DNA of 56,625 bases from Thermotogota bacterium. Its GTDB lineage: Bacteria > Bipolaricaulota > Bipolaricaulia > UBA7950 > UBA9294. Below the pieces are notes generated by a model. The model searched no databases, was not told the origin of the DNA, and was given only the letters and a program-made list of their open reading frames with translations. Shown piece after piece: positions 1 through 56,625 of the stretch. Both the position numbers and the translations under genes were made by a program. Location of the stretch: positions 1 through 56,625 of the forward strand of contig JBDKUT010000153.1 of NCBI GenBank assembly GCA_039679545.1, in the 5' to 3' direction. How positions within the stretch are numbered: the first letter of the stretch is position 1; the number at the start of each line of letters is the position of its first letter.

Positions 1-122
1 CGAGTCTCTCCACTGCTGTCGCTCGACAACCAGATCTCCGCGGTCGTCGCGAAAGCAGAGAGAGCGCAGAGCGCCATAACGAGCAACGTTAGGACACTCG
101 CTGCTCCTAGTCTCTTTTTCAA
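1..122 (-). CDS. N-terminus of a secreted protein (runs off the left edge)
   Basis: TTG at 122 with SD AAGGAGGT at 129-136; reads MKKRLGAASVLTLLVMALCALSAFA-TTAEIW, a Sec signal peptide. An in-frame ATG at 194 is an alternative start. Confidence 0.75.
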   Translation of the reverse strand, partial: MKKRLGAASVLTLLVMALCALSAFATTAEIWLSSDSSGET

Positions 123-450
123 CGTCGGACCTCCTTTTCGGGCCGAAGATTTCGCTTGTGTTTTCGTATTGCTTGTCTCGTTCATAGGAAGCATCAACCC
201 CCTGCAGCCTCCTTCCGCCTCACGTAGGGACACTTGGCTCCTAAATTCCGCCAACCACCTCCCTCATCGAAGCCACTCGGTTCATCATCCTGTTTGCGTC
301 ATGGCTTCTGCTCGGCGTCCGATCGACCGAACCGATCCGGCCGCCGATCCAAGGCGCGGGCGTGCCGCGTAGCTCCGCGACCGCCCTACACGTTCTCTCA
401 AAGACCAAAAGGGAGTGCAAACCCACCCCATCTTCCTTGCGAGTCGGAGG

Positions 451-480
451 ATCTTACCACACGGCTGCAACGCCTGTCAA
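451..480 (-). promoter_or_regulatory. sigma70 promoter for the left-edge secreted protein
   Basis: TTGACA (480-475), 18-nt spacer, extended -10 TG-g-TAAGAT (456-451). Confidence 0.65.
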
Positions 481-821
481 GCCGGATCAGAACAGCTCCA
501 ACCCGCGTTCGACCCACCCCGTGCAACGCGTCGGCCGCGAACCCTCCAAGGATCGGCCAAGAATCACCAGACGCCGTGGAGACACGGGGTCTTCGGTCAT
601 TCATCCGTGGATCACCCCCTTCGGTCGAAAGCGTCCACATACATGAAGACTACGCTAGCGCTCGTCGCCCGGCCCATCGCTGGAGCTTGGGACCTGCCTC
701 CGGCCATCCCGTCCGACCGAAGCGAGACACCTGTCCGTGACCTCGACTACACAAGATGACCGAGCTTCCTACGCTCCCTCCCCTCACCGCATTTTCACAC
801 ACCCACCGCCCCGCGCCGCGC

Positions 822-851
822 TTGACACGAGCCCGAGGAAACCGATATCCT
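822..851 (+). promoter_or_regulatory. sigma70-like promoter
   Basis: TTGACA 822-827, 18-nt spacer, TATCCT 846-851, upstream of RBS GGAGGT and ATG 882. Confidence 0.5.
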
Positions 852-881
852 GACTGCACCAGCGCGGAGGTGAATCGGACA

Positions 882-1553
882 ATGCAAAGAGGGGTGCGGA
901 ATCCGGCCGGGGTGCTCTGGTTGTTCGTGTCATTGTCGGTCCTTGCCGCCGCTCTTCCCGCCGGCGCCGTTCCCGCCCTCGTGCGGACGAACGCGGGCGA
1001 GGTCCTTCAGGGAGGTCTGTCGGGGCTCGCTCCCGTCCTTCGGCTGGCCGATCCTTGTCCGCTCATCGGCCCTGCGGCGCAGTACGACATTCCGTTGTCG
1101 TCGATCCTGCAGATCTTCGTGGACTTCCCGCGGATTGTAATCGAGACCGAGGATCGCGTGTATATCGGCCCGTACTCGACGTTCTCCGGAATTGATCAGG
1201 AACTTCGCCTGGACGAACGCGGCGTGGGAACCAGGATCTTCACGACGACCTTGAGCGAAATCGCCCTGAACGGCCAGCCCTTCCGCCCGCTGCCGCGCGA
1301 GTGGACCGGGCGCGGTTTCCTCGTTCTCGAGAAGGCGCCGCAGGCGGCCAAGGTCGCCACGGCGGCGGCCGCGCCGGCGCAGACGATGGCCTCGAGCGAA
1401 ACAACGACGGAAGACGATCTCATCTGGGGCCAGCTCACCCCCGCAGAGCCGCCCGCCGAGGAAGCAGCCGGCCTGCCGTGGTGGGTCGGTGTCGTCGCCG
1501 TCGGACTCATCGTCGCTCTGCTTCTATTCTCGTCGTCCAGCAGCTCCAAGTAG
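882..1553 (+). CDS. Hypothetical exported protein with C-terminal membrane anchor
   Basis: GGAGGT RBS; N-terminal signal-like stretch; Ala/Thr linker; C-terminal LPWWVGVVAVGLIVALLLF helix. Confidence 0.75.
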   Translation: MQRGVRNPAGVLWLFVSLSVLAAALPAGAVPALVRTNAGEVLQGGLSGLAPVLRLADPCPLIGPAAQYDIPLSSILQIFVDFPRIVIETEDRVYIGPYSTFSGIDQELRLDERGVGTRIFTTTLSEIALNGQPFRPLPREWTGRGFLVLEKAPQAAKVATAAAAPAQTMASSETTTEDDLIWGQLTPAEPPAEEAAGLPWWVGVVAVGLIVALLLFSSSSSSK

Positions 1554-1672
1554 GTCACGTAGTCGCACTCTCTTTTCTCCAGGCTGCCCCTGCGCGGAGA
1601 GGTCTCGCTGTCAATCCCCGCCTGGGTCCGCTTGCACGCCGCAAACCCAGCCCCTAAGATTGGTGCCGAGTG

Positions 1673-1759
1673 GGAGGGATGACCGAACGGCAAGGAACCG
1701 CTCTCGAAAAGCGGCACGGCGGAAACGCCCTCGGGGTTCGAATCCCCGTCCCTCCGCCA
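1673..1759 (+). tRNA. tRNA-Ser(CGA)
   Basis: Acceptor GGAGGGA/TCCCTCC-G-CCA; anticodon arm CCGCT-CT-CGA-AA-AGCGG; long variable arm; T arm CGGGG-TTCGAAT-CCCCG. Confidence 0.95.
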
Positions 1760-1833
1760 GCGCCCGTAGCTCAGTGGATTAGAGCGTCGGACTGCGGCTC
1801 CGAAGGTCACAGGTTCGAATCCTGTCGGGCGTA
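1760..1833 (+). tRNA. tRNA-Arg(GCG), no encoded CCA
   Basis: Acceptor GCGCCCG/CGGGCGT-A; D arm GCTC..GAGC; anticodon arm TCGGA-CT-GCG-GC-TCCGA; T arm ACAGG-TTCGAAT-CCTGT. Confidence 0.95.
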
Positions 1834-2101
1834 AAGCAGGGGTGGGACAAAGCGCCCACCCCTGCTTTACTTCTGACCGGTGAGAAACTGTCGGAGTTCG
1901 CTTGCGCGAACTCTCGAGCCATCCGTAGGATGGCCCAGGTTCCGAATCCTGTCGGGCGTAAAGACGACGCGGGCTCTTCCGGGCCCGCGTTGGCTTTCCT
2001 CCTGGCCGGCGAGAGCTTGTCCGAGTTTCACACCGTGCCGAAGCGAAACTCACGAACCGCCCCCACAGGGGCGGCCCAGGTTACGAGTCCTGTCGGGCGC
2101 A
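1810..2101 (+). repeat. tRNA-3'-end-containing structured tandem repeat (2 units plus a partial third)
   Basis: Units start at 1810, 1936 and 2077 with CAGGTT(N)CGARTCCTGTCGGGCGYA; linkers conserved; three hairpins in each full unit. Confidence 0.85.
1831..1874 (+). terminator. Terminator-like hairpin overlapping the tRNA-Arg 3' end
   Basis: Perfect 16-bp inverted repeat GTAAAGCAGGGGTGGG (1831-1846) / CCCACCCCTGCTTTAC (1855-1870), followed by TTCT. Confidence 0.65.
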
Positions 2102-2183
2102 TGGAGTGATGTTCACCCAGCCGTAGTGCTTCGCTCGGGACCGGGGGCAGGTCACTCTGCCGATGACGGGCACTCCCTCCGTC

Positions 2184-3773
2184 CTACTGCTTGCGGTACT
2201 GCCACAGGTCATATGTCGTCGGGCTGGTGGCAACCAGGAGGTCGCCGATGGCGTAGATAGCGTCGGCAGCTCCGCCTATCTTGAGCCAGCGTAGCGGATA
2301 GCCCGTGTACTGGAACACGGCACTCCCGTCGATTGCCAACCCGTAGAGGTGGTCATCATCCCCGACGGCGAACATCCGCCCCGGACCTCCAATCAGCACC
2401 CAAGAGAACGGCGTGCCATTGTACTCATGCAGATTCCCAACGTCGGGGTCTCTAGCGTACAGGCTCGTCCCCGCCGCGTAGATCGCTGCTGCGGGTCCGC
2501 CAATCTGAGTCCACTGATCCGGCGCACCGTCGTACTTGTAGACGCCGCTGCCGTCTGCTGCCAGGCGGTACACCCGTCCGTCGCTACCAAAGGCGAACTG
2601 CTTTGCCGCAACGCTGATTCGAGTCCACGACGTGCCGTTGTAGGAGTAGAGGGCGCCAGTTTGAGGATTCGTAGCGTAGAGACCTCGGCCCGTTCGATCG
2701 ACGGCGCCATAGATCTCGGCTGCTGCTCCTCCCACCTTGGTCCACCCTCCCGCTGACTCTATGTACCGAAGGACCGTTGCCCCGTCCGGGGTGAGGCCGA
2801 ACAGAGATCCCATCCCGCCCACGGCGAACCGCTTCCCAGGCCCGCCGACGCGGTGCCAGGAAGTCATCCCTGTTCCAGCGAAGGCGTAGATGTCTCCCGT
2901 CGAGCGTTCCGTCGCATAGAGTTGTTCGTAGGACTCAATCGTGCTGTATCCCACGATCACGTCCCCGACGGGTCCCCAGATCTGCGCCCAGTAGCCCTTG
3001 AGGAACGTGGAGATCCACGGCCCCCTCGAGTAGGTGGGCCGGTATACGCTGGTCCCGTTGGCGTCGTCACCCCAACTCGTGACGCCGATGATCCGTCCCT
3101 GAGCGTTGATCATGGGTCCGCCGGAGTCGCCCGGGCAGGTGTACTGCGTCGGATTCCTGACCGTTATGCTCTCGGGGCCGCACTCTGTGATCGTCACGGT
3201 CGCCATCCGCTTCTCGGAGTTGCTGGCCGAGCAGTCACTACCCGTCCGGCCGAACCCAATCAGCGTCACTTGCTCCCCCGGTGTGTTGGGGACGACAAGC
3301 TCAACCGGGATGGGAGTGACGTTCAGGACTCGCTCGTTCGCCGGCACATCGAGCTTGATGATCGTGTAGTCGTCCGCCAGCCAGCGGACCTTCCCGAAGT
3401 CGGGGTGAACATAGACCGTCCCATCAATCGAAACATCCTGTCGGGTAAGTGACTCGTTGACCGACGTGGTTGGATCATCGACCGGGAAGACATCATGCAA
3501 CGTGAACGTCCGCCGCGCACCGCAGGTGCTGTGATCGGCGTCCGGGCCCTGCTGACCGCAGACACAATGGGACGCCGTGAGGACGGTCTCCTGGTCGATC
3601 AGTGTCGCGGTGCACCCGGGAATCGTGCCGACCGCCTCATACTGGCCCACGGGAACGATCGCCCCCACCGAGAGAGGGAACTGCGTAGAACCCACTTGTC
3701 CGGCTCCAGCCCATGCCGCAGCAGCCAGGACCATCACACCCAGTCTGAGTGCCAAGCCAACGGTTCGTTTCAT
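2184..3773 (-). CDS. Secreted S1 (chymotrypsin-fold) serine protease fused to tectonin-like beta-propeller repeats
   Basis: Signal peptide MKRTVGLALRL..AWA; triad motifs TASHC, DYTII, GDSGGP; repeated W-x-x-(I/V)GG-(P/A) units in the C-terminal half. Confidence 0.85.
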   Translation of the reverse strand: MKRTVGLALRLGVMVLAAAAWAGAGQVGSTQFPLSVGAIVPVGQYEAVGTIPGCTATLIDQETVLTASHCVCGQQGPDADHSTCGARRTFTLHDVFPVDDPTTSVNESLTRQDVSIDGTVYVHPDFGKVRWLADDYTIIKLDVPANERVLNVTPIPVELVVPNTPGEQVTLIGFGRTGSDCSASNSEKRMATVTITECGPESITVRNPTQYTCPGDSGGPMINAQGRIIGVTSWGDDANGTSVYRPTYSRGPWISTFLKGYWAQIWGPVGDVIVGYSTIESYEQLYATERSTGDIYAFAGTGMTSWHRVGGPGKRFAVGGMGSLFGLTPDGATVLRYIESAGGWTKVGGAAAEIYGAVDRTGRGLYATNPQTGALYSYNGTSWTRISVAAKQFAFGSDGRVYRLAADGSGVYKYDGAPDQWTQIGGPAAAIYAAGTSLYARDPDVGNLHEYNGTPFSWVLIGGPGRMFAVGDDDHLYGLAIDGSAVFQYTGYPLRWLKIGGAADAIYAIGDLLVATSPTTYDLWQYRKQ

Positions 3774-4039
3774 CGTACCCTCCATGTCTCCTACAACCCT
3801 CATCAGGCCTGCTTGGCCCAAACACTCCATCTCCAAAACCACTCTATCGCGCCTCGGACGGCGCGTGCCAACACGTGAGGACGAACTGGATCTTCGTCGT
3901 ACTTTCAGAGTCACCCGGCCGTGGTAGCACCGTTCCCTGCCCCCGCAGACCACCTGCCGCCGATCCGTCAACGCGGACGCCGCCAGCGGGCTTTCACAGG
4001 CCGGGCGAACCTGGATATCGTGGGGTCGGAGGCGAGAGC

Positions 4040-4630
4040 ATGAAGAAGATGTCGCGGCGAGTCTGCGTCGGCCTGCTGTTGGTGGGAGCGCTCATGGTCC
4101 CATCGTGGGTCGCGGTGGCTCCGCCATCCGACGCGGTTGTCACGGGAATGCTGGCGATGTGGCTGCACGGCACGGCCGTGCAAATCGAAAGCCCGGAGCG
4201 GCTCGCACAGGTCCAGCGTTTTGCCTATCACACAAGAATCGAGGGGAACCCGAACACGGGCAATTGGCTCCACTTCCCGATCACTACGCCGGTCGTCGGA
4301 ACGTACGTGGAATCCCAGAATGTCCCATTCACGGGATTCATGACGAACTACCGACGTTACCACCTCGACAAGGTGTTCGTCAGCTTCCGCAGCGGCTCCA
4401 TCGACGCTCGAGTGACCAACGTTCACATCTACGATGGCCCCAAACTGATCGCGGCCTTTAACAACCTGAATCTCTATGGGGAACAACACATGCGGGAATT
4501 CGTTCTCCCCAACTTCCCCGAAGTGGAGCAGGGGATCTGCATCTCGTTGGGCGTAGAGTTCGGATCGTCCGGACAGCGGTGGATGGAACTTCAGTCCGTC
4601 GGAGCGGACTTCTACTTCCTGGACCAGTAG
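4040..4630 (+). CDS. Exported DUF6623-like protein
   Basis: Signal peptide; motifs MWLHG..QIE.P, NWLHFPITTP, VHIYDG recalled from DUF6623. Confidence 0.6.
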   Translation: MKKMSRRVCVGLLLVGALMVPSWVAVAPPSDAVVTGMLAMWLHGTAVQIESPERLAQVQRFAYHTRIEGNPNTGNWLHFPITTPVVGTYVESQNVPFTGFMTNYRRYHLDKVFVSFRSGSIDARVTNVHIYDGPKLIAAFNNLNLYGEQHMREFVLPNFPEVEQGICISLGVEFGSSGQRWMELQSVGADFYFLDQ

Positions 4631-4924
4631 GGCACCCAATCGCATTGCTGAGCGGGGCGACCGGCGCAGGCGGAGATTGTCCGCCCTCCGGAGCCCGCTC
4701 AACTGGAAGGTTCGGTGTGCCCTACTCGACATCCTACCCACCACCGATGACTTGCCCGCGGGCAGAGATTGATCTTGAGCTTGGACTCGAACGCCGCTAA
4801 GCCGATCAAGAGGACACCGAGCCTCCGTCTCTGGGCGTGCGAAGGCTGGTCATAGCAGGGCAGGGATCCAAGACGGAGGTTCTGGATGTGGGGACGTCAG
4901 GTGTACCAGTTCGAGAGTTATCCC

Positions 4925-4984
4925 GTTGGGTCACCCGGGCGAACGATCCTCAAACCCGGTTCGAAAGTAGTCCACCAAGGGGTA
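4925..4984 (+). repeat. Dispersed ~60-bp direct repeat, copy A
   Basis: GTTGGGT...GTTCGAAAGTAGTCCAC..GGGGTA; 46/60 identical to copy B without gaps (hand count). Confidence 0.8.
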
Positions 4985-5130
4985 GTAGATGCCTTTGGCT
5001 TGCGCGGTCATGCATCCACTCGAGTTCTTCATTCAACACCCTCCTGAAGCTGGACACCCCAGTCCCACAGCCCGACGCCCCTGGAGGCGGCTTCTCGCGC
5101 CGCCCGTCGCCCTCTCCTGAGCCTTCTTTC

Positions 5131-6192
5131 CTACTCCTCTGAGAACCGGCACTCCCTGTCGAGGCGGCTTACCACGGCAGCAACAAGCTGCGCTGCGTGC
5201 TCGAGATCCTCGCCGTGGACGATCTCTGATGCAGAGTGCATTGCCCGGGTGGGGATCGAGATAAGCGCAGAGGCAACGCCTCCTCGGGATATCTGAATGG
5301 CGTTGGCATCGGTACCGTAGGGACCGGGAGCGATCTGGTACGGGATGCCCTCAGCCTCTGCAGTTTGCACGAGCAGGTTCAGCAGCCGCGGGTTGACCGT
5401 GTACCCGGCGGCAAGCATTGGGCCCTTGCCCAGAAAAGCCCGACCTACTCGCTTCCTGGCTTCACGGTCGCCAGGGGTGTCTGTCGCCCATCCCACATCC
5501 ACCGCGATGCCAACGTCAGGAGCAACCGAGTAGGCACTGGTCGTGGCTCCACGCTTGCCGACCTCTTCTTGGACGGTGGCCACGGCAAACACGGCGGCAG
5601 ACAGTTCCATCTCCGCTAGGCGGCGCATCGCCTCCACAACGACGAAGGTCCCCACCCGATTGTCGAGGCCGCTCCCCACAACCAGCCTGTCGTGGAGCAG
5701 CTCAAGCCCGCTCGAGAACACCGCGAGTCCGCCGATCTGGACGCGGCGCTTCGCCTCAGCAGCATCCGTCGCGCCGATGTCAATCCACAAGTCCGAGAAC
5801 GACACAGCGGTCTCCTGTTCCGTTGGCGAGAGAAGATGGGCTGCCTTGCGACACACGACGCCCCGAACCGGTCCATCGCTACCCAGGATGTCGACGCGTT
5901 GACCCGGCAGCCCCTGGGTATCCCATCGTCCCGCTCCGACAAAGTACAGGAACCCAGACTCGTCGATATCCGTAATCTGAAGTGCGAGCTCGTCTATGTG
6001 AGCTGCCAGCATCACTCGGGGCCGTCCCTCCTCGTTGACGCACCCAAAAGAGTTACCGTGAGAGTCTGTCCAGACTTTCTCCGCATAGGGGCGAATCTGC
6101 TCCCGCCACGCTCTTGCCGCGTCCATTTCGCGACCCGTCGGCGCAGGATGAAGCATCAACTCAGTCAACCGAACCCATGTCTGGCGATCCAT
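5131..6192 (-). CDS. M42 family metallo-aminopeptidase
   Basis: AAHIDE, LDNR, VQEEVG, VDVG, MHS metal-binding motifs. Confidence 0.9.
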   Translation of the reverse strand: MDRQTWVRLTELMLHPAPTGREMDAARAWREQIRPYAEKVWTDSHGNSFGCVNEEGRPRVMLAAHIDELALQITDIDESGFLYFVGAGRWDTQGLPGQRVDILGSDGPVRGVVCRKAAHLLSPTEQETAVSFSDLWIDIGATDAAEAKRRVQIGGLAVFSSGLELLHDRLVVGSGLDNRVGTFVVVEAMRRLAEMELSAAVFAVATVQEEVGKRGATTSAYSVAPDVGIAVDVGWATDTPGDREARKRVGRAFLGKGPMLAAGYTVNPRLLNLLVQTAEAEGIPYQIAPGPYGTDANAIQISRGGVASALISIPTRAMHSASEIVHGEDLEHAAQLVAAVVSRLDRECRFSEE

Positions 6193-6398
6193 TCGATCCT
6201 CCATTGCCTCTCGTACCCTCGCGCTCCCGGAGAACATGCCCCCCGTAAACCGCCGAGAGTGCACTATCGTTCGACCGTCCGCAGCCATCCACCAGTCTAG
6301 GCCGATAGTGCCGACCTAGCTAAAGACTATCAGAGCTCCCGACATTGCACGGGCAGCTCGCACAGAGCGCGATCCCGCTGAGGAAGACCCCCTTGGTC

Positions 6399-7262
6399 TC
6401 ACTTTCGACGGAGCCGAGGATCCAGGATGTCCCGCACCCCATCGCCCAGGAGATTGAACCCCAATACTGTGAGGAAGATCGCCAATCCTGGAAAGGTGGA
6501 GACCCACCAACTGGCAGGGAGGTAGTTTCTACCTGCCGTGACCATGACACCCCATTCTGGGGTGGGGGGCTGGGCACCGAGGCCCAGGAATCCGAGACTA
6601 GCTGCTGTCCGGATTATTCCTCCCATCTCCAAGGAGAGTTGCACGATCAGGGGCGACAGAGTCAGGGGAAGGACGTGGCAGAGCAGAATGCGAGTCTTGC
6701 TGGCTCCCATTGCTCTTGCCGCATCTACGTGAGCCTGACCGCGCAGCGCCAGGGCACTACTTCTCGCCAGACGAGCGAAGTACGTCCATTCCGTCATCGA
6801 GACTGCAAGTACGACGTTCTGCAGGCTGGGACCCAGAGCTGCCGCAAATGCCATGGCCAAGATGAGCTGTGGGAAAGACATGAAGATGTCAGTGATCCGC
6901 ATGAGAAGGCTGTCCACCTTTCCGCCGATGAACCCGCACAACACACCAATCAGCGTTCCCACTGTCCCGGAGATCACGGCGACTTGGACGGCGATCCGGA
7001 TTGAAATCCGCGCGCCATACAGGAGCCGACTCAGGACGTCTCGCCCGATCTGATCTGTGCCCAACGGATGGATCGACGTCGGCCTGCCCAACTTGGCCAG
7101 TGGATTGGTCTCGTAGGGATCGTGCGGGGCAACATACGGAGCCAAGATTGCCGTCAGAGCGAGGGCGAGGATGATTCCAAGACCGACAAGGGACAGCGGG
7201 TTCCCCTTCACGGCCCGCCAAGTGTCGCGTGCCACAGACGTTGAATGCGCTCGCCTAGTCAT
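6399..7262 (-). CDS. dppC: Peptide ABC transporter permease (DppC/OppC)
   Basis: HPLGTD..GRD, EAA-like loop DAARAMGAS, LSFLGLG-like LGFLGLG..PTPEWG. Confidence 0.92.
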   Translation of the reverse strand: MTRRAHSTSVARDTWRAVKGNPLSLVGLGIILALALTAILAPYVAPHDPYETNPLAKLGRPTSIHPLGTDQIGRDVLSRLLYGARISIRIAVQVAVISGTVGTLIGVLCGFIGGKVDSLLMRITDIFMSFPQLILAMAFAAALGPSLQNVVLAVSMTEWTYFARLARSSALALRGQAHVDAARAMGASKTRILLCHVLPLTLSPLIVQLSLEMGGIIRTAASLGFLGLGAQPPTPEWGVMVTAGRNYLPASWWVSTFPGLAIFLTVLGFNLLGDGVRDILDPRLRRK

Positions 7263-8268
7263 ATCGGACCCGCGGATCCAGGAAGGCATACAGAATGTCG
7301 ACAACCAGGTTCATCAGCGAGTAGAAAAGAGCAATCACCATGGTGGAGCCCACGACGGCTGGGAAATCGAGCGCCAGGAACGCATTCGTCGCATAACGCC
7401 CTAGTCCCGGCCATGCGAAGATCGTTTCGACAATGACTCCTCCCTCAAGGAGCCTCCCATACACGATGCCTGCGATGGTCACGACAGGCAGCATGGCATT
7501 TTTGAGAGCGTGCCGTAGCACCACTCGGTTCTCTACCAGCCCTTTTGAGCGGGCCGTCCTCACGTAGTCTTCGCCAAGCACATCCAGCATGCTGGCCCGC
7601 GTAACGCGCGATATCGCAGCGACACCGAAGAACGACAGGGTGAGTGCGGGCATTACGAAGTGTTTGAGAGCTATCGTGAACATGTCCAGTCGCCGAGCGA
7701 TGAGGCTGTCGATGAGAATCATGCCGGTGATGCGGGTAGGCGGGTCCATGTAGTATGGGAGTCGTCCTCCCCCTGGCAGCCAGCCAAGAATGAAGTAGAA
7801 GAGCAGCATCATGAGCAGGGCAAGCCAGAAGACTGGCATTGAAATCCCTGTAAGAGCGGCGACCCGGGCTACATGGTCCGCCAGCTTTCCTCTTCGCACA
7901 GCCGACACCACACCGAGGACGATGCCCCCCACCACACTGATTAGCGCGCCCACGGTTGCCAGCTCGAGAGTTGCAGGGAAGTACTCGACCAGATCCTGAA
8001 GAACGTGCCTCCCACTGGCCATCGAGACTCCGAAGTCACCGTGCAATAGCTGCCACACGTAGGCCAGGTATTGCTCAATGACAGGTTTGTCGAGGCCCCA
8101 CTTTGCCCTCATCTCTTCGACGAGATCGGCCGGCGCATGGCCCCCCAGCATCGCCGCGACGGGATCGGCGGGGATGACCCGGGAGATGAAGAACACAAGC
8201 GTCATGACTCCGAACACAACGAACAGAAGCCACAACAGGCGGCGCACGATGTACGTCACCATGGACAT
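7255..8268 (-). CDS. dppB: Peptide ABC transporter permease (DppB/OppB)
   Basis: FPATLEL, EDYVRTARSKGL, ETIFAWPGLG, LDPR terminus. Confidence 0.92.
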   Translation of the reverse strand: MSMVTYIVRRLLWLLFVVFGVMTLVFFISRVIPADPVAAMLGGHAPADLVEEMRAKWGLDKPVIEQYLAYVWQLLHGDFGVSMASGRHVLQDLVEYFPATLELATVGALISVVGGIVLGVVSAVRRGKLADHVARVAALTGISMPVFWLALLMMLLFYFILGWLPGGGRLPYYMDPPTRITGMILIDSLIARRLDMFTIALKHFVMPALTLSFFGVAAISRVTRASMLDVLGEDYVRTARSKGLVENRVVLRHALKNAMLPVVTIAGIVYGRLLEGGVIVETIFAWPGLGRYATNAFLALDFPAVVGSTMVIALFYSLMNLVVDILYAFLDPRVRYD

Positions 8269-8335
8269 GCAGAGGGACTCCGCCCTGACCACGCCCCCCT
8301 ACGGGCGTCCAGAAGCGGAGTCCCCCCTCCCCCTC

Positions 8336-9928
8336 TCACTGTGTCTTCGAGACACCACGGAGTTCGGTGTACGGCCACATCGCGGGGATCTCAAGCCCCA
8401 CGACGGTTTCCCTCGTTGCCACCTGCGTTAGTGTGTTATGCAGCATCACGAACGGTCCCTCTTCCAGCACCAGCGCCTGGATGGCCTTGTAGAGCACCTC
8501 GCGGCGGCGCGGGTCCTGCTCGGCGGCAGCTTCCTCTACCCAATCTGCCAGTCCGCTGGGGCAGTACATACATCGCCACGCCATCTGCTTGACTTCCGCG
8601 TCATCTCCCAGAACACGGCAGTGCGCCATCATCGTCGCCGCTCCGCTGGGATCGGCGTAGTCGAGACTTCCCCTGGCCAGAAGAAGCTGGTGCGTCCGCG
8701 CTCTGAAGACCTTGAGCACCTCTGCCCAGACCATGGTCGTGATCTTGACCCTGATGTTGATCTTCTTCAGATCCTGTTGGATCTGCGCGGCAATGTCCGT
8801 GAACGGCTGGTCGGTTCTTGTGATCAGCTCTACGTCGAACCCGCCTGCGTACCCGGCCTTGGCCATGAGCTCTCTTGCCTTGTCGAGGTTCTGCGCGTAG
8901 GAGAGGTCAAGGTGGGAGAACATGCCGACAGGTACGATCGACTGGTTCTTCACGGCCGAGCCAGCCATGATTCCGTCGGTGATTGCGTTGTAGTCCAAGG
9001 CCCATCTGATTGCCTGTCTAACCTCGATGTGGCTCAGGGGCTCACAGCCGAAGTTCATGGCGAGGTAGTGGTAGCTGAACGAGGAGCTGGACTCTACAAC
9101 GCGGATGCCTTCCTTGCTCCGAAGCTCCACGATCATCTCAGGCAGAAGGTTCCACGCTACATCGATGTCGCCTCTCTCGAGGGCAAGCTTCTGCGCGGTC
9201 GGTTCGGGGAGGTCCTTGATGATGATGCGACGGAGCTGCGGCGCCCCCTGCCAGTAGTCGTCAAACGCTGTAAGCACTATCCTGTCGCGTTTGACCCACT
9301 CCGCAATCGTGAATGGGCCACTTCCCGCATCATGCTCGGCTACCCACTTGGCCGCAAGGGGATCATCGCCCGTGGCGTGCTCTTGGATCACCGCTGGGTC
9401 AAGAACACAGCCGATTCCTTGATAGCCGAACGCGGCAGCGAAGAGCATCTCGCCAATCGGCGCCTTGGTGGTGATGGACACCGTGTAGTCGTCAACTCGC
9501 TGGATCATGTCCTTCGTAGGTACGAATTGCTCCATGATCCAGATCGGCGCCTGGTGTCTGTCAAGGGCCCTCTGGAAAGAGAAGACAACTGCATCGGCGT
9601 TGACCTCGTTCCCAGAGTGGAACCTGACACCCTGTCTAACGTGGAACGTCCAAGTCAAACCATCTTCTGAGACCTCCCAGGACTCGGCCAGTCCGGGCTT
9701 GACCTCCTTGAACGCATCCTCTCCGCCGGTGAAGTTGACTAATTGATCATAGACCTGCTCCAAGATAAACATGTCTTCGAGCTCGTAGACGCGCTCGGGG
9801 GCAAAGTCGATGATAGGATCATGGTTCATCCCGATGACCAGCGTGTCCGCTGGGATCTGACCGAGCACCGGCATGACAACCACCACAGATACGACAAGCA
9901 ACACGGCAAGCAGCATACGCAGCTTCAC
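8336..9928 (-). CDS. dppA: Peptide ABC transporter substrate-binding protein (family 5)
   Basis: Signal peptide; PGLAESWEVSEDGLTWTF, GSGPF, VRQAI motifs. Confidence 0.92.
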   Translation of the reverse strand: MKLRMLLAVLLVVSVVVVMPVLGQIPADTLVIGMNHDPIIDFAPERVYELEDMFILEQVYDQLVNFTGGEDAFKEVKPGLAESWEVSEDGLTWTFHVRQGVRFHSGNEVNADAVVFSFQRALDRHQAPIWIMEQFVPTKDMIQRVDDYTVSITTKAPIGEMLFAAAFGYQGIGCVLDPAVIQEHATGDDPLAAKWVAEHDAGSGPFTIAEWVKRDRIVLTAFDDYWQGAPQLRRIIIKDLPEPTAQKLALERGDIDVAWNLLPEMIVELRSKEGIRVVESSSSFSYHYLAMNFGCEPLSHIEVRQAIRWALDYNAITDGIMAGSAVKNQSIVPVGMFSHLDLSYAQNLDKARELMAKAGYAGGFDVELITRTDQPFTDIAAQIQQDLKKINIRVKITTMVWAEVLKVFRARTHQLLLARGSLDYADPSGAATMMAHCRVLGDDAEVKQMAWRCMYCPSGLADWVEEAAAEQDPRRREVLYKAIQALVLEEGPFVMLHNTLTQVATRETVVGLEIPAMWPYTELRGVSKTQ

Positions 9929-10063
9929 TGCAGGCACCTCCCGTCTCGCGCTTTGTGTTCTTCACGCACTTCCGCCGGCCTCCTGAAAACGCTTGGGGCT
10001 CACCTCCCTCGTGTCTCACGCGTTTACCATCGCACGTCTCGGTCCGGAGCCGAGGGCGGGGCG

Positions 10064-10092
10064 ATTATACACTCCGTGTAACTCCTGGACAA
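10064..10092 (-). promoter_or_regulatory. sigma70 promoter of the dpp/M42 operon
   Basis: TTGTCC (10092-10087), 17-nt spacer, TATAAT (10069-10064). Confidence 0.65.
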
Positions 10093-10220
10093 GCAGTCCA
10101 CAGCCGAGAGTGCATACCTCCGCGTGTGAATTGCGCCAGCTCCTGGTACTAGACCTGTGGATTGCGCACGGAATTGCACTACCATCACTTGCCCGGCATG
10201 AGGGGCGCTGCCCACCGCGC

Positions 10221-10249
10221 TTGACAGATTGGCATCGATGTCCAATACT
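10221..10249 (+). promoter_or_regulatory. sigma70-like promoter of the patB operon
   Basis: TTGACA 10221-10226, 17-nt spacer, AATACT 10244-10249. Confidence 0.5.
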
Positions 10250-10432
10250 TGGATGCATGGTCTACGAACGAAGGGAGCTTCTCCTCTCGGGGTACGGATG
10301 CGGTGGTGGACTGCACAGCGGGTTCGGCGGGGAGCTGTCCTTCCATCCCGTCCCCGCCGAAGAGAGTTGAGCGACGCCCGACGTCTGGGGAGAAGCTCTC
10401 ACAGTCTATGTCTGAGGTTCGAAGTGAGGGAT

Positions 10433-11596
10433 ATGGCGAGCATGAGCGATGCATTCCGGCGGGGTGTCGACAGGCTTTCCTCCGACAGCAAGAAGTGGCA
10501 CCTGAATCCTCCCGATGTCCTCCCTTTGGGATTGGCCGATATGGACTTCCCTTCTTCGGACGCCGTGATTCAGGCACTTGTGTCTCGCGCGAGACATGGG
10601 GTTCTTGGGTATCCGACGGACCCTTCGGAGCTCCGCGATGTGATCGTCGATCGCATGCGCACGCGCTACTCCTGGCAGATCTCACGCGCCGACATCCTCT
10701 TCCTGCCATGCATTGATGTCGGCCTAAGCCTGGCTTGCCACGGCATGTCCTCCAGAAGGCGGACTCTCGTCATCTGCCCTCCCGTCTACCACAGCATACG
10801 AGATCTGCCGGGAGAAACCGGCATGGAGGCAATCGAAGTCCCTCTGTTGCACGATCGGTCCGAGCAGTACGCGCTGGATATGCCCCGCCTTGGTGAGGCA
10901 CTCGCTCATGGCCCGGCCATTCTGGTGCTGTGCAACCCTCACAATCCTGTGGGCAGGGTCTTCACGGTGGACGAGCTCGAGGACTTGGCGCGTCTCTGTT
11001 TGGCGAATGACGTACTCGTGTGCTCGGACGAGATCCACTGCGATCTTGTCTTTGACGGAAGACGCCACGTTCCCCTTGCCGCACTGGAGCCAGAGCTCGC
11101 CGCGCGGATGGTTACCCTGATGTCGCCGAGCAAAGGCTTTAACCTATCTGGTCTGCGTTTTGGCTTCGCCATCGTTCAGGACCCTGACCTCCGTCGGCAG
11201 GTGCAAGAGGCCCACCGGGGACTTGTCGCCGGAGGCAATGTCATGGGCTACGCAGCTGCTCTCGCGGCCTACCGTGACTCCGATGAGTGGCTAGTGGCAG
11301 CGCTCTCCACCCTGGAAAGAAACCGTGATGCTCTGTCTGAGTACGTCCGAAACGAGCTCCGGCCCATGACCATGTGCCCCGTAGAAGGTACCTACCTCGC
11401 GTGGCTGGACTGCCGTAGGATCAGCGTTCCTGGGAACGCGCACGCCTTCTTTCTGAATCAAGCGAGGGTGGCCCTGAGCAACGGTGCTGACTTCGGACCA
11501 GGAGGAGATGGCTTCGTTCGCCTAAATTTCGCCTGCACGCCGGACACGTTGGAGCTCGCGCTGGGCAGGATGAAGGAGGCACTTGCGCGCACTTGA
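10433..11596 (+). CDS. MalY/PatB family PLP-dependent beta C-S lyase
   Basis: ADMDF, LCNPHNPVG, SDEIHCD, SPSKGFNL (PLP Lys), EGTYLAWLD, FVRLNFAC. Confidence 0.92.
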   Translation: MASMSDAFRRGVDRLSSDSKKWHLNPPDVLPLGLADMDFPSSDAVIQALVSRARHGVLGYPTDPSELRDVIVDRMRTRYSWQISRADILFLPCIDVGLSLACHGMSSRRRTLVICPPVYHSIRDLPGETGMEAIEVPLLHDRSEQYALDMPRLGEALAHGPAILVLCNPHNPVGRVFTVDELEDLARLCLANDVLVCSDEIHCDLVFDGRRHVPLAALEPELAARMVTLMSPSKGFNLSGLRFGFAIVQDPDLRRQVQEAHRGLVAGGNVMGYAAALAAYRDSDEWLVAALSTLERNRDALSEYVRNELRPMTMCPVEGTYLAWLDCRRISVPGNAHAFFLNQARVALSNGADFGPGGDGFVRLNFACTPDTLELALGRMKEALART

Positions 11597-11771
11597 TGCG
11601 GCGCGGAAGGAATGCGTGCCGATCACGAAGGGAGGTGGCTTCCCGTTCAACGGCAAGTAGAGTGGGACAGAGAGCCCATCAAGGCAGGCAGGGTCCCTGT
11701 TTGCGATGCTCCTTGGGAGGGTCGAGGAAGGCGTTGGGCAGATACTTGGTAGCCCGTGAGGGAGGTAACTT

Positions 11772-11999
11772 ATGCCACATGTCATCGTCAAGATGTTCCC
11801 TGGAAGAAGCGAGGACAAGAAGAAGCAGTTGGCCGCTGCCATTGCAAGAGACGTCGCTAGCATCGCGGGGTGCAGCGAAGCGGTCGTATCCGTAGCCATT
11901 GAGGAGATCGCACAAGAGAGGTGGGATGAAGAGGTCTATGGGCCCGACATCCTCGGTCGGAAGAAGTCCCTGTACAAGGAACCGAGATCGAAGGCCTAG
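11772..11999 (+). CDS. 4-oxalocrotonate tautomerase family protein (PptA-like)
   Basis: GGAGGT RBS; catalytic Pro1 (MPHVIVK..GRSEDKK); 75 aa. Confidence 0.88.
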   Translation: MPHVIVKMFPGRSEDKKKQLAAAIARDVASIAGCSEAVVSVAIEEIAQERWDEEVYGPDILGRKKSLYKEPRSKA

Positions 12000-12141
12000 A
12001 TACATCGATACGCGGGCGCAAGGGGATAGAAGGCGAATACTCCATCGAGATCCCGAAGAGCACTGCACTTGGAGGGCCGAGGAAGGCAGTCCCTTGCTCA
12101 TCGAGTGCCTGGGCGCTCCGATGGTCGTACGAGGGGGCAGA

Positions 12142-12825
12142 ATGGCGCGATCTCAGATGACGAAAGTGGAACCCCAATGGGTCCGAATGCTCAAGGGCCT
12201 GCTCCCAGGTCTCCGAGAAGTGCTAGGGAAGGACTCGGAGGTGGTGCTGCATGACCTGACGCATCCCGAGGACTCCGTCGTTGCGATCGAAGGAGATCTC
12301 ACGCACCGCAAGGTGGGCGCGCCGGCAACCGACCTCCTGCTGCACCTGCTGCGGGAGGGGGCTGCCGCGACGGACGTAGTCAACTACGAGACGCGGTCTG
12401 CGGAGGGAATCATCCTACGCTCATCGACTTTGCTGCTGCGAGATGAAGGCAACCTTCCCGTCGCCTCTTTGTGCATCAACATCGACACCAAGGTTCGAGA
12501 CATCTCCGATGAGAGAATCCGGGAAGCTGCAAAGGCGGATGTGCTCCGCCGAGGAGGTGGCTCGGTACGCGAGGTCTTCAGCCAGAATGTGGAAGAGACG
12601 TTGCGCAATCTGGTGGAGGAGGCCTTGCAGGCCGTTGGCGCCTCTCGCTATGGGGTCAACAAGGAGCAGCGGCTGGAGATCGTTCGCCTTCTGGATGAGA
12701 GAGGGGCCTTCATGGTCAGAGGAGCCGCCGACTATGTTGCGAAGCAGCTGAAGATGTCGCGAGCTAGCCTCTACAACTACCGAAAGACGCTGGAGGGGAA
12801 GGGCTCTTCTCCAAGGGAACAGTGA
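12142..12825 (+). CDS. YheO/DauR-family regulator (PAS_6 + HTH_22)
   Basis: EVVLHDL..SVVAI..RKVGAP.TD, LRSST, LCINID, LDERGAF..VAKQL.MSRASLYNY. Confidence 0.9.
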   Translation: MARSQMTKVEPQWVRMLKGLLPGLREVLGKDSEVVLHDLTHPEDSVVAIEGDLTHRKVGAPATDLLLHLLREGAAATDVVNYETRSAEGIILRSSTLLLRDEGNLPVASLCINIDTKVRDISDERIREAAKADVLRRGGGSVREVFSQNVEETLRNLVEEALQAVGASRYGVNKEQRLEIVRLLDERGAFMVRGAADYVAKQLKMSRASLYNYRKTLEGKGSSPREQ

Positions 12826-12858
12826 TCCGCGAGTCACAACATCAGGAGATGGTCCAAC

Positions 12859-13686
12859 ATGTACGGCCTTCCTGAGTGCAGCGACACCCTGCGTCGTGAG
12901 CTTGCTTTGTCGAGCTCTCCGATTGCGGTGTCGCTTATCCGAAACGGGGCCGAGCTCCCGGCAGGTCTCAGAAGACCCAGAGCAGATCACGGAACCTGCC
13001 TGGCCCAATGCCAGGCGTTCGGGCTCGCCAGAAGGAATCGAATGGGGCTGGCGCTGCTGAAACAAGACATGTGGTGTCCTGAACCCGTCATCGGATACGG
13101 CTTGTCGGCGCCTCCGCAGGAGTTCAGCGAAGGCGCCAATCGTTTCCCCGACGACATCGCGACTTCCGAGGCGGCGCGAACGTGGGCTCAGAGTTTCCCA
13201 AGGCTGGGACCCGGGGAGTACGCTGGAGTGCTGTCGGCACCCCTTGATGCGGCTCCGTTTGACCCTCAGCTGATCCTGATCTACTGCCGCTCAATCCAGA
13301 TCACTCGCCTGTTGTTGGCAAGCTCGTACGATGACGGGCGAGAGCCCACCTGCCATCTCTCCGGGCACGCAGGGTGTGTCTTCGCGGTCGTGCCTCCCCT
13401 GAAAACCGGAGAGTGCGCGGTGTCGATTCCGTGCATGGGGGATCGGCAGTACGCTGGCTGTCAGGATGACGAGCTACTGTTCACGATTCCCGCACCCCGC
13501 CTTGGTGGCATCCTGCGAGCTCTAGCGAGACCAGGCACGGGTTCGGTTCCCAGCAAGATCTTCGTCCGCTCCGAATACACCCTACTGGAAGCATACGCAA
13601 GACTCGCCAGCAAGATGGAGATGACCCATGCAGACGGGTCACCCATCATCGGGAAGCGCGGATCTGAGCGTCTTCCGTGGGAATGA
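12859..13686 (+). CDS. DUF169 domain protein
   Basis: CQAFGLAR, MWCP, APL..F.P, C...C.GDR..G..DDEL pattern. Confidence 0.8.
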   Translation: MYGLPECSDTLRRELALSSSPIAVSLIRNGAELPAGLRRPRADHGTCLAQCQAFGLARRNRMGLALLKQDMWCPEPVIGYGLSAPPQEFSEGANRFPDDIATSEAARTWAQSFPRLGPGEYAGVLSAPLDAAPFDPQLILIYCRSIQITRLLLASSYDDGREPTCHLSGHAGCVFAVVPPLKTGECAVSIPCMGDRQYAGCQDDELLFTIPAPRLGGILRALARPGTGSVPSKIFVRSEYTLLEAYARLASKMEMTHADGSPIIGKRGSERLPWE

Positions 13687-13764
13687 TCGCCGTGGACTTC
13701 GGAGATGCGACTCCACGATATCGCCATCGCGTCCGAGTGGCACGGAAATGCGGACGGAGCGAGA

Positions 13765-14736
13765 ATGGAGATAGGGTTGAACTTCTTCGACGCACACTGT
13801 GACACGGCCACTGGAGTGATGGCGGGGGCCCTTGACTTCCGTCGTGCGGACGGAGGAGGACAAGTGAACCTCCCTGCGCTGGGGATGTGGCGAAGCTGGA
13901 CCCAGGTCTTCGCGTGCTTTGTGCCAAGCAACCTGCATCCCGCAACGGAGAGGGCTACCGCAGAGAAGATGATCCACACCCTTCGGCGGCTGGCTGCAGA
14001 GAGTCGCATGACCGTTGTCTTGAAGAGCTCGGACCTCCCAGAAGGCGGGAGCAGCGGCCTCGCGGCCATCATATCGCTTGAGGCCGGAGATCCTCTCGAA
14101 GGAGACCCACAGAATCTCGAGCACTTCTTTGCTCTCGGCGTTCGGAGTCTCATCCCGGCATGGCACGACAACTGCTTTTCAGGAACGGCGACGGGTGAAA
14201 ACAAACCCCTCTCGCGAGCCGGCGAAGATCTGGTGCGCCTCGCGGAGGGATTGGGCGTCATGATCGACGTGTCGCATCTGTCTGATGCGGCCTTCTACTC
14301 GGTTCGCCGCGTGGCAAAGCGCCCGTTCATAGCCAGTCACTCCAACTGCCGTGTCCTCTGCCCATCTCTGCGGAACCTGACGGATGACATGATCGTTGCC
14401 CTAGCGGAGCAGGGAGGTGTCACAGGCGTCAACCTGTACTCCAAGTTCCTTGATCCGTCTTGCGGAAGGCAGCATCAAGGCGCCGCGGCTTCCAGAGCGG
14501 ATATCGCCTGGGTCGCTCGGCATGTGCGGCACGCCATCGAAGTCGGCGGCGAGGATTGCGTCGGGCTGGGTGGCGACTTGGACAGCGGCGGATCCCTCGC
14601 GGAGGGCATTGAGACGGTCAGAGACTATGGGGTGATTGTGGACGCCTTGGCCCACGCAGGTCTTTCGTCACGCCAGATCGAGAAAGTGTGCCACATAAAC
14701 TTCAGGCGTGTCTTTCGCGAAGTCCTTCCTACCTAG
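13765..14736 (+). CDS. Membrane dipeptidase (peptidase M19)
   Basis: DAHCD, SLE, IDVSHLS, ASHSN, RNLTD, GLGGDLD; start could be 13705. Confidence 0.88.
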   Translation: MEIGLNFFDAHCDTATGVMAGALDFRRADGGGQVNLPALGMWRSWTQVFACFVPSNLHPATERATAEKMIHTLRRLAAESRMTVVLKSSDLPEGGSSGLAAIISLEAGDPLEGDPQNLEHFFALGVRSLIPAWHDNCFSGTATGENKPLSRAGEDLVRLAEGLGVMIDVSHLSDAAFYSVRRVAKRPFIASHSNCRVLCPSLRNLTDDMIVALAEQGGVTGVNLYSKFLDPSCGRQHQGAAASRADIAWVARHVRHAIEVGGEDCVGLGGDLDSGGSLAEGIETVRDYGVIVDALAHAGLSSRQIEKVCHINFRRVFREVLPT

Positions 14737-14749
14737 GAGGTGCGTAGCA

Positions 14750-15454
14750 TTGGCCGAAAGAAGAGGAGACCCGAGTTGCGCAGATTGTCCCTCACGCGCG
14801 TGCGAACGGCGCGCATCCACGTCGGAGCAAGAACTGTCCACTGCTCAACCGACGCCTGAGTTCTGCCCAATGAGATGCATGCCCGACGTGTTTCGGAGTG
14901 CTCTGGTGGAATATGACAAGCCCAATGTTCGTGAGTTCGCACGCAAAGCTGCTGTACAGGAGTTCGAATGCTACGAGCGCACAGCTAACGGGATGCGTCC
15001 GAGGCTTCCTCGCGTCGAGGAGTTGGTGGAATTCGCCAAAAAGTGCAGCTACGAGAAGCTCGGCATTGCCCATTGCACGGGACTCATGACGGAGGCCAGG
15101 ATCTTGAAGGGGATACTGCAGAAGAAGGGGTTTCGGGTTGTGACCGTGCAGTGCAAAACGGGAGCAGTCCCGAAGGAACGCATAGGTGTCCGGCCGGACC
15201 AGAAGATCGTCGGAGCAGGAAGCTGGGAGAGCATGTGCAATCCCATTGCGCAAGCCATGATCCTGAACACAGCTAAGGTCGACCTCGCGATCATGCTCGG
15301 CCTGTGCATAGGCCACGATACTTTGTTCATCAAGCACTGCGAGGTTCCCTTGACGGTGCTGGCAGTGAAAGACAGGGTGCTGGGGCATAACCCGCTTGCC
15401 GCGCTCTACCTCTCGAGCAGCTACTACCACCATCTTGACGGCCCGTCCGCCTGA
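14750..15454 (+). CDS. DUF1847 domain, Cys-rich putative metal-binding protein
   Basis: AGGAGGT RBS then TTG; RVEE..EFA, CK.G, CNPIAQA..LN, GLCIGHD..F, KDRVLGHNP. Confidence 0.85.
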   Translation: MAERRGDPSCADCPSRACERRASTSEQELSTAQPTPEFCPMRCMPDVFRSALVEYDKPNVREFARKAAVQEFECYERTANGMRPRLPRVEELVEFAKKCSYEKLGIAHCTGLMTEARILKGILQKKGFRVVTVQCKTGAVPKERIGVRPDQKIVGAGSWESMCNPIAQAMILNTAKVDLAIMLGLCIGHDTLFIKHCEVPLTVLAVKDRVLGHNPLAALYLSSSYYHHLDGPSA

Positions 15455-15709
15455 CAGGGCGCGCGAACACCGCCTGCACGGAGGATACGCGGGTACTTCT
15501 GTCTCCCGCGCGAAACGTGCCAGCGTCGCCAATATACTGCGGCAGCCCGGCGAAGCCCGCTCAGCAACGCAACGTTCGCGGTTCTTGGGCTCCCATCCCG
15601 TCCGAAGGAGTCCGAAGCTCGTCCACGACGGGACCGAGCACCCGGCCGAAGCCGCCACTTCTCGGTCACCCGAGCGAGCACACCGGAGATCCCGCTCGGA
15701 AGCGGTTTC

Positions 15710-15769
15710 GTTGGGTTACATGAGAAGGCGATCTTCGAACCCCGTTCGAAAGTAGTCCACTTGGGGGTA
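15710..15769 (+). repeat. Dispersed ~60-bp direct repeat, copy B
   Basis: Shares the exact 17-mer GTTCGAAAGTAGTCCAC with copy A; dyad TTCGAAC-CCC-GTTCGAA. Confidence 0.8.
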
Positions 15770-15967
15770 TGAGCGCGGGAGTATCCCTATTCGTGTGTTG
15801 TCCACGTCCGATTCTTCTACACGGGCTCGAATGGTAGGCTCGGTTACCTGGTGGGATCCGAATCGAGCAAGGATGGACCCAAGCTGTGGACCGCTGCTCG
15901 AGACCAGGTCGGGCAGGTCGGGAACTCGCCAAGGCTGCTGCCCCACCTGGAAAACCCAACCGCCCGG

Positions 15968-17041
15968 CTACGGAGTCGTGCTCTTCAGGAAACCTTCCGG
16001 CCAGATGCTGCCCGGATAGACGGGGCAAAGGCCTGTCTCGCGGTTCGCACCTCTCTCGCCTGGGCTGGGAACAACATTTTCGGCCCCCTTAACCCAGCCC
16101 TTGAACGGAGCGCTGGGGGCGAACGTACCGGTGCAGTTGGGAGTCGAGGCGCGAATTCCGGCCCCCGCGTTCTCTCGGATCCTACAACCGTAGAACTCGA
16201 CGATGCCGTCCTTCTCAAGGAGGACGCCGTCGTCACCGTTCGCGCGGATCTCGCATCCGCTCAGGACACCGCGACCGGAGTCGGTGAACCAGAGGCCCAG
16301 CCCCCCGTTCTTCGCTACGACGCAGTCCAAGAGGTCGAGCAGTGCACCGTTCTGCGCCACGAGACCGTTGAGCACGTTCCCGATGATCGTGATTCGCGTG
16401 GCGTGAACGCGGACTCCATCCCACGCCCATATGCCCATGAGATTGCCATCGACGGCACAATCCGTGAGCCTGAGCTCCGAGATGTGGAATGCGAGGATTC
16501 CGTGCGTCTTGTTCCGCGAGATCTCGCAGTTGCGCAGATCACCTCGCGTGAAGTCCCATGTGTAGATCCCGTGCGTGCCGTTCTCCACGATCCGGCAGTG
16601 ATCGAGGGAGAGAGAAGTGCGGTCGCGGCTCCAGATTCCACACCATGAGTTCTTCGCCACGGTGACGAAGGCAAGTTCAACGGTGGGGGCTCCCTCGGTC
16701 TGGATTCCGTGCCCTTCCCAGCCTTTCCCGCCCTGGACCGTCAAGCTCTCCAGCCGGACGGCGATTCCATTCCCGAGAATGTGTATCGCCGCACCTGTTT
16801 TGGTCCCGTCGATCACTGTCGACTCGCCAACCCCTCGCAGGGTCAGAGAGTGGTCGATCACGAGCGAGCCACGGTATGTTCCTGCCTCCAACTCGAGGAC
16901 GGCGCCCGGTGGTGCCGTGTCGATGGCATCTTGGAGGGAACCGCCCGGCGGGACAACGACGGGAGCTCCAAAGGCAACGGCACACGCTGCGATGACTGCA
17001 AGAACCGCCCCACCCAGCATCCCCCGTAGCTTCCTATCCAT
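15968..17041 (-). CDS. Secreted right-handed parallel beta-helix repeat protein
   Basis: Signal peptide; SLQDAID.A.PG..L.L.AGTY; ~23-aa repeats C.I..N...GI. Confidence 0.85.
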   Translation of the reverse strand: MDRKLRGMLGGAVLAVIAACAVAFGAPVVVPPGGSLQDAIDTAPPGAVLELEAGTYRGSLVIDHSLTLRGVGESTVIDGTKTGAAIHILGNGIAVRLESLTVQGGKGWEGHGIQTEGAPTVELAFVTVAKNSWCGIWSRDRTSLSLDHCRIVENGTHGIYTWDFTRGDLRNCEISRNKTHGILAFHISELRLTDCAVDGNLMGIWAWDGVRVHATRITIIGNVLNGLVAQNGALLDLLDCVVAKNGGLGLWFTDSGRGVLSGCEIRANGDDGVLLEKDGIVEFYGCRIRENAGAGIRASTPNCTGTFAPSAPFKGWVKGAENVVPSPGERGANRETGLCPVYPGSIWPEGFLKSTTP

Positions 17042-17368
17042 CGTCGCCTCCTCACTGCACATGGTAGAGATCGTGAGCGTACGGCGGTGACGCAAACTCG
17101 TCCCCGACCCGTTACCTCTCCGAGGACCGCCCGCTTCACGGCCCACCTTAGTCCACCTCTGGCAACAGCGTCAAGGCGCCGATGCCGCCTGCCTTGGCCT
17201 TGGCTGCTCAGCGACTCGGAGGAACCCTCTCAGAATCGGCTTGCGTTCCGTTCTCAGCAACCGGTGCAACGATCTCAAGACCAACGAGGGGACGGCCCAA
17301 CACCGGTCCTCGCGGGGAGCTGCCGGCGAACGTCTCCCTGAAGTGACGGGGAGTCCGGGAGCAGTCCT

Positions 17369-17425
17369 GTTGGGTCGCACAGGCGAGGATTCTCGAACCC
17401 AGTTCGAAGCAAGTCCCCAGGGGTA
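17369..17425 (+). repeat. Dispersed direct repeat, copy C (more diverged)
   Basis: GTTGGGT..GAT.CTCGAACCCAGTTCGAAG.AAGTCC..GGGGTA. Confidence 0.65.
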
Positions 17426-17507
17426 CCAGATCCGAAGACAAAGCCCTTCGGCTAAACGACCGAAGGGCCTCCCGGCGGCGAAGGCGTCGTCGCGCCTGTT
17501 CCGCGCC

Positions 17508-18098
17508 TCACTCCACCGCGACGTGGAAGAACGTCCGCAGAGGTGCCCAGATCTCCCCCATTCCGAGACCGAACGTGCCTGCCGTCGTGTACGTGTGATA
17601 CGAGAGCCCTGTCCCGGTCTCGCTGTCCACGGTCACGTGATCGGTGCTCTGATCTCCCCACGACACGGAGTAGTCGATCCCGAAGCGTCCCCAGTACCGG
17701 ACCGTGACTCTACGGCCTTCGACTGTTGCGAGGGCAAGGTGGCAGTCGACTCGTTCGATGTGCACGGACTCGTCCGCGACCACACCGCCCTCGCCATCGA
17801 CCAAGGTGATCTCGTAGTTTCTGGGAACCTGCGACCCGGAGCTTCCCCCGTCCACGGCTTGGTAGAAGTGCTCGTAGAGTTCGACCGGCAGCGCTACGTC
17901 AGACACGCCGTACGATGTGTCAACGTCGCCCCATCGCACCGTGTAGCCGGACCCCGTGACGCCGGTCACTCTCACCTGTACCCAGCCCTGATCTTCGCTC
18001 ACGATCTCGAGCTCCACGTCCGCCGGCGGAATGACGACCGGAGCGGTGCACCCCGCCAACAGCAGCAGCAAAAGGATAACTCCCACAGCCTTGGCCAT
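17508..18098 (-). CDS. Lipoprotein with PKD-like domains
   Basis: GGAGG RBS; lipobox LAGC; two WGD motifs; HTYTTAGTF. Confidence 0.75.
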   Translation of the reverse strand: MAKAVGVILLLLLLAGCTAPVVIPPADVELEIVSEDQGWVQVRVTGVTGSGYTVRWGDVDTSYGVSDVALPVELYEHFYQAVDGGSSGSQVPRNYEITLVDGEGGVVADESVHIERVDCHLALATVEGRRVTVRYWGRFGIDYSVSWGDQSTDHVTVDSETGTGLSYHTYTTAGTFGLGMGEIWAPLRTFFHVAVE

Positions 18099-18487
18099 AT
18101 CTCCCTCCTGCGCATACCCACGCGGCACGCTCACCGGATGCTCTCCCCAAGCGAACAGGTCGACGAATCCGCCTACGGATCCGCTCCCGCGCCATCGAGA
18201 CCGCCGCAGGCAATTCCTAGCGGGTTCTCCCTGCCACCAAGGTAACACCGATCAGCGAAGCAAGGCAACGCGACGTCTTCCGGGCACTGTCTCTGGGTGT
18301 CGGCCGCTGGAGAGGCCGTGAAATCCGCGTCTCGGCCAATCTTCGGAGACTCTCAGTCCCCCCCAACCAATGCCCGGCTCGCACGGCAAGCGTTCCAAGG
18401 CACGGCCGGAGATGTCATTTCCCCACGCCGCTTTGCTGTTCCAAAAGGGAGTCTGCCACGCGAAGGCGCTTCCGTTTGGGAAGGCCG

Positions 18488-18880
18488 CTACGGCGCACGG
18501 TCGAGGGGGATCGCCGAGGAACCCTTCTCGCTGTGCAGGGCACCGAAGTCGTCGTTCGTACGCTGGTAGGCAACGAGGACCTTGTACTCGCTCCCGCAGA
18601 CCAGCGGCTTGTCCGTCGGGTCGCGCGAGTCGAGGGGGATGACGAACTCGAAGTAGGTCTTGCCCTCCACTTCCCGCGCCGCGGCCTCGAGACAGCCAAA
18701 CGCGCGTAGAGCACCCATGCTGTCTCCTCCCGTGAACGTGCTGACTTCGCCGATCGCTCTCTGTACCCGGAGTCCGTGCTTGCCGGACGACGTCGTGGGC
18801 TCCAGAGGGCTCGAGGTCGGCCACACGTACGTCAGCCTCTTCCTCCACCCGACACAGACCCACCGATGATGCCATTGTAC
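18488..18880 (-). pseudogene. Remnant of a DOMON-domain protein
   Basis: C-terminal EGKTYFEFVIPLDS.D..DKPL..G..YKVLVAY...DDF..H.. is intact; upstream similarity lies in another frame and no credible start or RBS is present. Confidence 0.5.
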
Positions 18881-18943
18881 GGTGACACCCGTCGGAGACT
18901 TCGCCTTCTGAGACGAGATCAGGAGGCCGCGGATCCTCGGAGG

Positions 18944-19408
18944 CTACACCGACGCCCATCCATTCAGGATCCTGATCACCCGACCGGCTTCTTCATAGAG
19001 GAAGTCCGGCGGCAGCGGATGGCCCGCGCGGCTTGTCTTCCGCCACAGGTAGGCGGAGAAGCCACCGTTCCTCCATTCCACGACGTCCGCCGTCGTAAGG
19101 TGCATGGCCTCGATCGCCGCCGACTGCTCCGCAGTAAGCACGGCTCGGATCGAGGCGATCATGCCCGACATGTCCGGCGGCGTGTCAGGCGGGACCTGCA
19201 ACTCCGCACGCCAGACCTCCACAAGCGGCACCAGCTGCCGCGCCTGTACGGCGGACACGGCAGTCTCCGACCCCGAGAGCCTGACGATTCCGTACAAGAG
19301 AACGGCAAGCTCGTCCGTGCTCGTACTCGCCGTAACACCCAGCCCGACCAGCAATGCAAGGCACAGCCCTGCGGCGACGGACTTACATCCACGTCTTGAC
19401 CCAATCAC
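18944..19408 (-). CDS. Hypothetical exported protein
   Basis: GGAGG RBS, GTG start, signal peptide-like N-terminus. Confidence 0.6.
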   Translation of the reverse strand: MIGSRRGCKSVAAGLCLALLVGLGVTASTSTDELAVLLYGIVRLSGSETAVSAVQARQLVPLVEVWRAELQVPPDTPPDMSGMIASIRAVLTAEQSAAIEAMHLTTADVVEWRNGGFSAYLWRKTSRAGHPLPPDFLYEEAGRVIRILNGWASV

Positions 19409-19688
19409 GCTACCCTCCTCAACCGCGTGGATTGCCTCGTCCCATCCACGGAACGTGGCGTCTTCTTGTTTGTACCTACACAGCATCCGACTTCAATGTG
19501 TCACGACAGCAGCAGGTCCGTGACGGGGCTGTACGTCGTTGGGTCCATCGTTCTTGTGCGTCTACCCGACGTCCTCGAGACGGCCTTCGACGCGGCTCGT
19601 CAGGTTCGGGCGGCTCTGCAGGTGCTCGACCCTGACGTCCGCTCTGGCACAACCGGCCCGCCGGTCGCGCCGCTTCGCCGACCGTTTC

Positions 19689-21197
19689 CTAGGGCACCGC
19701 GATGATTCGCGTCGGTGCGGGGGCCACAGTGATCGTGCCCCACAGGCTGTTGGTCTTGGTGTCGATCACGGAGATCGTGTCGCCCTCGGCATCGGCGACA
19801 TACACCTTGTCTCCACTGATGGCGAGCTCTTCCGGCCCCAGGCCTACTTCGATGGGGTCGTCCCGTATCGTCTTGCAGGTTCGAATGTTGATCACGGACA
19901 CGGTTCCGATGCTGGGGCCGCTGTACTCGGAGCCGACAAAATTGCCATGGTTCACCACGTACGCCCTGTTCCCGTTGATGAGAATTCGGCGAGGGTGAAC
20001 TCCTACGGGAATGGGCAGCGCCGGTCCTGATCCGACGCTGGTCGACCGAATCACCTCAAGCGTCCGCGTGTTGATCACATAGACGGCGCCGGTCACGTCA
20101 TCGTCGTAGCTGCCTTGGCACACCACGAAGGCCCGCTTCTCGCTGATCGCAATATCCCGCGGATGCTGCCCGACAACGATCTCTCCCCCTTCCACCACCT
20201 CGAGCTCCTTCGTGTCGATCACCCATACGCTTCCTGGTTCGCCCTCGTAGTTACGGTTCTCGCAGACCACCCACGCCCGGTTTCCGCTGATCAGGATCTC
20301 CCGCGGATTGACCCCGACGGGAATGGGGTCACCCACCGGCCTGTCTGTGATGGTATTGATCACCGTAACGCTTCCGTCACCGTAGTTGGCCACGAAGGCT
20401 CGGTTCTTGCCAATCGCGATGCCCTTGGGGCCTCGTCCGGGATTGTGACCCACCGCAATGTCTGTCTCGACCCTGTTTTCATTGAGGTTGATCACGGTAA
20501 CGGTGTCGCTACCGTAATTCGCTACGTAGGCTTTGCTCCCCGTGATCGCAATCGCGCGCGGGCAACGGCCTACGGAGAGGGGCTCTTCTGTCAGGAAGGT
20601 ATTCGTCGCCGTGTCGATGACGAAGACGCTGCCCGTCTCCTCGTTGGTACGGTAGCAGACCAGGTAGGCCGTGGCTCCGTTGAGCGCAAAGGCGAAGGGG
20701 TCCTGATCGACATCAAGCAGCTCCACGACTGCGGGATCACTCAGCGTGTTGATGACGGAGATCCGGTCTGGGCCAGAATCGTCCTCGTCGTGTCCGGGCG
20801 TGTGCCCGACGTAAATCTCCCGCGGGCCGACGGTGATGTAGTCTGGCTTCACCTCGGTGATCGTGCGTTCGCCCCCATCGCGTAACGGCAGCGTAACACG
20901 AAGCTTCACTGTGTACGTCCCCGGGGAAGTGTACGTGTGCGTCGTGGTCTCCCCTTCCCCCGACCCGCCGTCACCGAATTGCCAGTACCAGTGCGTCGTG
21001 CTGGCCGGCGCGTTGGCGGTGAACGTCACCTCCAGCGGCGGCGAGTCTTTCTCTCTCGGATCGGCCTTGAAGTTGAGAAGCGCGGCCGGCGCAGCTAGGC
21101 AAAGCCAATACCCACAAGCGACAACAGCCACAAAAAGCCCGACCTTAGCTAGGCGGAGGCCGCCCGGGCAGCAGGTGGCTCCACTCCTTGCCCTCAT
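19689..21197 (-). CDS. Secreted PKD domain + YVTN/YncE beta-propeller protein
   Basis: WQFGDG..THTYTSPGTYTV; about seven repeats of AYV.N....V.VI.T..I.VG..P. Confidence 0.88.
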   Translation of the reverse strand: MRARSGATCCPGGLRLAKVGLFVAVVACGYWLCLAAPAALLNFKADPREKDSPPLEVTFTANAPASTTHWYWQFGDGGSGEGETTTHTYTSPGTYTVKLRVTLPLRDGGERTITEVKPDYITVGPREIYVGHTPGHDEDDSGPDRISVINTLSDPAVVELLDVDQDPFAFALNGATAYLVCYRTNEETGSVFVIDTATNTFLTEEPLSVGRCPRAIAITGSKAYVANYGSDTVTVINLNENRVETDIAVGHNPGRGPKGIAIGKNRAFVANYGDGSVTVINTITDRPVGDPIPVGVNPREILISGNRAWVVCENRNYEGEPGSVWVIDTKELEVVEGGEIVVGQHPRDIAISEKRAFVVCQGSYDDDVTGAVYVINTRTLEVIRSTSVGSGPALPIPVGVHPRRILINGNRAYVVNHGNFVGSEYSGPSIGTVSVINIRTCKTIRDDPIEVGLGPEELAISGDKVYVADAEGDTISVIDTKTNSLWGTITVAPAPTRIIAVP

Positions 21198-21339
21198 CCC
21201 CATCACCTCCTCGGACACCTGTTCGCAAGCATGGCACCATCATACTATCTCCACGCCGCGCCTAGTCTGATGGGATTGCTGTACCAAGGGTCTGAGATCT
21301 TGACGCCGGCCACTGGGTCGACTTGAGGAGTTCGAGGGC

Positions 21340-21611
21340 GTGGTGGGCAAACGCGCCAAGCCACGGTCGGGCCGCGGATTCGCTTCTCGGCGAACTCCTT
21401 CTGGGCTTGGTCCAGCGGTTCGCTTCGGGTACGTCCAGTGCGCGAGGACGCGCGCCCCCGCTGCGAGAATCGCCGTGGCGATGACCGCGGACAGGGCAAG
21501 GAAGTCGCAGACGCTGGCGATCACGAACCCGCCGCCCATTCCTTCCATTCCGGACGCGAACGGCAGAAAGATCCCAGCAAACTCGAGGCCCCCATGCCGA
21601 CCCGGATCCAC
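21340..21611 (-). pseudogene. Possible frameshifted small membrane protein with a SHOCT-like tail
   Basis: Gly/Met-rich segment and a TM helix in one frame; EPLDQAQKEFAEKRI in another frame. Confidence 0.3.
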
Positions 21612-21742
21612 GCTACACGAGCCTGCGGGGGCTGCGTCGTTTCATGAACGCGGTGTAGTCTGCGGAGTGCCTGCCGGAAAAAGACGTGCGGCGCGGCTGA
21701 TGGCCGCGCCGCGCGATAACGTACTTTGCGGAACCCGCAGGG

Positions 21743-21955
21743 TTACTGAACGACGGTGACGTCCTGGGCCTGAGGCCCCTTCTGCCCGGAAACGACCACG
21801 AACTCCACCTTCTGGCCTTCCTCGAGCGAGCGGTAGCCTTCGCCACGAATCGCGCTGAAATGTACGAACACGTCATCTCCGCTCTCGCGGGAAATGAACC
21901 CGAACCCCTTGGTATCGTTGAACCACTTGACAGTCCCGGTCTCACGATCTGCCAA
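21743..21955 (-). CDS. cspA: Cold-shock protein (CspA family)
   Basis: AAGGAGG RBS, TTG start; GTVKWFN..KGFGFI and DVFVHFSAI (RNP1/RNP2). Confidence 0.95.
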
Positions 21956-22065
21956 GAAATACCCCTCCTTCACTGCTGGATGATTCATCGAGGCAGAGCA
22001 TTCGAGTGTGACCAGATCTCCTGTACTCCTGCGAAGCGCACTGCACGATGCCAACAACCGACGGC

Positions 22066-22094
22066 AATCTACACGGTACGAGGGTCCTTGTCAA
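22066..22094 (-). promoter_or_regulatory. sigma70 promoter of the cold-shock gene
   Basis: TTGACA (22094-22089), 17-nt spacer, TAGATT (22071-22066); gives a ~100-nt leader. Confidence 0.75.
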
Positions 22095-22097
22095 GGT

Positions 22098-22164
22098 GTG
22101 CTCTCGCCTAAGAATCGAGCACATAGGTGCTCTCGCCTAAGAATCGAGCACATAGGCGCTCTCG
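22098..22164. repeat. 29-bp tandem repeat, 2.3 copies
   Basis: GTGCTCTCGCCTAAGAATCGAGCACATAG at 22098 and 22127, partial at 22156. Confidence 0.9.
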
Positions 22165-22280
22165 TGGGAGAACCAAGCGCCGCGGCACACCTCCCCCGTA
22201 GAGTCAGGCCCATATCAGGCGCCGTTCGCGGTGGAACTGGGCACGTGAGCGCTCTTACGTGAGAGTCAAGCGCGCTGGAG

Positions 22281-23234
22281 CTAGAAGGGGGTGTCTGCCG
22301 CCACATAGCAGTGAAGGCCGGCGTCGGAGAAGAGCTTCTGATGAACCGCCATCTCGGCGCTCGTCGGCGGCTTGGTCTGGGCGCGGGCGTACTCGAGGCC
22401 GAGTTGCGTGTACTTCGATTCGGCCATCCGGTGGAAGGGCAGGAGGTTCACTTCGGCAAGCCCTAGCGTGACCAAGAGGCCAACCATCGCAATGAGGTTC
22501 TCCGGGGAGTCGTTGAACCCTGGGACAACCGGGATCCGCACCACCAACCGCGCCTCGCGCCGAGAGTGCGCAAGGGCCTCGAGGTTGGCGAGGATCTGCT
22601 CGTTGCCGACACCCGTGCCACCGCGATGAGCGGCGGAGTCCATGTGCTTCAGGTCGACGAACAGCCAGTCGGCACGGCGCGCGACATCCCGCACGAGCTT
22701 GGACTCAGCGTGCGCCGACGTCTCAACGGCCGTGTGGATGTACGCCTCCCGGCAGGCGTCAAGGGCAGCCAACAGGAACTCGGGTTGGGACAGCGGCTCG
22801 CCGCCGCTGAACGTGACGCCGCCTTCCGGCCCCCAGTAGTTGCGGTCCCGTTCGAGCGTCCGCATCAGGTCGCTCACGGTCGTCCATCGCCCTGACACCT
22901 CGAGTGCGCCGGAGGGGCAAGCGGAGACACAGGGTCGCTCTTCGCACCTCGCGCACACGGCTCGATCGAAGCGAGGGGGGATCGGGTCCGCGGGGTCGAT
23001 TCGGATTGCGCTATGCGGACAGGCACGGACGCACGGATGCCCGTCGGACCGACACCTCGATGCTCGAACCATCAGCTGCGTCCTCGGGAGAAGTCCTTCC
23101 GGATTGGCGCACCACGTGCACCGCAGCGGACACCCGCTCAGGAAGACTGTCGTTCGGCACCCCGGCCCGTCGTGCACCGAGTGCGCCTGGATGTCGAAGA
23201 CCAGCCCCCGCGCCGTGCTCAGGCGCTCTTCCAT
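22281..23234 (-). CDS. hpdA: Glycyl-radical enzyme activating enzyme (HpdA-like radical SAM)
   Basis: HDGPGCRTTVFLSGCPLRCTWCANPE (CxxxCxxC), ferredoxin-like Cys insert, GGVTFSGGEP. Confidence 0.9.
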   Translation of the reverse strand: MEERLSTARGLVFDIQAHSVHDGPGCRTTVFLSGCPLRCTWCANPEGLLPRTQLMVRASRCRSDGHPCVRACPHSAIRIDPADPIPPRFDRAVCARCEERPCVSACPSGALEVSGRWTTVSDLMRTLERDRNYWGPEGGVTFSGGEPLSQPEFLLAALDACREAYIHTAVETSAHAESKLVRDVARRADWLFVDLKHMDSAAHRGGTGVGNEQILANLEALAHSRREARLVVRIPVVPGFNDSPENLIAMVGLLVTLGLAEVNLLPFHRMAESKYTQLGLEYARAQTKPPTSAEMAVHQKLFSDAGLHCYVAADTPF

Positions 23235-23488
23235 TCGAACCCTTCGCACGTCACGGCGGCCAGGTCGGGGTACGTCATCGGATGATCCGGCGCGGCCGAA
23301 CAGAAGCCCAGGTACTCGTCGTCGCTCGGCAAGTACCGCTTGCATGCCGCGCACTGTGGAAGACGGGCGAACGAGGGGCAGGCGTCCTTGTCCCCGTACA
23401 CGATTCCCTTGGTCACGTGGCAGACGCCCTTGACGACGTCAACCGGCGCGTAGTTCCGGCAGTGCATGTGCCGCAACGAGGTCGTCAC
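23219..23488 (-). CDS. hpdC: 4-hydroxyphenylacetate decarboxylase-type small Fe-S subunit
   Basis: 89 aa; H..C.N....D..KG.C..C / CxxC..C..C ligand pattern; GTGA overlap with the large-subunit stop. Confidence 0.85.
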   Translation of the reverse strand: MTTSLRHMHCRNYAPVDVVKGVCHVTKGIVYGDKDACPSFARLPQCAACKRYLPSDDEYLGFCSAAPDHPMTYPDLAAVTCEGFEWKSA

Positions 23489-26202
23489 TCCCGCACCCCC
23501 TCGTATTCCGTACGGGCGATGATCTCGTCCTGAATCGGCTTCCCGATCTCCACCCAGTACTGTGTGAACCCGGCCACGCGGACCAGAAGATCCCGGTACT
23601 GCTCGGGGTGCTCCTGGGCATCCTTGAGGATCCGCGAGTCCACGACGTTGTACTGGATGTGGAAGCCTCCCTTGCGCATGTAGGATCTCGTCAGCTCGAG
23701 CAATTTCTTCGTTCCGGCACGGCCTTGGATCGCGCTCGGGTGGATCTTCAGGTTCAGCTGGGAGTTCTGAGACTGCGCATGGTCCCAGCATGTCGCCGAA
23801 GCGAAGAGGGCGTACGGCCCGTGGCGGTCGGTACCGGGGTAAGCGGACATCGACGCGTCGGCGAACGTCGTGCCGGCCAGGCGACCGTCCGGCGTGGCCA
23901 TGGTCACGGCCCCCATCGGCGCGTGCGTGGAGACCGAGATCTGACACGCGTAGTACGGCTGGGCGTTGAGCGACTCGTAGTCCCTGCACTTGGCGCAGAA
24001 CCAGTCCTCCCACTGCTTGAGAATGCCGTCGACGTACGGCGTGTCATTCCCGTACTTCGGCGCCGTGAGGCACTCAACGTGCGTTCGATCGTGCTCGGTT
24101 GTCTCCCCACGCTTCTCCTGGGACGAGAGCGAGAACGACCCCACCTCGTCGGCGGTCCTGAACCCGAAGTTGTCCGCGAGCGCCTTCCGAAGCTCCGCAA
24201 GGGTAACGACTCCTCGATCGTAAACCAGGGACTTGAGTGCCGCGAGGCTGTTGATCAGGTTGATGGTTCCGCACGTCTCGACGTTGTGCGTCGCGTTGTA
24301 CCGGTACCCAAGTTCGTTGATCAGATGCCCGGTCTCGAGGCAGTCCGGCTTGAGAAGCGAGTTGAAGACGGCCGCGTTGTTCTTACGCCAGACGTCATGT
24401 TGGATGTTGTTGGCGAGGGACAAGACCTCGACGGCCTTGGCAAAGTACGCCTTGACTTGGTCGAACAGCTCTTCGTACGAGCCGAGCGCACACCCGTGCG
24501 GAGGGAACACGCGGAGCTTCGTGCGTTGATCGATGCCGTCGAAAAGGACGAGCTCGAGGATCTTCGGAAGGGAAAGGAAGTGGACGCCGACGCTCGTCGG
24601 CTGGCCCGACCCTCCCGGGATCCAGTACGACCGGCCATTCAGGGTGAGGGGCAGCCAGGAACACGGAGAGGTCTCGAGACAGCCACCGATCGCGATCGCT
24701 CGCGCCTCTTCCAGATCCATACCCTCGGGGCCGTACTGCCCCATCAGGAACTCGATCGCGGTCCGGTTGTTCACGACGGCTGGATAGCCGGTCCCTGTCT
24801 TGATGCACTCCGCGGCTTTGAGAAGGAACGACTCCGGCAGCTTGTCGTCGTAGAGGAGGGTCAGCGTCGGCTGCGTCGACGCGCAGGTCATTGCCGCTTG
24901 GAGGATCAGTTCCTCGAGGCGGTTGTTCGCCGGCCCCCCGCTTCGATCGAGGCCGCCGATCGAGAGGTTGTTGAACGTGTTCCCGGACAAGACGCCTCCA
25001 ACAACGCCCATCGACGCGAAGCAGTCGAGGCACGTGTACTTGACGCGCAGGCATTCGAGCAGTTCGAGGGCCTTCTCTTCGTCGAGCCGACCGGCCGCGA
25101 TGTCCTGCTCGTACCACGGCCAGAGAACCTGTCCGAGACGGCCCGGGGACAGGCCGGAGATGACGTCCTCGTTAAGCACGGCGACATGCACAATCCACGT
25201 GAGCTGCAGCGCTTCGTAGAACGTTCGCGGCGGACGATGGGCAATCCACTCGAGACACTCGGCAATCTGGGTGTACTCGGCGCGCTGTACGGGCTCGTGC
25301 TCCACGGCCCCCAGGCGGCGCGCCTCCCGCGCATAGTTCTCGATCCACGCCTGGATTCCCCGAAGGACGTGGCTCGCCGCCTCGTAGTTGTAGAGGCGGT
25401 TCATGCCCGTGAGTCCGTCCCCGTCGGCGCGCCCGGCGACCTCGGACTTCTTCTGCTCCGCCCTCGAGATCAGTTCATCAAGTCCGAACTGCAACGGGTA
25501 GTAGTAGTTCACGACCTCGCGGCCCTGCGGCAACGTGTAGCCCGAATCGAACATGCACGTCACCGACTTCATCAGGGCTTCCTTGATCTCGTACCCGGGC
25601 GCCATCTGCTCGTACTTGTGCCCCACGTCGTCGACCGACCGGCCCTCCCAAGCGCGGGCGACGCGTAGCATCGCGGGGACTTCCTCTTTCCGGATCCCGA
25701 ACTTCCCCGCAATCGACACGACGGAGCCGAAGCTCTTCGTGACGTTTCCTCCGCCCGTTCCGAACGTGGAAACCTCGTCCGCGCTCGCGCTGCCCCGCGC
25801 TAACGCGTCCTGATAAAGCTGATTCTCGGCCGCCATGTAGTACCCCTCGGATAGCCATGGCATCGGGAAGGAGCCGCGGTAGTGATGGGTCTTTCCCACG
25901 ACCAGGAGCTCCCCCGGGAAGATCATCGGCGTCAAGTGGCGGAACGCCGATTCGAGAGCCAGGGCGCGGCGGACAATGGGAATGTCGTTGTCAAGTCCCA
26001 CGTACGAGCGGGTGTACCAGTACGGAAACTCGTTCGACGCAGAGGAGAGGGCACTGTAGTACAGGTCGCGCAGGCGTTCCGCTCGGGGAGACGGCCTGCC
26101 CACGACCTCGCGAGGCGTTGGCTCCGCCGGCGGCGTGCCCATGGCCTGGTACTCCAGGCGAGCGTCTGCCTGAGCAAGGACCTCCGTCAACTTACGCGGC
26201 AT
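23485..26202 (-). CDS. hpdB: 4-hydroxyphenylacetate decarboxylase-type glycyl-radical large subunit
   Basis: 905 aa; Cys loop GGCLE, Gly loop RVAGFTQYW, SGLS.GR, VHF, CQISVS. Confidence 0.88.
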   Translation of the reverse strand: MPRKLTEVLAQADARLEYQAMGTPPAEPTPREVVGRPSPRAERLRDLYYSALSSASNEFPYWYTRSYVGLDNDIPIVRRALALESAFRHLTPMIFPGELLVVGKTHHYRGSFPMPWLSEGYYMAAENQLYQDALARGSASADEVSTFGTGGGNVTKSFGSVVSIAGKFGIRKEEVPAMLRVARAWEGRSVDDVGHKYEQMAPGYEIKEALMKSVTCMFDSGYTLPQGREVVNYYYPLQFGLDELISRAEQKKSEVAGRADGDGLTGMNRLYNYEAASHVLRGIQAWIENYAREARRLGAVEHEPVQRAEYTQIAECLEWIAHRPPRTFYEALQLTWIVHVAVLNEDVISGLSPGRLGQVLWPWYEQDIAAGRLDEEKALELLECLRVKYTCLDCFASMGVVGGVLSGNTFNNLSIGGLDRSGGPANNRLEELILQAAMTCASTQPTLTLLYDDKLPESFLLKAAECIKTGTGYPAVVNNRTAIEFLMGQYGPEGMDLEEARAIAIGGCLETSPCSWLPLTLNGRSYWIPGGSGQPTSVGVHFLSLPKILELVLFDGIDQRTKLRVFPPHGCALGSYEELFDQVKAYFAKAVEVLSLANNIQHDVWRKNNAAVFNSLLKPDCLETGHLINELGYRYNATHNVETCGTINLINSLAALKSLVYDRGVVTLAELRKALADNFGFRTADEVGSFSLSSQEKRGETTEHDRTHVECLTAPKYGNDTPYVDGILKQWEDWFCAKCRDYESLNAQPYYACQISVSTHAPMGAVTMATPDGRLAGTTFADASMSAYPGTDRHGPYALFASATCWDHAQSQNSQLNLKIHPSAIQGRAGTKKLLELTRSYMRKGGFHIQYNVVDSRILKDAQEHPEQYRDLLVRVAGFTQYWVEIGKPIQDEIIARTEYEGVRE

Positions 26203-26414
26203 GGCTTCTCCTCCACTTCGTCGCAGCCGGTCTGGGCAGGACCTCCCCTGCCGTCGCCGCCGCGGTAGGTAGCCAGGACATCCTTCCACCCCCGGCGCAG
26301 CCAGAGTCTACCGAGCCAGCAAGCAGGCGACCAACGGACATCAGGCCTCGCTTGGTGGACCGGCGCGGCGGATTGGGCGAAGATTCCGACGTCGGTCGAG
26401 GGGGAATCGGTGAC

Positions 26415-27737
26415 ATGGGATCGACGCTTTCGACGCAGCGCGTCTTTCGGACGTGGTGGCCGCTTACGGCGAGTTGGCTCTTGATGTCCCTGGAGGGCCC
26501 CGCGATGAACATCGTGGTGGCTCGCCTCGCGCAGCCGAAGGTTCACCTCGCCGCGTTCGGGAGCCTCGTGATGCCCCTCGCGCAGGTCATCAATTCCCCT
26601 GTTGTGATGCTGCTCGCGGCGTCGACGGCGCTCAGCGCCGACCACCGGGCATACGAGAAGATGCGTCGCTTCATGCACATCGCCTGCGCGATCCTCACCG
26701 CGCTCCATATCGTGATCGCCTGCACGCCTCTGTACGACATCATCGTGCGAACGGTTCTGGGCGCGCCGGAGGAAATCGTCGAGCCCGGAAGGATCGGCCT
26801 CCTCCTCGCCATCCCATGGACGTGGGCCCTCGCCTATCGGCGCTTCAACCAGGGGGTTCTCATTCGGTTCGGGCACTCCTCGGCAATCGGTGTGGGCACG
26901 CTGATTCGGCTGTGCGCCAACGCCGCGGTCCTCGCCGCAGGCTACATCCTCGGCTCCGTCCCAGGGACCGCCGTCGCCACCGCCGCGATCACGGTGGGAA
27001 TCATTGTTGAGGCGATCTACTCGGGTCTGCGGGTGCAGCCCGTCCTGCACAACGAGCTGCCGCGGGAGTCGGCCGGCCAGCCACTCGAGTATCGGACGTT
27101 CCTCCGGTTCTACGTTCCGCTTTCCCTGACGTCGGTCATCCTCCTGGGGGTGCGACCGCTCTTCACCGCCGCGATCAGCCGCATGCCGAACCCACTCGAT
27201 TCGCTCGCCGTTTTCCCGGTCGTCACTGGGCTCATCTACCTCTTCCGCAGCCCGGGCGTGGCGTACAACGAGACCTCCATTGCCCACATCGCCGAAGTCG
27301 GGTCGACCCGGACGCTGCCTCGCTTCGCGCGTTCCCTCGTGATCGGATCCAGCGTGGCGGCCGCCGTGGTCGCCGCCACGCCGCTCTGCCACATCTGGTT
27401 CGGCACGATCACCGGGCTCGACGAGTCGCTCTTGTCTCTCGCGGTGGCCGGCTTCTGGCTCGCGTCTCTCCTGCCCGCGATCTCCGTCCTGCAGAGCCAC
27501 TACCAGGGGGCCATCCTCTACAGTCGGAAGACCCGGTCGATCACCGTCGCCGTAGCGGTCTACCTGGTTGCAACGACAACGCTGTTGTGGAGTGCGATCG
27601 CGTGGAGGACAATCCCCGGCATCTACGCCGCCATCGTCGCGATGACCGTCGGGGAGATCCTCCGGACCGTCTGGATGGGGCGGAGCAGCCGCCGCGTGTG
27701 GACCGAGCTTCGCAAGAGGGACGCGGCCGAGACCTAA
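26415..27737 (+). CDS. MATE/MOP-superfamily (ANKH-like) multi-pass membrane protein
   Basis: About 12 hydrophobic segments; internal duplication (W.PL..ARL / YVPL..SRM; QGVLI / QGAIL). Confidence 0.7.
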   Translation: MGSTLSTQRVFRTWWPLTASWLLMSLEGPAMNIVVARLAQPKVHLAAFGSLVMPLAQVINSPVVMLLAASTALSADHRAYEKMRRFMHIACAILTALHIVIACTPLYDIIVRTVLGAPEEIVEPGRIGLLLAIPWTWALAYRRFNQGVLIRFGHSSAIGVGTLIRLCANAAVLAAGYILGSVPGTAVATAAITVGIIVEAIYSGLRVQPVLHNELPRESAGQPLEYRTFLRFYVPLSLTSVILLGVRPLFTAAISRMPNPLDSLAVFPVVTGLIYLFRSPGVAYNETSIAHIAEVGSTRTLPRFARSLVIGSSVAAAVVAATPLCHIWFGTITGLDESLLSLAVAGFWLASLLPAISVLQSHYQGAILYSRKTRSITVAVAVYLVATTTLLWSAIAWRTIPGIYAAIVAMTVGEILRTVWMGRSSRRVWTELRKRDAAET

Positions 27738-28345
27738 CGCCGGTCCGGCTCCGAGCGCCGTTCGATCGCCGCCCACACCCGTGCGGCCACGTCGTCGACC
27801 GTACCGCAGGCGTCGATTCGGATCAGCTTTGTTCTCCGACCCCATTCATCGCAGGACCAACTAGGCTCTCGTCCGCGGTCGGCGTGTCCTTCCCTGTCGA
27901 CTTCACGGAGACGCGCCCGCCGCTCGTCGAGCGGCGCATCCAACCACAGGATCAGATCGAAGCCGCTACGGTCGACGTGGCGTGACGTCGCTATCGCGGC
28001 CCCCTCGACGAGAAGCACCCTCGTTCCTGCGGCCCGGTGCTCCTCGGCTACCGACTTCCAACGCGCCTCGAGAGCCGGGTAGACGATCCGCTCGAGGTCG
28101 TCGCGGGCTGCGTCGTCGGAGAAGACGATCCGTCCGAGCGCACGTCGGTCGATGGTGCCGTCGGCGGCGACGACCGTGCGCCCAAAGCGCCGTACGGCCT
28201 CTGCGAAGCCCTGCGTCCCCGGTGCGTACGTCGCCCAGGCAAGTTCGTCAAGATCGATCCAGGCAACCCCAGGACGTCGCACGAGCATCTGCGCGACCGC
28301 GCTCTTCCCGCTTCCCGCTCGCCCCGCGAGACCCACGACGATCAT
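27734..28345 (-). CDS. coaE: Dephospho-CoA kinase
   Basis: VGLAGRAGSGKS P-loop; IDRRALGRIVF.D; LERIVYP. Confidence 0.88.
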   Translation of the reverse strand: MIVVGLAGRAGSGKSAVAQMLVRRPGVAWIDLDELAWATYAPGTQGFAEAVRRFGRTVVAADGTIDRRALGRIVFSDDAARDDLERIVYPALEARWKSVAEEHRAAGTRVLLVEGAAIATSRHVDRSGFDLILWLDAPLDERRARLREVDREGHADRGREPSWSCDEWGRRTKLIRIDACGTVDDVAARVWAAIERRSEPDRR

Positions 28346-28471
28346 GGAACGACAGTACTCGCCTCGCGGGAGCCGAGCAAGGGCTGCGGTTTGCCATCGA
28401 TGGAACCGCCGCCGGGAGTCGGTCGTTGGCGGCCCAGCGAGAATCGCGTATTCTGGCCCCTCGGAGGTTCT

Positions 28472-29293
28472 ATGAGCGAGGTTGTCCGTGACTACTACAA
28501 CCGCGAAGTCGACTCGGAGTGGGAACGGCTCAGCCGTCCCCACGGCCGCCTCGAAATGGAGAGCACGCTCCGGCTGATCGGCGAGCACTTCCCACCCGCG
28601 GGCAGGGTCGCCGACATCGGCGGGGGCCCGGGACGATACGCGATCGAACTCCTTCGCCACGGCTACCGCGTGACGCTCGTCGACCTCGCCGAGCGAAACG
28701 TCAAGTTCGCTCAGGCAAAACTCGCCGAACTCGGCCTTACGGCGGACGCCGTCGTCTGCGCTGACGCACGCGATCTCTCCTTCCTTGCCGCGGAGTCCTT
28801 CGACGCCGCCCTCGTCCTCGGGCCGATGTACCACCTCGTCGAGGAGGCGGATCGACGCACCGCGCTCCTCGAGCTCCGTCGCATCTTGAAGCCAGGAGCC
28901 CCCGCGATCGTCGGGTTCATCAACCCGTGGGGCGTTCTCCGCGCGGGCCTCGGTGAGTTTCCGGAGCTCTACGTCGACGACACCCTCATCCGCCAACTCC
29001 TCTCGACCTGTGCGCAGGTCGGCGAGCAACGGGCGTTTACCGAGGCGTCGTTCCTGACGCCGCCCCAGGCGATCGTCGAGCTGCGCGAAGCGGGATTCAG
29101 CGTCGACGTGCGCGTCGGCGCCGAGGGGTTCGCCGGCGGAATGAGCGTCGAGGTTCGGAAGCTTGCCGAAGAGCATCCTGAGGCGTACGAGAACGTCTTG
29201 CGCCTCGTCGCGGAGACGTGCGACATGCCCGCCTTCCGGGACTCCACCGAGCACTTGCAGGTTGTCGTCCGCCGCCTCGAACCTCCGGCGTGA
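28472..29293 (+). CDS. Class I SAM-dependent methyltransferase
   Basis: GGAGG RBS; DIGGGPGRY, DARDL, GPMYHL, LKPG. Confidence 0.88.
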   Translation: MSEVVRDYYNREVDSEWERLSRPHGRLEMESTLRLIGEHFPPAGRVADIGGGPGRYAIELLRHGYRVTLVDLAERNVKFAQAKLAELGLTADAVVCADARDLSFLAAESFDAALVLGPMYHLVEEADRRTALLELRRILKPGAPAIVGFINPWGVLRAGLGEFPELYVDDTLIRQLLSTCAQVGEQRAFTEASFLTPPQAIVELREAGFSVDVRVGAEGFAGGMSVEVRKLAEEHPEAYENVLRLVAETCDMPAFRDSTEHLQVVVRRLEPPA

Positions 29294-29360
29294 AGCGAAC
29301 CTGACTCTCCGTGTGAAACCGTTCGACCCGGCCGGGTGTACGTTTGCCGAGGTGATCGAA

Positions 29361-30167
29361 ATGACCAAGAACGGAACGAGGGCCCTTCTCCTACTTCTCG
29401 TGACGCTCGTCGCGCTTTCGGCCGTCGCCATCGCCGACGGCGGCGCGGCACCGCTGGGAATCATCCCAACGCCCACGCCCACGCCGAATCCGCTGACGGT
29501 CAACATCTGGACCGGCAAGACGAACTACGTGGTCGGTGAGTATGTGACCATCTACTTCTCGGTCTCGCAGCCGGCCTACGTCTACATCTACGACATCCAG
29601 CCGGACGGCATCGTACGGCTGATCTTCCCGAACGCCTATGAGCAAGCGAACTACGTCTCCCCCGGCACCCGCACGCTGCCGGGCAGCGGAGCCTACAAGT
29701 TCACGGTGACGCCGCCGACCGGTACGGAGCAGCTGCAGATCTTCGCAAGCCCTGTGCCGCTTGCGCTCTCGCCGAATTCCTACTCGGAGCCGTTCCCGAT
29801 GGTCGGAAGCAGCCCGCATGGTGCCGGAGTGGCCATCAAGGGCATCATCCCCACCGACCCGCAGCAGGCACAGTGGGTCACGGCTTGGACGTCGCTCGTG
29901 ATCTCGCAATCCTACGGTTACACGTATCCGGGCGGCACGTACCCGTACCCGTATCCGACCCCTACGCCGCCCCCGACGCCCGGCCCGGGGTCGTACCCGC
30001 CGATGTACCCGCCATTCCCGGGAACTCCCGGAGGCATGTGGTACTGGTATAACGGCAGCTGGCAGCAGGGGAGGCCGACGAGCGGGTGGTACTTCTACTT
30101 CTCCCCGCAGTGCTCCTGCTGGCGAATCACGTTTGTATTTACCTGGCACTCGGGATCGGGAGGCTGA
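29361..30167 (+). CDS. Secreted DUF4384 domain protein with Pro/Tyr-rich tail
   Basis: Signal peptide; Y.VGE.V.I.F..AYVYI.DI.PDG.V.LIFPN; PP.G.E. Confidence 0.8.
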   Translation: MTKNGTRALLLLLVTLVALSAVAIADGGAAPLGIIPTPTPTPNPLTVNIWTGKTNYVVGEYVTIYFSVSQPAYVYIYDIQPDGIVRLIFPNAYEQANYVSPGTRTLPGSGAYKFTVTPPTGTEQLQIFASPVPLALSPNSYSEPFPMVGSSPHGAGVAIKGIIPTDPQQAQWVTAWTSLVISQSYGYTYPGGTYPYPYPTPTPPPTPGPGSYPPMYPPFPGTPGGMWYWYNGSWQQGRPTSGWYFYFSPQCSCWRITFVFTWHSGSGG

Positions 30168-30222
30168 GGGACGACAACGGAGATGGGCCGTATCACCTCC
30201 TCGGGATCCGGCCAACTACGGG

Positions 30223-30260
30223 AGAGGGACCCGGCAGCAGCCGGGTCCCTCTTTCTTTTC
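30223..30260 (+). terminator. Intrinsic terminator between convergent genes
   Basis: AGAGGGACCCGGC-AGCA-GCCGGGTCCCTCT followed by TTCTTTT. Confidence 0.8.
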
Positions 30261-30286
30261 TCTCAGTCGCGGACGCTCCGGGAAGC

Positions 30287-31447
30287 CTAGTGGATGTCTT
30301 TCTCGTAGATCCGCCAGGTCTTGTAGTGGACCCCCCCCATGAACGACGACGCGCGAAGGATCAGGTCGTTGTTTTCGAGAAGCAGTGACGGCTCGCAGGT
30401 CTTGTAGCCGTGCTCGAGCGCGTACTCGAGCACCTCGCGATAGAGAACGGCATCGATCCCGAGCTTCCGGAACCGCGGAAGGACTCCGAAGAACATCAGC
30501 CGCGTGTTGGGAATCCGCCCCTTCGTTCGCAAGAGGCGTAGGGCGCGGACGACGTCGGTGTCACGGAAGCGATTCCATCGTGGTCGAAGGGCCACGTTGG
30601 GGTCTGGAAGGGCGCCCAGCACAGCGGCCAGCTCGCCGTCGACGTAGGCGAAGCGCATCAGGCCGGGATCGGCAACGAGCTTCAGGCTCGCCGCCATCGC
30701 TGCCCCCTCCGCATCCTCCATGGGCAGGTATCCCCAGTTCGCGGCCCACGCCTCATTGAAGATCCGGACGATGAGATCGACCTCGGAGGGGATCTTCGAC
30801 ATGTCGATCGGTCTCGTTTCGATTCGGCGCCGCTCGCGCACGGCGTCTGCGATCGATCGAAGCCGCTCGCTTGGGCCGTCGGAGATCTGGATCAAGTACG
30901 CGTGGTAGTCCTTGGCCTTCCGCATGCCGAAGCGTTCGAGGAACTCGCCGTAGTAAGGAGCGTTGTGCGTCAGCTCGACCGTGGGTGGATAGGCGAATCC
31001 TTCGACGAGCACGCCCTGGTGCGCCTCATGCGTCGCGTTTGAGTACCCTCCCGGTCCGCGGGCAATCTTCATCTCCCGATCGCCAAGCCACGAGCACGCC
31101 CGCGACAAGAGGGCCTCGGCCGCCTCGTAGTCCGGCGCCACGTCGAAGAACCCGAAGAACCCGATCTTCGTGCCGTAGTGCTCGTTGTACCTGCGGTTCA
31201 CGGCCGCCGACACGCGCCCGACGAGGCGCCCGTCTCTCGCGGCCAGAAAGTGAGTGACCTCCGCGTCGTTGTGGTACGGATGCTCCCGCGTCAGGAGCCC
31301 CTTCATGCCCAGGAGGCGACTGCCGAGGAGCTCACCGCGAAGCGGTGGGGTCCAGCACGGATCCCCGCGGTGAATCTGCCACGCCACGTCGACGAAATCT
31401 CGCAGACGACGATCCCCCAACTCCAACTGGGTAACCTCACACCCCAT
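30287..31447 (-). CDS. YghO-like GNAT-family acyltransferase
   Basis: DP.W.PPL, GRVSA, GFFGFF, GVLVEGF..PP, HN.PYY, GV.P.FRKLG, LLE.N. Confidence 0.8.
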   Translation of the reverse strand: MGCEVTQLELGDRRLRDFVDVAWQIHRGDPCWTPPLRGELLGSRLLGMKGLLTREHPYHNDAEVTHFLAARDGRLVGRVSAAVNRRYNEHYGTKIGFFGFFDVAPDYEAAEALLSRACSWLGDREMKIARGPGGYSNATHEAHQGVLVEGFAYPPTVELTHNAPYYGEFLERFGMRKAKDYHAYLIQISDGPSERLRSIADAVRERRRIETRPIDMSKIPSEVDLIVRIFNEAWAANWGYLPMEDAEGAAMAASLKLVADPGLMRFAYVDGELAAVLGALPDPNVALRPRWNRFRDTDVVRALRLLRTKGRIPNTRLMFFGVLPRFRKLGIDAVLYREVLEYALEHGYKTCEPSLLLENNDLILRASSFMGGVHYKTWRIYEKDIH

Positions 31448-31564
31448 ACGATCCCGACCTCCCGCCTACGTGGCCCATTATGCCCGCCTCGAAGGCCTCC
31501 GCGAAATACCCGGAGGGCTCCCAACGGGTTGCGCGGGCGCGAGAAGCACGCTATACCCGCTGTC

Positions 31565-32359
31565 ATGGCGAATCCTGTCGATCGAGGGGGGACCCGACTC
31601 CTCCAGTGGATCCAGCAGCAGGCGGGCGTCTCGCGCCGCAAGGCGGCGGAGCTGATCGCTCACGGGGAGGTCTCGGTCAACAACCGCCCCGCCGCGGATC
31701 CCTTTCTAATCCTCGCTCCGGAGAACGTGCGCCGCTTGGCGCTGCGCGGCCAGCCCCTTCCCCTCGACCGCCCTGAGCCCCGCATCTACCGGCTCCACAA
31801 GCCCACCGGCATGCTGTGCAGTCACGACGACCCGTTCACCGGGAACACCGTGGGACGCTTGCTCCGCTCGGAGGGGTTCATCGGCTACACGTGGGTCGGC
31901 CGTCTGGACCAGGACGCCGAGGGACTTCTTCTCCTGTCGAACGACGGTGAGTTCATCCACGCGTTCACGCACCCGCGCTACGAGGTCGAGAAAACGTACC
32001 ACGTTCAGTTCCGTCCGGTGCCGCGCGCCCAGGAGCTCGAGCGGATGCTGGCCGAGATGCAGAAGGGGATTCCCGACGACGGCGAGCTCCTGCACATCCG
32101 CCGTGGTCGCATCGCCGGAAGGCCTCCGTACGCCGTGCTGACCCTGACGGAGGGGCGCAAGCACGAGATCAAGCGACTGCTGGGCCACTTCGATCTCTCC
32201 GTCGAACGCCTTGTCCGCGTCTCGGTGGGGACCGTCGAACTCGGGAACCTACGCGCCGGTGCAATCGAGCGGATGCCCGAAGCGGCCGCCGCCTCGTTGT
32301 TCGAGAGCGCACGTGCCGCGCTTCGTCGCGGTGGCGAGCGCACCGAGGGCTCCCTATAA
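31565..32359 (+). CDS. RsuA/RluB-family rRNA pseudouridine synthase
   Basis: S4 domain SRRKA..LI..G.V.VN; HKP.G; GRLD (catalytic Asp); EGRKHEIK. Confidence 0.9.
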   Translation: MANPVDRGGTRLLQWIQQQAGVSRRKAAELIAHGEVSVNNRPAADPFLILAPENVRRLALRGQPLPLDRPEPRIYRLHKPTGMLCSHDDPFTGNTVGRLLRSEGFIGYTWVGRLDQDAEGLLLLSNDGEFIHAFTHPRYEVEKTYHVQFRPVPRAQELERMLAEMQKGIPDDGELLHIRRGRIAGRPPYAVLTLTEGRKHEIKRLLGHFDLSVERLVRVSVGTVELGNLRAGAIERMPEAAAASLFESARAALRRGGERTEGSL

Positions 32360-32366
32360 TCGGCCC

Positions 32367-33989
32367 ATGCGCGTAGGGATCGGCCAAATCAACGTCACCG
32401 TCGGCGCCATCGAGCGCAATGTCGAGATCATCTCCGCGGCGGTCCGCGAGGCGCGGAGCGCCGGATGCGACCTTGTCGCGTTTCCCGAGCTCGCCGTCCC
32501 GGGCTACGTACCGCTTGACTTGCTGTGGCGGCCCGGGTTCGTCGAGGCGTGCCGCAAGGGTCTCGAGCGCGTTCGCGCCGAGGCCGGCACCATGACGGTC
32601 GTCGTCGGCAGCGTGGCAAGCGAGTCGGCCCACGCGCCCGTCAACCGCGTCGATCCCTCGTCGGTGAACGACGGCGCCGCGACGGAACTCTACAACGTCG
32701 CCGTGCTTCTACGGAAAGACCGCGAGATCGGGCGCCTCGCCAAGATCTACCTCCCGACGTACGACATCTACAACGAACGCCGCTACTTCACGCCCGGTCC
32801 GGGGAGCGAGGTCTACACGATCGGCGGACGAAAGTTCGGGATCAACATCTGTGAAGACATCTGGGTCGATGACGGTCCGACCGATCTTCAGGCGAGCCTC
32901 GGCGCGGAGTGGATCCTCAACCTGTCCGCCTCGCCGTTCTACGTGGGCAAGCCAGCGATCCGCCGCAAGCTGATCCGGCGCCGCTCGGTCGAGAACGGCG
33001 TCGGCATCGTTTACGTGAACCTCGTCGGCGGCCAGGATGACGTGATCTTCGACGGCGGAAGCTTCGTCACGAATGCCGCCGGCGAGATCCTCTTCGAGGC
33101 CCCCCGCTTCGAGGACGGGCTCTACGTTGTCGACATGGATGGCGGCGGTGTCCGTGTTCCCGACGACGACCCGGTCGCCCAGACACGGGCCGCGATCGCC
33201 CTAGGCATCCGTGACTACGTGCGCAAGAACGGTCGCGCCGACGTCCTTCTCGGCCTGTCCGGCGGCGTCGACTCTGCGGTCGTGGCTGCGCTCGCCGTCG
33301 AGGCCCTGGGAGCCGAGCACGTATCGACCGTCTACCTGCCAAGCGAGTACTCCTCCGCGGAAAGCCGCGAGGACTCGGCCGCTGTGGCGCGGAACCTCGG
33401 CGTCGACCACACCGAGATTCCGATCGATTCGGTTCACGACGCGCTTCGGCGGGCGCTCCCTGCCCGCGCCGACGGGCTGGTCGACGAGAACCTTCAGCCA
33501 CGCGCCCGCGGGACGCTCCTCATGGCGTTGTCGAACCAGCGAGGGGCCCTCGTCCTCTGCCCGGCGAACAAGTCCGAGATTGCCGTCGGCTACAACACCC
33601 TCTACGGCGACACCGTTGGAGCCCTCGCGCCGCTCGCCGACCTGTACAAGGACGACGTCTACCGTCTCGCCGAGTCGTTCGGAGTCGCGATTCCCGAGCG
33701 CATCCTGCGCAAAGCCCCGACCGCCGAGCTGCGCCCCAACCAGCGCGACGACGACGACCTGCCACCGTACACGACGCTCGATCCGCTCCTCCGCGCGATC
33801 ATCGAGAAGAACGAGTCCCGCCCCGACCTCCTCGCCGCGGGGTTCGACCCGGCGCTCGTCGACAACGTGCTCAGCCGCTACTACCGGAACGAGTACAAGC
33901 GCCATCAGCTCCCGATCGGAATCAAGGTCACCCCGAAGGCGTTCGGATCCGGCCGCCGCATCCCGGTTACGAACGGATACCGCGATTGA
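32367..33989 (+). CDS. nadE: Glutamine-dependent NAD+ synthetase
   Basis: Nitrilase domain (FPEL, K.YLP.Y, ICEDIW) plus synthetase domain (GLSGGVDS, ENLQ.R.RG, NKSE, YNTLYGD). Confidence 0.95.
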   Translation: MRVGIGQINVTVGAIERNVEIISAAVREARSAGCDLVAFPELAVPGYVPLDLLWRPGFVEACRKGLERVRAEAGTMTVVVGSVASESAHAPVNRVDPSSVNDGAATELYNVAVLLRKDREIGRLAKIYLPTYDIYNERRYFTPGPGSEVYTIGGRKFGINICEDIWVDDGPTDLQASLGAEWILNLSASPFYVGKPAIRRKLIRRRSVENGVGIVYVNLVGGQDDVIFDGGSFVTNAAGEILFEAPRFEDGLYVVDMDGGGVRVPDDDPVAQTRAAIALGIRDYVRKNGRADVLLGLSGGVDSAVVAALAVEALGAEHVSTVYLPSEYSSAESREDSAAVARNLGVDHTEIPIDSVHDALRRALPARADGLVDENLQPRARGTLLMALSNQRGALVLCPANKSEIAVGYNTLYGDTVGALAPLADLYKDDVYRLAESFGVAIPERILRKAPTAELRPNQRDDDDLPPYTTLDPLLRAIIEKNESRPDLLAAGFDPALVDNVLSRYYRNEYKRHQLPIGIKVTPKAFGSGRRIPVTNGYRD

Positions 33990-33996
33990 CCGAAAG

Positions 33997-34055
33997 CGGC
34001 GCCCCGGCTCCGTGAGCTCGGGGGTGACCCCGAGCCCCGTGCGCCGGGGCGTCCG
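33997..34055. terminator. Long GC-rich hairpin between convergent nadE and hsp20
   Basis: CGCCCCGGC..GCTCGGGG-GTGA-CCCCGAGC..GCCGGGGCG; no clear U-tract. Confidence 0.5.
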
Positions 34056-34078
34056 CGGCTCTCTACGCAAGGAGGCGG

Positions 34079-34531
34079 CTATCCGACAGGAACCTCGATC
34101 GCCTTCTCTTTCTCCTTGATTGACTCCTTCAGGGGCGCCGTCACCCGAAGGATGCCATCCTCGAACTTCGCCTGAACCCGTCCCTTGTCTACAAGCTCCG
34201 GCGGAAGTGGGAAGCTCCGCTGGAACCGGCCGTACTGCCGGCCGATCCGGAAGTAGTGCTCGCGGTCGATCTCCTCGCTCCGCTTCGTCTCGCCACTGAT
34301 GATCAACTGATCGTCCTCAACCCGGATCGCGATGTCTTCCTTCTTCGCACCCGGGAGTTCCGTCTCGAACACCAGATTCTTGTCCTTCTCGTACACGTCG
34401 GTGCGCCCGAAGCTCGGCGCGATGTCGAAGCCCACGGTGTCGAAGTCGTGGAACATCTCATCGACGAGACGAGAAAGGTTCGACTCAAGGATGAACGGCC
34501 CTCGCCTCACGTCTGGTAGTCTGCGCATCAT
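34079..34531 (-). CDS. Small heat-shock protein (Hsp20/alpha-crystallin)
   Basis: DVYE..ELPG..KEDI, G.F.RSF.LP, A.FEDGIL.V. Confidence 0.93.
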   Translation of the reverse strand: MMRRLPDVRRGPFILESNLSRLVDEMFHDFDTVGFDIAPSFGRTDVYEKDKNLVFETELPGAKKEDIAIRVEDDQLIISGETKRSEEIDREHYFRIGRQYGRFQRSFPLPPELVDKGRVQAKFEDGILRVTAPLKESIKEKEKAIEVPVG

Positions 34532-34556
34532 TTCAGGTCCTCCTTCTGCCATCCTG

Positions 34557-34617
34557 CTGGCACTCCTATCTCTTGATTGCTAACTGGCAGTATAGATACG
34601 TGACTGCCAGTTGTCAA
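34557..34617 (-). promoter_or_regulatory. sigma70 promoter with two adjacent CIRCE-like (HrcA) operators
   Basis: TTGACA-17-TATACT (34617-34589); TTAGCAATC-N9-GAGTGCCAG (34583-34557) and CTGGCAGTC-N9-TACTGCCAG (34610-34584). Confidence 0.85.
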
Positions 34618-34627
34618 GTGGAAGGTT

Positions 34628-34903
34628 TTGCCGTACCCTGCAAGCGTGCTGCGAAAGGTTCTTGTTCTCCCGATCAAGGTCTACCAGCGGGTGATCTCGC
34701 CCCTCTTGCGGCCGCGCTGCCGGTTCTACCCGACGTGTTCCCAGTACGCGGTCGAGGCGATCGAGACGCACGGGCCGTTCCGAGGGAGCTGGCTTGCCCT
34801 GCGCCGCCTGCTCAAGTGCCACCCGCTGCATCCCGGGGGCTTCGACCCCGTGCCGCCGCGGAAGTCGGAGGTCTCCACGGGAAAGGAGGAGAGCCATGGC
34901 TAG
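34628..34903 (+). CDS. yidD: Membrane protein insertion efficiency factor
   Basis: [25 protein letters not shown]; start could be GTG 34646. Confidence 0.92.
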
Positions 34904-35882
34904 AGACGGGGGCGCCCGCCCGAAGGCAGCGGGATCGTTCGAGAACACCCCCGACGTTCTCATCCTCGGCGGCGGGCCGGCGGGCGCGTCGGCCGCGATC
35001 TACGCGGCTCGCGCCGGGCTCTCGACGCTCGTCGTCGACAAGGGAGTCACGTCCGGGGCACTCGGCATGAGCCGCGAAATCGCCAACTACCCGGGGATTC
35101 CTGAGGGCACGCCGGGCGCCGACGTTGTCCTTCGCATCCGGACGCAGGCAGAGCGCTTCGGGGCACGCTTCGTAACCGACAAGGTGTCGGCCAGCGATCT
35201 CTCCGGAGACGTCAAGGTCGCGTACGGAACCCGCGGGACGTACCGAGGCCGCGCCGTGATCGTCGCCTCCGGAGCGATGGGGCGGGCCCGCACCCTCCCG
35301 GGGGAAGAGCGCCTCGTCGGCCGTGGCGTCTCGTACTGCGCGACCTGCGACGGGTTCTTCTTCCAGGGGAAGACCGTGGCCGTGGCCGGCGCAACCGACG
35401 AGGCGATCGAGGAGGCGCTCTTCCTGACCCGGTTTGCGGCCCATGTCCACGTCCTCTCACCGAGCGAGTCGCTACGATGCTCGCCGCGCCTTGCCGACGA
35501 GGCCGCCCGCTCGCCGTCGGTGACTGTGCACCCATCGACGAACCTCGAGGAGATCCTGGGAAGCGCCTCGGTGGACGGCGTTCGGATCCGCAGTCGCCGC
35601 GGCGACCCGACAGTCCTCCCAATCGCCGGCGTATTTCTCTACCTTCAAGGCGGGCGCCCGATCGTCGACTTCCTCGGAGGTCAGGTCCCTCTCACCGCCG
35701 ACGGCTGCTTGACCACAGATGCGCTCTTCCAAACGCAGGTTGCCGGCGTGTTCGCCGCGGGAGACGTGCTGTGCAAGCATCTGAAACAAGCCGTGCTTGC
35801 CGCGGCGGAAGGAGCGAGCGCGGCCGTCGCCGCCGACCGCTACCTGGCAGGACGAGAGAAGCTCAGGCCGGATTGGGCCTGA
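34896..35882 (+). CDS. Thioredoxin-reductase-family flavoprotein lacking NADPH motifs (DTR/FFTR-like)
   Basis: GGGPAG FAD motif, [24 protein letters not shown] in place of GGGxxA; ends RPDWA. Confidence 0.85.
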
Positions 35883-35895
35883 AGCGAGTGCACCG

Positions 35896-37059
35896 TCACG
35901 TCCCGCGAAACTCGCACTGCACCGCCCGCACGAGGTCCGGTGAGGTCAGGATATCGACCGTCGTCATCGCCATGGCCTTCGCCGCGGCCAGCATTCCCCG
36001 CAGCCCTCGCTCGGATTGCGACGCCTCGGCGAAGTCTCGCGAGTGGAAGGCGATCGCCCAGTCGCAGATTGCGACGTAGGCATGGATCGCCGGCACGGTT
36101 TGGCTGACGTCGCCCATGTCCGTCGAGCCATACGGAAGGTTCTCCGCGTCGAACGTCCACCCGAGGCTTTCGAGGTTGCGGGTGAACGCCGCTCCGAGGG
36201 CTCGGTTGGGACGCATCGCCTTGTACGGAGGCGAAACCTCGCTCATCGAGAACGACGCTCCGGCAGCCAGGGCAGCTCCCTTGGCGCACCGCTCCAGCTT
36301 TCCGAGCAACTCGTCGCGGTAGGTCGTCTCGGCCGCGCGAACGTAGAACTCGGCCGCCGCGTACTCGGGGACGATGTTCGGCTTCGTCCCTCCGCTCGTG
36401 ATGATCCCGTGGATCCGCGCCCCATCCCGGATGTGCTGCCGCAGCGCATTGATGCCGTTGAAGGTCTGAATCACGGCGTCAAGAGCGTTCACGCCCTTTT
36501 CCGGAGACGCCGACGCGTGCGCGGCGACGCCGCGGAACTCGAGCCGCACCTCGGAGATCGCGAGGCTGCCGTGGTGGACAGCGGTGAACGACGCGGGATG
36601 GAACATCATCGCGGCGTCGACGCCGCGGAAGACCCCGGCGTCGACCATCACGACCTTGCCGCCGCCGCCCTCTTCGGCGGGCGTGCCAAGGAACATGAGG
36701 CGCCCGGGCAACTCCTGCTTGACAGTCGCCACGGCGAGGACCGCGCCGAGCGCTCCCGCGGCGATGAGGTTGTGGCCGCAGGCGTGGCCGAGCTCTGGAA
36801 GGGCGTCGTATTCGCCAAGAATCGCCACGGTCGGCCCAGGCTTCGCTGACGGGTGAACGGCTCGGATCGCTGTCGCGAGGCCGGCGATCTCCGTCTCGAC
36901 GTCGAATCCTGACGCCCGCAACTCGTCGGCAAGAAGCTTCGTGGCCCGTACTTCTTCGAACTTCTCTTCCGGGTGCTCGAAGATCTCCCGACTGATCGAT
37001 CGGAGCCGTCCCTCCAGGGTGTCGACGGCCTCGACTACGCACGCCTTTGCATCGCTCAT
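35896..37059 (-). CDS. M20 family amidohydrolase
   Basis: EYDALP..GHACGHNLI, GTPAEE, FHP, GSTDMG.VS. Confidence 0.9.
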   Translation of the reverse strand: MSDAKACVVEAVDTLEGRLRSISREIFEHPEEKFEEVRATKLLADELRASGFDVETEIAGLATAIRAVHPSAKPGPTVAILGEYDALPELGHACGHNLIAAGALGAVLAVATVKQELPGRLMFLGTPAEEGGGGKVVMVDAGVFRGVDAAMMFHPASFTAVHHGSLAISEVRLEFRGVAAHASASPEKGVNALDAVIQTFNGINALRQHIRDGARIHGIITSGGTKPNIVPEYAAAEFYVRAAETTYRDELLGKLERCAKGAALAAGASFSMSEVSPPYKAMRPNRALGAAFTRNLESLGWTFDAENLPYGSTDMGDVSQTVPAIHAYVAICDWAIAFHSRDFAEASQSERGLRGMLAAAKAMAMTTVDILTSPDLVRAVQCEFRGT

Positions 37060-37081
37060 CCCGTTCACTCCTCTCCGAGCC

Positions 37082-37774
37082 CTAGTTTCTATGTACCGCG
37101 AATGCGTCGCGCACTGTGGCCTCGACCAGGGCGTCGAGCGCGTCGACCCACACGAGCGATTCGTCGACCCTCCCGAGAAGCGACAGTTCCGTGCACCCGA
37201 CGAGAATCGCCCGCGCTCCGGACGCCTGGAGCGTGCCGACGACGCGGCCGATGTCCTTCCGGAGCGGCTCCGGCGCAGGGTATGCCTTCAGCGCGGCGAT
37301 CACGTGGGTAACGTCCGCCTGGCGCTCCTCGTCCGGCACCAGCACGTCGAGGCCCCGTCGCCGTCCGACGTCCTGGTAGAGGCCGAGGCGCACCGTCGCC
37401 GTCGTGGCGAGAAGCCCGACCGGTCCCTTCTCGATCTTCGCCGTTGCCTCTTCCAGCATGTCGAGAACCGGGATCGATACAGCGTCTCGAATTGCGTTGA
37501 GGTAGGCGTGGGCCGTGTTGCACGGCATGGTGAGGAGTTCCGCGCCCGCCGCTTCCAGGCCACGAGCAATCTCGCGCAGCCGCGGCGCGGGATCCGGTCC
37601 GCCATGGAGGATCGCCGCCGTCCGCGCGGGGATCCGCGGGTCGCTGTCGATGAGAACCCGCAGGTGTTGGTCGTCACGCGTCGCAGGAGTTGCGATGATT
37701 AGACGACGGAAGAACTCGGCGGTTGCCGCCGGTCCCATCCCTCCGATCACGCCCACCGTCTTCGGCCTGTTCAT
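37082..37774 (-). CDS. Aspartate/glutamate racemase family protein
   Basis: GGMGP.AT, PCNTAH and GCTEL (both catalytic Cys). Confidence 0.9.
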   Translation of the reverse strand: MNRPKTVGVIGGMGPAATAEFFRRLIIATPATRDDQHLRVLIDSDPRIPARTAAILHGGPDPAPRLREIARGLEAAGAELLTMPCNTAHAYLNAIRDAVSIPVLDMLEEATAKIEKGPVGLLATTATVRLGLYQDVGRRRGLDVLVPDEERQADVTHVIAALKAYPAPEPLRKDIGRVVGTLQASGARAILVGCTELSLLGRVDESLVWVDALDALVEATVRDAFAVHRN

Positions 37775-37873
37775 CGTTTGATTCCAGCTCCTCGTTCGAT
37801 CCTGTTTGTGAAGCGTAGAAGGTTGCGGTCTCCCACGCAATCCCGGCTTACTCCCTCCGCGCCCCCGAGCGTC

Positions 37874-38830
37874 TCACGCGCCGTAGCGAGCAAGCGCCGA
37901 CGCAACGAAGCACGGTGCCGCCACGCCGAGGATGGGAGCATAGTCCGACAAGTCGAACGACAGCACCTCGAATGGTGCGGGAACCCCGAGGTACGCGGCG
38001 AGGGTGGGGAGGATCTCCCGCTGATCGTTCAGGAGCCTGCCGCGCGACAAGGCGTACGCCCCGGCCCGGTCCCCACGGGTGAGTGCCGCTTCGAGGCAGT
38101 CCTCGACCGCGGGACGGATGCCCGCAACGAGCACGCCCCGATCGGCCGGAGCCCCGGCGACCCACGTCTCGCCGTACCCCGTCCCGTAGTGAACGAGATC
38201 GCCGGTCGTCACCACGGCGGTCTTCGCGTCTCGCTCCGCCTGAATCCACGCCGCAAGTTCATCTGCCGCCGTAAATGCCCCACTCACCGGATCGCGCGTC
38301 ATGCCAACGTACGCAGCAAGGACCGGGAGCGGGCGCTGACCGAGGGCGTCCGCCCCGGCGCGGCACACGGTGAGAAACGTGTCGAGGGAAAACTCCGCGT
38401 CGAGAAGGGCACCGCGCTCGAAGCGGGCGACGTCGCTCGAATCGTTCGGTCGCCACAGCGGGACTGCGCCGAGGGGCGTCTCCGCGGCGGCGTCCGGACG
38501 AAAGAACGCTCCCCGTACGACGCGAAACGCGTCGGCTCGTCGGCTTGCGGACTCGCGCACATCGAGCGCCGTCCGGTAGACATCGACACCCCCGCTGTGC
38601 AGGACGCCGAGCGCCAGGATCCGTTCGACCTTGGCATCGAAGAGGCTTCTCACGGCGCGAGCCTGCAGCGGCCCGGCGTACGCGAGCGCGGTGTGAGGAA
38701 ACGACAGCACGGCGCCGCGCCGCACGGCGGCGGCGATCGACGCGTCGGCACCCTCAAGCACCCATCGAGCCATCGCGTCGCGCGCTTCGGGAGCGGCGCA
38801 CTCACGCCGGTAGTAGGGCTTCCAGTCCAT
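37874..38830 (-). CDS. Hypothetical protein with weak MEMO1/AmmeMemoRadiSam-B-like motifs
   Basis: GGAGGAG RBS; PH...YAG, TPLG.V, EFSLD, TGDLVHYG. Confidence 0.55.
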   Translation of the reverse strand: MDWKPYYRRECAAPEARDAMARWVLEGADASIAAAVRRGAVLSFPHTALAYAGPLQARAVRSLFDAKVERILALGVLHSGGVDVYRTALDVRESASRRADAFRVVRGAFFRPDAAAETPLGAVPLWRPNDSSDVARFERGALLDAEFSLDTFLTVCRAGADALGQRPLPVLAAYVGMTRDPVSGAFTAADELAAWIQAERDAKTAVVTTGDLVHYGTGYGETWVAGAPADRGVLVAGIRPAVEDCLEAALTRGDRAGAYALSRGRLLNDQREILPTLAAYLGVPAPFEVLSFDLSDYAPILGVAAPCFVASALARYGA

Positions 38831-39134
38831 GTTCTCCTCCGCGAGTGAGCATACCCCACGTCGCGCGCCGGAGGAGAGAACTCGGGAAGCGCGCTGCATG
38901 CGAGTTCCGTTTGGGTTCCCCGAAAAGGGGCGAGTGGAGAGGCGCCGCCCCTCCACTCGACTGGGCACCGGGTGGTGCTAGCTGTCTGTAGTCAGGATCA
39001 TGACACACGCCCTTCTATCAGATACGGTCATGTGTCCACCATCCCTTGGACAGCGCGAACTCTAGGGCCTCCGGCGCCTCACGCCGGCACGGGCCTTCGG
39101 CGTGTGATGTCTCTCACGTCTGGAGGAAGTCCCG

Positions 39135-40514
39135 CTAGCGGCTCACGTACTCGTGAATCGCGGCCGCGGCGCGTTTCCCGGCTCCCATCGCCTCGATGAC
39201 GGTCGCCGCCCCGGTGACGATGTCGCCGCCCGCATAAACACCGCGCAGGTTCGTCGCCCCGGTCGTCGCGTCGGCGGCGATGTTCCCCGACTTCGTGAGT
39301 GCGAGGTCCGGCGTCGTCTGCGGAATGAGCGGGTGAGGTCCATTCCCGATGGCGATGACGACGGTGTCGGTCTCGATCTCGAACTCCGATCCCTTGACCG
39401 GGACGGGGCGTCGGCGCCCGCTCGCATCCGGCGTGCCGAGCTCCATGCGGAGGCAACGCACCGCACGGACGCGCCCTGTGTCGCCGAGGAACTCGATCGG
39501 GTTGGTGAGGAGTCGGAGTTGGACCCCCTCCTCCTTCGCGTGGTGAACCTCCTCTTTCCTCGCCGGCAGCTCGGCCTCACTGCGCCGATAGACGATGAAC
39601 GACTCCTCGGCACCGAGCCGCAACGCGGTGCGCGCTGAATCCATCGCCACGTTGCCGCCGCCGACGGTCACCACGCGCCGCCCGACCTTGATCGGGGTGT
39701 CATACTCCGGGAAGCGGTACGCGCGCATCAGGTTCGTGCGGGTAAGGAACTCGTTCGCCGAGTAGACACCGTTCAGGTTCTCTCCAGGAACGCCGAGGAA
39801 CTGCGGTAGGCCGGCGCCGGTGCCCACGAACGCCGCGTCGTAGCCGTCGCACAGGAGTTCGTGGATCGTCGCGACCCGGCCGACGACCTTGTTGACTTCG
39901 ATGCGAACGCCCATGCGGCAGAGCGTGTCGATCTCTCGCTGCACGATCGCCTTCGGAAGACGGAACTCGGGGATCCCGTACATCAAGACGCCGCCGGCGA
40001 CGTGGAGCAGCTCGAAGACCGTGACGTCGTGTCCGCGGCGACGTAGTTCGCCAGCCGCCGTCAGTCCCGCGGGCCCCGATCCGACGATCGCGATCCGCTT
40101 CCCGGTCGCCGGCTTCACGGCCGGCGTGCACGCTTCGTGGGCGGCCTCCCAATCGGCGCAGAACCGCTCCAGCCGCCCAATGGCCACCGGCTCGAGCTTC
40201 TTGCCGAGGGTGCAGACGCCCTGGCACTGCGTTTCCTGCGGACAGACGCGCCCGCACACCGCCGGAAGTGCGTTCGATTCCTTGATCCGCGCGATCGCCG
40301 CATCGACCTTGCGCTCCTTGACGGCCCGGATGAACCCCGGGATGTCGATGCCGACCGGGCATCCGCCCACGCACGGAGCGTTCTTGCACTGCAGGCAGCG
40401 AGACGCCTCGCGGACGGCCTCGTCCTCCGAGTAGCCGAGGGGAACTTCGTTGAAGTTGCGAATCCGAACGTCGGGAGCCTGTTCCTGCATCGGGGTCGCC
40501 TTCGGCTCGATCAC
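39135..40514 (-). CDS. nfnB: Nfn large subunit (SudA / glutamate synthase beta-like)
   Basis: EA.RCL.C...C..GCP, CGRVCPQE.QC, GSGPAGL, GGGNVAMD, YRR, GGDIVTG. Confidence 0.9.
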   Translation of the reverse strand: MIEPKATPMQEQAPDVRIRNFNEVPLGYSEDEAVREASRCLQCKNAPCVGGCPVGIDIPGFIRAVKERKVDAAIARIKESNALPAVCGRVCPQETQCQGVCTLGKKLEPVAIGRLERFCADWEAAHEACTPAVKPATGKRIAIVGSGPAGLTAAGELRRRGHDVTVFELLHVAGGVLMYGIPEFRLPKAIVQREIDTLCRMGVRIEVNKVVGRVATIHELLCDGYDAAFVGTGAGLPQFLGVPGENLNGVYSANEFLTRTNLMRAYRFPEYDTPIKVGRRVVTVGGGNVAMDSARTALRLGAEESFIVYRRSEAELPARKEEVHHAKEEGVQLRLLTNPIEFLGDTGRVRAVRCLRMELGTPDASGRRRPVPVKGSEFEIETDTVVIAIGNGPHPLIPQTTPDLALTKSGNIAADATTGATNLRGVYAGGDIVTGAATVIEAMGAGKRAAAAIHEYVSR

Positions 40515-41362
40515 CGCGCCACCCCCTCGCCTCGCTTGTCGGCAAGGTACTTCTCCACCGCGCACTTCTCCTCTTCGGCGTAGAACCGCTGGCGTGAAAT
40601 CAGGAGATCGAAGTCCACCTTGTGTGCGTCGAACTCGGGACCGTCGACGCACGCGAACTTCGCTTCTCCCCCGACCTGGACGCGGCATCCGCCGCACATC
40701 CCCGTCCCGTCGATCATCACGGAGTTCAGGCTGACGACGGTGGGCACTCCGAACTCCCGGGTGACTCCGGAGCACACCTTCATCATGATCGCCGGCCCGA
40801 TCGCCCACACCCTGGCGACCTTCCGGCCGCTCGCCAGGATCTCGCGCAACGGGTCGCTGACGAATCCCTTTCGGCCGTACGTCCCGTCGTCCGTCATGAT
40901 GTGGAGCTGGTCGCAGACGGCGGCCATCCGATCCTCGTAGAAGAGAAGGTCACGACTGCGCGCCCCGAGGATGCCGACAACCTCATTGCCGGCGGCTTTC
41001 AGGTCGCGGGCGATCGGATAGAGCGGCGCAATGCCGAGACCGCCGCCGATGCAGATGACGGTTCCGTACCGCTCGATCTCGGAGGGAAGGCCAAGTGGGC
41101 CTGCGACGTCGAGAATCGAGTCGCCCTTCTGGAAGTGGTCGCCCATCTCCTGCGTGCTCTTGCCAACCTCTTGGACGACGAGAGTCACGCCGCCCGTCTT
41201 GCGATCGCAGTCGACAATCGTAAGCGGAATCCGCTCGCCGCGCTCGTGCAGCCGGAGAACGACAAACTGCCCTGCTTTCCCGACCTTCGCCACGTCGGGA
41301 GCCTCGACGACGTACTCCCGGATCTTCGGACCGAGGGTCCGCTTGCTCAGGATTTTGTACAC
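40511..41362 (-). CDS. nfnA: Nfn small subunit (SudB; FAD/NAD, 2Fe-2S)
   Basis: GERIPLTI, GPLG, GGGLG, M.DGTGMCGGCRV..ACVDGPEFD; overlaps the nfnB start. Confidence 0.92.
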   Translation of the reverse strand: MYKILSKRTLGPKIREYVVEAPDVAKVGKAGQFVVLRLHERGERIPLTIVDCDRKTGGVTLVVQEVGKSTQEMGDHFQKGDSILDVAGPLGLPSEIERYGTVICIGGGLGIAPLYPIARDLKAAGNEVVGILGARSRDLLFYEDRMAAVCDQLHIMTDDGTYGRKGFVSDPLREILASGRKVARVWAIGPAIMMKVCSGVTREFGVPTVVSLNSVMIDGTGMCGGCRVQVGGEAKFACVDGPEFDAHKVDFDLLISRQRFYAEEEKCAVEKYLADKRGEGVAR

Positions 41363-41483
41363 GCTTCCTCTTCCTCCCAGGCCAAGGTTGCTACTACGTC
41401 AGCGTCGGGATTTTGCCGGCCGTCGAAGCCTGCCGCAAGCTGCGCAGCGGCCTCCACAACCGTACAATCGACAAGGTGGTTGA

Positions 41484-42137
41484 ATGCATTGCTACGTGGA
41501 AAGCGATGGACGGATCTACCTGGTGCGGCGGAACGGCCTTCTCGACCTTCCGACCCCCGAAGAACTGCCGTTCCCTATTGAGCGCATCGCTCCTTTGGGG
41601 TCCGACCCGGACGACGGCGAGCCGCACGCATGGTTTTGCGTTCCGAAGCTCGACGCCCATCCGACCGCATGGCCCAGCAAAGACGACGTCCCATTCCTGT
41701 CCGATGTGACGCCGAGGGTTCGCGCGGCGGTCCACGCTTCGATGCCGCGCGTCGTTGTCGAGGGGATCTGCATCGAGCGCGCTCGAGCGCTCCTCGTCCT
41801 GGGAAGCCGAGGCCTCAACGAGGGCCGCTGGTCTCTCCCCGGCGGGTTCTTGCGATACGGCGAATCTCCAGAGGAAGGCCTTCTCCGGGAGATCCGCGAG
41901 GAGGTCGGCGCCCCGGCGACGATCCTCCGACCCGCGGGCGTCCACGCCAAGCTGGGCCCAAAGACGCGGCTGCACTGGATCATGTTCTTCTATCGATTCA
42001 AGCTCCGAGGGACCCCGCACCCGGACCCGGACGAGATCGCGGAAGCGAGGTTCATCGACCTTCGCGAAGCGCCGAGCATGCTCCACGACCCTGCGATGGC
42101 CGAGGCCGTGCGGCGAGAGAGCGAGCTCCCGGCGTAG
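41484..42137 (+). CDS. NUDIX hydrolase with N-terminal extension
   Basis: Nudix box PGG....GES.EE...REI.EEVG. Confidence 0.85.
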   Translation: MHCYVESDGRIYLVRRNGLLDLPTPEELPFPIERIAPLGSDPDDGEPHAWFCVPKLDAHPTAWPSKDDVPFLSDVTPRVRAAVHASMPRVVVEGICIERARALLVLGSRGLNEGRWSLPGGFLRYGESPEEGLLREIREEVGAPATILRPAGVHAKLGPKTRLHWIMFFYRFKLRGTPHPDPDEIAEARFIDLREAPSMLHDPAMAEAVRRESELPA

Positions 42138-42296
42138 CGCCGGAGCCGCGTGCGTGGAGTTCGGCCGTCCATCCTCTTGCCGAATTCCCTGACCGCCCGA
42201 CAGGATTTCCCCAGAAGAGATCAGCCGGTTCGTGCCTCTGGTGCCGAACTCCCCAACTGCCCGACACCAAGGACCGTCGGGCAGCTCACAGTCCCC

Positions 42297-43403
42297 TTAC
42301 AGCAGCTCGATCTCGATTTCGAGCGTCGCGTCCACGCTCCACTCGGTGTAGTAGGGACGGTGCTCGAAGACGAGCCCCACGATCACGGAGGCCGTGTCGA
42401 GCGGCGTCATGACGAGATCCAGCGACACCTGATGGGTGTCCGTCGGAATGCCGGCGTTCGTCTCCCGGACGAAGTCATACGCCGCGCGCAGGGTCAGGTA
42501 CTCGTACGTCATGTAGTCGTACGAGGTCGAGAGGTCGATGCGGTTCGTCGTGGCCAACGCCGGAGGACCGGACAAGGTTCCCTGCACGAGGAACTGGGTG
42601 TTCGGTGCCGTGGAGAACGCGTAGTTGAATGCTGCGGTGACCAGAAGGTTGTTCACGCCTTCCGATGGATCCAGAATCTCGTAACCTAACCCGATCTTCG
42701 CGTCCCAGCCGCAGTAGCGCGAGAATGACTCGTCCTGGATGAACTTCGTCATCTCCGAGATGTCGATCGCGTCCAGCCCGCCCTCGCGCACGAGTCCAGA
42801 GTCTTCGATAATGTCCTGAACCACGGTCAACAAGTCGGCGGTCGAGTCGTACTCCGCGGCGCTGCTGATTTCGTACGCGAGGATCTGCAGGTCAACGGCG
42901 TGGAGGTGATCGATCAGGCTTCCCCGACGCACAAGGTACGTGTCGATCCGCGTCGCGGTCGCCAGCGGCGTCACGTCGGTAAACCGCCCGTACCCCACCC
43001 CCGCGCTCGCTGTGAGCCCGAGAGCTCCGCTTGACGACAGGCTGCGCGCGCTTGCCCCCGTGAATGCGAAGAGGTCTTCCTCCGAAGCGAAGTAGCGCTT
43101 GTAGTTCCCGTCAGCGCGGAGGGTGTATGTGAGTTCATCCTTCGTGGCCGTCATCTCGCCGTCCACGTGGATGTCAAAACCGTACTCGGGCCGGTCGTAG
43201 AGCCGGACGTAGCTCGCAGAGAAATCGCCGTTGCTCTTGTCCCTTTCCGCAAGCCCGTACGGGTCGTTGTGGTACTCGTAGGAGAAGGAGAGCGCCAGGT
43301 CCGACAGATCCGTCAGGGGCGATTGGTAGCTGCACAACGGCACGGCGTACGCCAGCGCCGGGCTCAGAGCGGCAACAGCAAGACCGAGCAGGAACCCCTT
43401 CAT
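42297..43403 (-). CDS. Secreted protein, probable outer-membrane beta-barrel
   Basis: Signal peptide (..AYA); many alternating Tyr/Phe-rich strands; amphipathic final strand. Confidence 0.55.
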   Translation of the reverse strand: MKGFLLGLAVAALSPALAYAVPLCSYQSPLTDLSDLALSFSYEYHNDPYGLAERDKSNGDFSASYVRLYDRPEYGFDIHVDGEMTATKDELTYTLRADGNYKRYFASEEDLFAFTGASARSLSSSGALGLTASAGVGYGRFTDVTPLATATRIDTYLVRRGSLIDHLHAVDLQILAYEISSAAEYDSTADLLTVVQDIIEDSGLVREGGLDAIDISEMTKFIQDESFSRYCGWDAKIGLGYEILDPSEGVNNLLVTAAFNYAFSTAPNTQFLVQGTLSGPPALATTNRIDLSTSYDYMTYEYLTLRAAYDFVRETNAGIPTDTHQVSLDLVMTPLDTASVIVGLVFEHRPYYTEWSVDATLEIEIELL

Positions 43404-43539
43404 CCCCATCACCTCACGGTAGAACGTAGGGTGACGATCGGATACCGACGGCCGAATCCTTCCGCTCGCAAGGTGCGGGTTGTCCCCCATCGCGCCGCGA
43501 CCACCGTCCACTCCGCGCCGCGACCACCGTCCCCCTTTC

Positions 43540-44601
43540 CTAGAAGAGCGGCAGCTGGCGAGCCGTCGTCCCAACGAGGTTCCCGACACCGACGCCGATC
43601 AACCGGACTCCACGGTCGTCGAGGTCGACCCGGTGGCGCAGCAGGTGGACGGCGACCGCCTCGATCACGCTCACCGAGTCGACGGGAACTCCAAGTCGGA
43701 GCTGCCGCGTAACCGTGCGAAAGTCGGGGTAGCGGATCTTGACCCGCACCGTGCGGCAGAGGAGCGACTCCTCCTCCAGGTTGGCCGCCACAATCCGCGC
43801 CATGCGCTCGACCTCGCTTTGGATCTCGTCCGTCGAGATGAGGTTGAACGCGTACGTCGTCTCGCGAGAAATCGATCGCGACTCCGTTTCCCCAACGAGG
43901 GGGGTATCATCTCGCCCGTGGGCCAGTTCGAACAGTCTTTCCCCGTACGCTCCGAACTCGCGGACGAGGAGTTCGATGCCAGCCTGACGCAGGTCCACGA
44001 CCCGGAGGAGCCCGAGGCTGCGGAGCCTCTTCTCGGTCACCTCTCCGACGCCCCAGACCCTGCCCACCGGAAGGGGATCGAGGATCTCCCGGACCGCGGC
44101 CGGCTCGATCACTCGGAACCCGTTCGGCTTGTCGAGCTCGGAGGCGAGCTTAGCCAGGAAGCGATTCGGCGCCAGTCCGACCGAGCACGTCAACCCGGTT
44201 TCCGCTTCTACACTTCGCTTGATTTCACGCGCCGCCAACTCGACCGCGTCGCCGTGGTGAGTCAGGTCGAAGAACGCCTCGTCGAGTGAGATCGTCTCCA
44301 TGACCGAAGTCGATCGCAGGATGACGGCACGGACCCGTTCGGAGACCTCGTGGTACCGCTCGAACCGACCGGGAAGGAAGATGCCGTCCGGACAGCGCCG
44401 GTGCGCGAGCGCCATCGGCATGGCGCTGTGCACCCCGTACGGACGCGCTTCGTACGATGCCGTTGCAACAACACCCCGTGGGCCGAGACCTCCAACGATG
44501 ACCGGCCTACCGCGGTAGGTCGGCTCGTCGAGCTGCTCGACCGAAGCGAAGAACGCGTCCATGTCGAGGTGCCCGATCCACCGCTCGCACTCGCCGCTCA
44601 C
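43540..44601 (-). CDS. dinB: DNA polymerase IV
   Basis: HLDMDAFFASVE, ASYEAR.YG, SLDEAF, LAK.AS..KP.G; C-terminal clamp-binding QLPLF. Confidence 0.95.
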   Translation of the reverse strand: MSGECERWIGHLDMDAFFASVEQLDEPTYRGRPVIVGGLGPRGVVATASYEARPYGVHSAMPMALAHRRCPDGIFLPGRFERYHEVSERVRAVILRSTSVMETISLDEAFFDLTHHGDAVELAAREIKRSVEAETGLTCSVGLAPNRFLAKLASELDKPNGFRVIEPAAVREILDPLPVGRVWGVGEVTEKRLRSLGLLRVVDLRQAGIELLVREFGAYGERLFELAHGRDDTPLVGETESRSISRETTYAFNLISTDEIQSEVERMARIVAANLEEESLLCRTVRVKIRYPDFRTVTRQLRLGVPVDSVSVIEAVAVHLLRHRVDLDDRGVRLIGVGVGNLVGTTARQLPLF

Positions 44602-44688
44602 GGTCGCCGCCTCCTCGCACGGGGAAAGCCCAGGCTCGTCGGCGGCTTCTTGGGCGAGGCCGCCGACGACAGGATAGAATCGGATTCT

Positions 44689-45264
44689 ATGGGCTTCAAG
44701 GGCCGAATCGCCCTGACCGGGCGCCCTGGCGTCGGGAAGACGACCCTCATCGAGCGCCTCCTCGAGCGGCTTCCCGTCTCGGCCGGCGGGATGCTGACCA
44801 AGGAGATCCGCGTGTGCGGCCACCGCGTCGGCTTCGCCATCGTCGACGTCGCGACCCGACGCGAAGAGGTTCTCGCCCACATTCACCAGCGCGTCGGTCC
44901 GAAGGTTGGAGCCTACACCGTGAACCTCAAGTCGCTGGAGGAGTTCGGAATCCCGGCGATCCTCCGTGCGATTGAAGGGAACGACCTCGTCGTGATCGAC
45001 GAGGTCGCGCCGATGGAGATGTCGTCTCCCCGCTTCGTCCCCGCCGTCGAGGCCGCGCTTGCAAGCCCGAAGGGGCTCCTCATCTCCACGCACGCCCACG
45101 CCGACTGCCCGATCGCCCACCGCGTCCGGCAGGAGCTCCACCTCGTCCGCGTCCGCCTAGGAAACCGAGACGAGCTGGTGGATTCGATCCTCGCGGCGCT
45201 GGGCGTACAGGACCGTCCCGAACCTACGCCGCAGGAGCGGACCGGAGCGCATCGCGGTCCGTGA
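44689..45264 (+). CDS. THEP1/NTPase_1 family nucleoside triphosphatase
   Basis: TGRPGVGKTT, T.EIR..G.RVGF, VG.Y.V, VIDEVAPME. Confidence 0.88.
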   Translation: MGFKGRIALTGRPGVGKTTLIERLLERLPVSAGGMLTKEIRVCGHRVGFAIVDVATRREEVLAHIHQRVGPKVGAYTVNLKSLEEFGIPAILRAIEGNDLVVIDEVAPMEMSSPRFVPAVEAALASPKGLLISTHAHADCPIAHRVRQELHLVRVRLGNRDELVDSILAALGVQDRPEPTPQERTGAHRGP

Positions 45265-45265
45265 G

Positions 45266-45913
45266 TCACCGCCCCGACTTCGGAACGTCCTCCCAATCCT
45301 TGAGGAACCGCTCGATGCCGACGTCGGTCAGCGGGTGGCGGAACATTTGCTTCAGCACGGCGTACGGGACCGTCGCGATCTCCGCTCCGAGGAGCGCGGC
45401 CTCAAGGACATGTCGCGGGTGGCGTACGCTCGCGACGATCACCTCGGTTCCGAACGCGTAGTTCCGGAGCGTCTCGAGGATCTCAGCGACGAGATCCATC
45501 CCACCGCCGCCCACGTCGTCGACCCGACCCACGAACGGGGAGACGAACGACGCGCCGCACTTCGCGGCGAGGAGGGCCTGATTCGCGGAGAAGACAAGGG
45601 TTACGTTCGTGCGAATGCCCTCCGCGGCAAGGATCCGCACCGCCTTCATGCCGTTCTCGGTCATCGGGACCTTGATCACGACGTTCTCGTGAAGCGCCGC
45701 AAGGGGGCGGGCCTGGGACACCATCCCGTCGGCGTCCATTGCCGTCACCTCGGCGCTCACCGGCCCGTCGACCAGGTCACAGATCTCCCTGATCACCTTC
45801 TCGAACGGACGCTTCTCTTTCGCGACGAGCGACGGGTTCGTCGTCACTCCGTCGATCAGCCAGGCCAGGTCTCGGATTTCCTCGACGTTCGCCGTATCCA
45901 GAAAGAGCTTCAT
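45266..45913 (-). CDS. tal: Transaldolase (Fsa/TalC type)
   Basis: [38 protein letters not shown]. Confidence 0.93.
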
Positions 45914-46794
45914 GATCCCTCCTCGCCTCGTCGTGCGTTGCGTACCCATCGCAAGTTTACCGCGTCGGCGTCGCGGTGCCCATCGAGCGTCTTCGGCGTC
46001 TCGAGAATGAAAGGAACAGCCGCAAGCGCCGGATGACGGATGAGGGCCGCGAGTCCGGGGCCGATCGCGCCGCGGCCGAGGTGCTCGTGCCGATCCCTGT
46101 GGCTTCCGAGGCCCTGCTCAGAGTCGTTCAGGTGCACGAGCCGCAGGTGCTCGAGGCCGACGGCCCGATCGAATCGCCGCAGCGTCGAGACCACCGCCCG
46201 GGCCGTTCTCAAGTCGTACCCCGCGGCGAACGCGTGACAGGTATCGAAGCAGACACCGACGCGCCGGTCGGCAACGACGTTCACAATCGCCGCGAGTTCC
46301 TCGAACCGCCCCCCGAGCGCCGTCCCGGATCCGGCCGAGGTTTCGAGCAGAAGCTCGACGCGGCGGGTCGCCTTGAGTGCGCGCCCGACGGCCGCCCCAG
46401 CGCGTACAGTGCCCTTCTTCGCTCCGGCTCCGCGGTGCGCGCCGAGGTGTGTCACAACGCACGCCGCCCCCAGCGCCTCAGCCCGCTGCAACTCCTCCGT
46501 CAGGACCGCAACCGAGCGCTCGTACAGCGCGTCGTCCGGCGTCGCAAGGTTCAGGAGGTAGATCGCGTGCACCGCGAGGAAGCGCAGGTTCAACGCCGAC
46601 GTGCGATCCCGGAACAGGGTCGCTTCACCGGCTTCGATCGATCGCGCTCGCCAGACCGACGGGGAACGCGTGAAGATCTGGAGCGCGTTCGCGCCCAGCA
46701 CCTCCGCGGCATCCACGGCGCAGGTGAATCCGCCGGCAATCGAAAGGTGAGCCCCCACGACCAGCCCATCCTCTCGGTCGACCGTGCGCCGCAT
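45910..46794 (-). CDS. nfo: Endonuclease IV
   Basis: GAH.S.AGG, QIF, HA.YL.NL, LLET.AG.G, DTCH, HLNDS, DRHE, ILETP. Confidence 0.93.
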
Positions 46795-46882
46795 GGCGCG
46801 ATCATCCCCAGCACAGGTTTCTTGGGCAACCGGTTGAACGAAGCCCGGTTCCCCGCTACGGTATCCGCGCGGAGGGATCCTC

Positions 46883-48280
46883 ATGAAGTACGACGTCGTC
46901 ATCATCGGAGCGGGACCGGGCGGGTACGCCTGCGCCATCCGCTGCGCTCAAGTTGGGCTTCGGACCGCCCTCGTCGAGGAGAAGAAGGTCGGCGGCGTGT
47001 GCCTGCACTGGGGATGCGTCCCGACGAAAGCGCTCTACGCCGCCACGAAGCTCCTTCACCAAACTCAGACATCGGCCGAGATGGGGATCTCGTTCGCCCC
47101 GCCGACCGTCGACGTTCCCGCGCTCGCCGCGTGGAAGAACCGGGTCGTGGAGACCCTCGCCGGCGGGATCGAGGCCCTAGTCACCAAGGGCGGCGTAGCG
47201 ATCTACCCGACCCGCGCCAAGCTGGACGCCGGCCCGCGCGTGCGCTTGGCGACCGGGGAGGCCCTCGAAGCCGAACGGATCGTTCTCGCCACCGGCTCCT
47301 CGCCGATCGAGATCCCCGGCTTCCCTTTCTCCGACCCCGCCGTCTGGTCCTCCGACGATGCGCTGGCCTTGCGCGAGGTTCCACGCCGACTCGTCGTCAT
47401 CGGCGGCGGCGTCATCGGCCTCGAACTGGCGAACATCTACCGTCGCCTGGGAAGTGACGTCACGGTCGTCGAGCTCCTCCCCGAGATCCTCGCAACCCTC
47501 GACCTCGACCGCCGCACCATCGCCGGACTGAAGCGGGCCCTCACGGCGCAGGGAATCCGTGTGCTGACCGGCATCAAAGCCACCGGCCTCGCGCGGGCGA
47601 ACGCACCCGCCGCGGCCGACGTCATCGTGACGACAGAGGGAGGCGAGCCGTTGCGCGCAGACCGCGTCCTCGTCGCCGTCGGACGACGCCCCAACTCGGG
47701 TGGCATCGGCCTTGAGCACGTCGGCCTCTCTCCGGACCGACGCGGCGCCCTCGCAGTCGACGCGGGATGGCGCACAACGACGGACGGCATCTACGCGATC
47801 GGCGACCTCGTCGCCGGCCCGATGCTCGCCCACAAGGCGACCGCCGAAGGCGTGGCGCTCGCCGACACGTTCGTCGGCGAGCCGCCGACACGCTTCCCCG
47901 TCGAGGAGGTCCCGCAGGCGGTCTTCACCGACCCGGAGGTCGCTTCCATCGGGGTGTCGGAGAAGACAGCCAAGGAGCAAGGGATCGAGGTTCTCGTCGG
48001 ACGGTTCCCGTACGCCGCGCTCGGAAAGGCCCTCGGCATGAGGGAGCCGGACGGCTTCTTCCAGGTCGTCGCCGACGCCGCCGACCATCGCTTGCTCGGC
48101 GTGCAGATCGTCGGCGCCGAGGCGTCGGACCTGATCGGGGAGGCGGCGATGGCCGTGAGGAACCGAATGACGCTCGAGTCGGTGACGCACACTGTGCATG
48201 CGCACCCGACGCTCCCCGAGGGCCTCCAGGGGGCCGCAGAGCACGCCCTCGGCCGCGCGATCCACACTGCCAACCGCTGA
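46883..48280 (+). CDS. lpdA: Dihydrolipoamide dehydrogenase
   Basis: GAGPGGY, GGVCLHWGCVPTK, GGGVIGLE, MLAHKA, HAHPTL.E. Confidence 0.93.
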   Translation: MKYDVVIIGAGPGGYACAIRCAQVGLRTALVEEKKVGGVCLHWGCVPTKALYAATKLLHQTQTSAEMGISFAPPTVDVPALAAWKNRVVETLAGGIEALVTKGGVAIYPTRAKLDAGPRVRLATGEALEAERIVLATGSSPIEIPGFPFSDPAVWSSDDALALREVPRRLVVIGGGVIGLELANIYRRLGSDVTVVELLPEILATLDLDRRTIAGLKRALTAQGIRVLTGIKATGLARANAPAAADVIVTTEGGEPLRADRVLVAVGRRPNSGGIGLEHVGLSPDRRGALAVDAGWRTTTDGIYAIGDLVAGPMLAHKATAEGVALADTFVGEPPTRFPVEEVPQAVFTDPEVASIGVSEKTAKEQGIEVLVGRFPYAALGKALGMREPDGFFQVVADAADHRLLGVQIVGAEASDLIGEAAMAVRNRMTLESVTHTVHAHPTLPEGLQGAAEHALGRAIHTANR

Positions 48281-48412
48281 TCTTGTAGGTGCTAGCTGCT
48301 CATCCATGCAACGGCCAAAAACGGTGCCGGGGCTCCGCCCTCCGCGGAGCCCCGGCCATGCTGGAGATCGTTTGGCACTCGCTGCTCGGCCTACGAATGA
48401 GCCGCCAGCAGC

Positions 48413-49153
48413 CTAAACCTTGGTCTTTTTCTCGACCTTCGCGTTGTCATGCACGTCGAGCGTCTCGGTGTACTCGACGGCCTTGATGTGGCACCCCGGC
48501 CCGATGACGACGCGCTTGCCACGCACAACGTCCGCCGTCGTGTCCTCGAGCTCGATCTCGTCGCCCTCGATCGACGTCGTCGTGAGCTCGGCGGCCGCGC
48601 TGCGCCACAGCAGGCGGGCAAGCCCGTCGAGGAGGATCCCTTTCTCACGCAGGCCGCCACGCTCGACATGGATCGACTCCCCGCCGATCTCCCGCGCGCT
48701 GCACTTCCCGCCCAGGTGGACCTCAACCTTGTCGGCCGAAAGCAGGCCCTCGACGTCGAACCCGCCGCTCGCCTTGAAGATGTCCGCCTCAAGGTTCCCG
48801 CCGACGCGGATGTGGCCGCTCACCTTGACGTACTCGCTCGAGAGATTTCCCGAGATGCGGAACGACCCCGAGCACTTCATCTCCTTGACTTTGGCGTCGC
48901 CTTCGATGCGCCCCGCGCCGCTGACTCCCATCTCGTCGGCCGTGACAGGCCCGTCGAACACGCCGCTTCCCGAGACGGAGATCGTCGTCGCCTCGGTCTT
49001 CCCGGCAACCTTCCCCGCGCCAGAGATGCGGATCTCCTCCGCCTTCAGGTCGCCGTCCACCTTGCCCGCACCGGCAATGGAAACCCGTGCGTAGTCGCCA
49101 CCGCTCAGCTTCCCGGCTCCCGACATGCTGATCGATCGTCGTTCGTCGCTCAT
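48413..49153 (-). CDS. YhbE/YhbF-like polymer-forming (bactofilin-type) protein
   Basis: Repeated (I/V)SG...V.G beta-helix units; IEGDEI.LE.T.A..VRG..V.IG.GC. Confidence 0.8.
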   Translation of the reverse strand: MSDERRSISMSGAGKLSGGDYARVSIAGAGKVDGDLKAEEIRISGAGKVAGKTEATTISVSGSGVFDGPVTADEMGVSGAGRIEGDAKVKEMKCSGSFRISGNLSSEYVKVSGHIRVGGNLEADIFKASGGFDVEGLLSADKVEVHLGGKCSAREIGGESIHVERGGLREKGILLDGLARLLWRSAAAELTTTSIEGDEIELEDTTADVVRGKRVVIGPGCHIKAVEYTETLDVHDNAKVEKKTKV

Positions 49154-49857
49154 CGTTCCTCCTCCGGTGCGCGCCAGCCCGAGCCGGCCCCATCGCCTCT
49201 TGCCGCAACGTCGAGCTTGATGCGGTTGAGCAGATCCTGAAGATCCACCCGCTCGACCGTGGTAACGTCAGGATCGAAGACGGCGTCCGACGGTGCGATC
49301 ACCGCAAGGCTGATTTCGGCCGAGATTCCTCCGCCGGAGATGCGCTTTCGAAGGAGGTGAAGGTCGAGACGGCCGGCCGTGATCCGTTCCAGGAGCGCCT
49401 CATCGACCCGCGCCCGCAACGTGCGCTGTACGAGGTCGAGTTCCTCCGCCCGCGCCGCCGACTTCAGACGACTCACCGCACCCACGCACAGCGCGTCCTG
49501 AATGGACAGCGTCTTCTTCGGCGCCGTATCGATGTCGCACGCCTCAAGCACCGACGCGTCGACGCCCTTGAGACGGCGGATCCTCTCGAGGGACACCTGA
49601 AGCTTGGCGTTTACCTCTTGCGTGATCACGTCGGCGAGGTCGTCGAGCGGGTGGGTGTCCTTCATGTCCTTGATCCGCTCGATGCGCTCCAGGATCTTCT
49701 CACGCGGGAAGAAGGTCTCTTGCCCCGTGAACGTCGAGCGCCGAATGAACCACGCCTCGGGAATCAACCCCTTGCGTTTCCATCGGTAGAGCTGCCCGTA
49801 GGAGATCCCCGCCAACTCCAGAACCTCCTTCTTCGAGACCAGCTGCTCCTCGTCCAT
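49150..49857 (-). CDS. YhbD / DUF4004 family protein (MerR-like HTH)
   Basis: SKKE.LE..GISYGQLYRWKRK.LIPE.WFIR.STFTGQETFFP. Confidence 0.88.
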   Translation of the reverse strand: MDEEQLVSKKEVLELAGISYGQLYRWKRKGLIPEAWFIRRSTFTGQETFFPREKILERIERIKDMKDTHPLDDLADVITQEVNAKLQVSLERIRRLKGVDASVLEACDIDTAPKKTLSIQDALCVGAVSRLKSAARAEELDLVQRTLRARVDEALLERITAGRLDLHLLRKRISGGGISAEISLAVIAPSDAVFDPDVTTVERVDLQDLLNRIKLDVAARGDGAGSGWRAPEEER

Positions 49858-49936
49858 GGGATGACACCTCCAAGAGCCGCACGTCTAGGTCATATCTCGA
49901 TCCGTCTCGAATCTACGGAGGCGCACAGCTCGAGGC

Positions 49937-49965
49937 ATTGTAACAGAACACTGTGTTGCAGTCAA
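49937..49965 (-). promoter_or_regulatory. sigma70 promoter with a dyad across the spacer
   Basis: TTGACT-17-TACAAT; TGTAACA-N8-TGTTGCA at 49939-49960. Confidence 0.7.
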
Positions 49966-50138
49966 CGGAAGGATGGGAACGCACACAGACGAACCGGCAC
50001 GGCCATCCCGCAGTTCTCACACGCCACAGCGTACATGTTCAACGCGGAACGGCACTCACTTGCCTGGGCAACAGGAATCCCGTCCAGACAAAGCCAACCA
50101 CATCACCGGGCTTCGTCCCTAGGGAAGTGAGCTGCGGT

Positions 50139-51782
50139 TCACTTCCCCGGGCACTGCGCTGCGACGTCGGAGTCGATCCCCTTGTTTCCGTAGGCCTTGT
50201 CGAAGTGAGCAGAGAACTCCGCAGCCAACTTCCTCGCCCGCGCGTCGTAGGCCACGGGGTCCGCCCACGACTTCCTCGGATGGAGAACGTCCGTCGGCAC
50301 ACCGGGACACGTACGAGGAATGGATACGTGGAACAGCGTGTCGTCCTCGTACTTCACACCCTTCAGCTCACCCGACAGCGCGGCGTGAACCATCGTGCGT
50401 GTGAGAGCGATGTCCATCCGCTTGGCCTGGCCGTACGGGCCGCCGCTCCAACCGGTGTTCACGAGGTAGACCTCGGTCCCGTGTTGATCCAGCTTCTCGC
50501 CGAGCATCCGCGCGTAGACGTCGGGGTTCCTCGGCATGAACGGTTCGCCGAAGAACCGCGAGAAGGTCGTCTTGGGCTCAATGATCCCCGTCTCCGTTCC
50601 CGCCAGCTTGCTCGTGTATCCCATGAGGAACCACAACATCGCTTGTTCCTTCGATAGGCGGGCGATCGGAGGCAGGACGCCGTTGGCGTCGGCGGTGAGG
50701 AAAAGGATCGTCTTCGGATGTCCGCCCGCCGACGACGCCTTGACGTTCGACAGGAACTCGAGCGGGTAGGAGCCCCGCGAGTTGGGAGTGAGCCGGTCGT
50801 CGAACAGGTCGAAGGTCCCGTCCGGGTAGATCATGGCGTTCTCGACGATGGCCCCGTGCTTCTCAGGCGGCGCCGGGTGGAAGATGGCCTGGTGGATCTC
50901 GGGCTCCTTCTTCGCGTCGAGGTCGATCAGCTTCGCGTAGCAGCCGTTCTCGAAGTTGGCGACGCCGTGGTCGCTCCACGCGTGCTCGTCATCGCCGAGA
51001 AGCGCGCGCCGCGGATCGGCGGACAGGGTCGTCTTCCCCGTTCCCGACAGGCCGAGCAGGAGGGCGACGTCCCCGTCAGGGCCTTCGTTTGCCGAACAGT
51101 GGAGCGGGAGGATCCCCTCCGCGGGGAGGTAGTAGTTCATGACGGAAAAGACCATCTTCTTCACCGACCCGCAGTACGCCGAGCCGTAGACCACGCCGAT
51201 GCGGCGGTCGAGGTCCATGGCGATGACCATCGTCGAAGTTTTCTTCGTCGCCGGATCAACGCGCAGCCGCCCCCCGTAGTGCTTCGGGTCAAGCTTGTCG
51301 TAGGGCAGGGCGATCAGACGGAACGGTCGCTTCGCGAAGACGCTCTTGCCGATGTCGGGCGGTACGGTGCGAAACATGTTGTCGGCGAACAGCGACGTCA
51401 GCGCGCGGTCGGTCACGAGCTTGATCGGGAGCGCGTACGCCGAATCGGCGCCGACGACGCGGTCGATCTCATACAGCCTGCGCTTTCCCCGCAACGTGGC
51501 GAACGCGTCGTCGAGGATTCGATCGAACGTCTCCTCTGCGATCGGGTTGTTGTTGGGCGAGTCCCAGTCGATCTCGGCCTCGCTCAACGCGCGGCGGACC
51601 GTCACCGTGTCCTTGGGGCTGCGGCCCGTCGACTCCCGCGGCGTCCAGGTCGCGAGCGCTCCGGAAGAGCAGGCGACGGCCTCTTTGTGGGTCAGCGCAT
51701 CACGAATGAGCTGAGCGCGCGAGGGGTTCTTCGTAACGTTAGGCCGTCCAAGGAGTTCCTGAAGACTGCGATCGAAGTCCAT
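50139..51782 (-). CDS. pckA: Phosphoenolpyruvate carboxykinase (ATP)
   Basis: TGRSPKD, LHCSAN, GLSGTGKTTLS, GDDEH, NFE.GCYAK, GYT.KLAGTE, LVNTGW. Confidence 0.95.
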   Translation of the reverse strand: MDFDRSLQELLGRPNVTKNPSRAQLIRDALTHKEAVACSSGALATWTPRESTGRSPKDTVTVRRALSEAEIDWDSPNNNPIAEETFDRILDDAFATLRGKRRLYEIDRVVGADSAYALPIKLVTDRALTSLFADNMFRTVPPDIGKSVFAKRPFRLIALPYDKLDPKHYGGRLRVDPATKKTSTMVIAMDLDRRIGVVYGSAYCGSVKKMVFSVMNYYLPAEGILPLHCSANEGPDGDVALLLGLSGTGKTTLSADPRRALLGDDEHAWSDHGVANFENGCYAKLIDLDAKKEPEIHQAIFHPAPPEKHGAIVENAMIYPDGTFDLFDDRLTPNSRGSYPLEFLSNVKASSAGGHPKTILFLTADANGVLPPIARLSKEQAMLWFLMGYTSKLAGTETGIIEPKTTFSRFFGEPFMPRNPDVYARMLGEKLDQHGTEVYLVNTGWSGGPYGQAKRMDIALTRTMVHAALSGELKGVKYEDDTLFHVSIPRTCPGVPTDVLHPRKSWADPVAYDARARKLAAEFSAHFDKAYGNKGIDSDVAAQCPGK

Positions 51783-51877
51783 CCCCACCTCACACCCGTG
51801 TGTCGGTCGCCGACGCTGCGCGACCGCGGATGGAGGGATCATAGCCAACCTATCATGAGTTCTAAAGGCTGGGATTC

Positions 51878-52681
51878 TCAGGCAGCGGGACTCTGTGCCA
51901 CCCTCAGCGTGGCCAGGTAGCTCATCGCCTGTTCCAGCGGGACCCGGCGGCGGTACTCGCCGGTTTTCCGGTTGACGGCTCCGCCAGGCTCAATGTCCAC
52001 AAGCTCAAGCCCCGTGCCATCGAGCAGGGCACGAAGCTCCGCCGGCCCGTAGCACCGAAGCGACTGCGTCACGGCCTCGTCCGGGTGCCCGTTCGGCCAC
52101 CAGGTGTCGAGCAACCGGGAGCCGGCTGCATCGAACCCGTACCGCCGAGAGGCGTCGTCGAAGTGCATCTCCGTCCCCGCGACAGTCGCCCAGTACCGCA
52201 GCGCATAGACCTCGATGAGCGCCGATCCGTCGCGCTTGAGCCATCCGGCGATCCGGCGCAGAAGACGCCGCTGGTCGTCGTCCTTGCCGATCCCAAACCC
52301 ATCGAAATAGCAGACGACGTCGAACTTGTCCTCCGGTGCGATTTCGTAGAAGTCGCCGAGGACGGGCTCCATTCGGCCCCGGAAGTGAGCCTTGGCTCGC
52401 TGCCTTGCCGCGTCGATGGCTCGGGGACTGATGTCCACGGCAACAACCGTGTGACCGAGATCGGCGATGGCCGCCGCCGTCTGCCCGCCTCCACAGCCGA
52501 GCTCAAGCACGCGGCCCGAGCGACCGCCGAGTGCTCGGCCGACACGCGACGCCTGCTTGCGGTGGACGGCGCCGATCTCCTCGCCGCAGCACCCCGTCCA
52601 TTCATCCTGCTTGTCGTAGAACGTCCTGACCCAGTCCACGATTGAGCCTACTCCCGGGCTCGAGCGACCGCAAGACTCCAT
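51878..52681 (-). CDS. Class I SAM-dependent methyltransferase
   Basis: VLELGCGGG, VDIS, GDF, FDVV; start uncertain. Confidence 0.82.
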   Translation of the reverse strand: MESCGRSSPGVGSIVDWVRTFYDKQDEWTGCCGEEIGAVHRKQASRVGRALGGRSGRVLELGCGGGQTAAAIADLGHTVVAVDISPRAIDAARQRAKAHFRGRMEPVLGDFYEIAPEDKFDVVCYFDGFGIGKDDDQRRLLRRIAGWLKRDGSALIEVYALRYWATVAGTEMHFDDASRRYGFDAAGSRLLDTWWPNGHPDEAVTQSLRCYGPAELRALLDGTGLELVDIEPGGAVNRKTGEYRRRVPLEQAMSYLATLRVAQSPAA

Positions 52682-52685
52682 AGAA

Positions 52686-53462
52686 CTAGGCGTCCGACAC
52701 TCGCAGCTCGAAGAGCCGCATCGTGTTCAGCGTTGTCGTCTCGGTCACGGACTCCGGTGCAGTGGCTCGGAGTTCCGCCATGGCTCTTGCGACGAGCTCG
52801 ACGTAGGCGGGCTCGTTTCTCTTGCCGCGGTGCGGCACGGGAGTGAGGTACGGGCAGTCGGTCTCAAGCAGGATCCGATCGAGCGGCACGCGGCGTACGG
52901 CGTCGCGCAGCGCACTGTTCGCCGGGTACGTGAGCGGTCCGCCGACGCCAAGGTAGAAGCCGAGGTTGAGGAACGTCCGAGCAAGGGCGAAGTCGCCGAG
53001 GAAGGAGTGGATGACGCCGCGGTGCGTCGCTCCGGCATCATGCAGGATCCTCACGAGGTCGTCGGTCGACTCGCGGTTGTGGAGCACGACGGGGAGTCCC
53101 ACCCGCTTCGCAAGCTCGAGCTGCTCCGCGAAAACCTTCCGTTGCACGTCGCGTGGAGAGAGGTCGCGGTAGTAGTCGAGGCCGATCTCGCCCACCGCGA
53201 CGACCTTCGGCTCCTTCGCCAGGGCCTCGAGCTCTCGCAACACGGCCGGCGTGACGGCCTTCGCGCCGTGCGGGTGAATGCCTACGGTGGCCCAGATTTC
53301 GCGGTGCCGGCTCGCCAAGCGCACGGCTTCGCGGCTCGAGGTGAGGCCGCTGCCGATGGTCACGACGCCGATTCCGTCGGCGTGAAGCTTCGCGATGAGC
53401 GCGGCGCGATCCTCATCGAATGCACGGTCGTCGAGGTGGGCGTGGCTGTCGATCAGCCGCAC
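52686..53462 (-). CDS. tatD: TatD family hydrolase
   Basis: DSHAH, GIHP, GEIGLDY, H.R, HSF, ETDCPYL. Confidence 0.93.
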   Translation of the reverse strand: MRLIDSHAHLDDRAFDEDRAALIAKLHADGIGVVTIGSGLTSSREAVRLASRHREIWATVGIHPHGAKAVTPAVLRELEALAKEPKVVAVGEIGLDYYRDLSPRDVQRKVFAEQLELAKRVGLPVVLHNRESTDDLVRILHDAGATHRGVIHSFLGDFALARTFLNLGFYLGVGGPLTYPANSALRDAVRRVPLDRILLETDCPYLTPVPHRGKRNEPAYVELVARAMAELRATAPESVTETTTLNTMRLFELRVSDA

Positions 53463-55039
53463 TGCTCGACCTCGTGCAGGGCCCTCGGCAGAAGCTCAAT
53501 CACGTCGGAAGGAAGGAGCGAACGCTCGGAGCGATCGGACGCGAAGAACTCCGCCGTCATCCCATGCAGGTACGGACCGACAAGGGCGGCATCGGCGATC
53601 GACGCGCCTCCGGCGAGGAGGCCGGCGAGGATCCCCGTGAGGACGTCACCGCTGCCACCCGTCGCAAGTCCGGTGTTCCCCGTCGGGTTCAGATAGACGT
53701 CGCCGCCCCGTAGGCCAACGACCGTCGGCCTCCCCTTGAGGATCGTCGTGACCCCGTGACTCTCGACGAACGCCCGCGTCGCATCGATGCGGTCGTGGGT
53801 GAGGCTGCCGGCCGACTCGCCGGTGAGAAACGCGAGTTCGCCGGGATGCGGCGTGAGGAGCCCCCGCGAGCCGATCGACGAGAGGAGCTCGAGCTCCTTC
53901 GACAGGGCGTACAGGGCGTCGGCGTCGATGACGCACGGGCCGCGGAACTCGCGAAGCAGTGAGACCACAGCCTTCACCGTCTCTCCCGACCGCGACAGGC
54001 CGGGGCCGATCGCGAGGACGTCGGCGCGCGCAAGTTCGTCCTTCAGTGCTCCGACCGCGGCGGGGCCGAGGCGACCTCCCGTATCGGGGACCGGGATCGT
54101 GAGGATCTCGGGCACGGCGACCTCGAGGATCGGGTCGAGCGACGCGGGGATCGCGAGGGCGACGAGGCCCGCGCCGACGCGCAGTGCACCGCGGCATACG
54201 AAGATCGCCGCCCCGGTCATCCCGATCGATCCCGCCACGACGAGGACCCGGCCGAACGTGCCCTTGTGCCCGTCGGGCGGCCTCGGCGGAAGCCGGTGCG
54301 CGATGCCCGATCGCTCGAGCACCCGCGCCAAAGGATGCACCCGCTGGCGAACGTCGTCGGGGTAGTCAACGGGGAGGACGGCCACGCTGCCGCAGCGGCC
54401 TGCCGCCGGGAAGAGAAGGTGAACGGGCTTTAGAAACTCCATCGCAAGCGTCACGTCAGCCGAGACGACAGGCCCGACGAGATCACCGCTGTCGGAGAGA
54501 ACACCGCTCGGCACGTCGAGGCTGACGGTGCGAATCGTCGCGCTGTTCAGTGCGCGGATCGTCGACGCGGCGACCCCTTCGAGCGGCCGCACGAGCCCGG
54601 TGCCGAAGATCCCGTCCACGGCCAGGGTTCCCCACGCGAGGGCGTCGGAGAACCCCTCGACGCCGGCGGCCTCGAGAGACGCCGTGGTCCCGCCAGCGGC
54701 AACGAAACGCTCGAGCATGCGTCGTGTCCCCGCGGAGAGGCGCTCCGGGGGCGAAAGGAGGAACGTCTTCACCTCGGATCCGGCCGCAAGAAGGTGCCGG
54801 GCGACGACGAGCGCGTCGCCTCCGTTCCCTCCGGGTCCCGCCGCGATGACGATTCGCCGCGTGCCCGCGTGGGCCAAGATCCACTGCGCCGCGTTGCGGC
54901 CCGCGCTTTCCACGAGCGCGTCCTCGGTCAGACCGGACCGGTAGGCATCTTCGTCGGCCCGCCGCTGCGCCGCGGCGGTCAGGACGAAGCGCTCGTCGAC
55001 ATCGGATTCCAGCGAGTGTCGTGCGCCCTCTCGTTCCAT
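53453..55039 (-). CDS. nnr: Bifunctional NAD(P)H-hydrate epimerase/dehydratase
   Basis: G.GGNGGD, DGIFGTG, DVPSG, HKG.FG, GPGL, DADAL, TPHPGE, GGSGDVL. Confidence 0.93.
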   Translation of the reverse strand: MEREGARHSLESDVDERFVLTAAAQRRADEDAYRSGLTEDALVESAGRNAAQWILAHAGTRRIVIAAGPGGNGGDALVVARHLLAAGSEVKTFLLSPPERLSAGTRRMLERFVAAGGTTASLEAAGVEGFSDALAWGTLAVDGIFGTGLVRPLEGVAASTIRALNSATIRTVSLDVPSGVLSDSGDLVGPVVSADVTLAMEFLKPVHLLFPAAGRCGSVAVLPVDYPDDVRQRVHPLARVLERSGIAHRLPPRPPDGHKGTFGRVLVVAGSIGMTGAAIFVCRGALRVGAGLVALAIPASLDPILEVAVPEILTIPVPDTGGRLGPAAVGALKDELARADVLAIGPGLSRSGETVKAVVSLLREFRGPCVIDADALYALSKELELLSSIGSRGLLTPHPGELAFLTGESAGSLTHDRIDATRAFVESHGVTTILKGRPTVVGLRGGDVYLNPTGNTGLATGGSGDVLTGILAGLLAGGASIADAALVGPYLHGMTAEFFASDRSERSLLPSDVIELLPRALHEVEQCG

Positions 55040-55950
55040 TCCGTCACGATCTCCTTCGCCACGTCCTTCGCGCTCCGCCCGGAGACATCGATCCACCTCG
55101 CCACAGCGTCACGGCGGAACCACGACATCTGACGCCTCACAAGCTTCCACGTCGTCGCTGCCAGCGTCGGCGCCAACTCGTCCCGCGCCATCGTCCCGTC
55201 GAGCACAGCCCACGCTTCGGGAATCCCGATCGTTCGTGCCGCCTGGTCGTCGGGCCGAAGACCATCCTGTCTCAACCGCGCCGCCTCTTCAAGCAGCCCC
55301 GCGGAGATCATCCCCTCGACCCGCTCGGCGATCGCCCGACGATGGTCGCCGCGCTCACGGCACAGGCCCAGGACGACGAAGGGAAATGGAAGCGGCGACG
55401 CCTGGGCCTGCCATGTGCTGATCGGCGTTCCCGTCGCCTCGTAGACCTCAAGGGCGCGCTCAATCCGCAACCGATCGTTCCCGTGGATCTTCGCCGCCGC
55501 GGCCGGATCCACCTCCGCGAGCCGGCCATGAAGGTCCGCAACCGTCACCCCATGCAGCGACTGTCGAAATGTCGGATTCGTCCCGGGACCCTCGAACACA
55601 CCGCGGAGGATCGCGCCAAGGTAGAGAGTCCCACCGCCGACGACCATCGAAACTCTCCCGCGCGCCGCGATCTCAGGGACCAGCCGTGCTACATCGGCTC
55701 GGAACGCCATCGCGTCGTACGTGCCGCGCAGCGGGACGCAATCCACGAGGTGATGGGGAACGAGACTCCGCTCGGCGGACGACGGCTTGGCCGTGACGAC
55801 GTCGAGGCCGACGAAGAAGGCACGGGAGTCTGCGGAGAGGATCTCTCCGTCGAGGTGTTGCGCGACCTCGAGGGCGATCGCCGTCTTTTTGCACGCGGTG
55901 GGGCCGAGGAGGACGAGGGCTGAAGCTCCGTCGCCCGTCAGGCTCGCCAC
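54979..55950 (-). CDS. miaA: tRNA dimethylallyltransferase
   Basis: GPTA.KT, SADS, TAKP, PHHL.D, VGG..LY, RI.RALEV, RRQ.SWF. Confidence 0.9.
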   Translation of the reverse strand: MASLTGDGASALVLLGPTACKKTAIALEVAQHLDGEILSADSRAFFVGLDVVTAKPSSAERSLVPHHLVDCVPLRGTYDAMAFRADVARLVPEIAARGRVSMVVGGGTLYLGAILRGVFEGPGTNPTFRQSLHGVTVADLHGRLAEVDPAAAAKIHGNDRLRIERALEVYEATGTPISTWQAQASPLPFPFVVLGLCRERGDHRRAIAERVEGMISAGLLEEAARLRQDGLRPDDQAARTIGIPEAWAVLDGTMARDELAPTLAATTWKLVRRQMSWFRRDAVARWIDVSGRSAKDVAKEIVTEWNERAHDTRWNPMSTSASS

Positions 55951-55957
55951 GCCGTCC

Positions 55958-56625
55958 TCAGTCTTCCGCCATGAGCAGCTCGCGGAACTTCCTGAGCTCG
56001 GCTCGGCGCGACGGGTGCTTCAGCTTCTCGATCGCTTTGATCTCGATCTGGCGGACGCGCTCGCGGGTGATGTTGAACTTGAGCGAGACGTCCTTGAGGG
56101 TGCGCGGGTGGCCGTCCTCGAGTCCGTAGCGGAGCTTCAGGATCTCGCGCTCCCGCTCGTCGAGCTGGTCGAGGGCTCGCGACAGCTGCTCCCGAAGGAA
56201 CATGCGGAACGTCTCCTTGGTCGGCGACGGCGAGGACGGGTCCTCGATGAAGTCGCCGAGGGTGTCCTCGTCCTCCTCGCCGATCGGCCGCTCGAGCGAC
56301 GCGGTGTACTGGGAGACGCTCTCGACCTTCTTGATCTTGTCGATCGACATCCCCGTCAGGAGCGACAGGTCCTCGAGCGTCGGCGCCGTGCCGTGCGACT
56401 GGATGTACTCGCGCTTCACGCGGTTGAGTTCGCGCACGGTCTCGATCATGTGCACCGGGACGCGGATGGTCCGCGACTGGTCGGCGATCGCTCGCGTGAT
56501 CGCCTGGCGGATCCACCACGTCGCGTAGGTCGAGAACTTGTAGCCGCGCGAGAAGTCGAACTTCTCGACGGCCTTCATCAGGCCCATGTTCCCTTCCTGA
56601 ATCAGGTCGAGGAGCGAGAGCCCGC
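55958..56625 (-). CDS. rpoD: Primary sigma70 factor, C-terminal part (runs off the right edge)
   Basis: [49 protein letters not shown]; region 4 TRERVRQIE. Confidence 0.92.

Follow-up and report, generated by a model that had tools for sequence, protein, structure and literature searches.

Organization of the tRNA-Arg locus

The window, i.e., the whole 56,625-nt stretch of DNA analyzed here, carries on its forward strand a tRNA-Ser(CGA) gene (1673-1759) and, directly 3' of it, an intact tRNA-Arg(GCG) gene (1760-1833), with zero spacer between the two (1673-1833). The tRNA-Arg gene has no encoded CCA, its first pair is G-U, and CGC is read by the GCG anticodon in this bacterial family. It is the last 24 nt of this gene (1810-1833) that have been copied into two tandem units on the same strand. 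Measured from acceptor end to acceptor end, unit 1 spans 127 nt (1834-1960) and unit 2 spans 141 nt (1961-2101). Unit 1 consists of hairpin 1 (1834-1867), an inverted copy of the tRNA end (about 1868-1892), hairpin 2 (1894-1913), hairpin 3 with a C-GTA-G triloop (1918-1934), and, at 1936-1960, a direct copy of the tRNA end whose T-loop is one base longer. The corresponding parts of unit 2 lie at 1961-1996, about 1997-2021, 2023-2051, 2056-2074 and 2077-2101, and its direct copy also contains one extra T-loop base. Positions 1816-1833 are repeated exactly in unit 1, after the extra base, and with two mismatched positions in unit 2. Fold z-scores amount to -8.4 for unit 1 and -4.5 for unit 2, with 0/200 shuffles reaching either of them.

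Most of the preliminary description, made from the letters of the window, is reproduced by this layout: the T-arm copies begin at 1810, 1936 and 2077, hairpins 2 and 3 are found at the claimed positions (hairpin 3 reading GCCATCC/GGATGGC in unit 1 vs CCGCCCC/GGGGCGG in unit 2), and both downstream copies contain one added T-loop base. The 30-nt linker following hairpin 1 also retains its position and its 22/30 identity between the two units; however, it does not represent a neutral spacer, as it corresponds to the tRNA 3' end copied in inverted orientation and rich in wobble pairs.

No further copy of unit 1 or unit 2 was detected in the source genome by blastn. Three units of the same build are associated with its tRNA-Arg(TCG) gene on contig C133 (15113-15642, locus L106), and the tRNA cluster of this contig contains single hairpin-2 or hairpin-2/3 modules between tRNA-Gly, tRNA-His and tRNA-Arg genes. 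Modules devoid of tRNA-end copies occur at two other places in the genome: hairpin-2-like modules are arranged in tandem between tRNA-Ser(TGA) and tRNA-Ser(GCT) (C91:170-450, L107), and hairpin-2/3 modules flank small genes on contig C45 (4680-4746, 7809-7950 and 8620-8890), which, from reading their translations, resemble RelE, Fic and HicAB types. In relatives, hairpin-2/3 modules often sit in the Ser-Arg junction.

The array heads an accessory region. The first block behind it (2184-4630) encodes a trypsin/tectonin protein on the minus strand and a DUF6623 protein on the plus strand. A plus-strand relic at 4879-4905 is assigned, by likeness, to one end of an island whose large serine recombinase targets tRNA-Arg; its spacing equals that of the island end in locus L073, and no recombinase gene is present here. 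It is followed by two plus-strand, tRNA-end-like half-sites with an inverted half between them (4909-4984), hereafter X half-sites; in the X motif, the distance between the T-loop-like and the acceptor-like word exceeds that in the tRNA by 5 bp. A third X half-site on the same strand (15744-15769) closes the second accessory block, which comprises an M42 peptidase, a peptide ABC transporter, an aminotransferase and other genes. No recombinase was found in the window by tblastn with six queries or by Pfam on 18 ORFs of positions 756-26307. The far end of the lower-GC region (22284-26307) encodes a PFL-like glycyl-radical enzyme and its radical SAM activator.

Covariation, the inverted copy and the folded strand

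An alignment of 27 units was hand-picked from 47 automatic cut-outs, after nested duplicates, false hits and some irregular units had been dropped. In this set, 89.3% of the cells are paired, vs 39-54% in slid controls. Two-sided changes affect 26 of 44 pairs, a number reached by none of 500 shuffles, although the corresponding p-values are overstated because the units are kin. Covariation is observed for 11 of the 13 pairs of hairpin 1 and five of the seven pairs of hairpin 3; at the base of hairpin 2, the sequence itself is conserved. These values support the earlier proposal that selection acts on structure.

The covariance model built for the family, R1, matches 33 of 74 genomes of a Bipolaricaulota family, training genomes included, and seven of its 18 genera; unit 1 scores 138.9 bits and is itself a training sequence. 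The named relatives that share a linked motif are Candidatus Bipolaricaulota, which is therefore the probable phylum of the source genome. At E ≤ 1e-6, R1 yields no match in 88 genomes belonging to the phylum's other families, a result that concerns sequence relatives, so that the layout itself could still occur there. No Rfam family except tRNA was detected in window positions 1-6000, and no exact match to two patterns was found in viral contigs. Within the family, the presence of units is patchy and their number variable. The host genes are tRNA-Arg with GCG, CCG, CCT, TCT and TCG anticodons and, once, tRNA-Leu(CAG). Mirror-type arrays located 5' of tRNA-Arg, as well as complete tRNA-Arg pseudo-copies interrupted by the hairpin-2/3 module in the D-loop and the anticodon loop, are observed at L082 627-1046, L086 790-1645 and L274 2170-2838. 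In locus L051 (2640-3039; contig C25 of genome G068), the module forms part of a 151-bp tandem repeat without a tRNA-Arg end; the preceding gene lies off the locus.

By folding, the inverted copy has two pairing options. It may pair with the upstream copy, forming a single long hairpin with hairpin 1 at its tip, or with the downstream copy, forming a stem closed by hairpins 2 and 3. When unit 1 is folded as a circle, 77-79% of its bases are paired. The inverted copy follows its host: across 26 tRNA-adjacent loci, its best partner is the tRNA end of its own host (-22.25 kcal/mol vs -17.75 ± 0.75 kcal/mol for permuted hosts), and none of 5000 permutations is as good, the related loci not being independent. 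The 26 loci are those of 79 distinct Arg/Leu ends that passed the filter, and shuffled inverted copies pair with the tRNA end at -12.6 kcal/mol. In a comparison based on crude cut-outs, the fit of the inverted copy to the downstream vs the upstream direct copy is divided, with seven against 11 of 19 cases. The preliminary description had suggested an alternative tRNA-like fold through hairpin 1, and the 6/7 complements of the acceptor strand are indeed present at 1852-1858 and 1981-1987; this fold is not conserved, its 70.9% pairing standing against 73.8% in shuffles. It is the linker, i.e., the inverted copy, that pairs with the acceptor copy in a conserved manner.

The departures of the inverted copy, read on the tRNA-sense strand, comprise 86 G-T vs 12 A-C cases, and the bias holds after normalization (0.33 vs 0.06 and 0.32 vs 0.13). 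The modules used here come from the model-aligned set; a regex finder caught only eight. The bias points to the tRNA-sense strand as the one that folds and is also compatible with an RNA fold, with deamination of the transcribed region as a confounding factor. Folding with RNA energies is better on the tRNA-sense strand in 21 of 27 units.

The loops provide a further indication of the nature of the folded strand. Triloop hairpins were defined by seven perfect pairs and a 3-nt loop, and 80 unit sequences were inspected. On the tRNA-sense strand, C-GNA-G is found in 16 of 26 distinct triloop hairpins, against a genome background of 14/435; all four bases occur at N, and the opposite-strand form is represented by one case. 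The excess recurs in 47 units outside the training set (11/28, loops called by folding). GNRA tetraloops are found in 2/29 cases in units vs 13/415 in the genome, and cUUCGg in none. GNA minihairpins are described as extraordinarily stable in DNA and less so in RNA, and as occurring at single-stranded DNA origins and in the N4 promoter, in the account given in PMC13037366. The unit loops are DNA-type loops, not RNA tetraloops.

Gain of units and the search for an enzyme

The bodies of units 1 and 2 are 57.4% identical, and closer bodies exist elsewhere for both of them (53/78 for unit 1 and 51/78 for unit 2). The best identities elsewhere are up to 74% for unit 1 and up to 80% for unit 2, the latter being 75-80% like units at other tRNA-Arg loci. 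Of 125 types of sequence located behind a junction, 20 are shared by at least two classes of site. The unit-2 type has two occurrences behind tRNA-Arg(GCG), three behind another unit and four behind an X site; a further unit type is found behind three tRNA isoacceptors. Run X2, which may be a source of this DNA, contains a contig from a related organism (seven differences in each part) where a unit-2-like copy adjoins the tRNA and unit 1 is missing. The preliminary description had left room for a decayed local duplication, marked by the lack of homologues and of covariation; instead, the family is carried by 33/74 genomes and its helices covary. A decayed tandem duplication of a tRNA end plus terminator, with neither function nor mobility, is thus hardly credible, because the neighbors are 57% alike and each is closer (70-80%) to units at other tRNA-Arg genes. 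The compensatory changes and the spread of the family already contradict it, even though near-identical neighboring units do exist in relatives G068 and G083, where they are plain tandem duplications.

In relatives and in 53 metagenome loci, units also lie directly 3' of X motifs, in one orientation and kilobases apart, and the gene blocks between such units encode surface, transport and enzyme functions. On contig C14 of relative G067, a unit is present at two of five otherwise alike junctions and absent at three. A 1.2-kb block that is 93% identical in two genomes is bounded by junctions and has different units on both flanks. Internal homology ends lie near sites in both partners in 24/90 cases (about 17% expected by chance), and the evidence for block shuffling is accordingly limited to a few cases. 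As the 5-bp shift of the X motif is like that of attP relative to attB, the units at X sites may have been added at a tRNA and displaced by islands, perhaps rather than inserted at the X sites; displaced or not, they were gained between island arrivals. In one lineage (L069, L070, L071 and metagenome loci L249-L300), the roughly 115 nt ahead of the X motif are constant and start like an IS3-family end; an IS3-type remnant in L073 ends with the mirror word.

A linked tyrosine integrase, as anticipated in the preliminary description, was not found in the source genome or at the array loci. Of the four tyrosine recombinases in the source genome, which is 93.6% complete, none lies at a tRNA-Arg array; its one serine recombinase is located at tRNA-Asn, and its one Y1 transposase lies elsewhere and has its own unrelated ends. 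No match to RVT_1, to a four-helix-bundle/IVP (Avd-like) protein or to a GxxExxY protein was obtained. At 109 array loci, tblastn with six queries returned just one serine recombinase and one Y1 transposase upstream of tRNA-Ser, and Pfam on 104 ORFs of the array loci (most of the 142 called, plus four added) returned one IS3-type transposase besides. A 205-aa tyrosine recombinase without the usual N-terminal domain (C21:45163-45780 in the source genome, L218) is a core gene, with counterparts of at least 64% identity in 69 of the 74 family genomes. Y1 genes occur in 63/74 genomes, none of them flanked by units in the loci examined, and a serine recombinase domain in 17/74. The presence of the 205-aa protein, of Y1 or of a serine recombinase does not separate carriers from non-carriers among the 74 genomes, and no unit circle or excision junction was seen in the contigs. 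A guide role of the AAAG word for an HUH enzyme was dropped because its bases covary with their partners.

One subfamily of serine recombinases (49-54% identity to L192), present in seven of 74 genomes, forms islands that end at the 3' ends of tRNA-Arg(CCT/CCG/GCG) and, in one case, at an X site; the junction involved is the one from which units start. With respect to the tRNA, the ends of the island of the known recombinase are shifted by 6 bp and the X half-site by 5 bp. Large serine recombinase genes running antisense into tRNA 3' ends were also noted at Arg, Asn, Ile, Gln, Ala and a Glu-like end (relatives L192, L193, L194, L195 and L198, as well as L201, L203-L205, L208 and L213-L215). 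The 2014 Islander work describes serine integrases as not known to target tRNA genes (PMC4383910).

Proposed mechanism and alternative explanations

We see about an even chance that the units are gene-less, non-autonomous mobile elements that fold as single-stranded DNA and are inserted at the tRNA-Arg 3' end by an enzyme acting in trans. This reading draws on the observed anatomy, covariation, host-tRNA tracking, DNA-type loops, unit types shared across loci and filled or empty junctions. In a circular form, the direct and inverted copies would pair into a duplex mimicking the end of the tRNA gene, capped on one side by hairpin 1 and on the other by hairpins 2 and 3. Exchange of a single strand, with subsequent replication, would then insert one unit, as in CTX phage attP or integron attC. 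Such an insertion would leave an intact tRNA and two damaged copies, and the reaction should therefore be repeatable, with the newest unit adjoining the tRNA. The invariant base of hairpin 2 may serve as a protein-binding mark, and later gene-carrying islands arriving at the same site may push older units downstream. A tyrosine recombinase or an HUH-type protein is the candidate enzyme class. Crossover at the acceptor end is favored and is indicated by the filled and empty junctions together with a TCG-type unit in a CCG array; crossover in the T-loop is possible and is allowed by the Leu-type direct copy behind tRNA-Leu(CAG). If exchange of a single strand at a tRNA end is confirmed, it would constitute a new site-specific route of gene gain with a compact, retargetable insertion site.

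The main competitor at the level of the molecule is that the units are RtT-like structured RNA modules of a tRNA precursor, with hairpin 1 terminating or pausing transcription, a tRNA-like stem formed by the inverted and direct copies and processed to a small RNA, and recombination through the shared tRNA end spreading the copies. The better fold of the tRNA-sense strand (21/27) and the abundant G-U wobbles agree with it, the Rfam model of the E. coli counterpart is an RNA that extends from the inverted copy to the direct one, and rRNA-linked repeats of E. coli yield processed RNAs that bind CsrA and Hfq, according to one account (PMC8144298). On the transcript side, RNA run X21 of the same study covers no unit, and X21 may not contain the organism; unit sequence of relatives is present in contigs of two of four other RNA libraries, contigs that give no strand, ends or level and have no silent control. 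The loops, however, are DNA-type triloops with no enrichment of RNA tetraloops, presence is patchy with variable unit number, and many units lie kilobases away from any tRNA. The preliminary description had offered a tRNA-mimic noncoding RNA array and a repeatedly integrating element side by side; the integrating element is now better supported and the RNA mimic less so, and we regard the latter as rather unlikely. A comparable, small probability is assigned to the units being remnants of large serine recombinase activity (minimal relic islands or scars at junctions), with the tRNA-Arg 3' end as attB, tandem accretion of the CIME type on double-stranded DNA and hairpins acting mainly as terminators. 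The subfamily described above ends exactly where units begin, relics lie in the window at 4879-4984 and 15744-15769, and decayed elements are known to accrete at tRNA ends (PMC5704250). Furthermore, the 5-bp offset of the X half-site resembles the ZD motif, which one source places 5 bp further out in attP than in attB (PMC3783163). Against the layout of large serine recombinase att sites (two inverted half-sites around a central dinucleotide, with the distal motif 5 bp further out in attP), the outcome is mixed: the X half-site agrees with it relative to the tRNA end, whereas the units do not, as their direct copy is near attB spacing, and a hairpin instead of an inverted half-site follows the junction. 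The known recombinase's 6-bp shift also departs from 5 bp, most unit-bearing genomes lack the subfamily, and neither covarying hairpins nor DNA triloops nor strand bias would be needed for double-strand exchange; four-strand exchange with a folded circle would presumably break the chromosome.

Template switching by a DNA polymerase or reverse transcriptase at the tRNA end, adding the same hairpin-2/3 cap at several break points, is much less probable still. It would account for the presence of the hairpin-2/3 module 5' of tRNA-Arg and, within tRNA pseudo-copies, in the D-loop and the anticodon loop, as well as for the unit with a Leu-type direct copy behind tRNA-Leu(CAG). Nevertheless, no RVT_1 match exists in the 93.6% complete source genome, whole unit types recur at separate loci, and the degeneracy of the inverted copy is patterned and common even to E. 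coli, unlike that of a fresh copy. Returning to mobile elements folded as single-stranded DNA, a wider version can be put forward tentatively and with low confidence: an undescribed tRNA-anchored cassette system, in which the 130-160-nt units would be empty cassettes, the kilobase blocks bounded by X sites loaded ones, and the E. coli tRNA-linked repeats (TLRs) of the same kind. An enzyme acting in trans would recombine folded single-stranded DNA circles into the tRNA-Arg acceptor end, and the arrays would then be a time-ordered record of gene gain.

Several known systems share part of this organization. tRNA islands and CIMEs likewise combine an intact tRNA with a displaced, sometimes damaged 3' fragment and may form tandem arrays, as outlined in PMC4383910 and PMC5704250. 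The present array, too, shows a tRNA and displaced fragments in the same orientation; however, the units measure 127 and 141 nt (127-165 nt across the family), far from the on-board integrase and 2 kb or more of an Islander element, have no integrase and are almost wholly self-paired. The fragment damage reported for Islander is a small deletion near the discriminator (PMC4383910, in the part concerned), whereas here it is an insertion in the T-loop. CTX attP(+)/IMEX, integron attC and the present units each possess two target-like copies in inverted orientation, able to form a duplex by folding, and CTX phage at dif leaves one functional and two nonfunctional target copies, a topology matching the one found here (PMC3089051, for CTX). 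In contrast to CTX and integrons, the target here is a tRNA end and not dif or attI, and no integrase or phage genes are present; the integrase gene that heads an integron array has no counterpart at the array loci scanned. Strand-biased wobble and bulges are shared with integron attC. By inspection, the R-box order of the attC consensus is not reproduced, the GTT word preceding the AAC word on both strands. REP/BIME elements with their RAYT (HUH Y1) protein are similar as short, gene-less DNA hairpins with a conserved foot and GNA-type loops moved in trans. They differ in that no conserved GTAG foot exists here (the foot varies), the tie to tRNA-Arg ends is strict, and the Y1 gene of the source genome has unrelated ends instead of being linked to the units.

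The closest parallel is provided by the E. coli TLRs, which one account describes as known since 1978 without a known function and as tandem units behind a tRNA gene, each ending in a copy of the tRNA 3' end (PMC8144298); the mode of action of RtT is given as unknown in another (10.1101/2024.07.17.603846). As in TLRs, the last 18-19 bp of the upstream tRNA recur at the 3' end of the units, exactly in unit 1 and with two mismatches in unit 2, and the two units here, like the three behind tRNA-Arg(TCG) on C133, fall within the one to five tandem units of a tRNA or rRNA operon. The comparison with tyrT drawn in the preliminary description proves apt and closer than claimed, since the E. coli units also hold an inverted copy: in tyrT/tyrV (NC_000913.3), four of four 178-bp units contain an inverted tRNA-Tyr end in which the complement of the T-loop is changed to TGAG, as in unit 1, and C-GNA-G triloop hairpins occur in these units too. 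The words "inverted" and "mobile" do not occur in the main text of PMC8144298. There is no sequence-level likeness in either direction: R1 does not match E. coli tyrT, and Rfam RtT (RF00391, threshold 45 bits) gives no match at E ≤ 1 in window positions 1-6000 and none at gathering score in five other unit-bearing loci, the E. coli control scoring 133-138 bits four times. Unlike E. coli TLRs, the neighbors here are dissimilar, units also occur at gene-block junctions, and the direct copy is about 25 nt long, covering the whole T-arm with its extra loop base, vs 18-19 bp. No prior description of this family or mechanism was found in what were mostly open-access main texts, of which only PMC8144298 and one preprint refer to TLRs or RtT, and older TLR papers may describe the inverted copy. 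Taken together, the family is a real variant of the unexplained tRNA-linked repeats, widespread within one bacterial family, with the same anatomy as those of E. coli and an unrelated sequence. It adds three clues, i.e., an inverted copy that tracks the host, DNA-stable loops on one strand, and units gained or lost at precise junctions, which represent first signs that tRNA-linked repeats act as folded DNA and move. The question thereby shifts from the role of an RNA to what moves the DNA, and E. coli itself, whose tyrT/tyrV units share the inverted copy and the triloops, can be used to test it.

Follow-up and report, generated by a model that had tools for sequence, protein, structure and literature searches.

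What do three co-oriented repeats represent that stand at the boundaries between gene modules in this genome? The initial annotation of the window (the whole stretch of 56,625 nucleotides analysed here) had described copies of about 60 bp at 4925-4984, 15710-15769 and 17369-17425. These copies (A, B and C) are real, all on the plus strand and all intergenic. A and B are identical at 46 of 60 ungapped positions, against 36-38 for the best 60-nt pairs in five Markov-shuffled 22-kb controls. The earlier description of the GTTGGGT start, the dyad TCRAAC-N3-GTTCGA and the sudden loss of similarity beyond GGGGTA was likewise confirmed. The size, however, had been underestimated, since similarity continues about 20 bp leftward (59/85 between A and B), giving a unit of about 80 bp. 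This unit consists of three copies of a single 17-bp arm, GTTCGAAAGTAGTCCAC, arranged as forward arm, 13 bp, inverted arm, 3 bp, forward arm, 7 bp and TA. GTTGGGT is simply spacer between arms 1 and 2 and varies in the units of relatives, and the dyad arises because two arms stand back-to-back. The weak similarity reported further upstream corresponds in A to a second arm type (Q), but upstream of B only a weak arm-like 17-mer was found, at 15610.

4879..4905, plus strand: decayed second-type arm Q with the tRNA-like core GGTG-TA, at the left edge of unit A; PWM score 33.5, second best genome-wide (PWM trained on relatives).
4906..4984, plus strand: unit A, with CCA, arm (4909-4925), 13-bp spacer, inverted arm (4939-4955), 3 bp and arm M (4959-4975); core end GGGG-TA; top PWM score of the source genome (42.2).
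15691..15769, plus strand: unit B, with arm (15694-15710), spacer, inverted arm (15724-15740) and arm M (15744-15760); core GGGGG-TA, the same letters as at the end of tRNA-Arg(CCT) in relatives; PWM score 39.7.
17353..17425, plus strand: unit C, with its final arm 2 bp short; core GGGG-TA; E 2.7e-15, C itself being among the sequences seeding the model.

The three units are mutually diverged by 23% or more, C being the most decayed. An Rfam scan of positions 1-22000 revealed no family over the units. A possible further site at 21280 was rejected (E 18).

Each unit ends with a 17-bp arm followed, in fixed register, by the final bases of a tRNA. The arm was found in 36 of 184 genomes of the phylum, including 32 of the 73 other genomes of its own family, with 63 matches for the arm pattern against 5 for the reversed pattern. 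The 2.35-Mb source genome contains just 6 arm matches and 2 Q matches of at least 14 bits; a fourth unit is located on contig C120 (E 8e-6) and single arms on contigs C8 and C5. Of 52 distinct sites, 19 had an exact tRNA 3' core in the 7 nt at offset 19 and 34 had one with at most one mismatch, counts that leave out one truncated 5-nt core and are not independent, as the sites were drawn from related genomes. Other offsets gave at most one exact core and at most four with up to one mismatch; the corresponding values for random 7-mers are 0.5% and 9%. Exact matches were to the tRNAs for Arg, Asn, Gln and Ile; that for Ala was matched with a single mismatch. The core is offset from GTTC by 19 in arms and by 14 in tRNAs, the T-loop motif being 5 bp farther from the centre in the arm. 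This shift is the same as the difference between attP and attB sites of serine integrases. Sites without a cognate same-strand tRNA nearby were those on C5, C87 and C120 and the G001 and G003 sites facing tRNA-Ala, and units are inverted within the islands of G032 and G150. A scan of 185,579 genomes with the exact 26-nt pattern, which was too strict, returned 2 records, both from Bipolaricaulota.

A, B and C are situated within a 19.9-kb insert behind a tRNA-Arg(GCG) gene, as follows.

1673-1759: tRNA-Ser(CGA), directly 5' of tRNA-Arg(GCG).
1760..1833, plus strand: tRNA-Arg(GCG), found by ARAGORN and Rfam; putative anchor and target of the stack.
1932..2099, plus strand: two displaced 27-nt copies of the tRNA-Arg 3' end (1932-1958 and 2073-2099) with hairpin units between them, from repeat search and sequence.
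2184..4630: module 1, with a trypsin/tectonin protease (minus strand) and a DUF6623 gene (plus strand).
5131..15454: module 2, with M42 peptidase, oligopeptide ABC permeases and binding protein, aminotransferase, YheO regulator, DUF169, M19 dipeptidase and DUF1847.
15968..17146, minus strand: module 3, a right-handed beta-helix protein.

This tRNA-Arg had been overlooked in the initial annotation. It is separated from csp by 19.9 kb here, compared with 1.2, 1.5, 3.1 and 3.6 kb in four relatives. Genes for large serine recombinases (LSRs) end within tRNA-Arg(GCG) in G140, G108 and G159:C100, and also in G150:C7 (antisense reading, at a contig end). We infer that tRNA-Arg(GCG) was the anchor of the stack. 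As it ends in GGGCGTA and the unit cores in GGGGTA (Arg-CCT type), use across isoacceptors must be assumed. The tRNA fragments at 1932..2099 are older junctions of a different, full-fragment type, and homologous units follow Arg tRNAs in G001, G003, G032 and G064.

Relatives carry the arm joined to the ends of LSR genes; arm-plus-tip junctions occur at G126:C31, G018:C60 and G175:C9. Clean tRNA or tmRNA 3' ends terminate 25 of 38 LSR loci (27 before two non-tRNA matches, G054 and G154, were left out) and an arm terminates one, against a background of 3%. All junction forms are present: attL at these 25 loci, arm plus tip at the three named, and an attR-type junction on C8. The LSR genes of relatives lie on the strand opposite to the tRNA, and all three enzymes checked (G032:C66, arm-fused G126:C31 and that of C8) possess Resolvase, Recombinase and Zn-ribbon domains. 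Arm Q is the mirror of the LSR gene tip, a pattern found in 20 of 74 family genomes, and unit A is an attR-type junction. To the right of unit C, a decayed LSR tail follows on the minus strand.

17426..17467, minus strand: decayed LSR gene 3' tip, reading PF..LAEG...WYP (KPFDLVAEG...WYP in intact LSRs).

This tip indicates that unit C is an arm-plus-LSR-tip (attP-type) junction. The exact-spacing tip motif, which was designed after viewing these sequences and drawn from them, gave 14 matches in 184 genomes and none in the reversed control; of these, four stand behind an M-type arm and eight behind a tRNA-type 3' end, all eight showing tblastn similarity to an LSR end. A protein HMM and a DNA HMM built from 12 LSR tips did not detect the tip after C, and the intact C8 tip reached just E 0.05. 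Decayed recombinase tips had already been suspected in the initial annotation, but in the wrong place: the plus-strand peptides RWVT..RFESSP gave no LSR match. A VTSG reading upstream of C was a passing likeness and was rejected. The arm is probably conserved as DNA and not as peptide, because two LSR subfamilies cross it in different reading frames. The window contains no LSR or other recombinase gene, and tblastn of 16 LSRs against the genome gave no match at A, B or C. The sole LSR of the assembly, which has one resolvase-domain gene, adjoins tRNA-Asn on C8; the arms nearest to it are variant.

Taken together, these data make it very probable that A, B and C are junction scars of mobile units stacked by a large serine recombinase at tRNA-Arg. 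Such stacked att scars most likely mark a gene-collecting island of a type already known, in this case carried by an uncultured Bipolaricaulota bacterium. The earlier proposal, att-like ends arising from successive cassette-like insertions, is supported, with recombinase family and target now named.

Alleles joining A directly to B, which had been suggested as a check, did not appear: contigs of four runs over 1000-20500 contained no such joint and no B-C or A-C skip joint. Contigs bridge B (three runs) and C (one run) unchanged. One X1 contig joins an A-like unit to 2024-like sequence across unknown letters and probably stems from another copy. Comparison with relatives revealed a breakpoint at C, where the G001 alignment starts exactly at 17426; in the congeners G005 and G064, a unit or arm occupies the orthologous place of C with other cargo. 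In relatives, no break of the alignment was seen to coincide with A or B, and the peptide and beta-helix homologues scanned had no flanking arms. The modules are probably old and fixed, and the three scars in the window are relics. The tRNA-Asn locus on C8 carries an intact LSR, and the same arm with an Asn core recurs 11.3 kb further on. One public contig of run X4, from another study, passes from tRNA-Asn straight into the first internal core; 9,146 bp are missing and 11 letters are shared. This contig has a depth of 3.2, and its short side comprises 20 letters. In this allele, seen once, the LSR module appears to be precisely absent and the cassettes are kept. Coverage of the C8 LSR module was also low in X3 and X4 and was not used as evidence. 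In a phage search, all relatives were below 60% identity and none covered 80%.

How might such stacks have formed? As the zinc-domain motif of attB, the LSR would recognise GTTCGAATC in the tRNA T-loop (half-site 11-19), and as that of attP it would read GTTCGAAAG of the arm (half-site 16-24). The cut would fall where the acceptor stem ends (GT/TA), with symmetry suggesting the choice between a GT and a TA centre. CCA would be brought by the incoming element, whose recombinase C-terminus would overlap the site, and each new arrival would push older units outward. Recombination of attL with either a nearby or a distant attR, leading to excision, may let the LSR module take away or drop neighbours without a recombinase, and this accretion would explain stacks that lack the enzyme.

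Several known systems are comparable. A118 and LI serine integrase sites have a 9-bp distal motif at half-site 16-24 in attP and 11-19 in attB (Rutherford et al. 2013, PMC3783163), positions which arm and T-loop match; unlike these phage-type sites, ours have no phage context, an unconserved B' side and a stacked arrangement. Dehalococcoides ssrA islands stand in tandem behind one RNA gene, 15 lack the integration module, and accretion has been proposed (McMurdie et al. 2011, PMC3146451). They share with our loci a reverse-strand LSR (DsiB) whose 3' end overlaps attL, an extra conserved motif beside the direct repeat and tandem recombinase-less units. They differ in targeting tmRNA, with T-loop insertion and a 20-bp repeat, whereas several tRNAs with a 6-10 nt core at the acceptor-stem end are used here; they also carry a six-gene module with DsiA, while the source genome has no DsiA-like partner and short three-arm units exist here. 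Staphylococcal and enterococcal cassette chromosomes (SCC, ECC) likewise stack several att sites at a single locus, and experiments showed that cassettes without their own recombinase are excised singly or linked by Ccr LSRs (PMC11470126, PMC6222049). There the target is rlmH and the enzymes are CcrAB or CcrC, whereas here tRNA 3' ends would be used by single LSRs with the C-terminus across the site. In tyrosine-integrase tDNA islands and islands built by tycheposons, successive tRNA integration pushes older elements outward and leaves relics (PMC4383910; bioRxiv 10.1101/2020.12.28.424599), as proposed for our stack.

It is possible, although we consider it unlikely, that the units are live integron-like cassette boundaries, with recombinase-less cassettes and att-only units (29, 58, 62 and 80 bp) moved in trans by an LSR. 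This would extend the junction-scar explanation and leave its chemistry unchanged. Contig G064:C14 carries 10 arm sites in 16 kb in a genome without a PF07508 match, several of them having a common right end of about 130 bp and a terminator-type left end; the 130-bp end recurs in G001. Among the loci fetched, 80-bp units occur in 15 other genomes, often in tandem and once directly behind a tRNA-Arg 3' fragment. The X4 allele retains its cassettes without the LSR, and tandem SCC cassettes are mobilised likewise (PMC11470126). Yet A, B and C are diverged by at least 23%, the last arm of C is shortened, no excision joint was seen in the four runs, and the same cargo was not found in any second array. 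Circles of 58-80 bp are moreover implausibly small. Equally tentative is the broader proposal that Bipolaricaulota run an integron-like gene collection, in which LSRs would read the tRNA T-loop, one arm would serve many tRNAs, and recombinase-less cassettes with dedicated ends and 29-80 bp att-only units would be shuffled in trans. The 80-bp three-arm unit would then contain a spare attP-like dyad, possibly allowing excision or inversion without a directionality factor.

That a tyrosine recombinase (island or integron integrase) made the junctions, the LSR link being coincidental, is improbable. tRNA genes are the classic targets of tyrosine integrases (PMC4383910), the full 27-nt copies at 1932 and 2073 fit that pattern, and a Xer-like gene is present within the C8 island. 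However, relics of tyrosine-integrase islands are partial tRNAs, whereas A, B and C hold just 6-7 tRNA bases and no displaced fragment; the arm is physically joined to LSR ends, and the geometry is the serine 5-bp shift. An integron attC identity was rejected: no IntI match exceeded the TIGR02249 cut-off, the attC order is missing (GTTGGGT precedes AAC and varies in relatives), and single-strand folding of the units showed nothing unusual and no hairpin (z -0.4 to +1.0). Least probable of all are operators of a transcription regulator or a REP-like repeat, a reading suggested by the intergenic placement and by the perfect or near-perfect TCGAAC-N3-GTTCGA dyad, which resembles a LexA-type box, and largely refuted by the register test, since an operator leaves the in-register tRNA core unexplained. 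The dyad is a by-product of adjoining arms and missing from many arm sites, copies are few in the genome, and the single Y1 transposase-family gene lies on a different contig.

Our literature search, which covered work outside subscription journals and supplements (TIGER tables may list such islands), found no Bipolaricaulota account of this arm and LSR family and none of T-loop-reading LSRs. According to the 2015 Islander paper, serine integrases were not known to target tRNA genes (PMC4383910); the main text of a large LSR survey contains no occurrence of tRNA (PMC10083194), and an LSR is carried by 27 of 937 Prochlorococcus elements (bioRxiv 10.1101/2020.12.28.424599). The LSR family behind the scars matters more than the three relic scars. 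Its members appear to target tRNA ends routinely, with predictable attP and attB sequences that make the target rule directly testable, and integrases restoring the tRNA end would be candidate portable insertion tools. Such arrays will escape island finders that depend on a long tRNA fragment or on an integrase within the island. LSR-built arrays would explain how a peptide-fermenting lineage acquires clusters for peptide uptake.

The three repeats of the initial annotation, units A, B and C, were confirmed at 4925-4984, 15710-15769 and 17369-17425, all intergenic and in one orientation (plus strand). The identity of 46/60 between A and B was reproduced, while shuffled 22-kb controls peaked at 36-38. 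The length of about 60 bp was too short: the true unit measures about 80 bp (A and B, 59/85) and comprises, in order, CCA, a first arm of 17 bp, a spacer of 13 bp, a second arm in inverted orientation, 3 bp, the final arm M (GTTCGAAAGTAGTCCAC), 7 bp and TA. The dyad noticed initially is present and corresponds to a pair of back-to-back arms. Using a weight matrix trained on relatives only, we scanned the whole assembly (2.35 Mb, 163 contigs) and obtained six arm matches of at least 14 bits, against one for the reversed control, A and B scoring highest. Unit C, whose last arm lacks 2 bp, escaped detection for that reason. Further units or arms of this genome (C, contig) were the following:

C120:24086-24148, minus strand, cognate tRNA absent nearby on the contig; 7 kb behind tRNA-Val, core not Val-like
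C5:13317-13385 and C5:25067, minus strand, cognate tRNA absent nearby on the contig
C87:2486-2508, minus strand, cognate tRNA absent nearby on the contig

Among the loci fetched from relatives (L numbers; genomes, G numbers), the 80-bp three-arm unit was found in 15 other genomes, 13 in one model search (5 of these had seeded the model) and 2 later. It is sometimes tandem, with 29-, 58- and 62-bp units beside it. Att-only tandem units of 58, 62 and 29 bp (L093:11100-11250; L241:7170-7260; L084:6480-6570) contain either a single arm or two arms joined by a linker of 10-12 bp. The 80-bp unit is inverted within two intact large serine recombinase (LSR) islands; these tandem units, of opposite orientation to the tRNA (L011:9970-10110 in G032, L095:2990-3090 in G150), are possibly inversion substrates or spare sites.

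Allowing one mismatch, arm M occurred in 36 of 184 phylum genomes, among them 32 of the 73 others of this genome's family, and gave 63 matches in all (reversed pattern, 5). The core, defined as the 7 nt that begin 19 bases past the arm's first base, matched a tRNA 3' core exactly at 19, and with at most one mismatch at 34, of 52 distinct sites from the fetched loci, which are not independent, the genomes being related. The other 15 offsets gave at most 1 exact match and 4 with up to one mismatch, and random 7-mers match at 0.5% and 9%, respectively. Exact matches involved Arg, Asn, Gln and Ile tRNAs; the core of B, GGGGGTA, is the end of the relatives' tRNA-Arg(CCT). ARAGORN detected no Arg(CCT), Arg(CCG) or Gln(TTG) tRNA and no tmRNA in the assembly, these genes probably having been lost at contig breaks adjoining such arrays. 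A cognate tRNA is missing from the neighbourhood of some arrays. In tRNAs, the core begins 14 bases past the T-loop GTTC. With positions numbered from a GT centre, GTTCGAAAG of the arm falls at 16-24 and GTTCGAATC of the tRNA at 11-19, which coincides with the placement of the zinc-domain motif of serine integrases in attP and attB, respectively, according to PMC3783163.

The presumed target of the A/B/C stack in the window is the second of two tRNA genes:

1673-1833, plus strand (that of A/B/C), tRNA-Ser(CGA) and tRNA-Arg(GCG)

Two 27-nt tRNA-end copies come after tRNA-Arg(GCG). The distance from the tRNA to csp, the gene downstream of the insert, is 19.9 kb, versus 1.2, 1.5, 3.1 and 3.6 kb in the four of 20 fetched relative loci that hold both genes, indicating that A, B and C lie within inserted accessory DNA that has the tRNA as its anchor. 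GC content is ~58-65% as far as 26 kb and 62-72% past it. The A/B/C cores are Arg(CCT)-like whereas the anchor is Arg(GCG), which counts against our best explanation. At 1834-2100, tRNA-Arg and each of the displaced tRNA fragments are trailed by hairpin-rich units of ~125-140 bp with a conserved motif. Homologues of these units lie behind the genes of tRNAs Arg(CCG), Arg(CCT) and Arg(GCG) in two genera, and behind M sites in arrays. A protein with PKD and beta-propeller repeats is encoded at 19689-21218, with internal DNA repeats (families D1 and D2). Between csp and a MATE gene, 22281-26289 encodes a glycyl radical enzyme and its activase. This second variable module occurs in G064 and, judged by similarity of the DNA, also in G005, and had no match at the csp-MATE locus of G147, G032 and G179.

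The alignment of the congener G001 to the window begins exactly at 17426, the first base past C's core; upstream of this breakpoint G001 carries other cargo (genes between units) and an M site. G005 has a decayed unit at C's place with a different gene upstream, and G064 an arm at the matching position. No alignment breakpoint was found at A or B in relatives. In four public runs, the top ones possibly including the source sample, no joint of the kind left by excision was seen between any of A, B and C; B was spanned unchanged by contigs of three runs, and C by those of a single run. Cargo homologues scanned elsewhere were not arm-bounded.

In relatives, LSR genes adjoin arm/core sites, and Resolvase, Recombinase and Zn-ribbon domains were present in all three LSRs tested. 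A clean antisense tRNA or tmRNA 3' end marked the 3' end of the LSR gene at 25 of 38 loci (two spurious matches left out; background 3%). One of the 38 (G126:C31) terminates on core plus arm M, and more arm-plus-LSR-tip junctions were seen on G018:C60 and G175:C9. tRNA-Arg(GCG) itself is occupied by LSRs in G140, G108 and G159:C100, and probably by that of G150:C7. The G064 array (L079, G064:C14:1-16400) has ten arm sites within 16 kb, each bounding 0.2-4 kb, several with a common ~130-bp right end; bounded genes appeared by eye to be metal transporter, TolB-like and transglutaminase-like. It is the most integron-like array among those examined, and the G064 genome gave no LSR match.

The sole LSR of the assembly is intact and lies at tRNA-Asn on contig C8:

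G000:C8:33187-46935 (own genome; L234), LSR island whose 9.1-kb module holds a Xer-like tyrosine recombinase gene

In the 14 kb behind this LSR the 9-bp Asn core is repeated four times, against 0.24 expected; two copies come after a variant arm and one after M. When the four public runs were aligned to the locus, one contig of run X4, from a different study, passed directly from the end of the tRNA into the first of the internal cores and skipped the 9,146-bp LSR module, with 11 shared letters, a depth of 3.2 and a short side of 20 letters. This allele is the form expected if the LSR module is gained and lost precisely, recombinase-less units staying. All four runs carry T at L234:14821 and 14827 in place of the assembly's A, possibly an assembly error.

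No LSR gene was found in the window. The plus-strand peptides, initially read as a possible recombinase tail, are not that tail; an LSR-tip-like reading, PF..LAEG...WYP, lies instead right of C on the minus strand and resembles the way intact LSRs end (KPFDLVAEG...WYP). A search for this tip as a DNA motif with exact spacing gave 14 matches in 184 genomes (control, 0). Eight of them lie behind a tRNA-type 3' end, and tblastn showed similarity to the end of an LSR for every one of these; four lie behind an M-type arm, and the others are C and its G001 counterpart. Since the motif was derived from sequences it then matched, and profile searches did not pick up the tip, evidence for a decayed minus-strand LSR tip right of C is moderate. 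A second arm type, which mirrors the tip of another LSR subfamily, is represented by a decayed copy at 4879-4905, left of A.

A/B/C fit neither a REP repeat (six arm matches of at least 14 bits in 2.35 Mb) nor an integron. The presumed mode of working resembles that of Dehalococcoides ssrA islands (PMC3146451) and tandem SCC/ECC cassettes (PMC11470126, PMC6222049); the array belongs to neither because its target differs. The Islander paper states that tRNA genes are not known as serine-integrase targets (PMC4383910), and a tycheposon preprint reports an LSR in 27 of 937 elements (bioRxiv 10.1101/2020.12.28.424599). The word 'tRNA' is absent from the main text of an LSR survey (PMC10083194), and the accessible sections of PMC12424338 and PMC12884075 do not address serine integrases at tRNAs. 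A limited survey of the open-access literature gave no description of this arm/LSR family.

The unit anatomy, tRNA register, physical fusion to LSR ends and locus variability are directly observed. The feature is real. Judged from sequence, A, B and C are very probably att scars, stacked one behind another, of serine-recombinase elements that insert at tRNA ends. Integration by attP x attB recombination would occur at the acceptor-stem end, the incoming element supplying CCA. Repeated arrivals would drive older units outward, and recombinase-less units may be shuttled or lost through excision at attR sites close by or distant.
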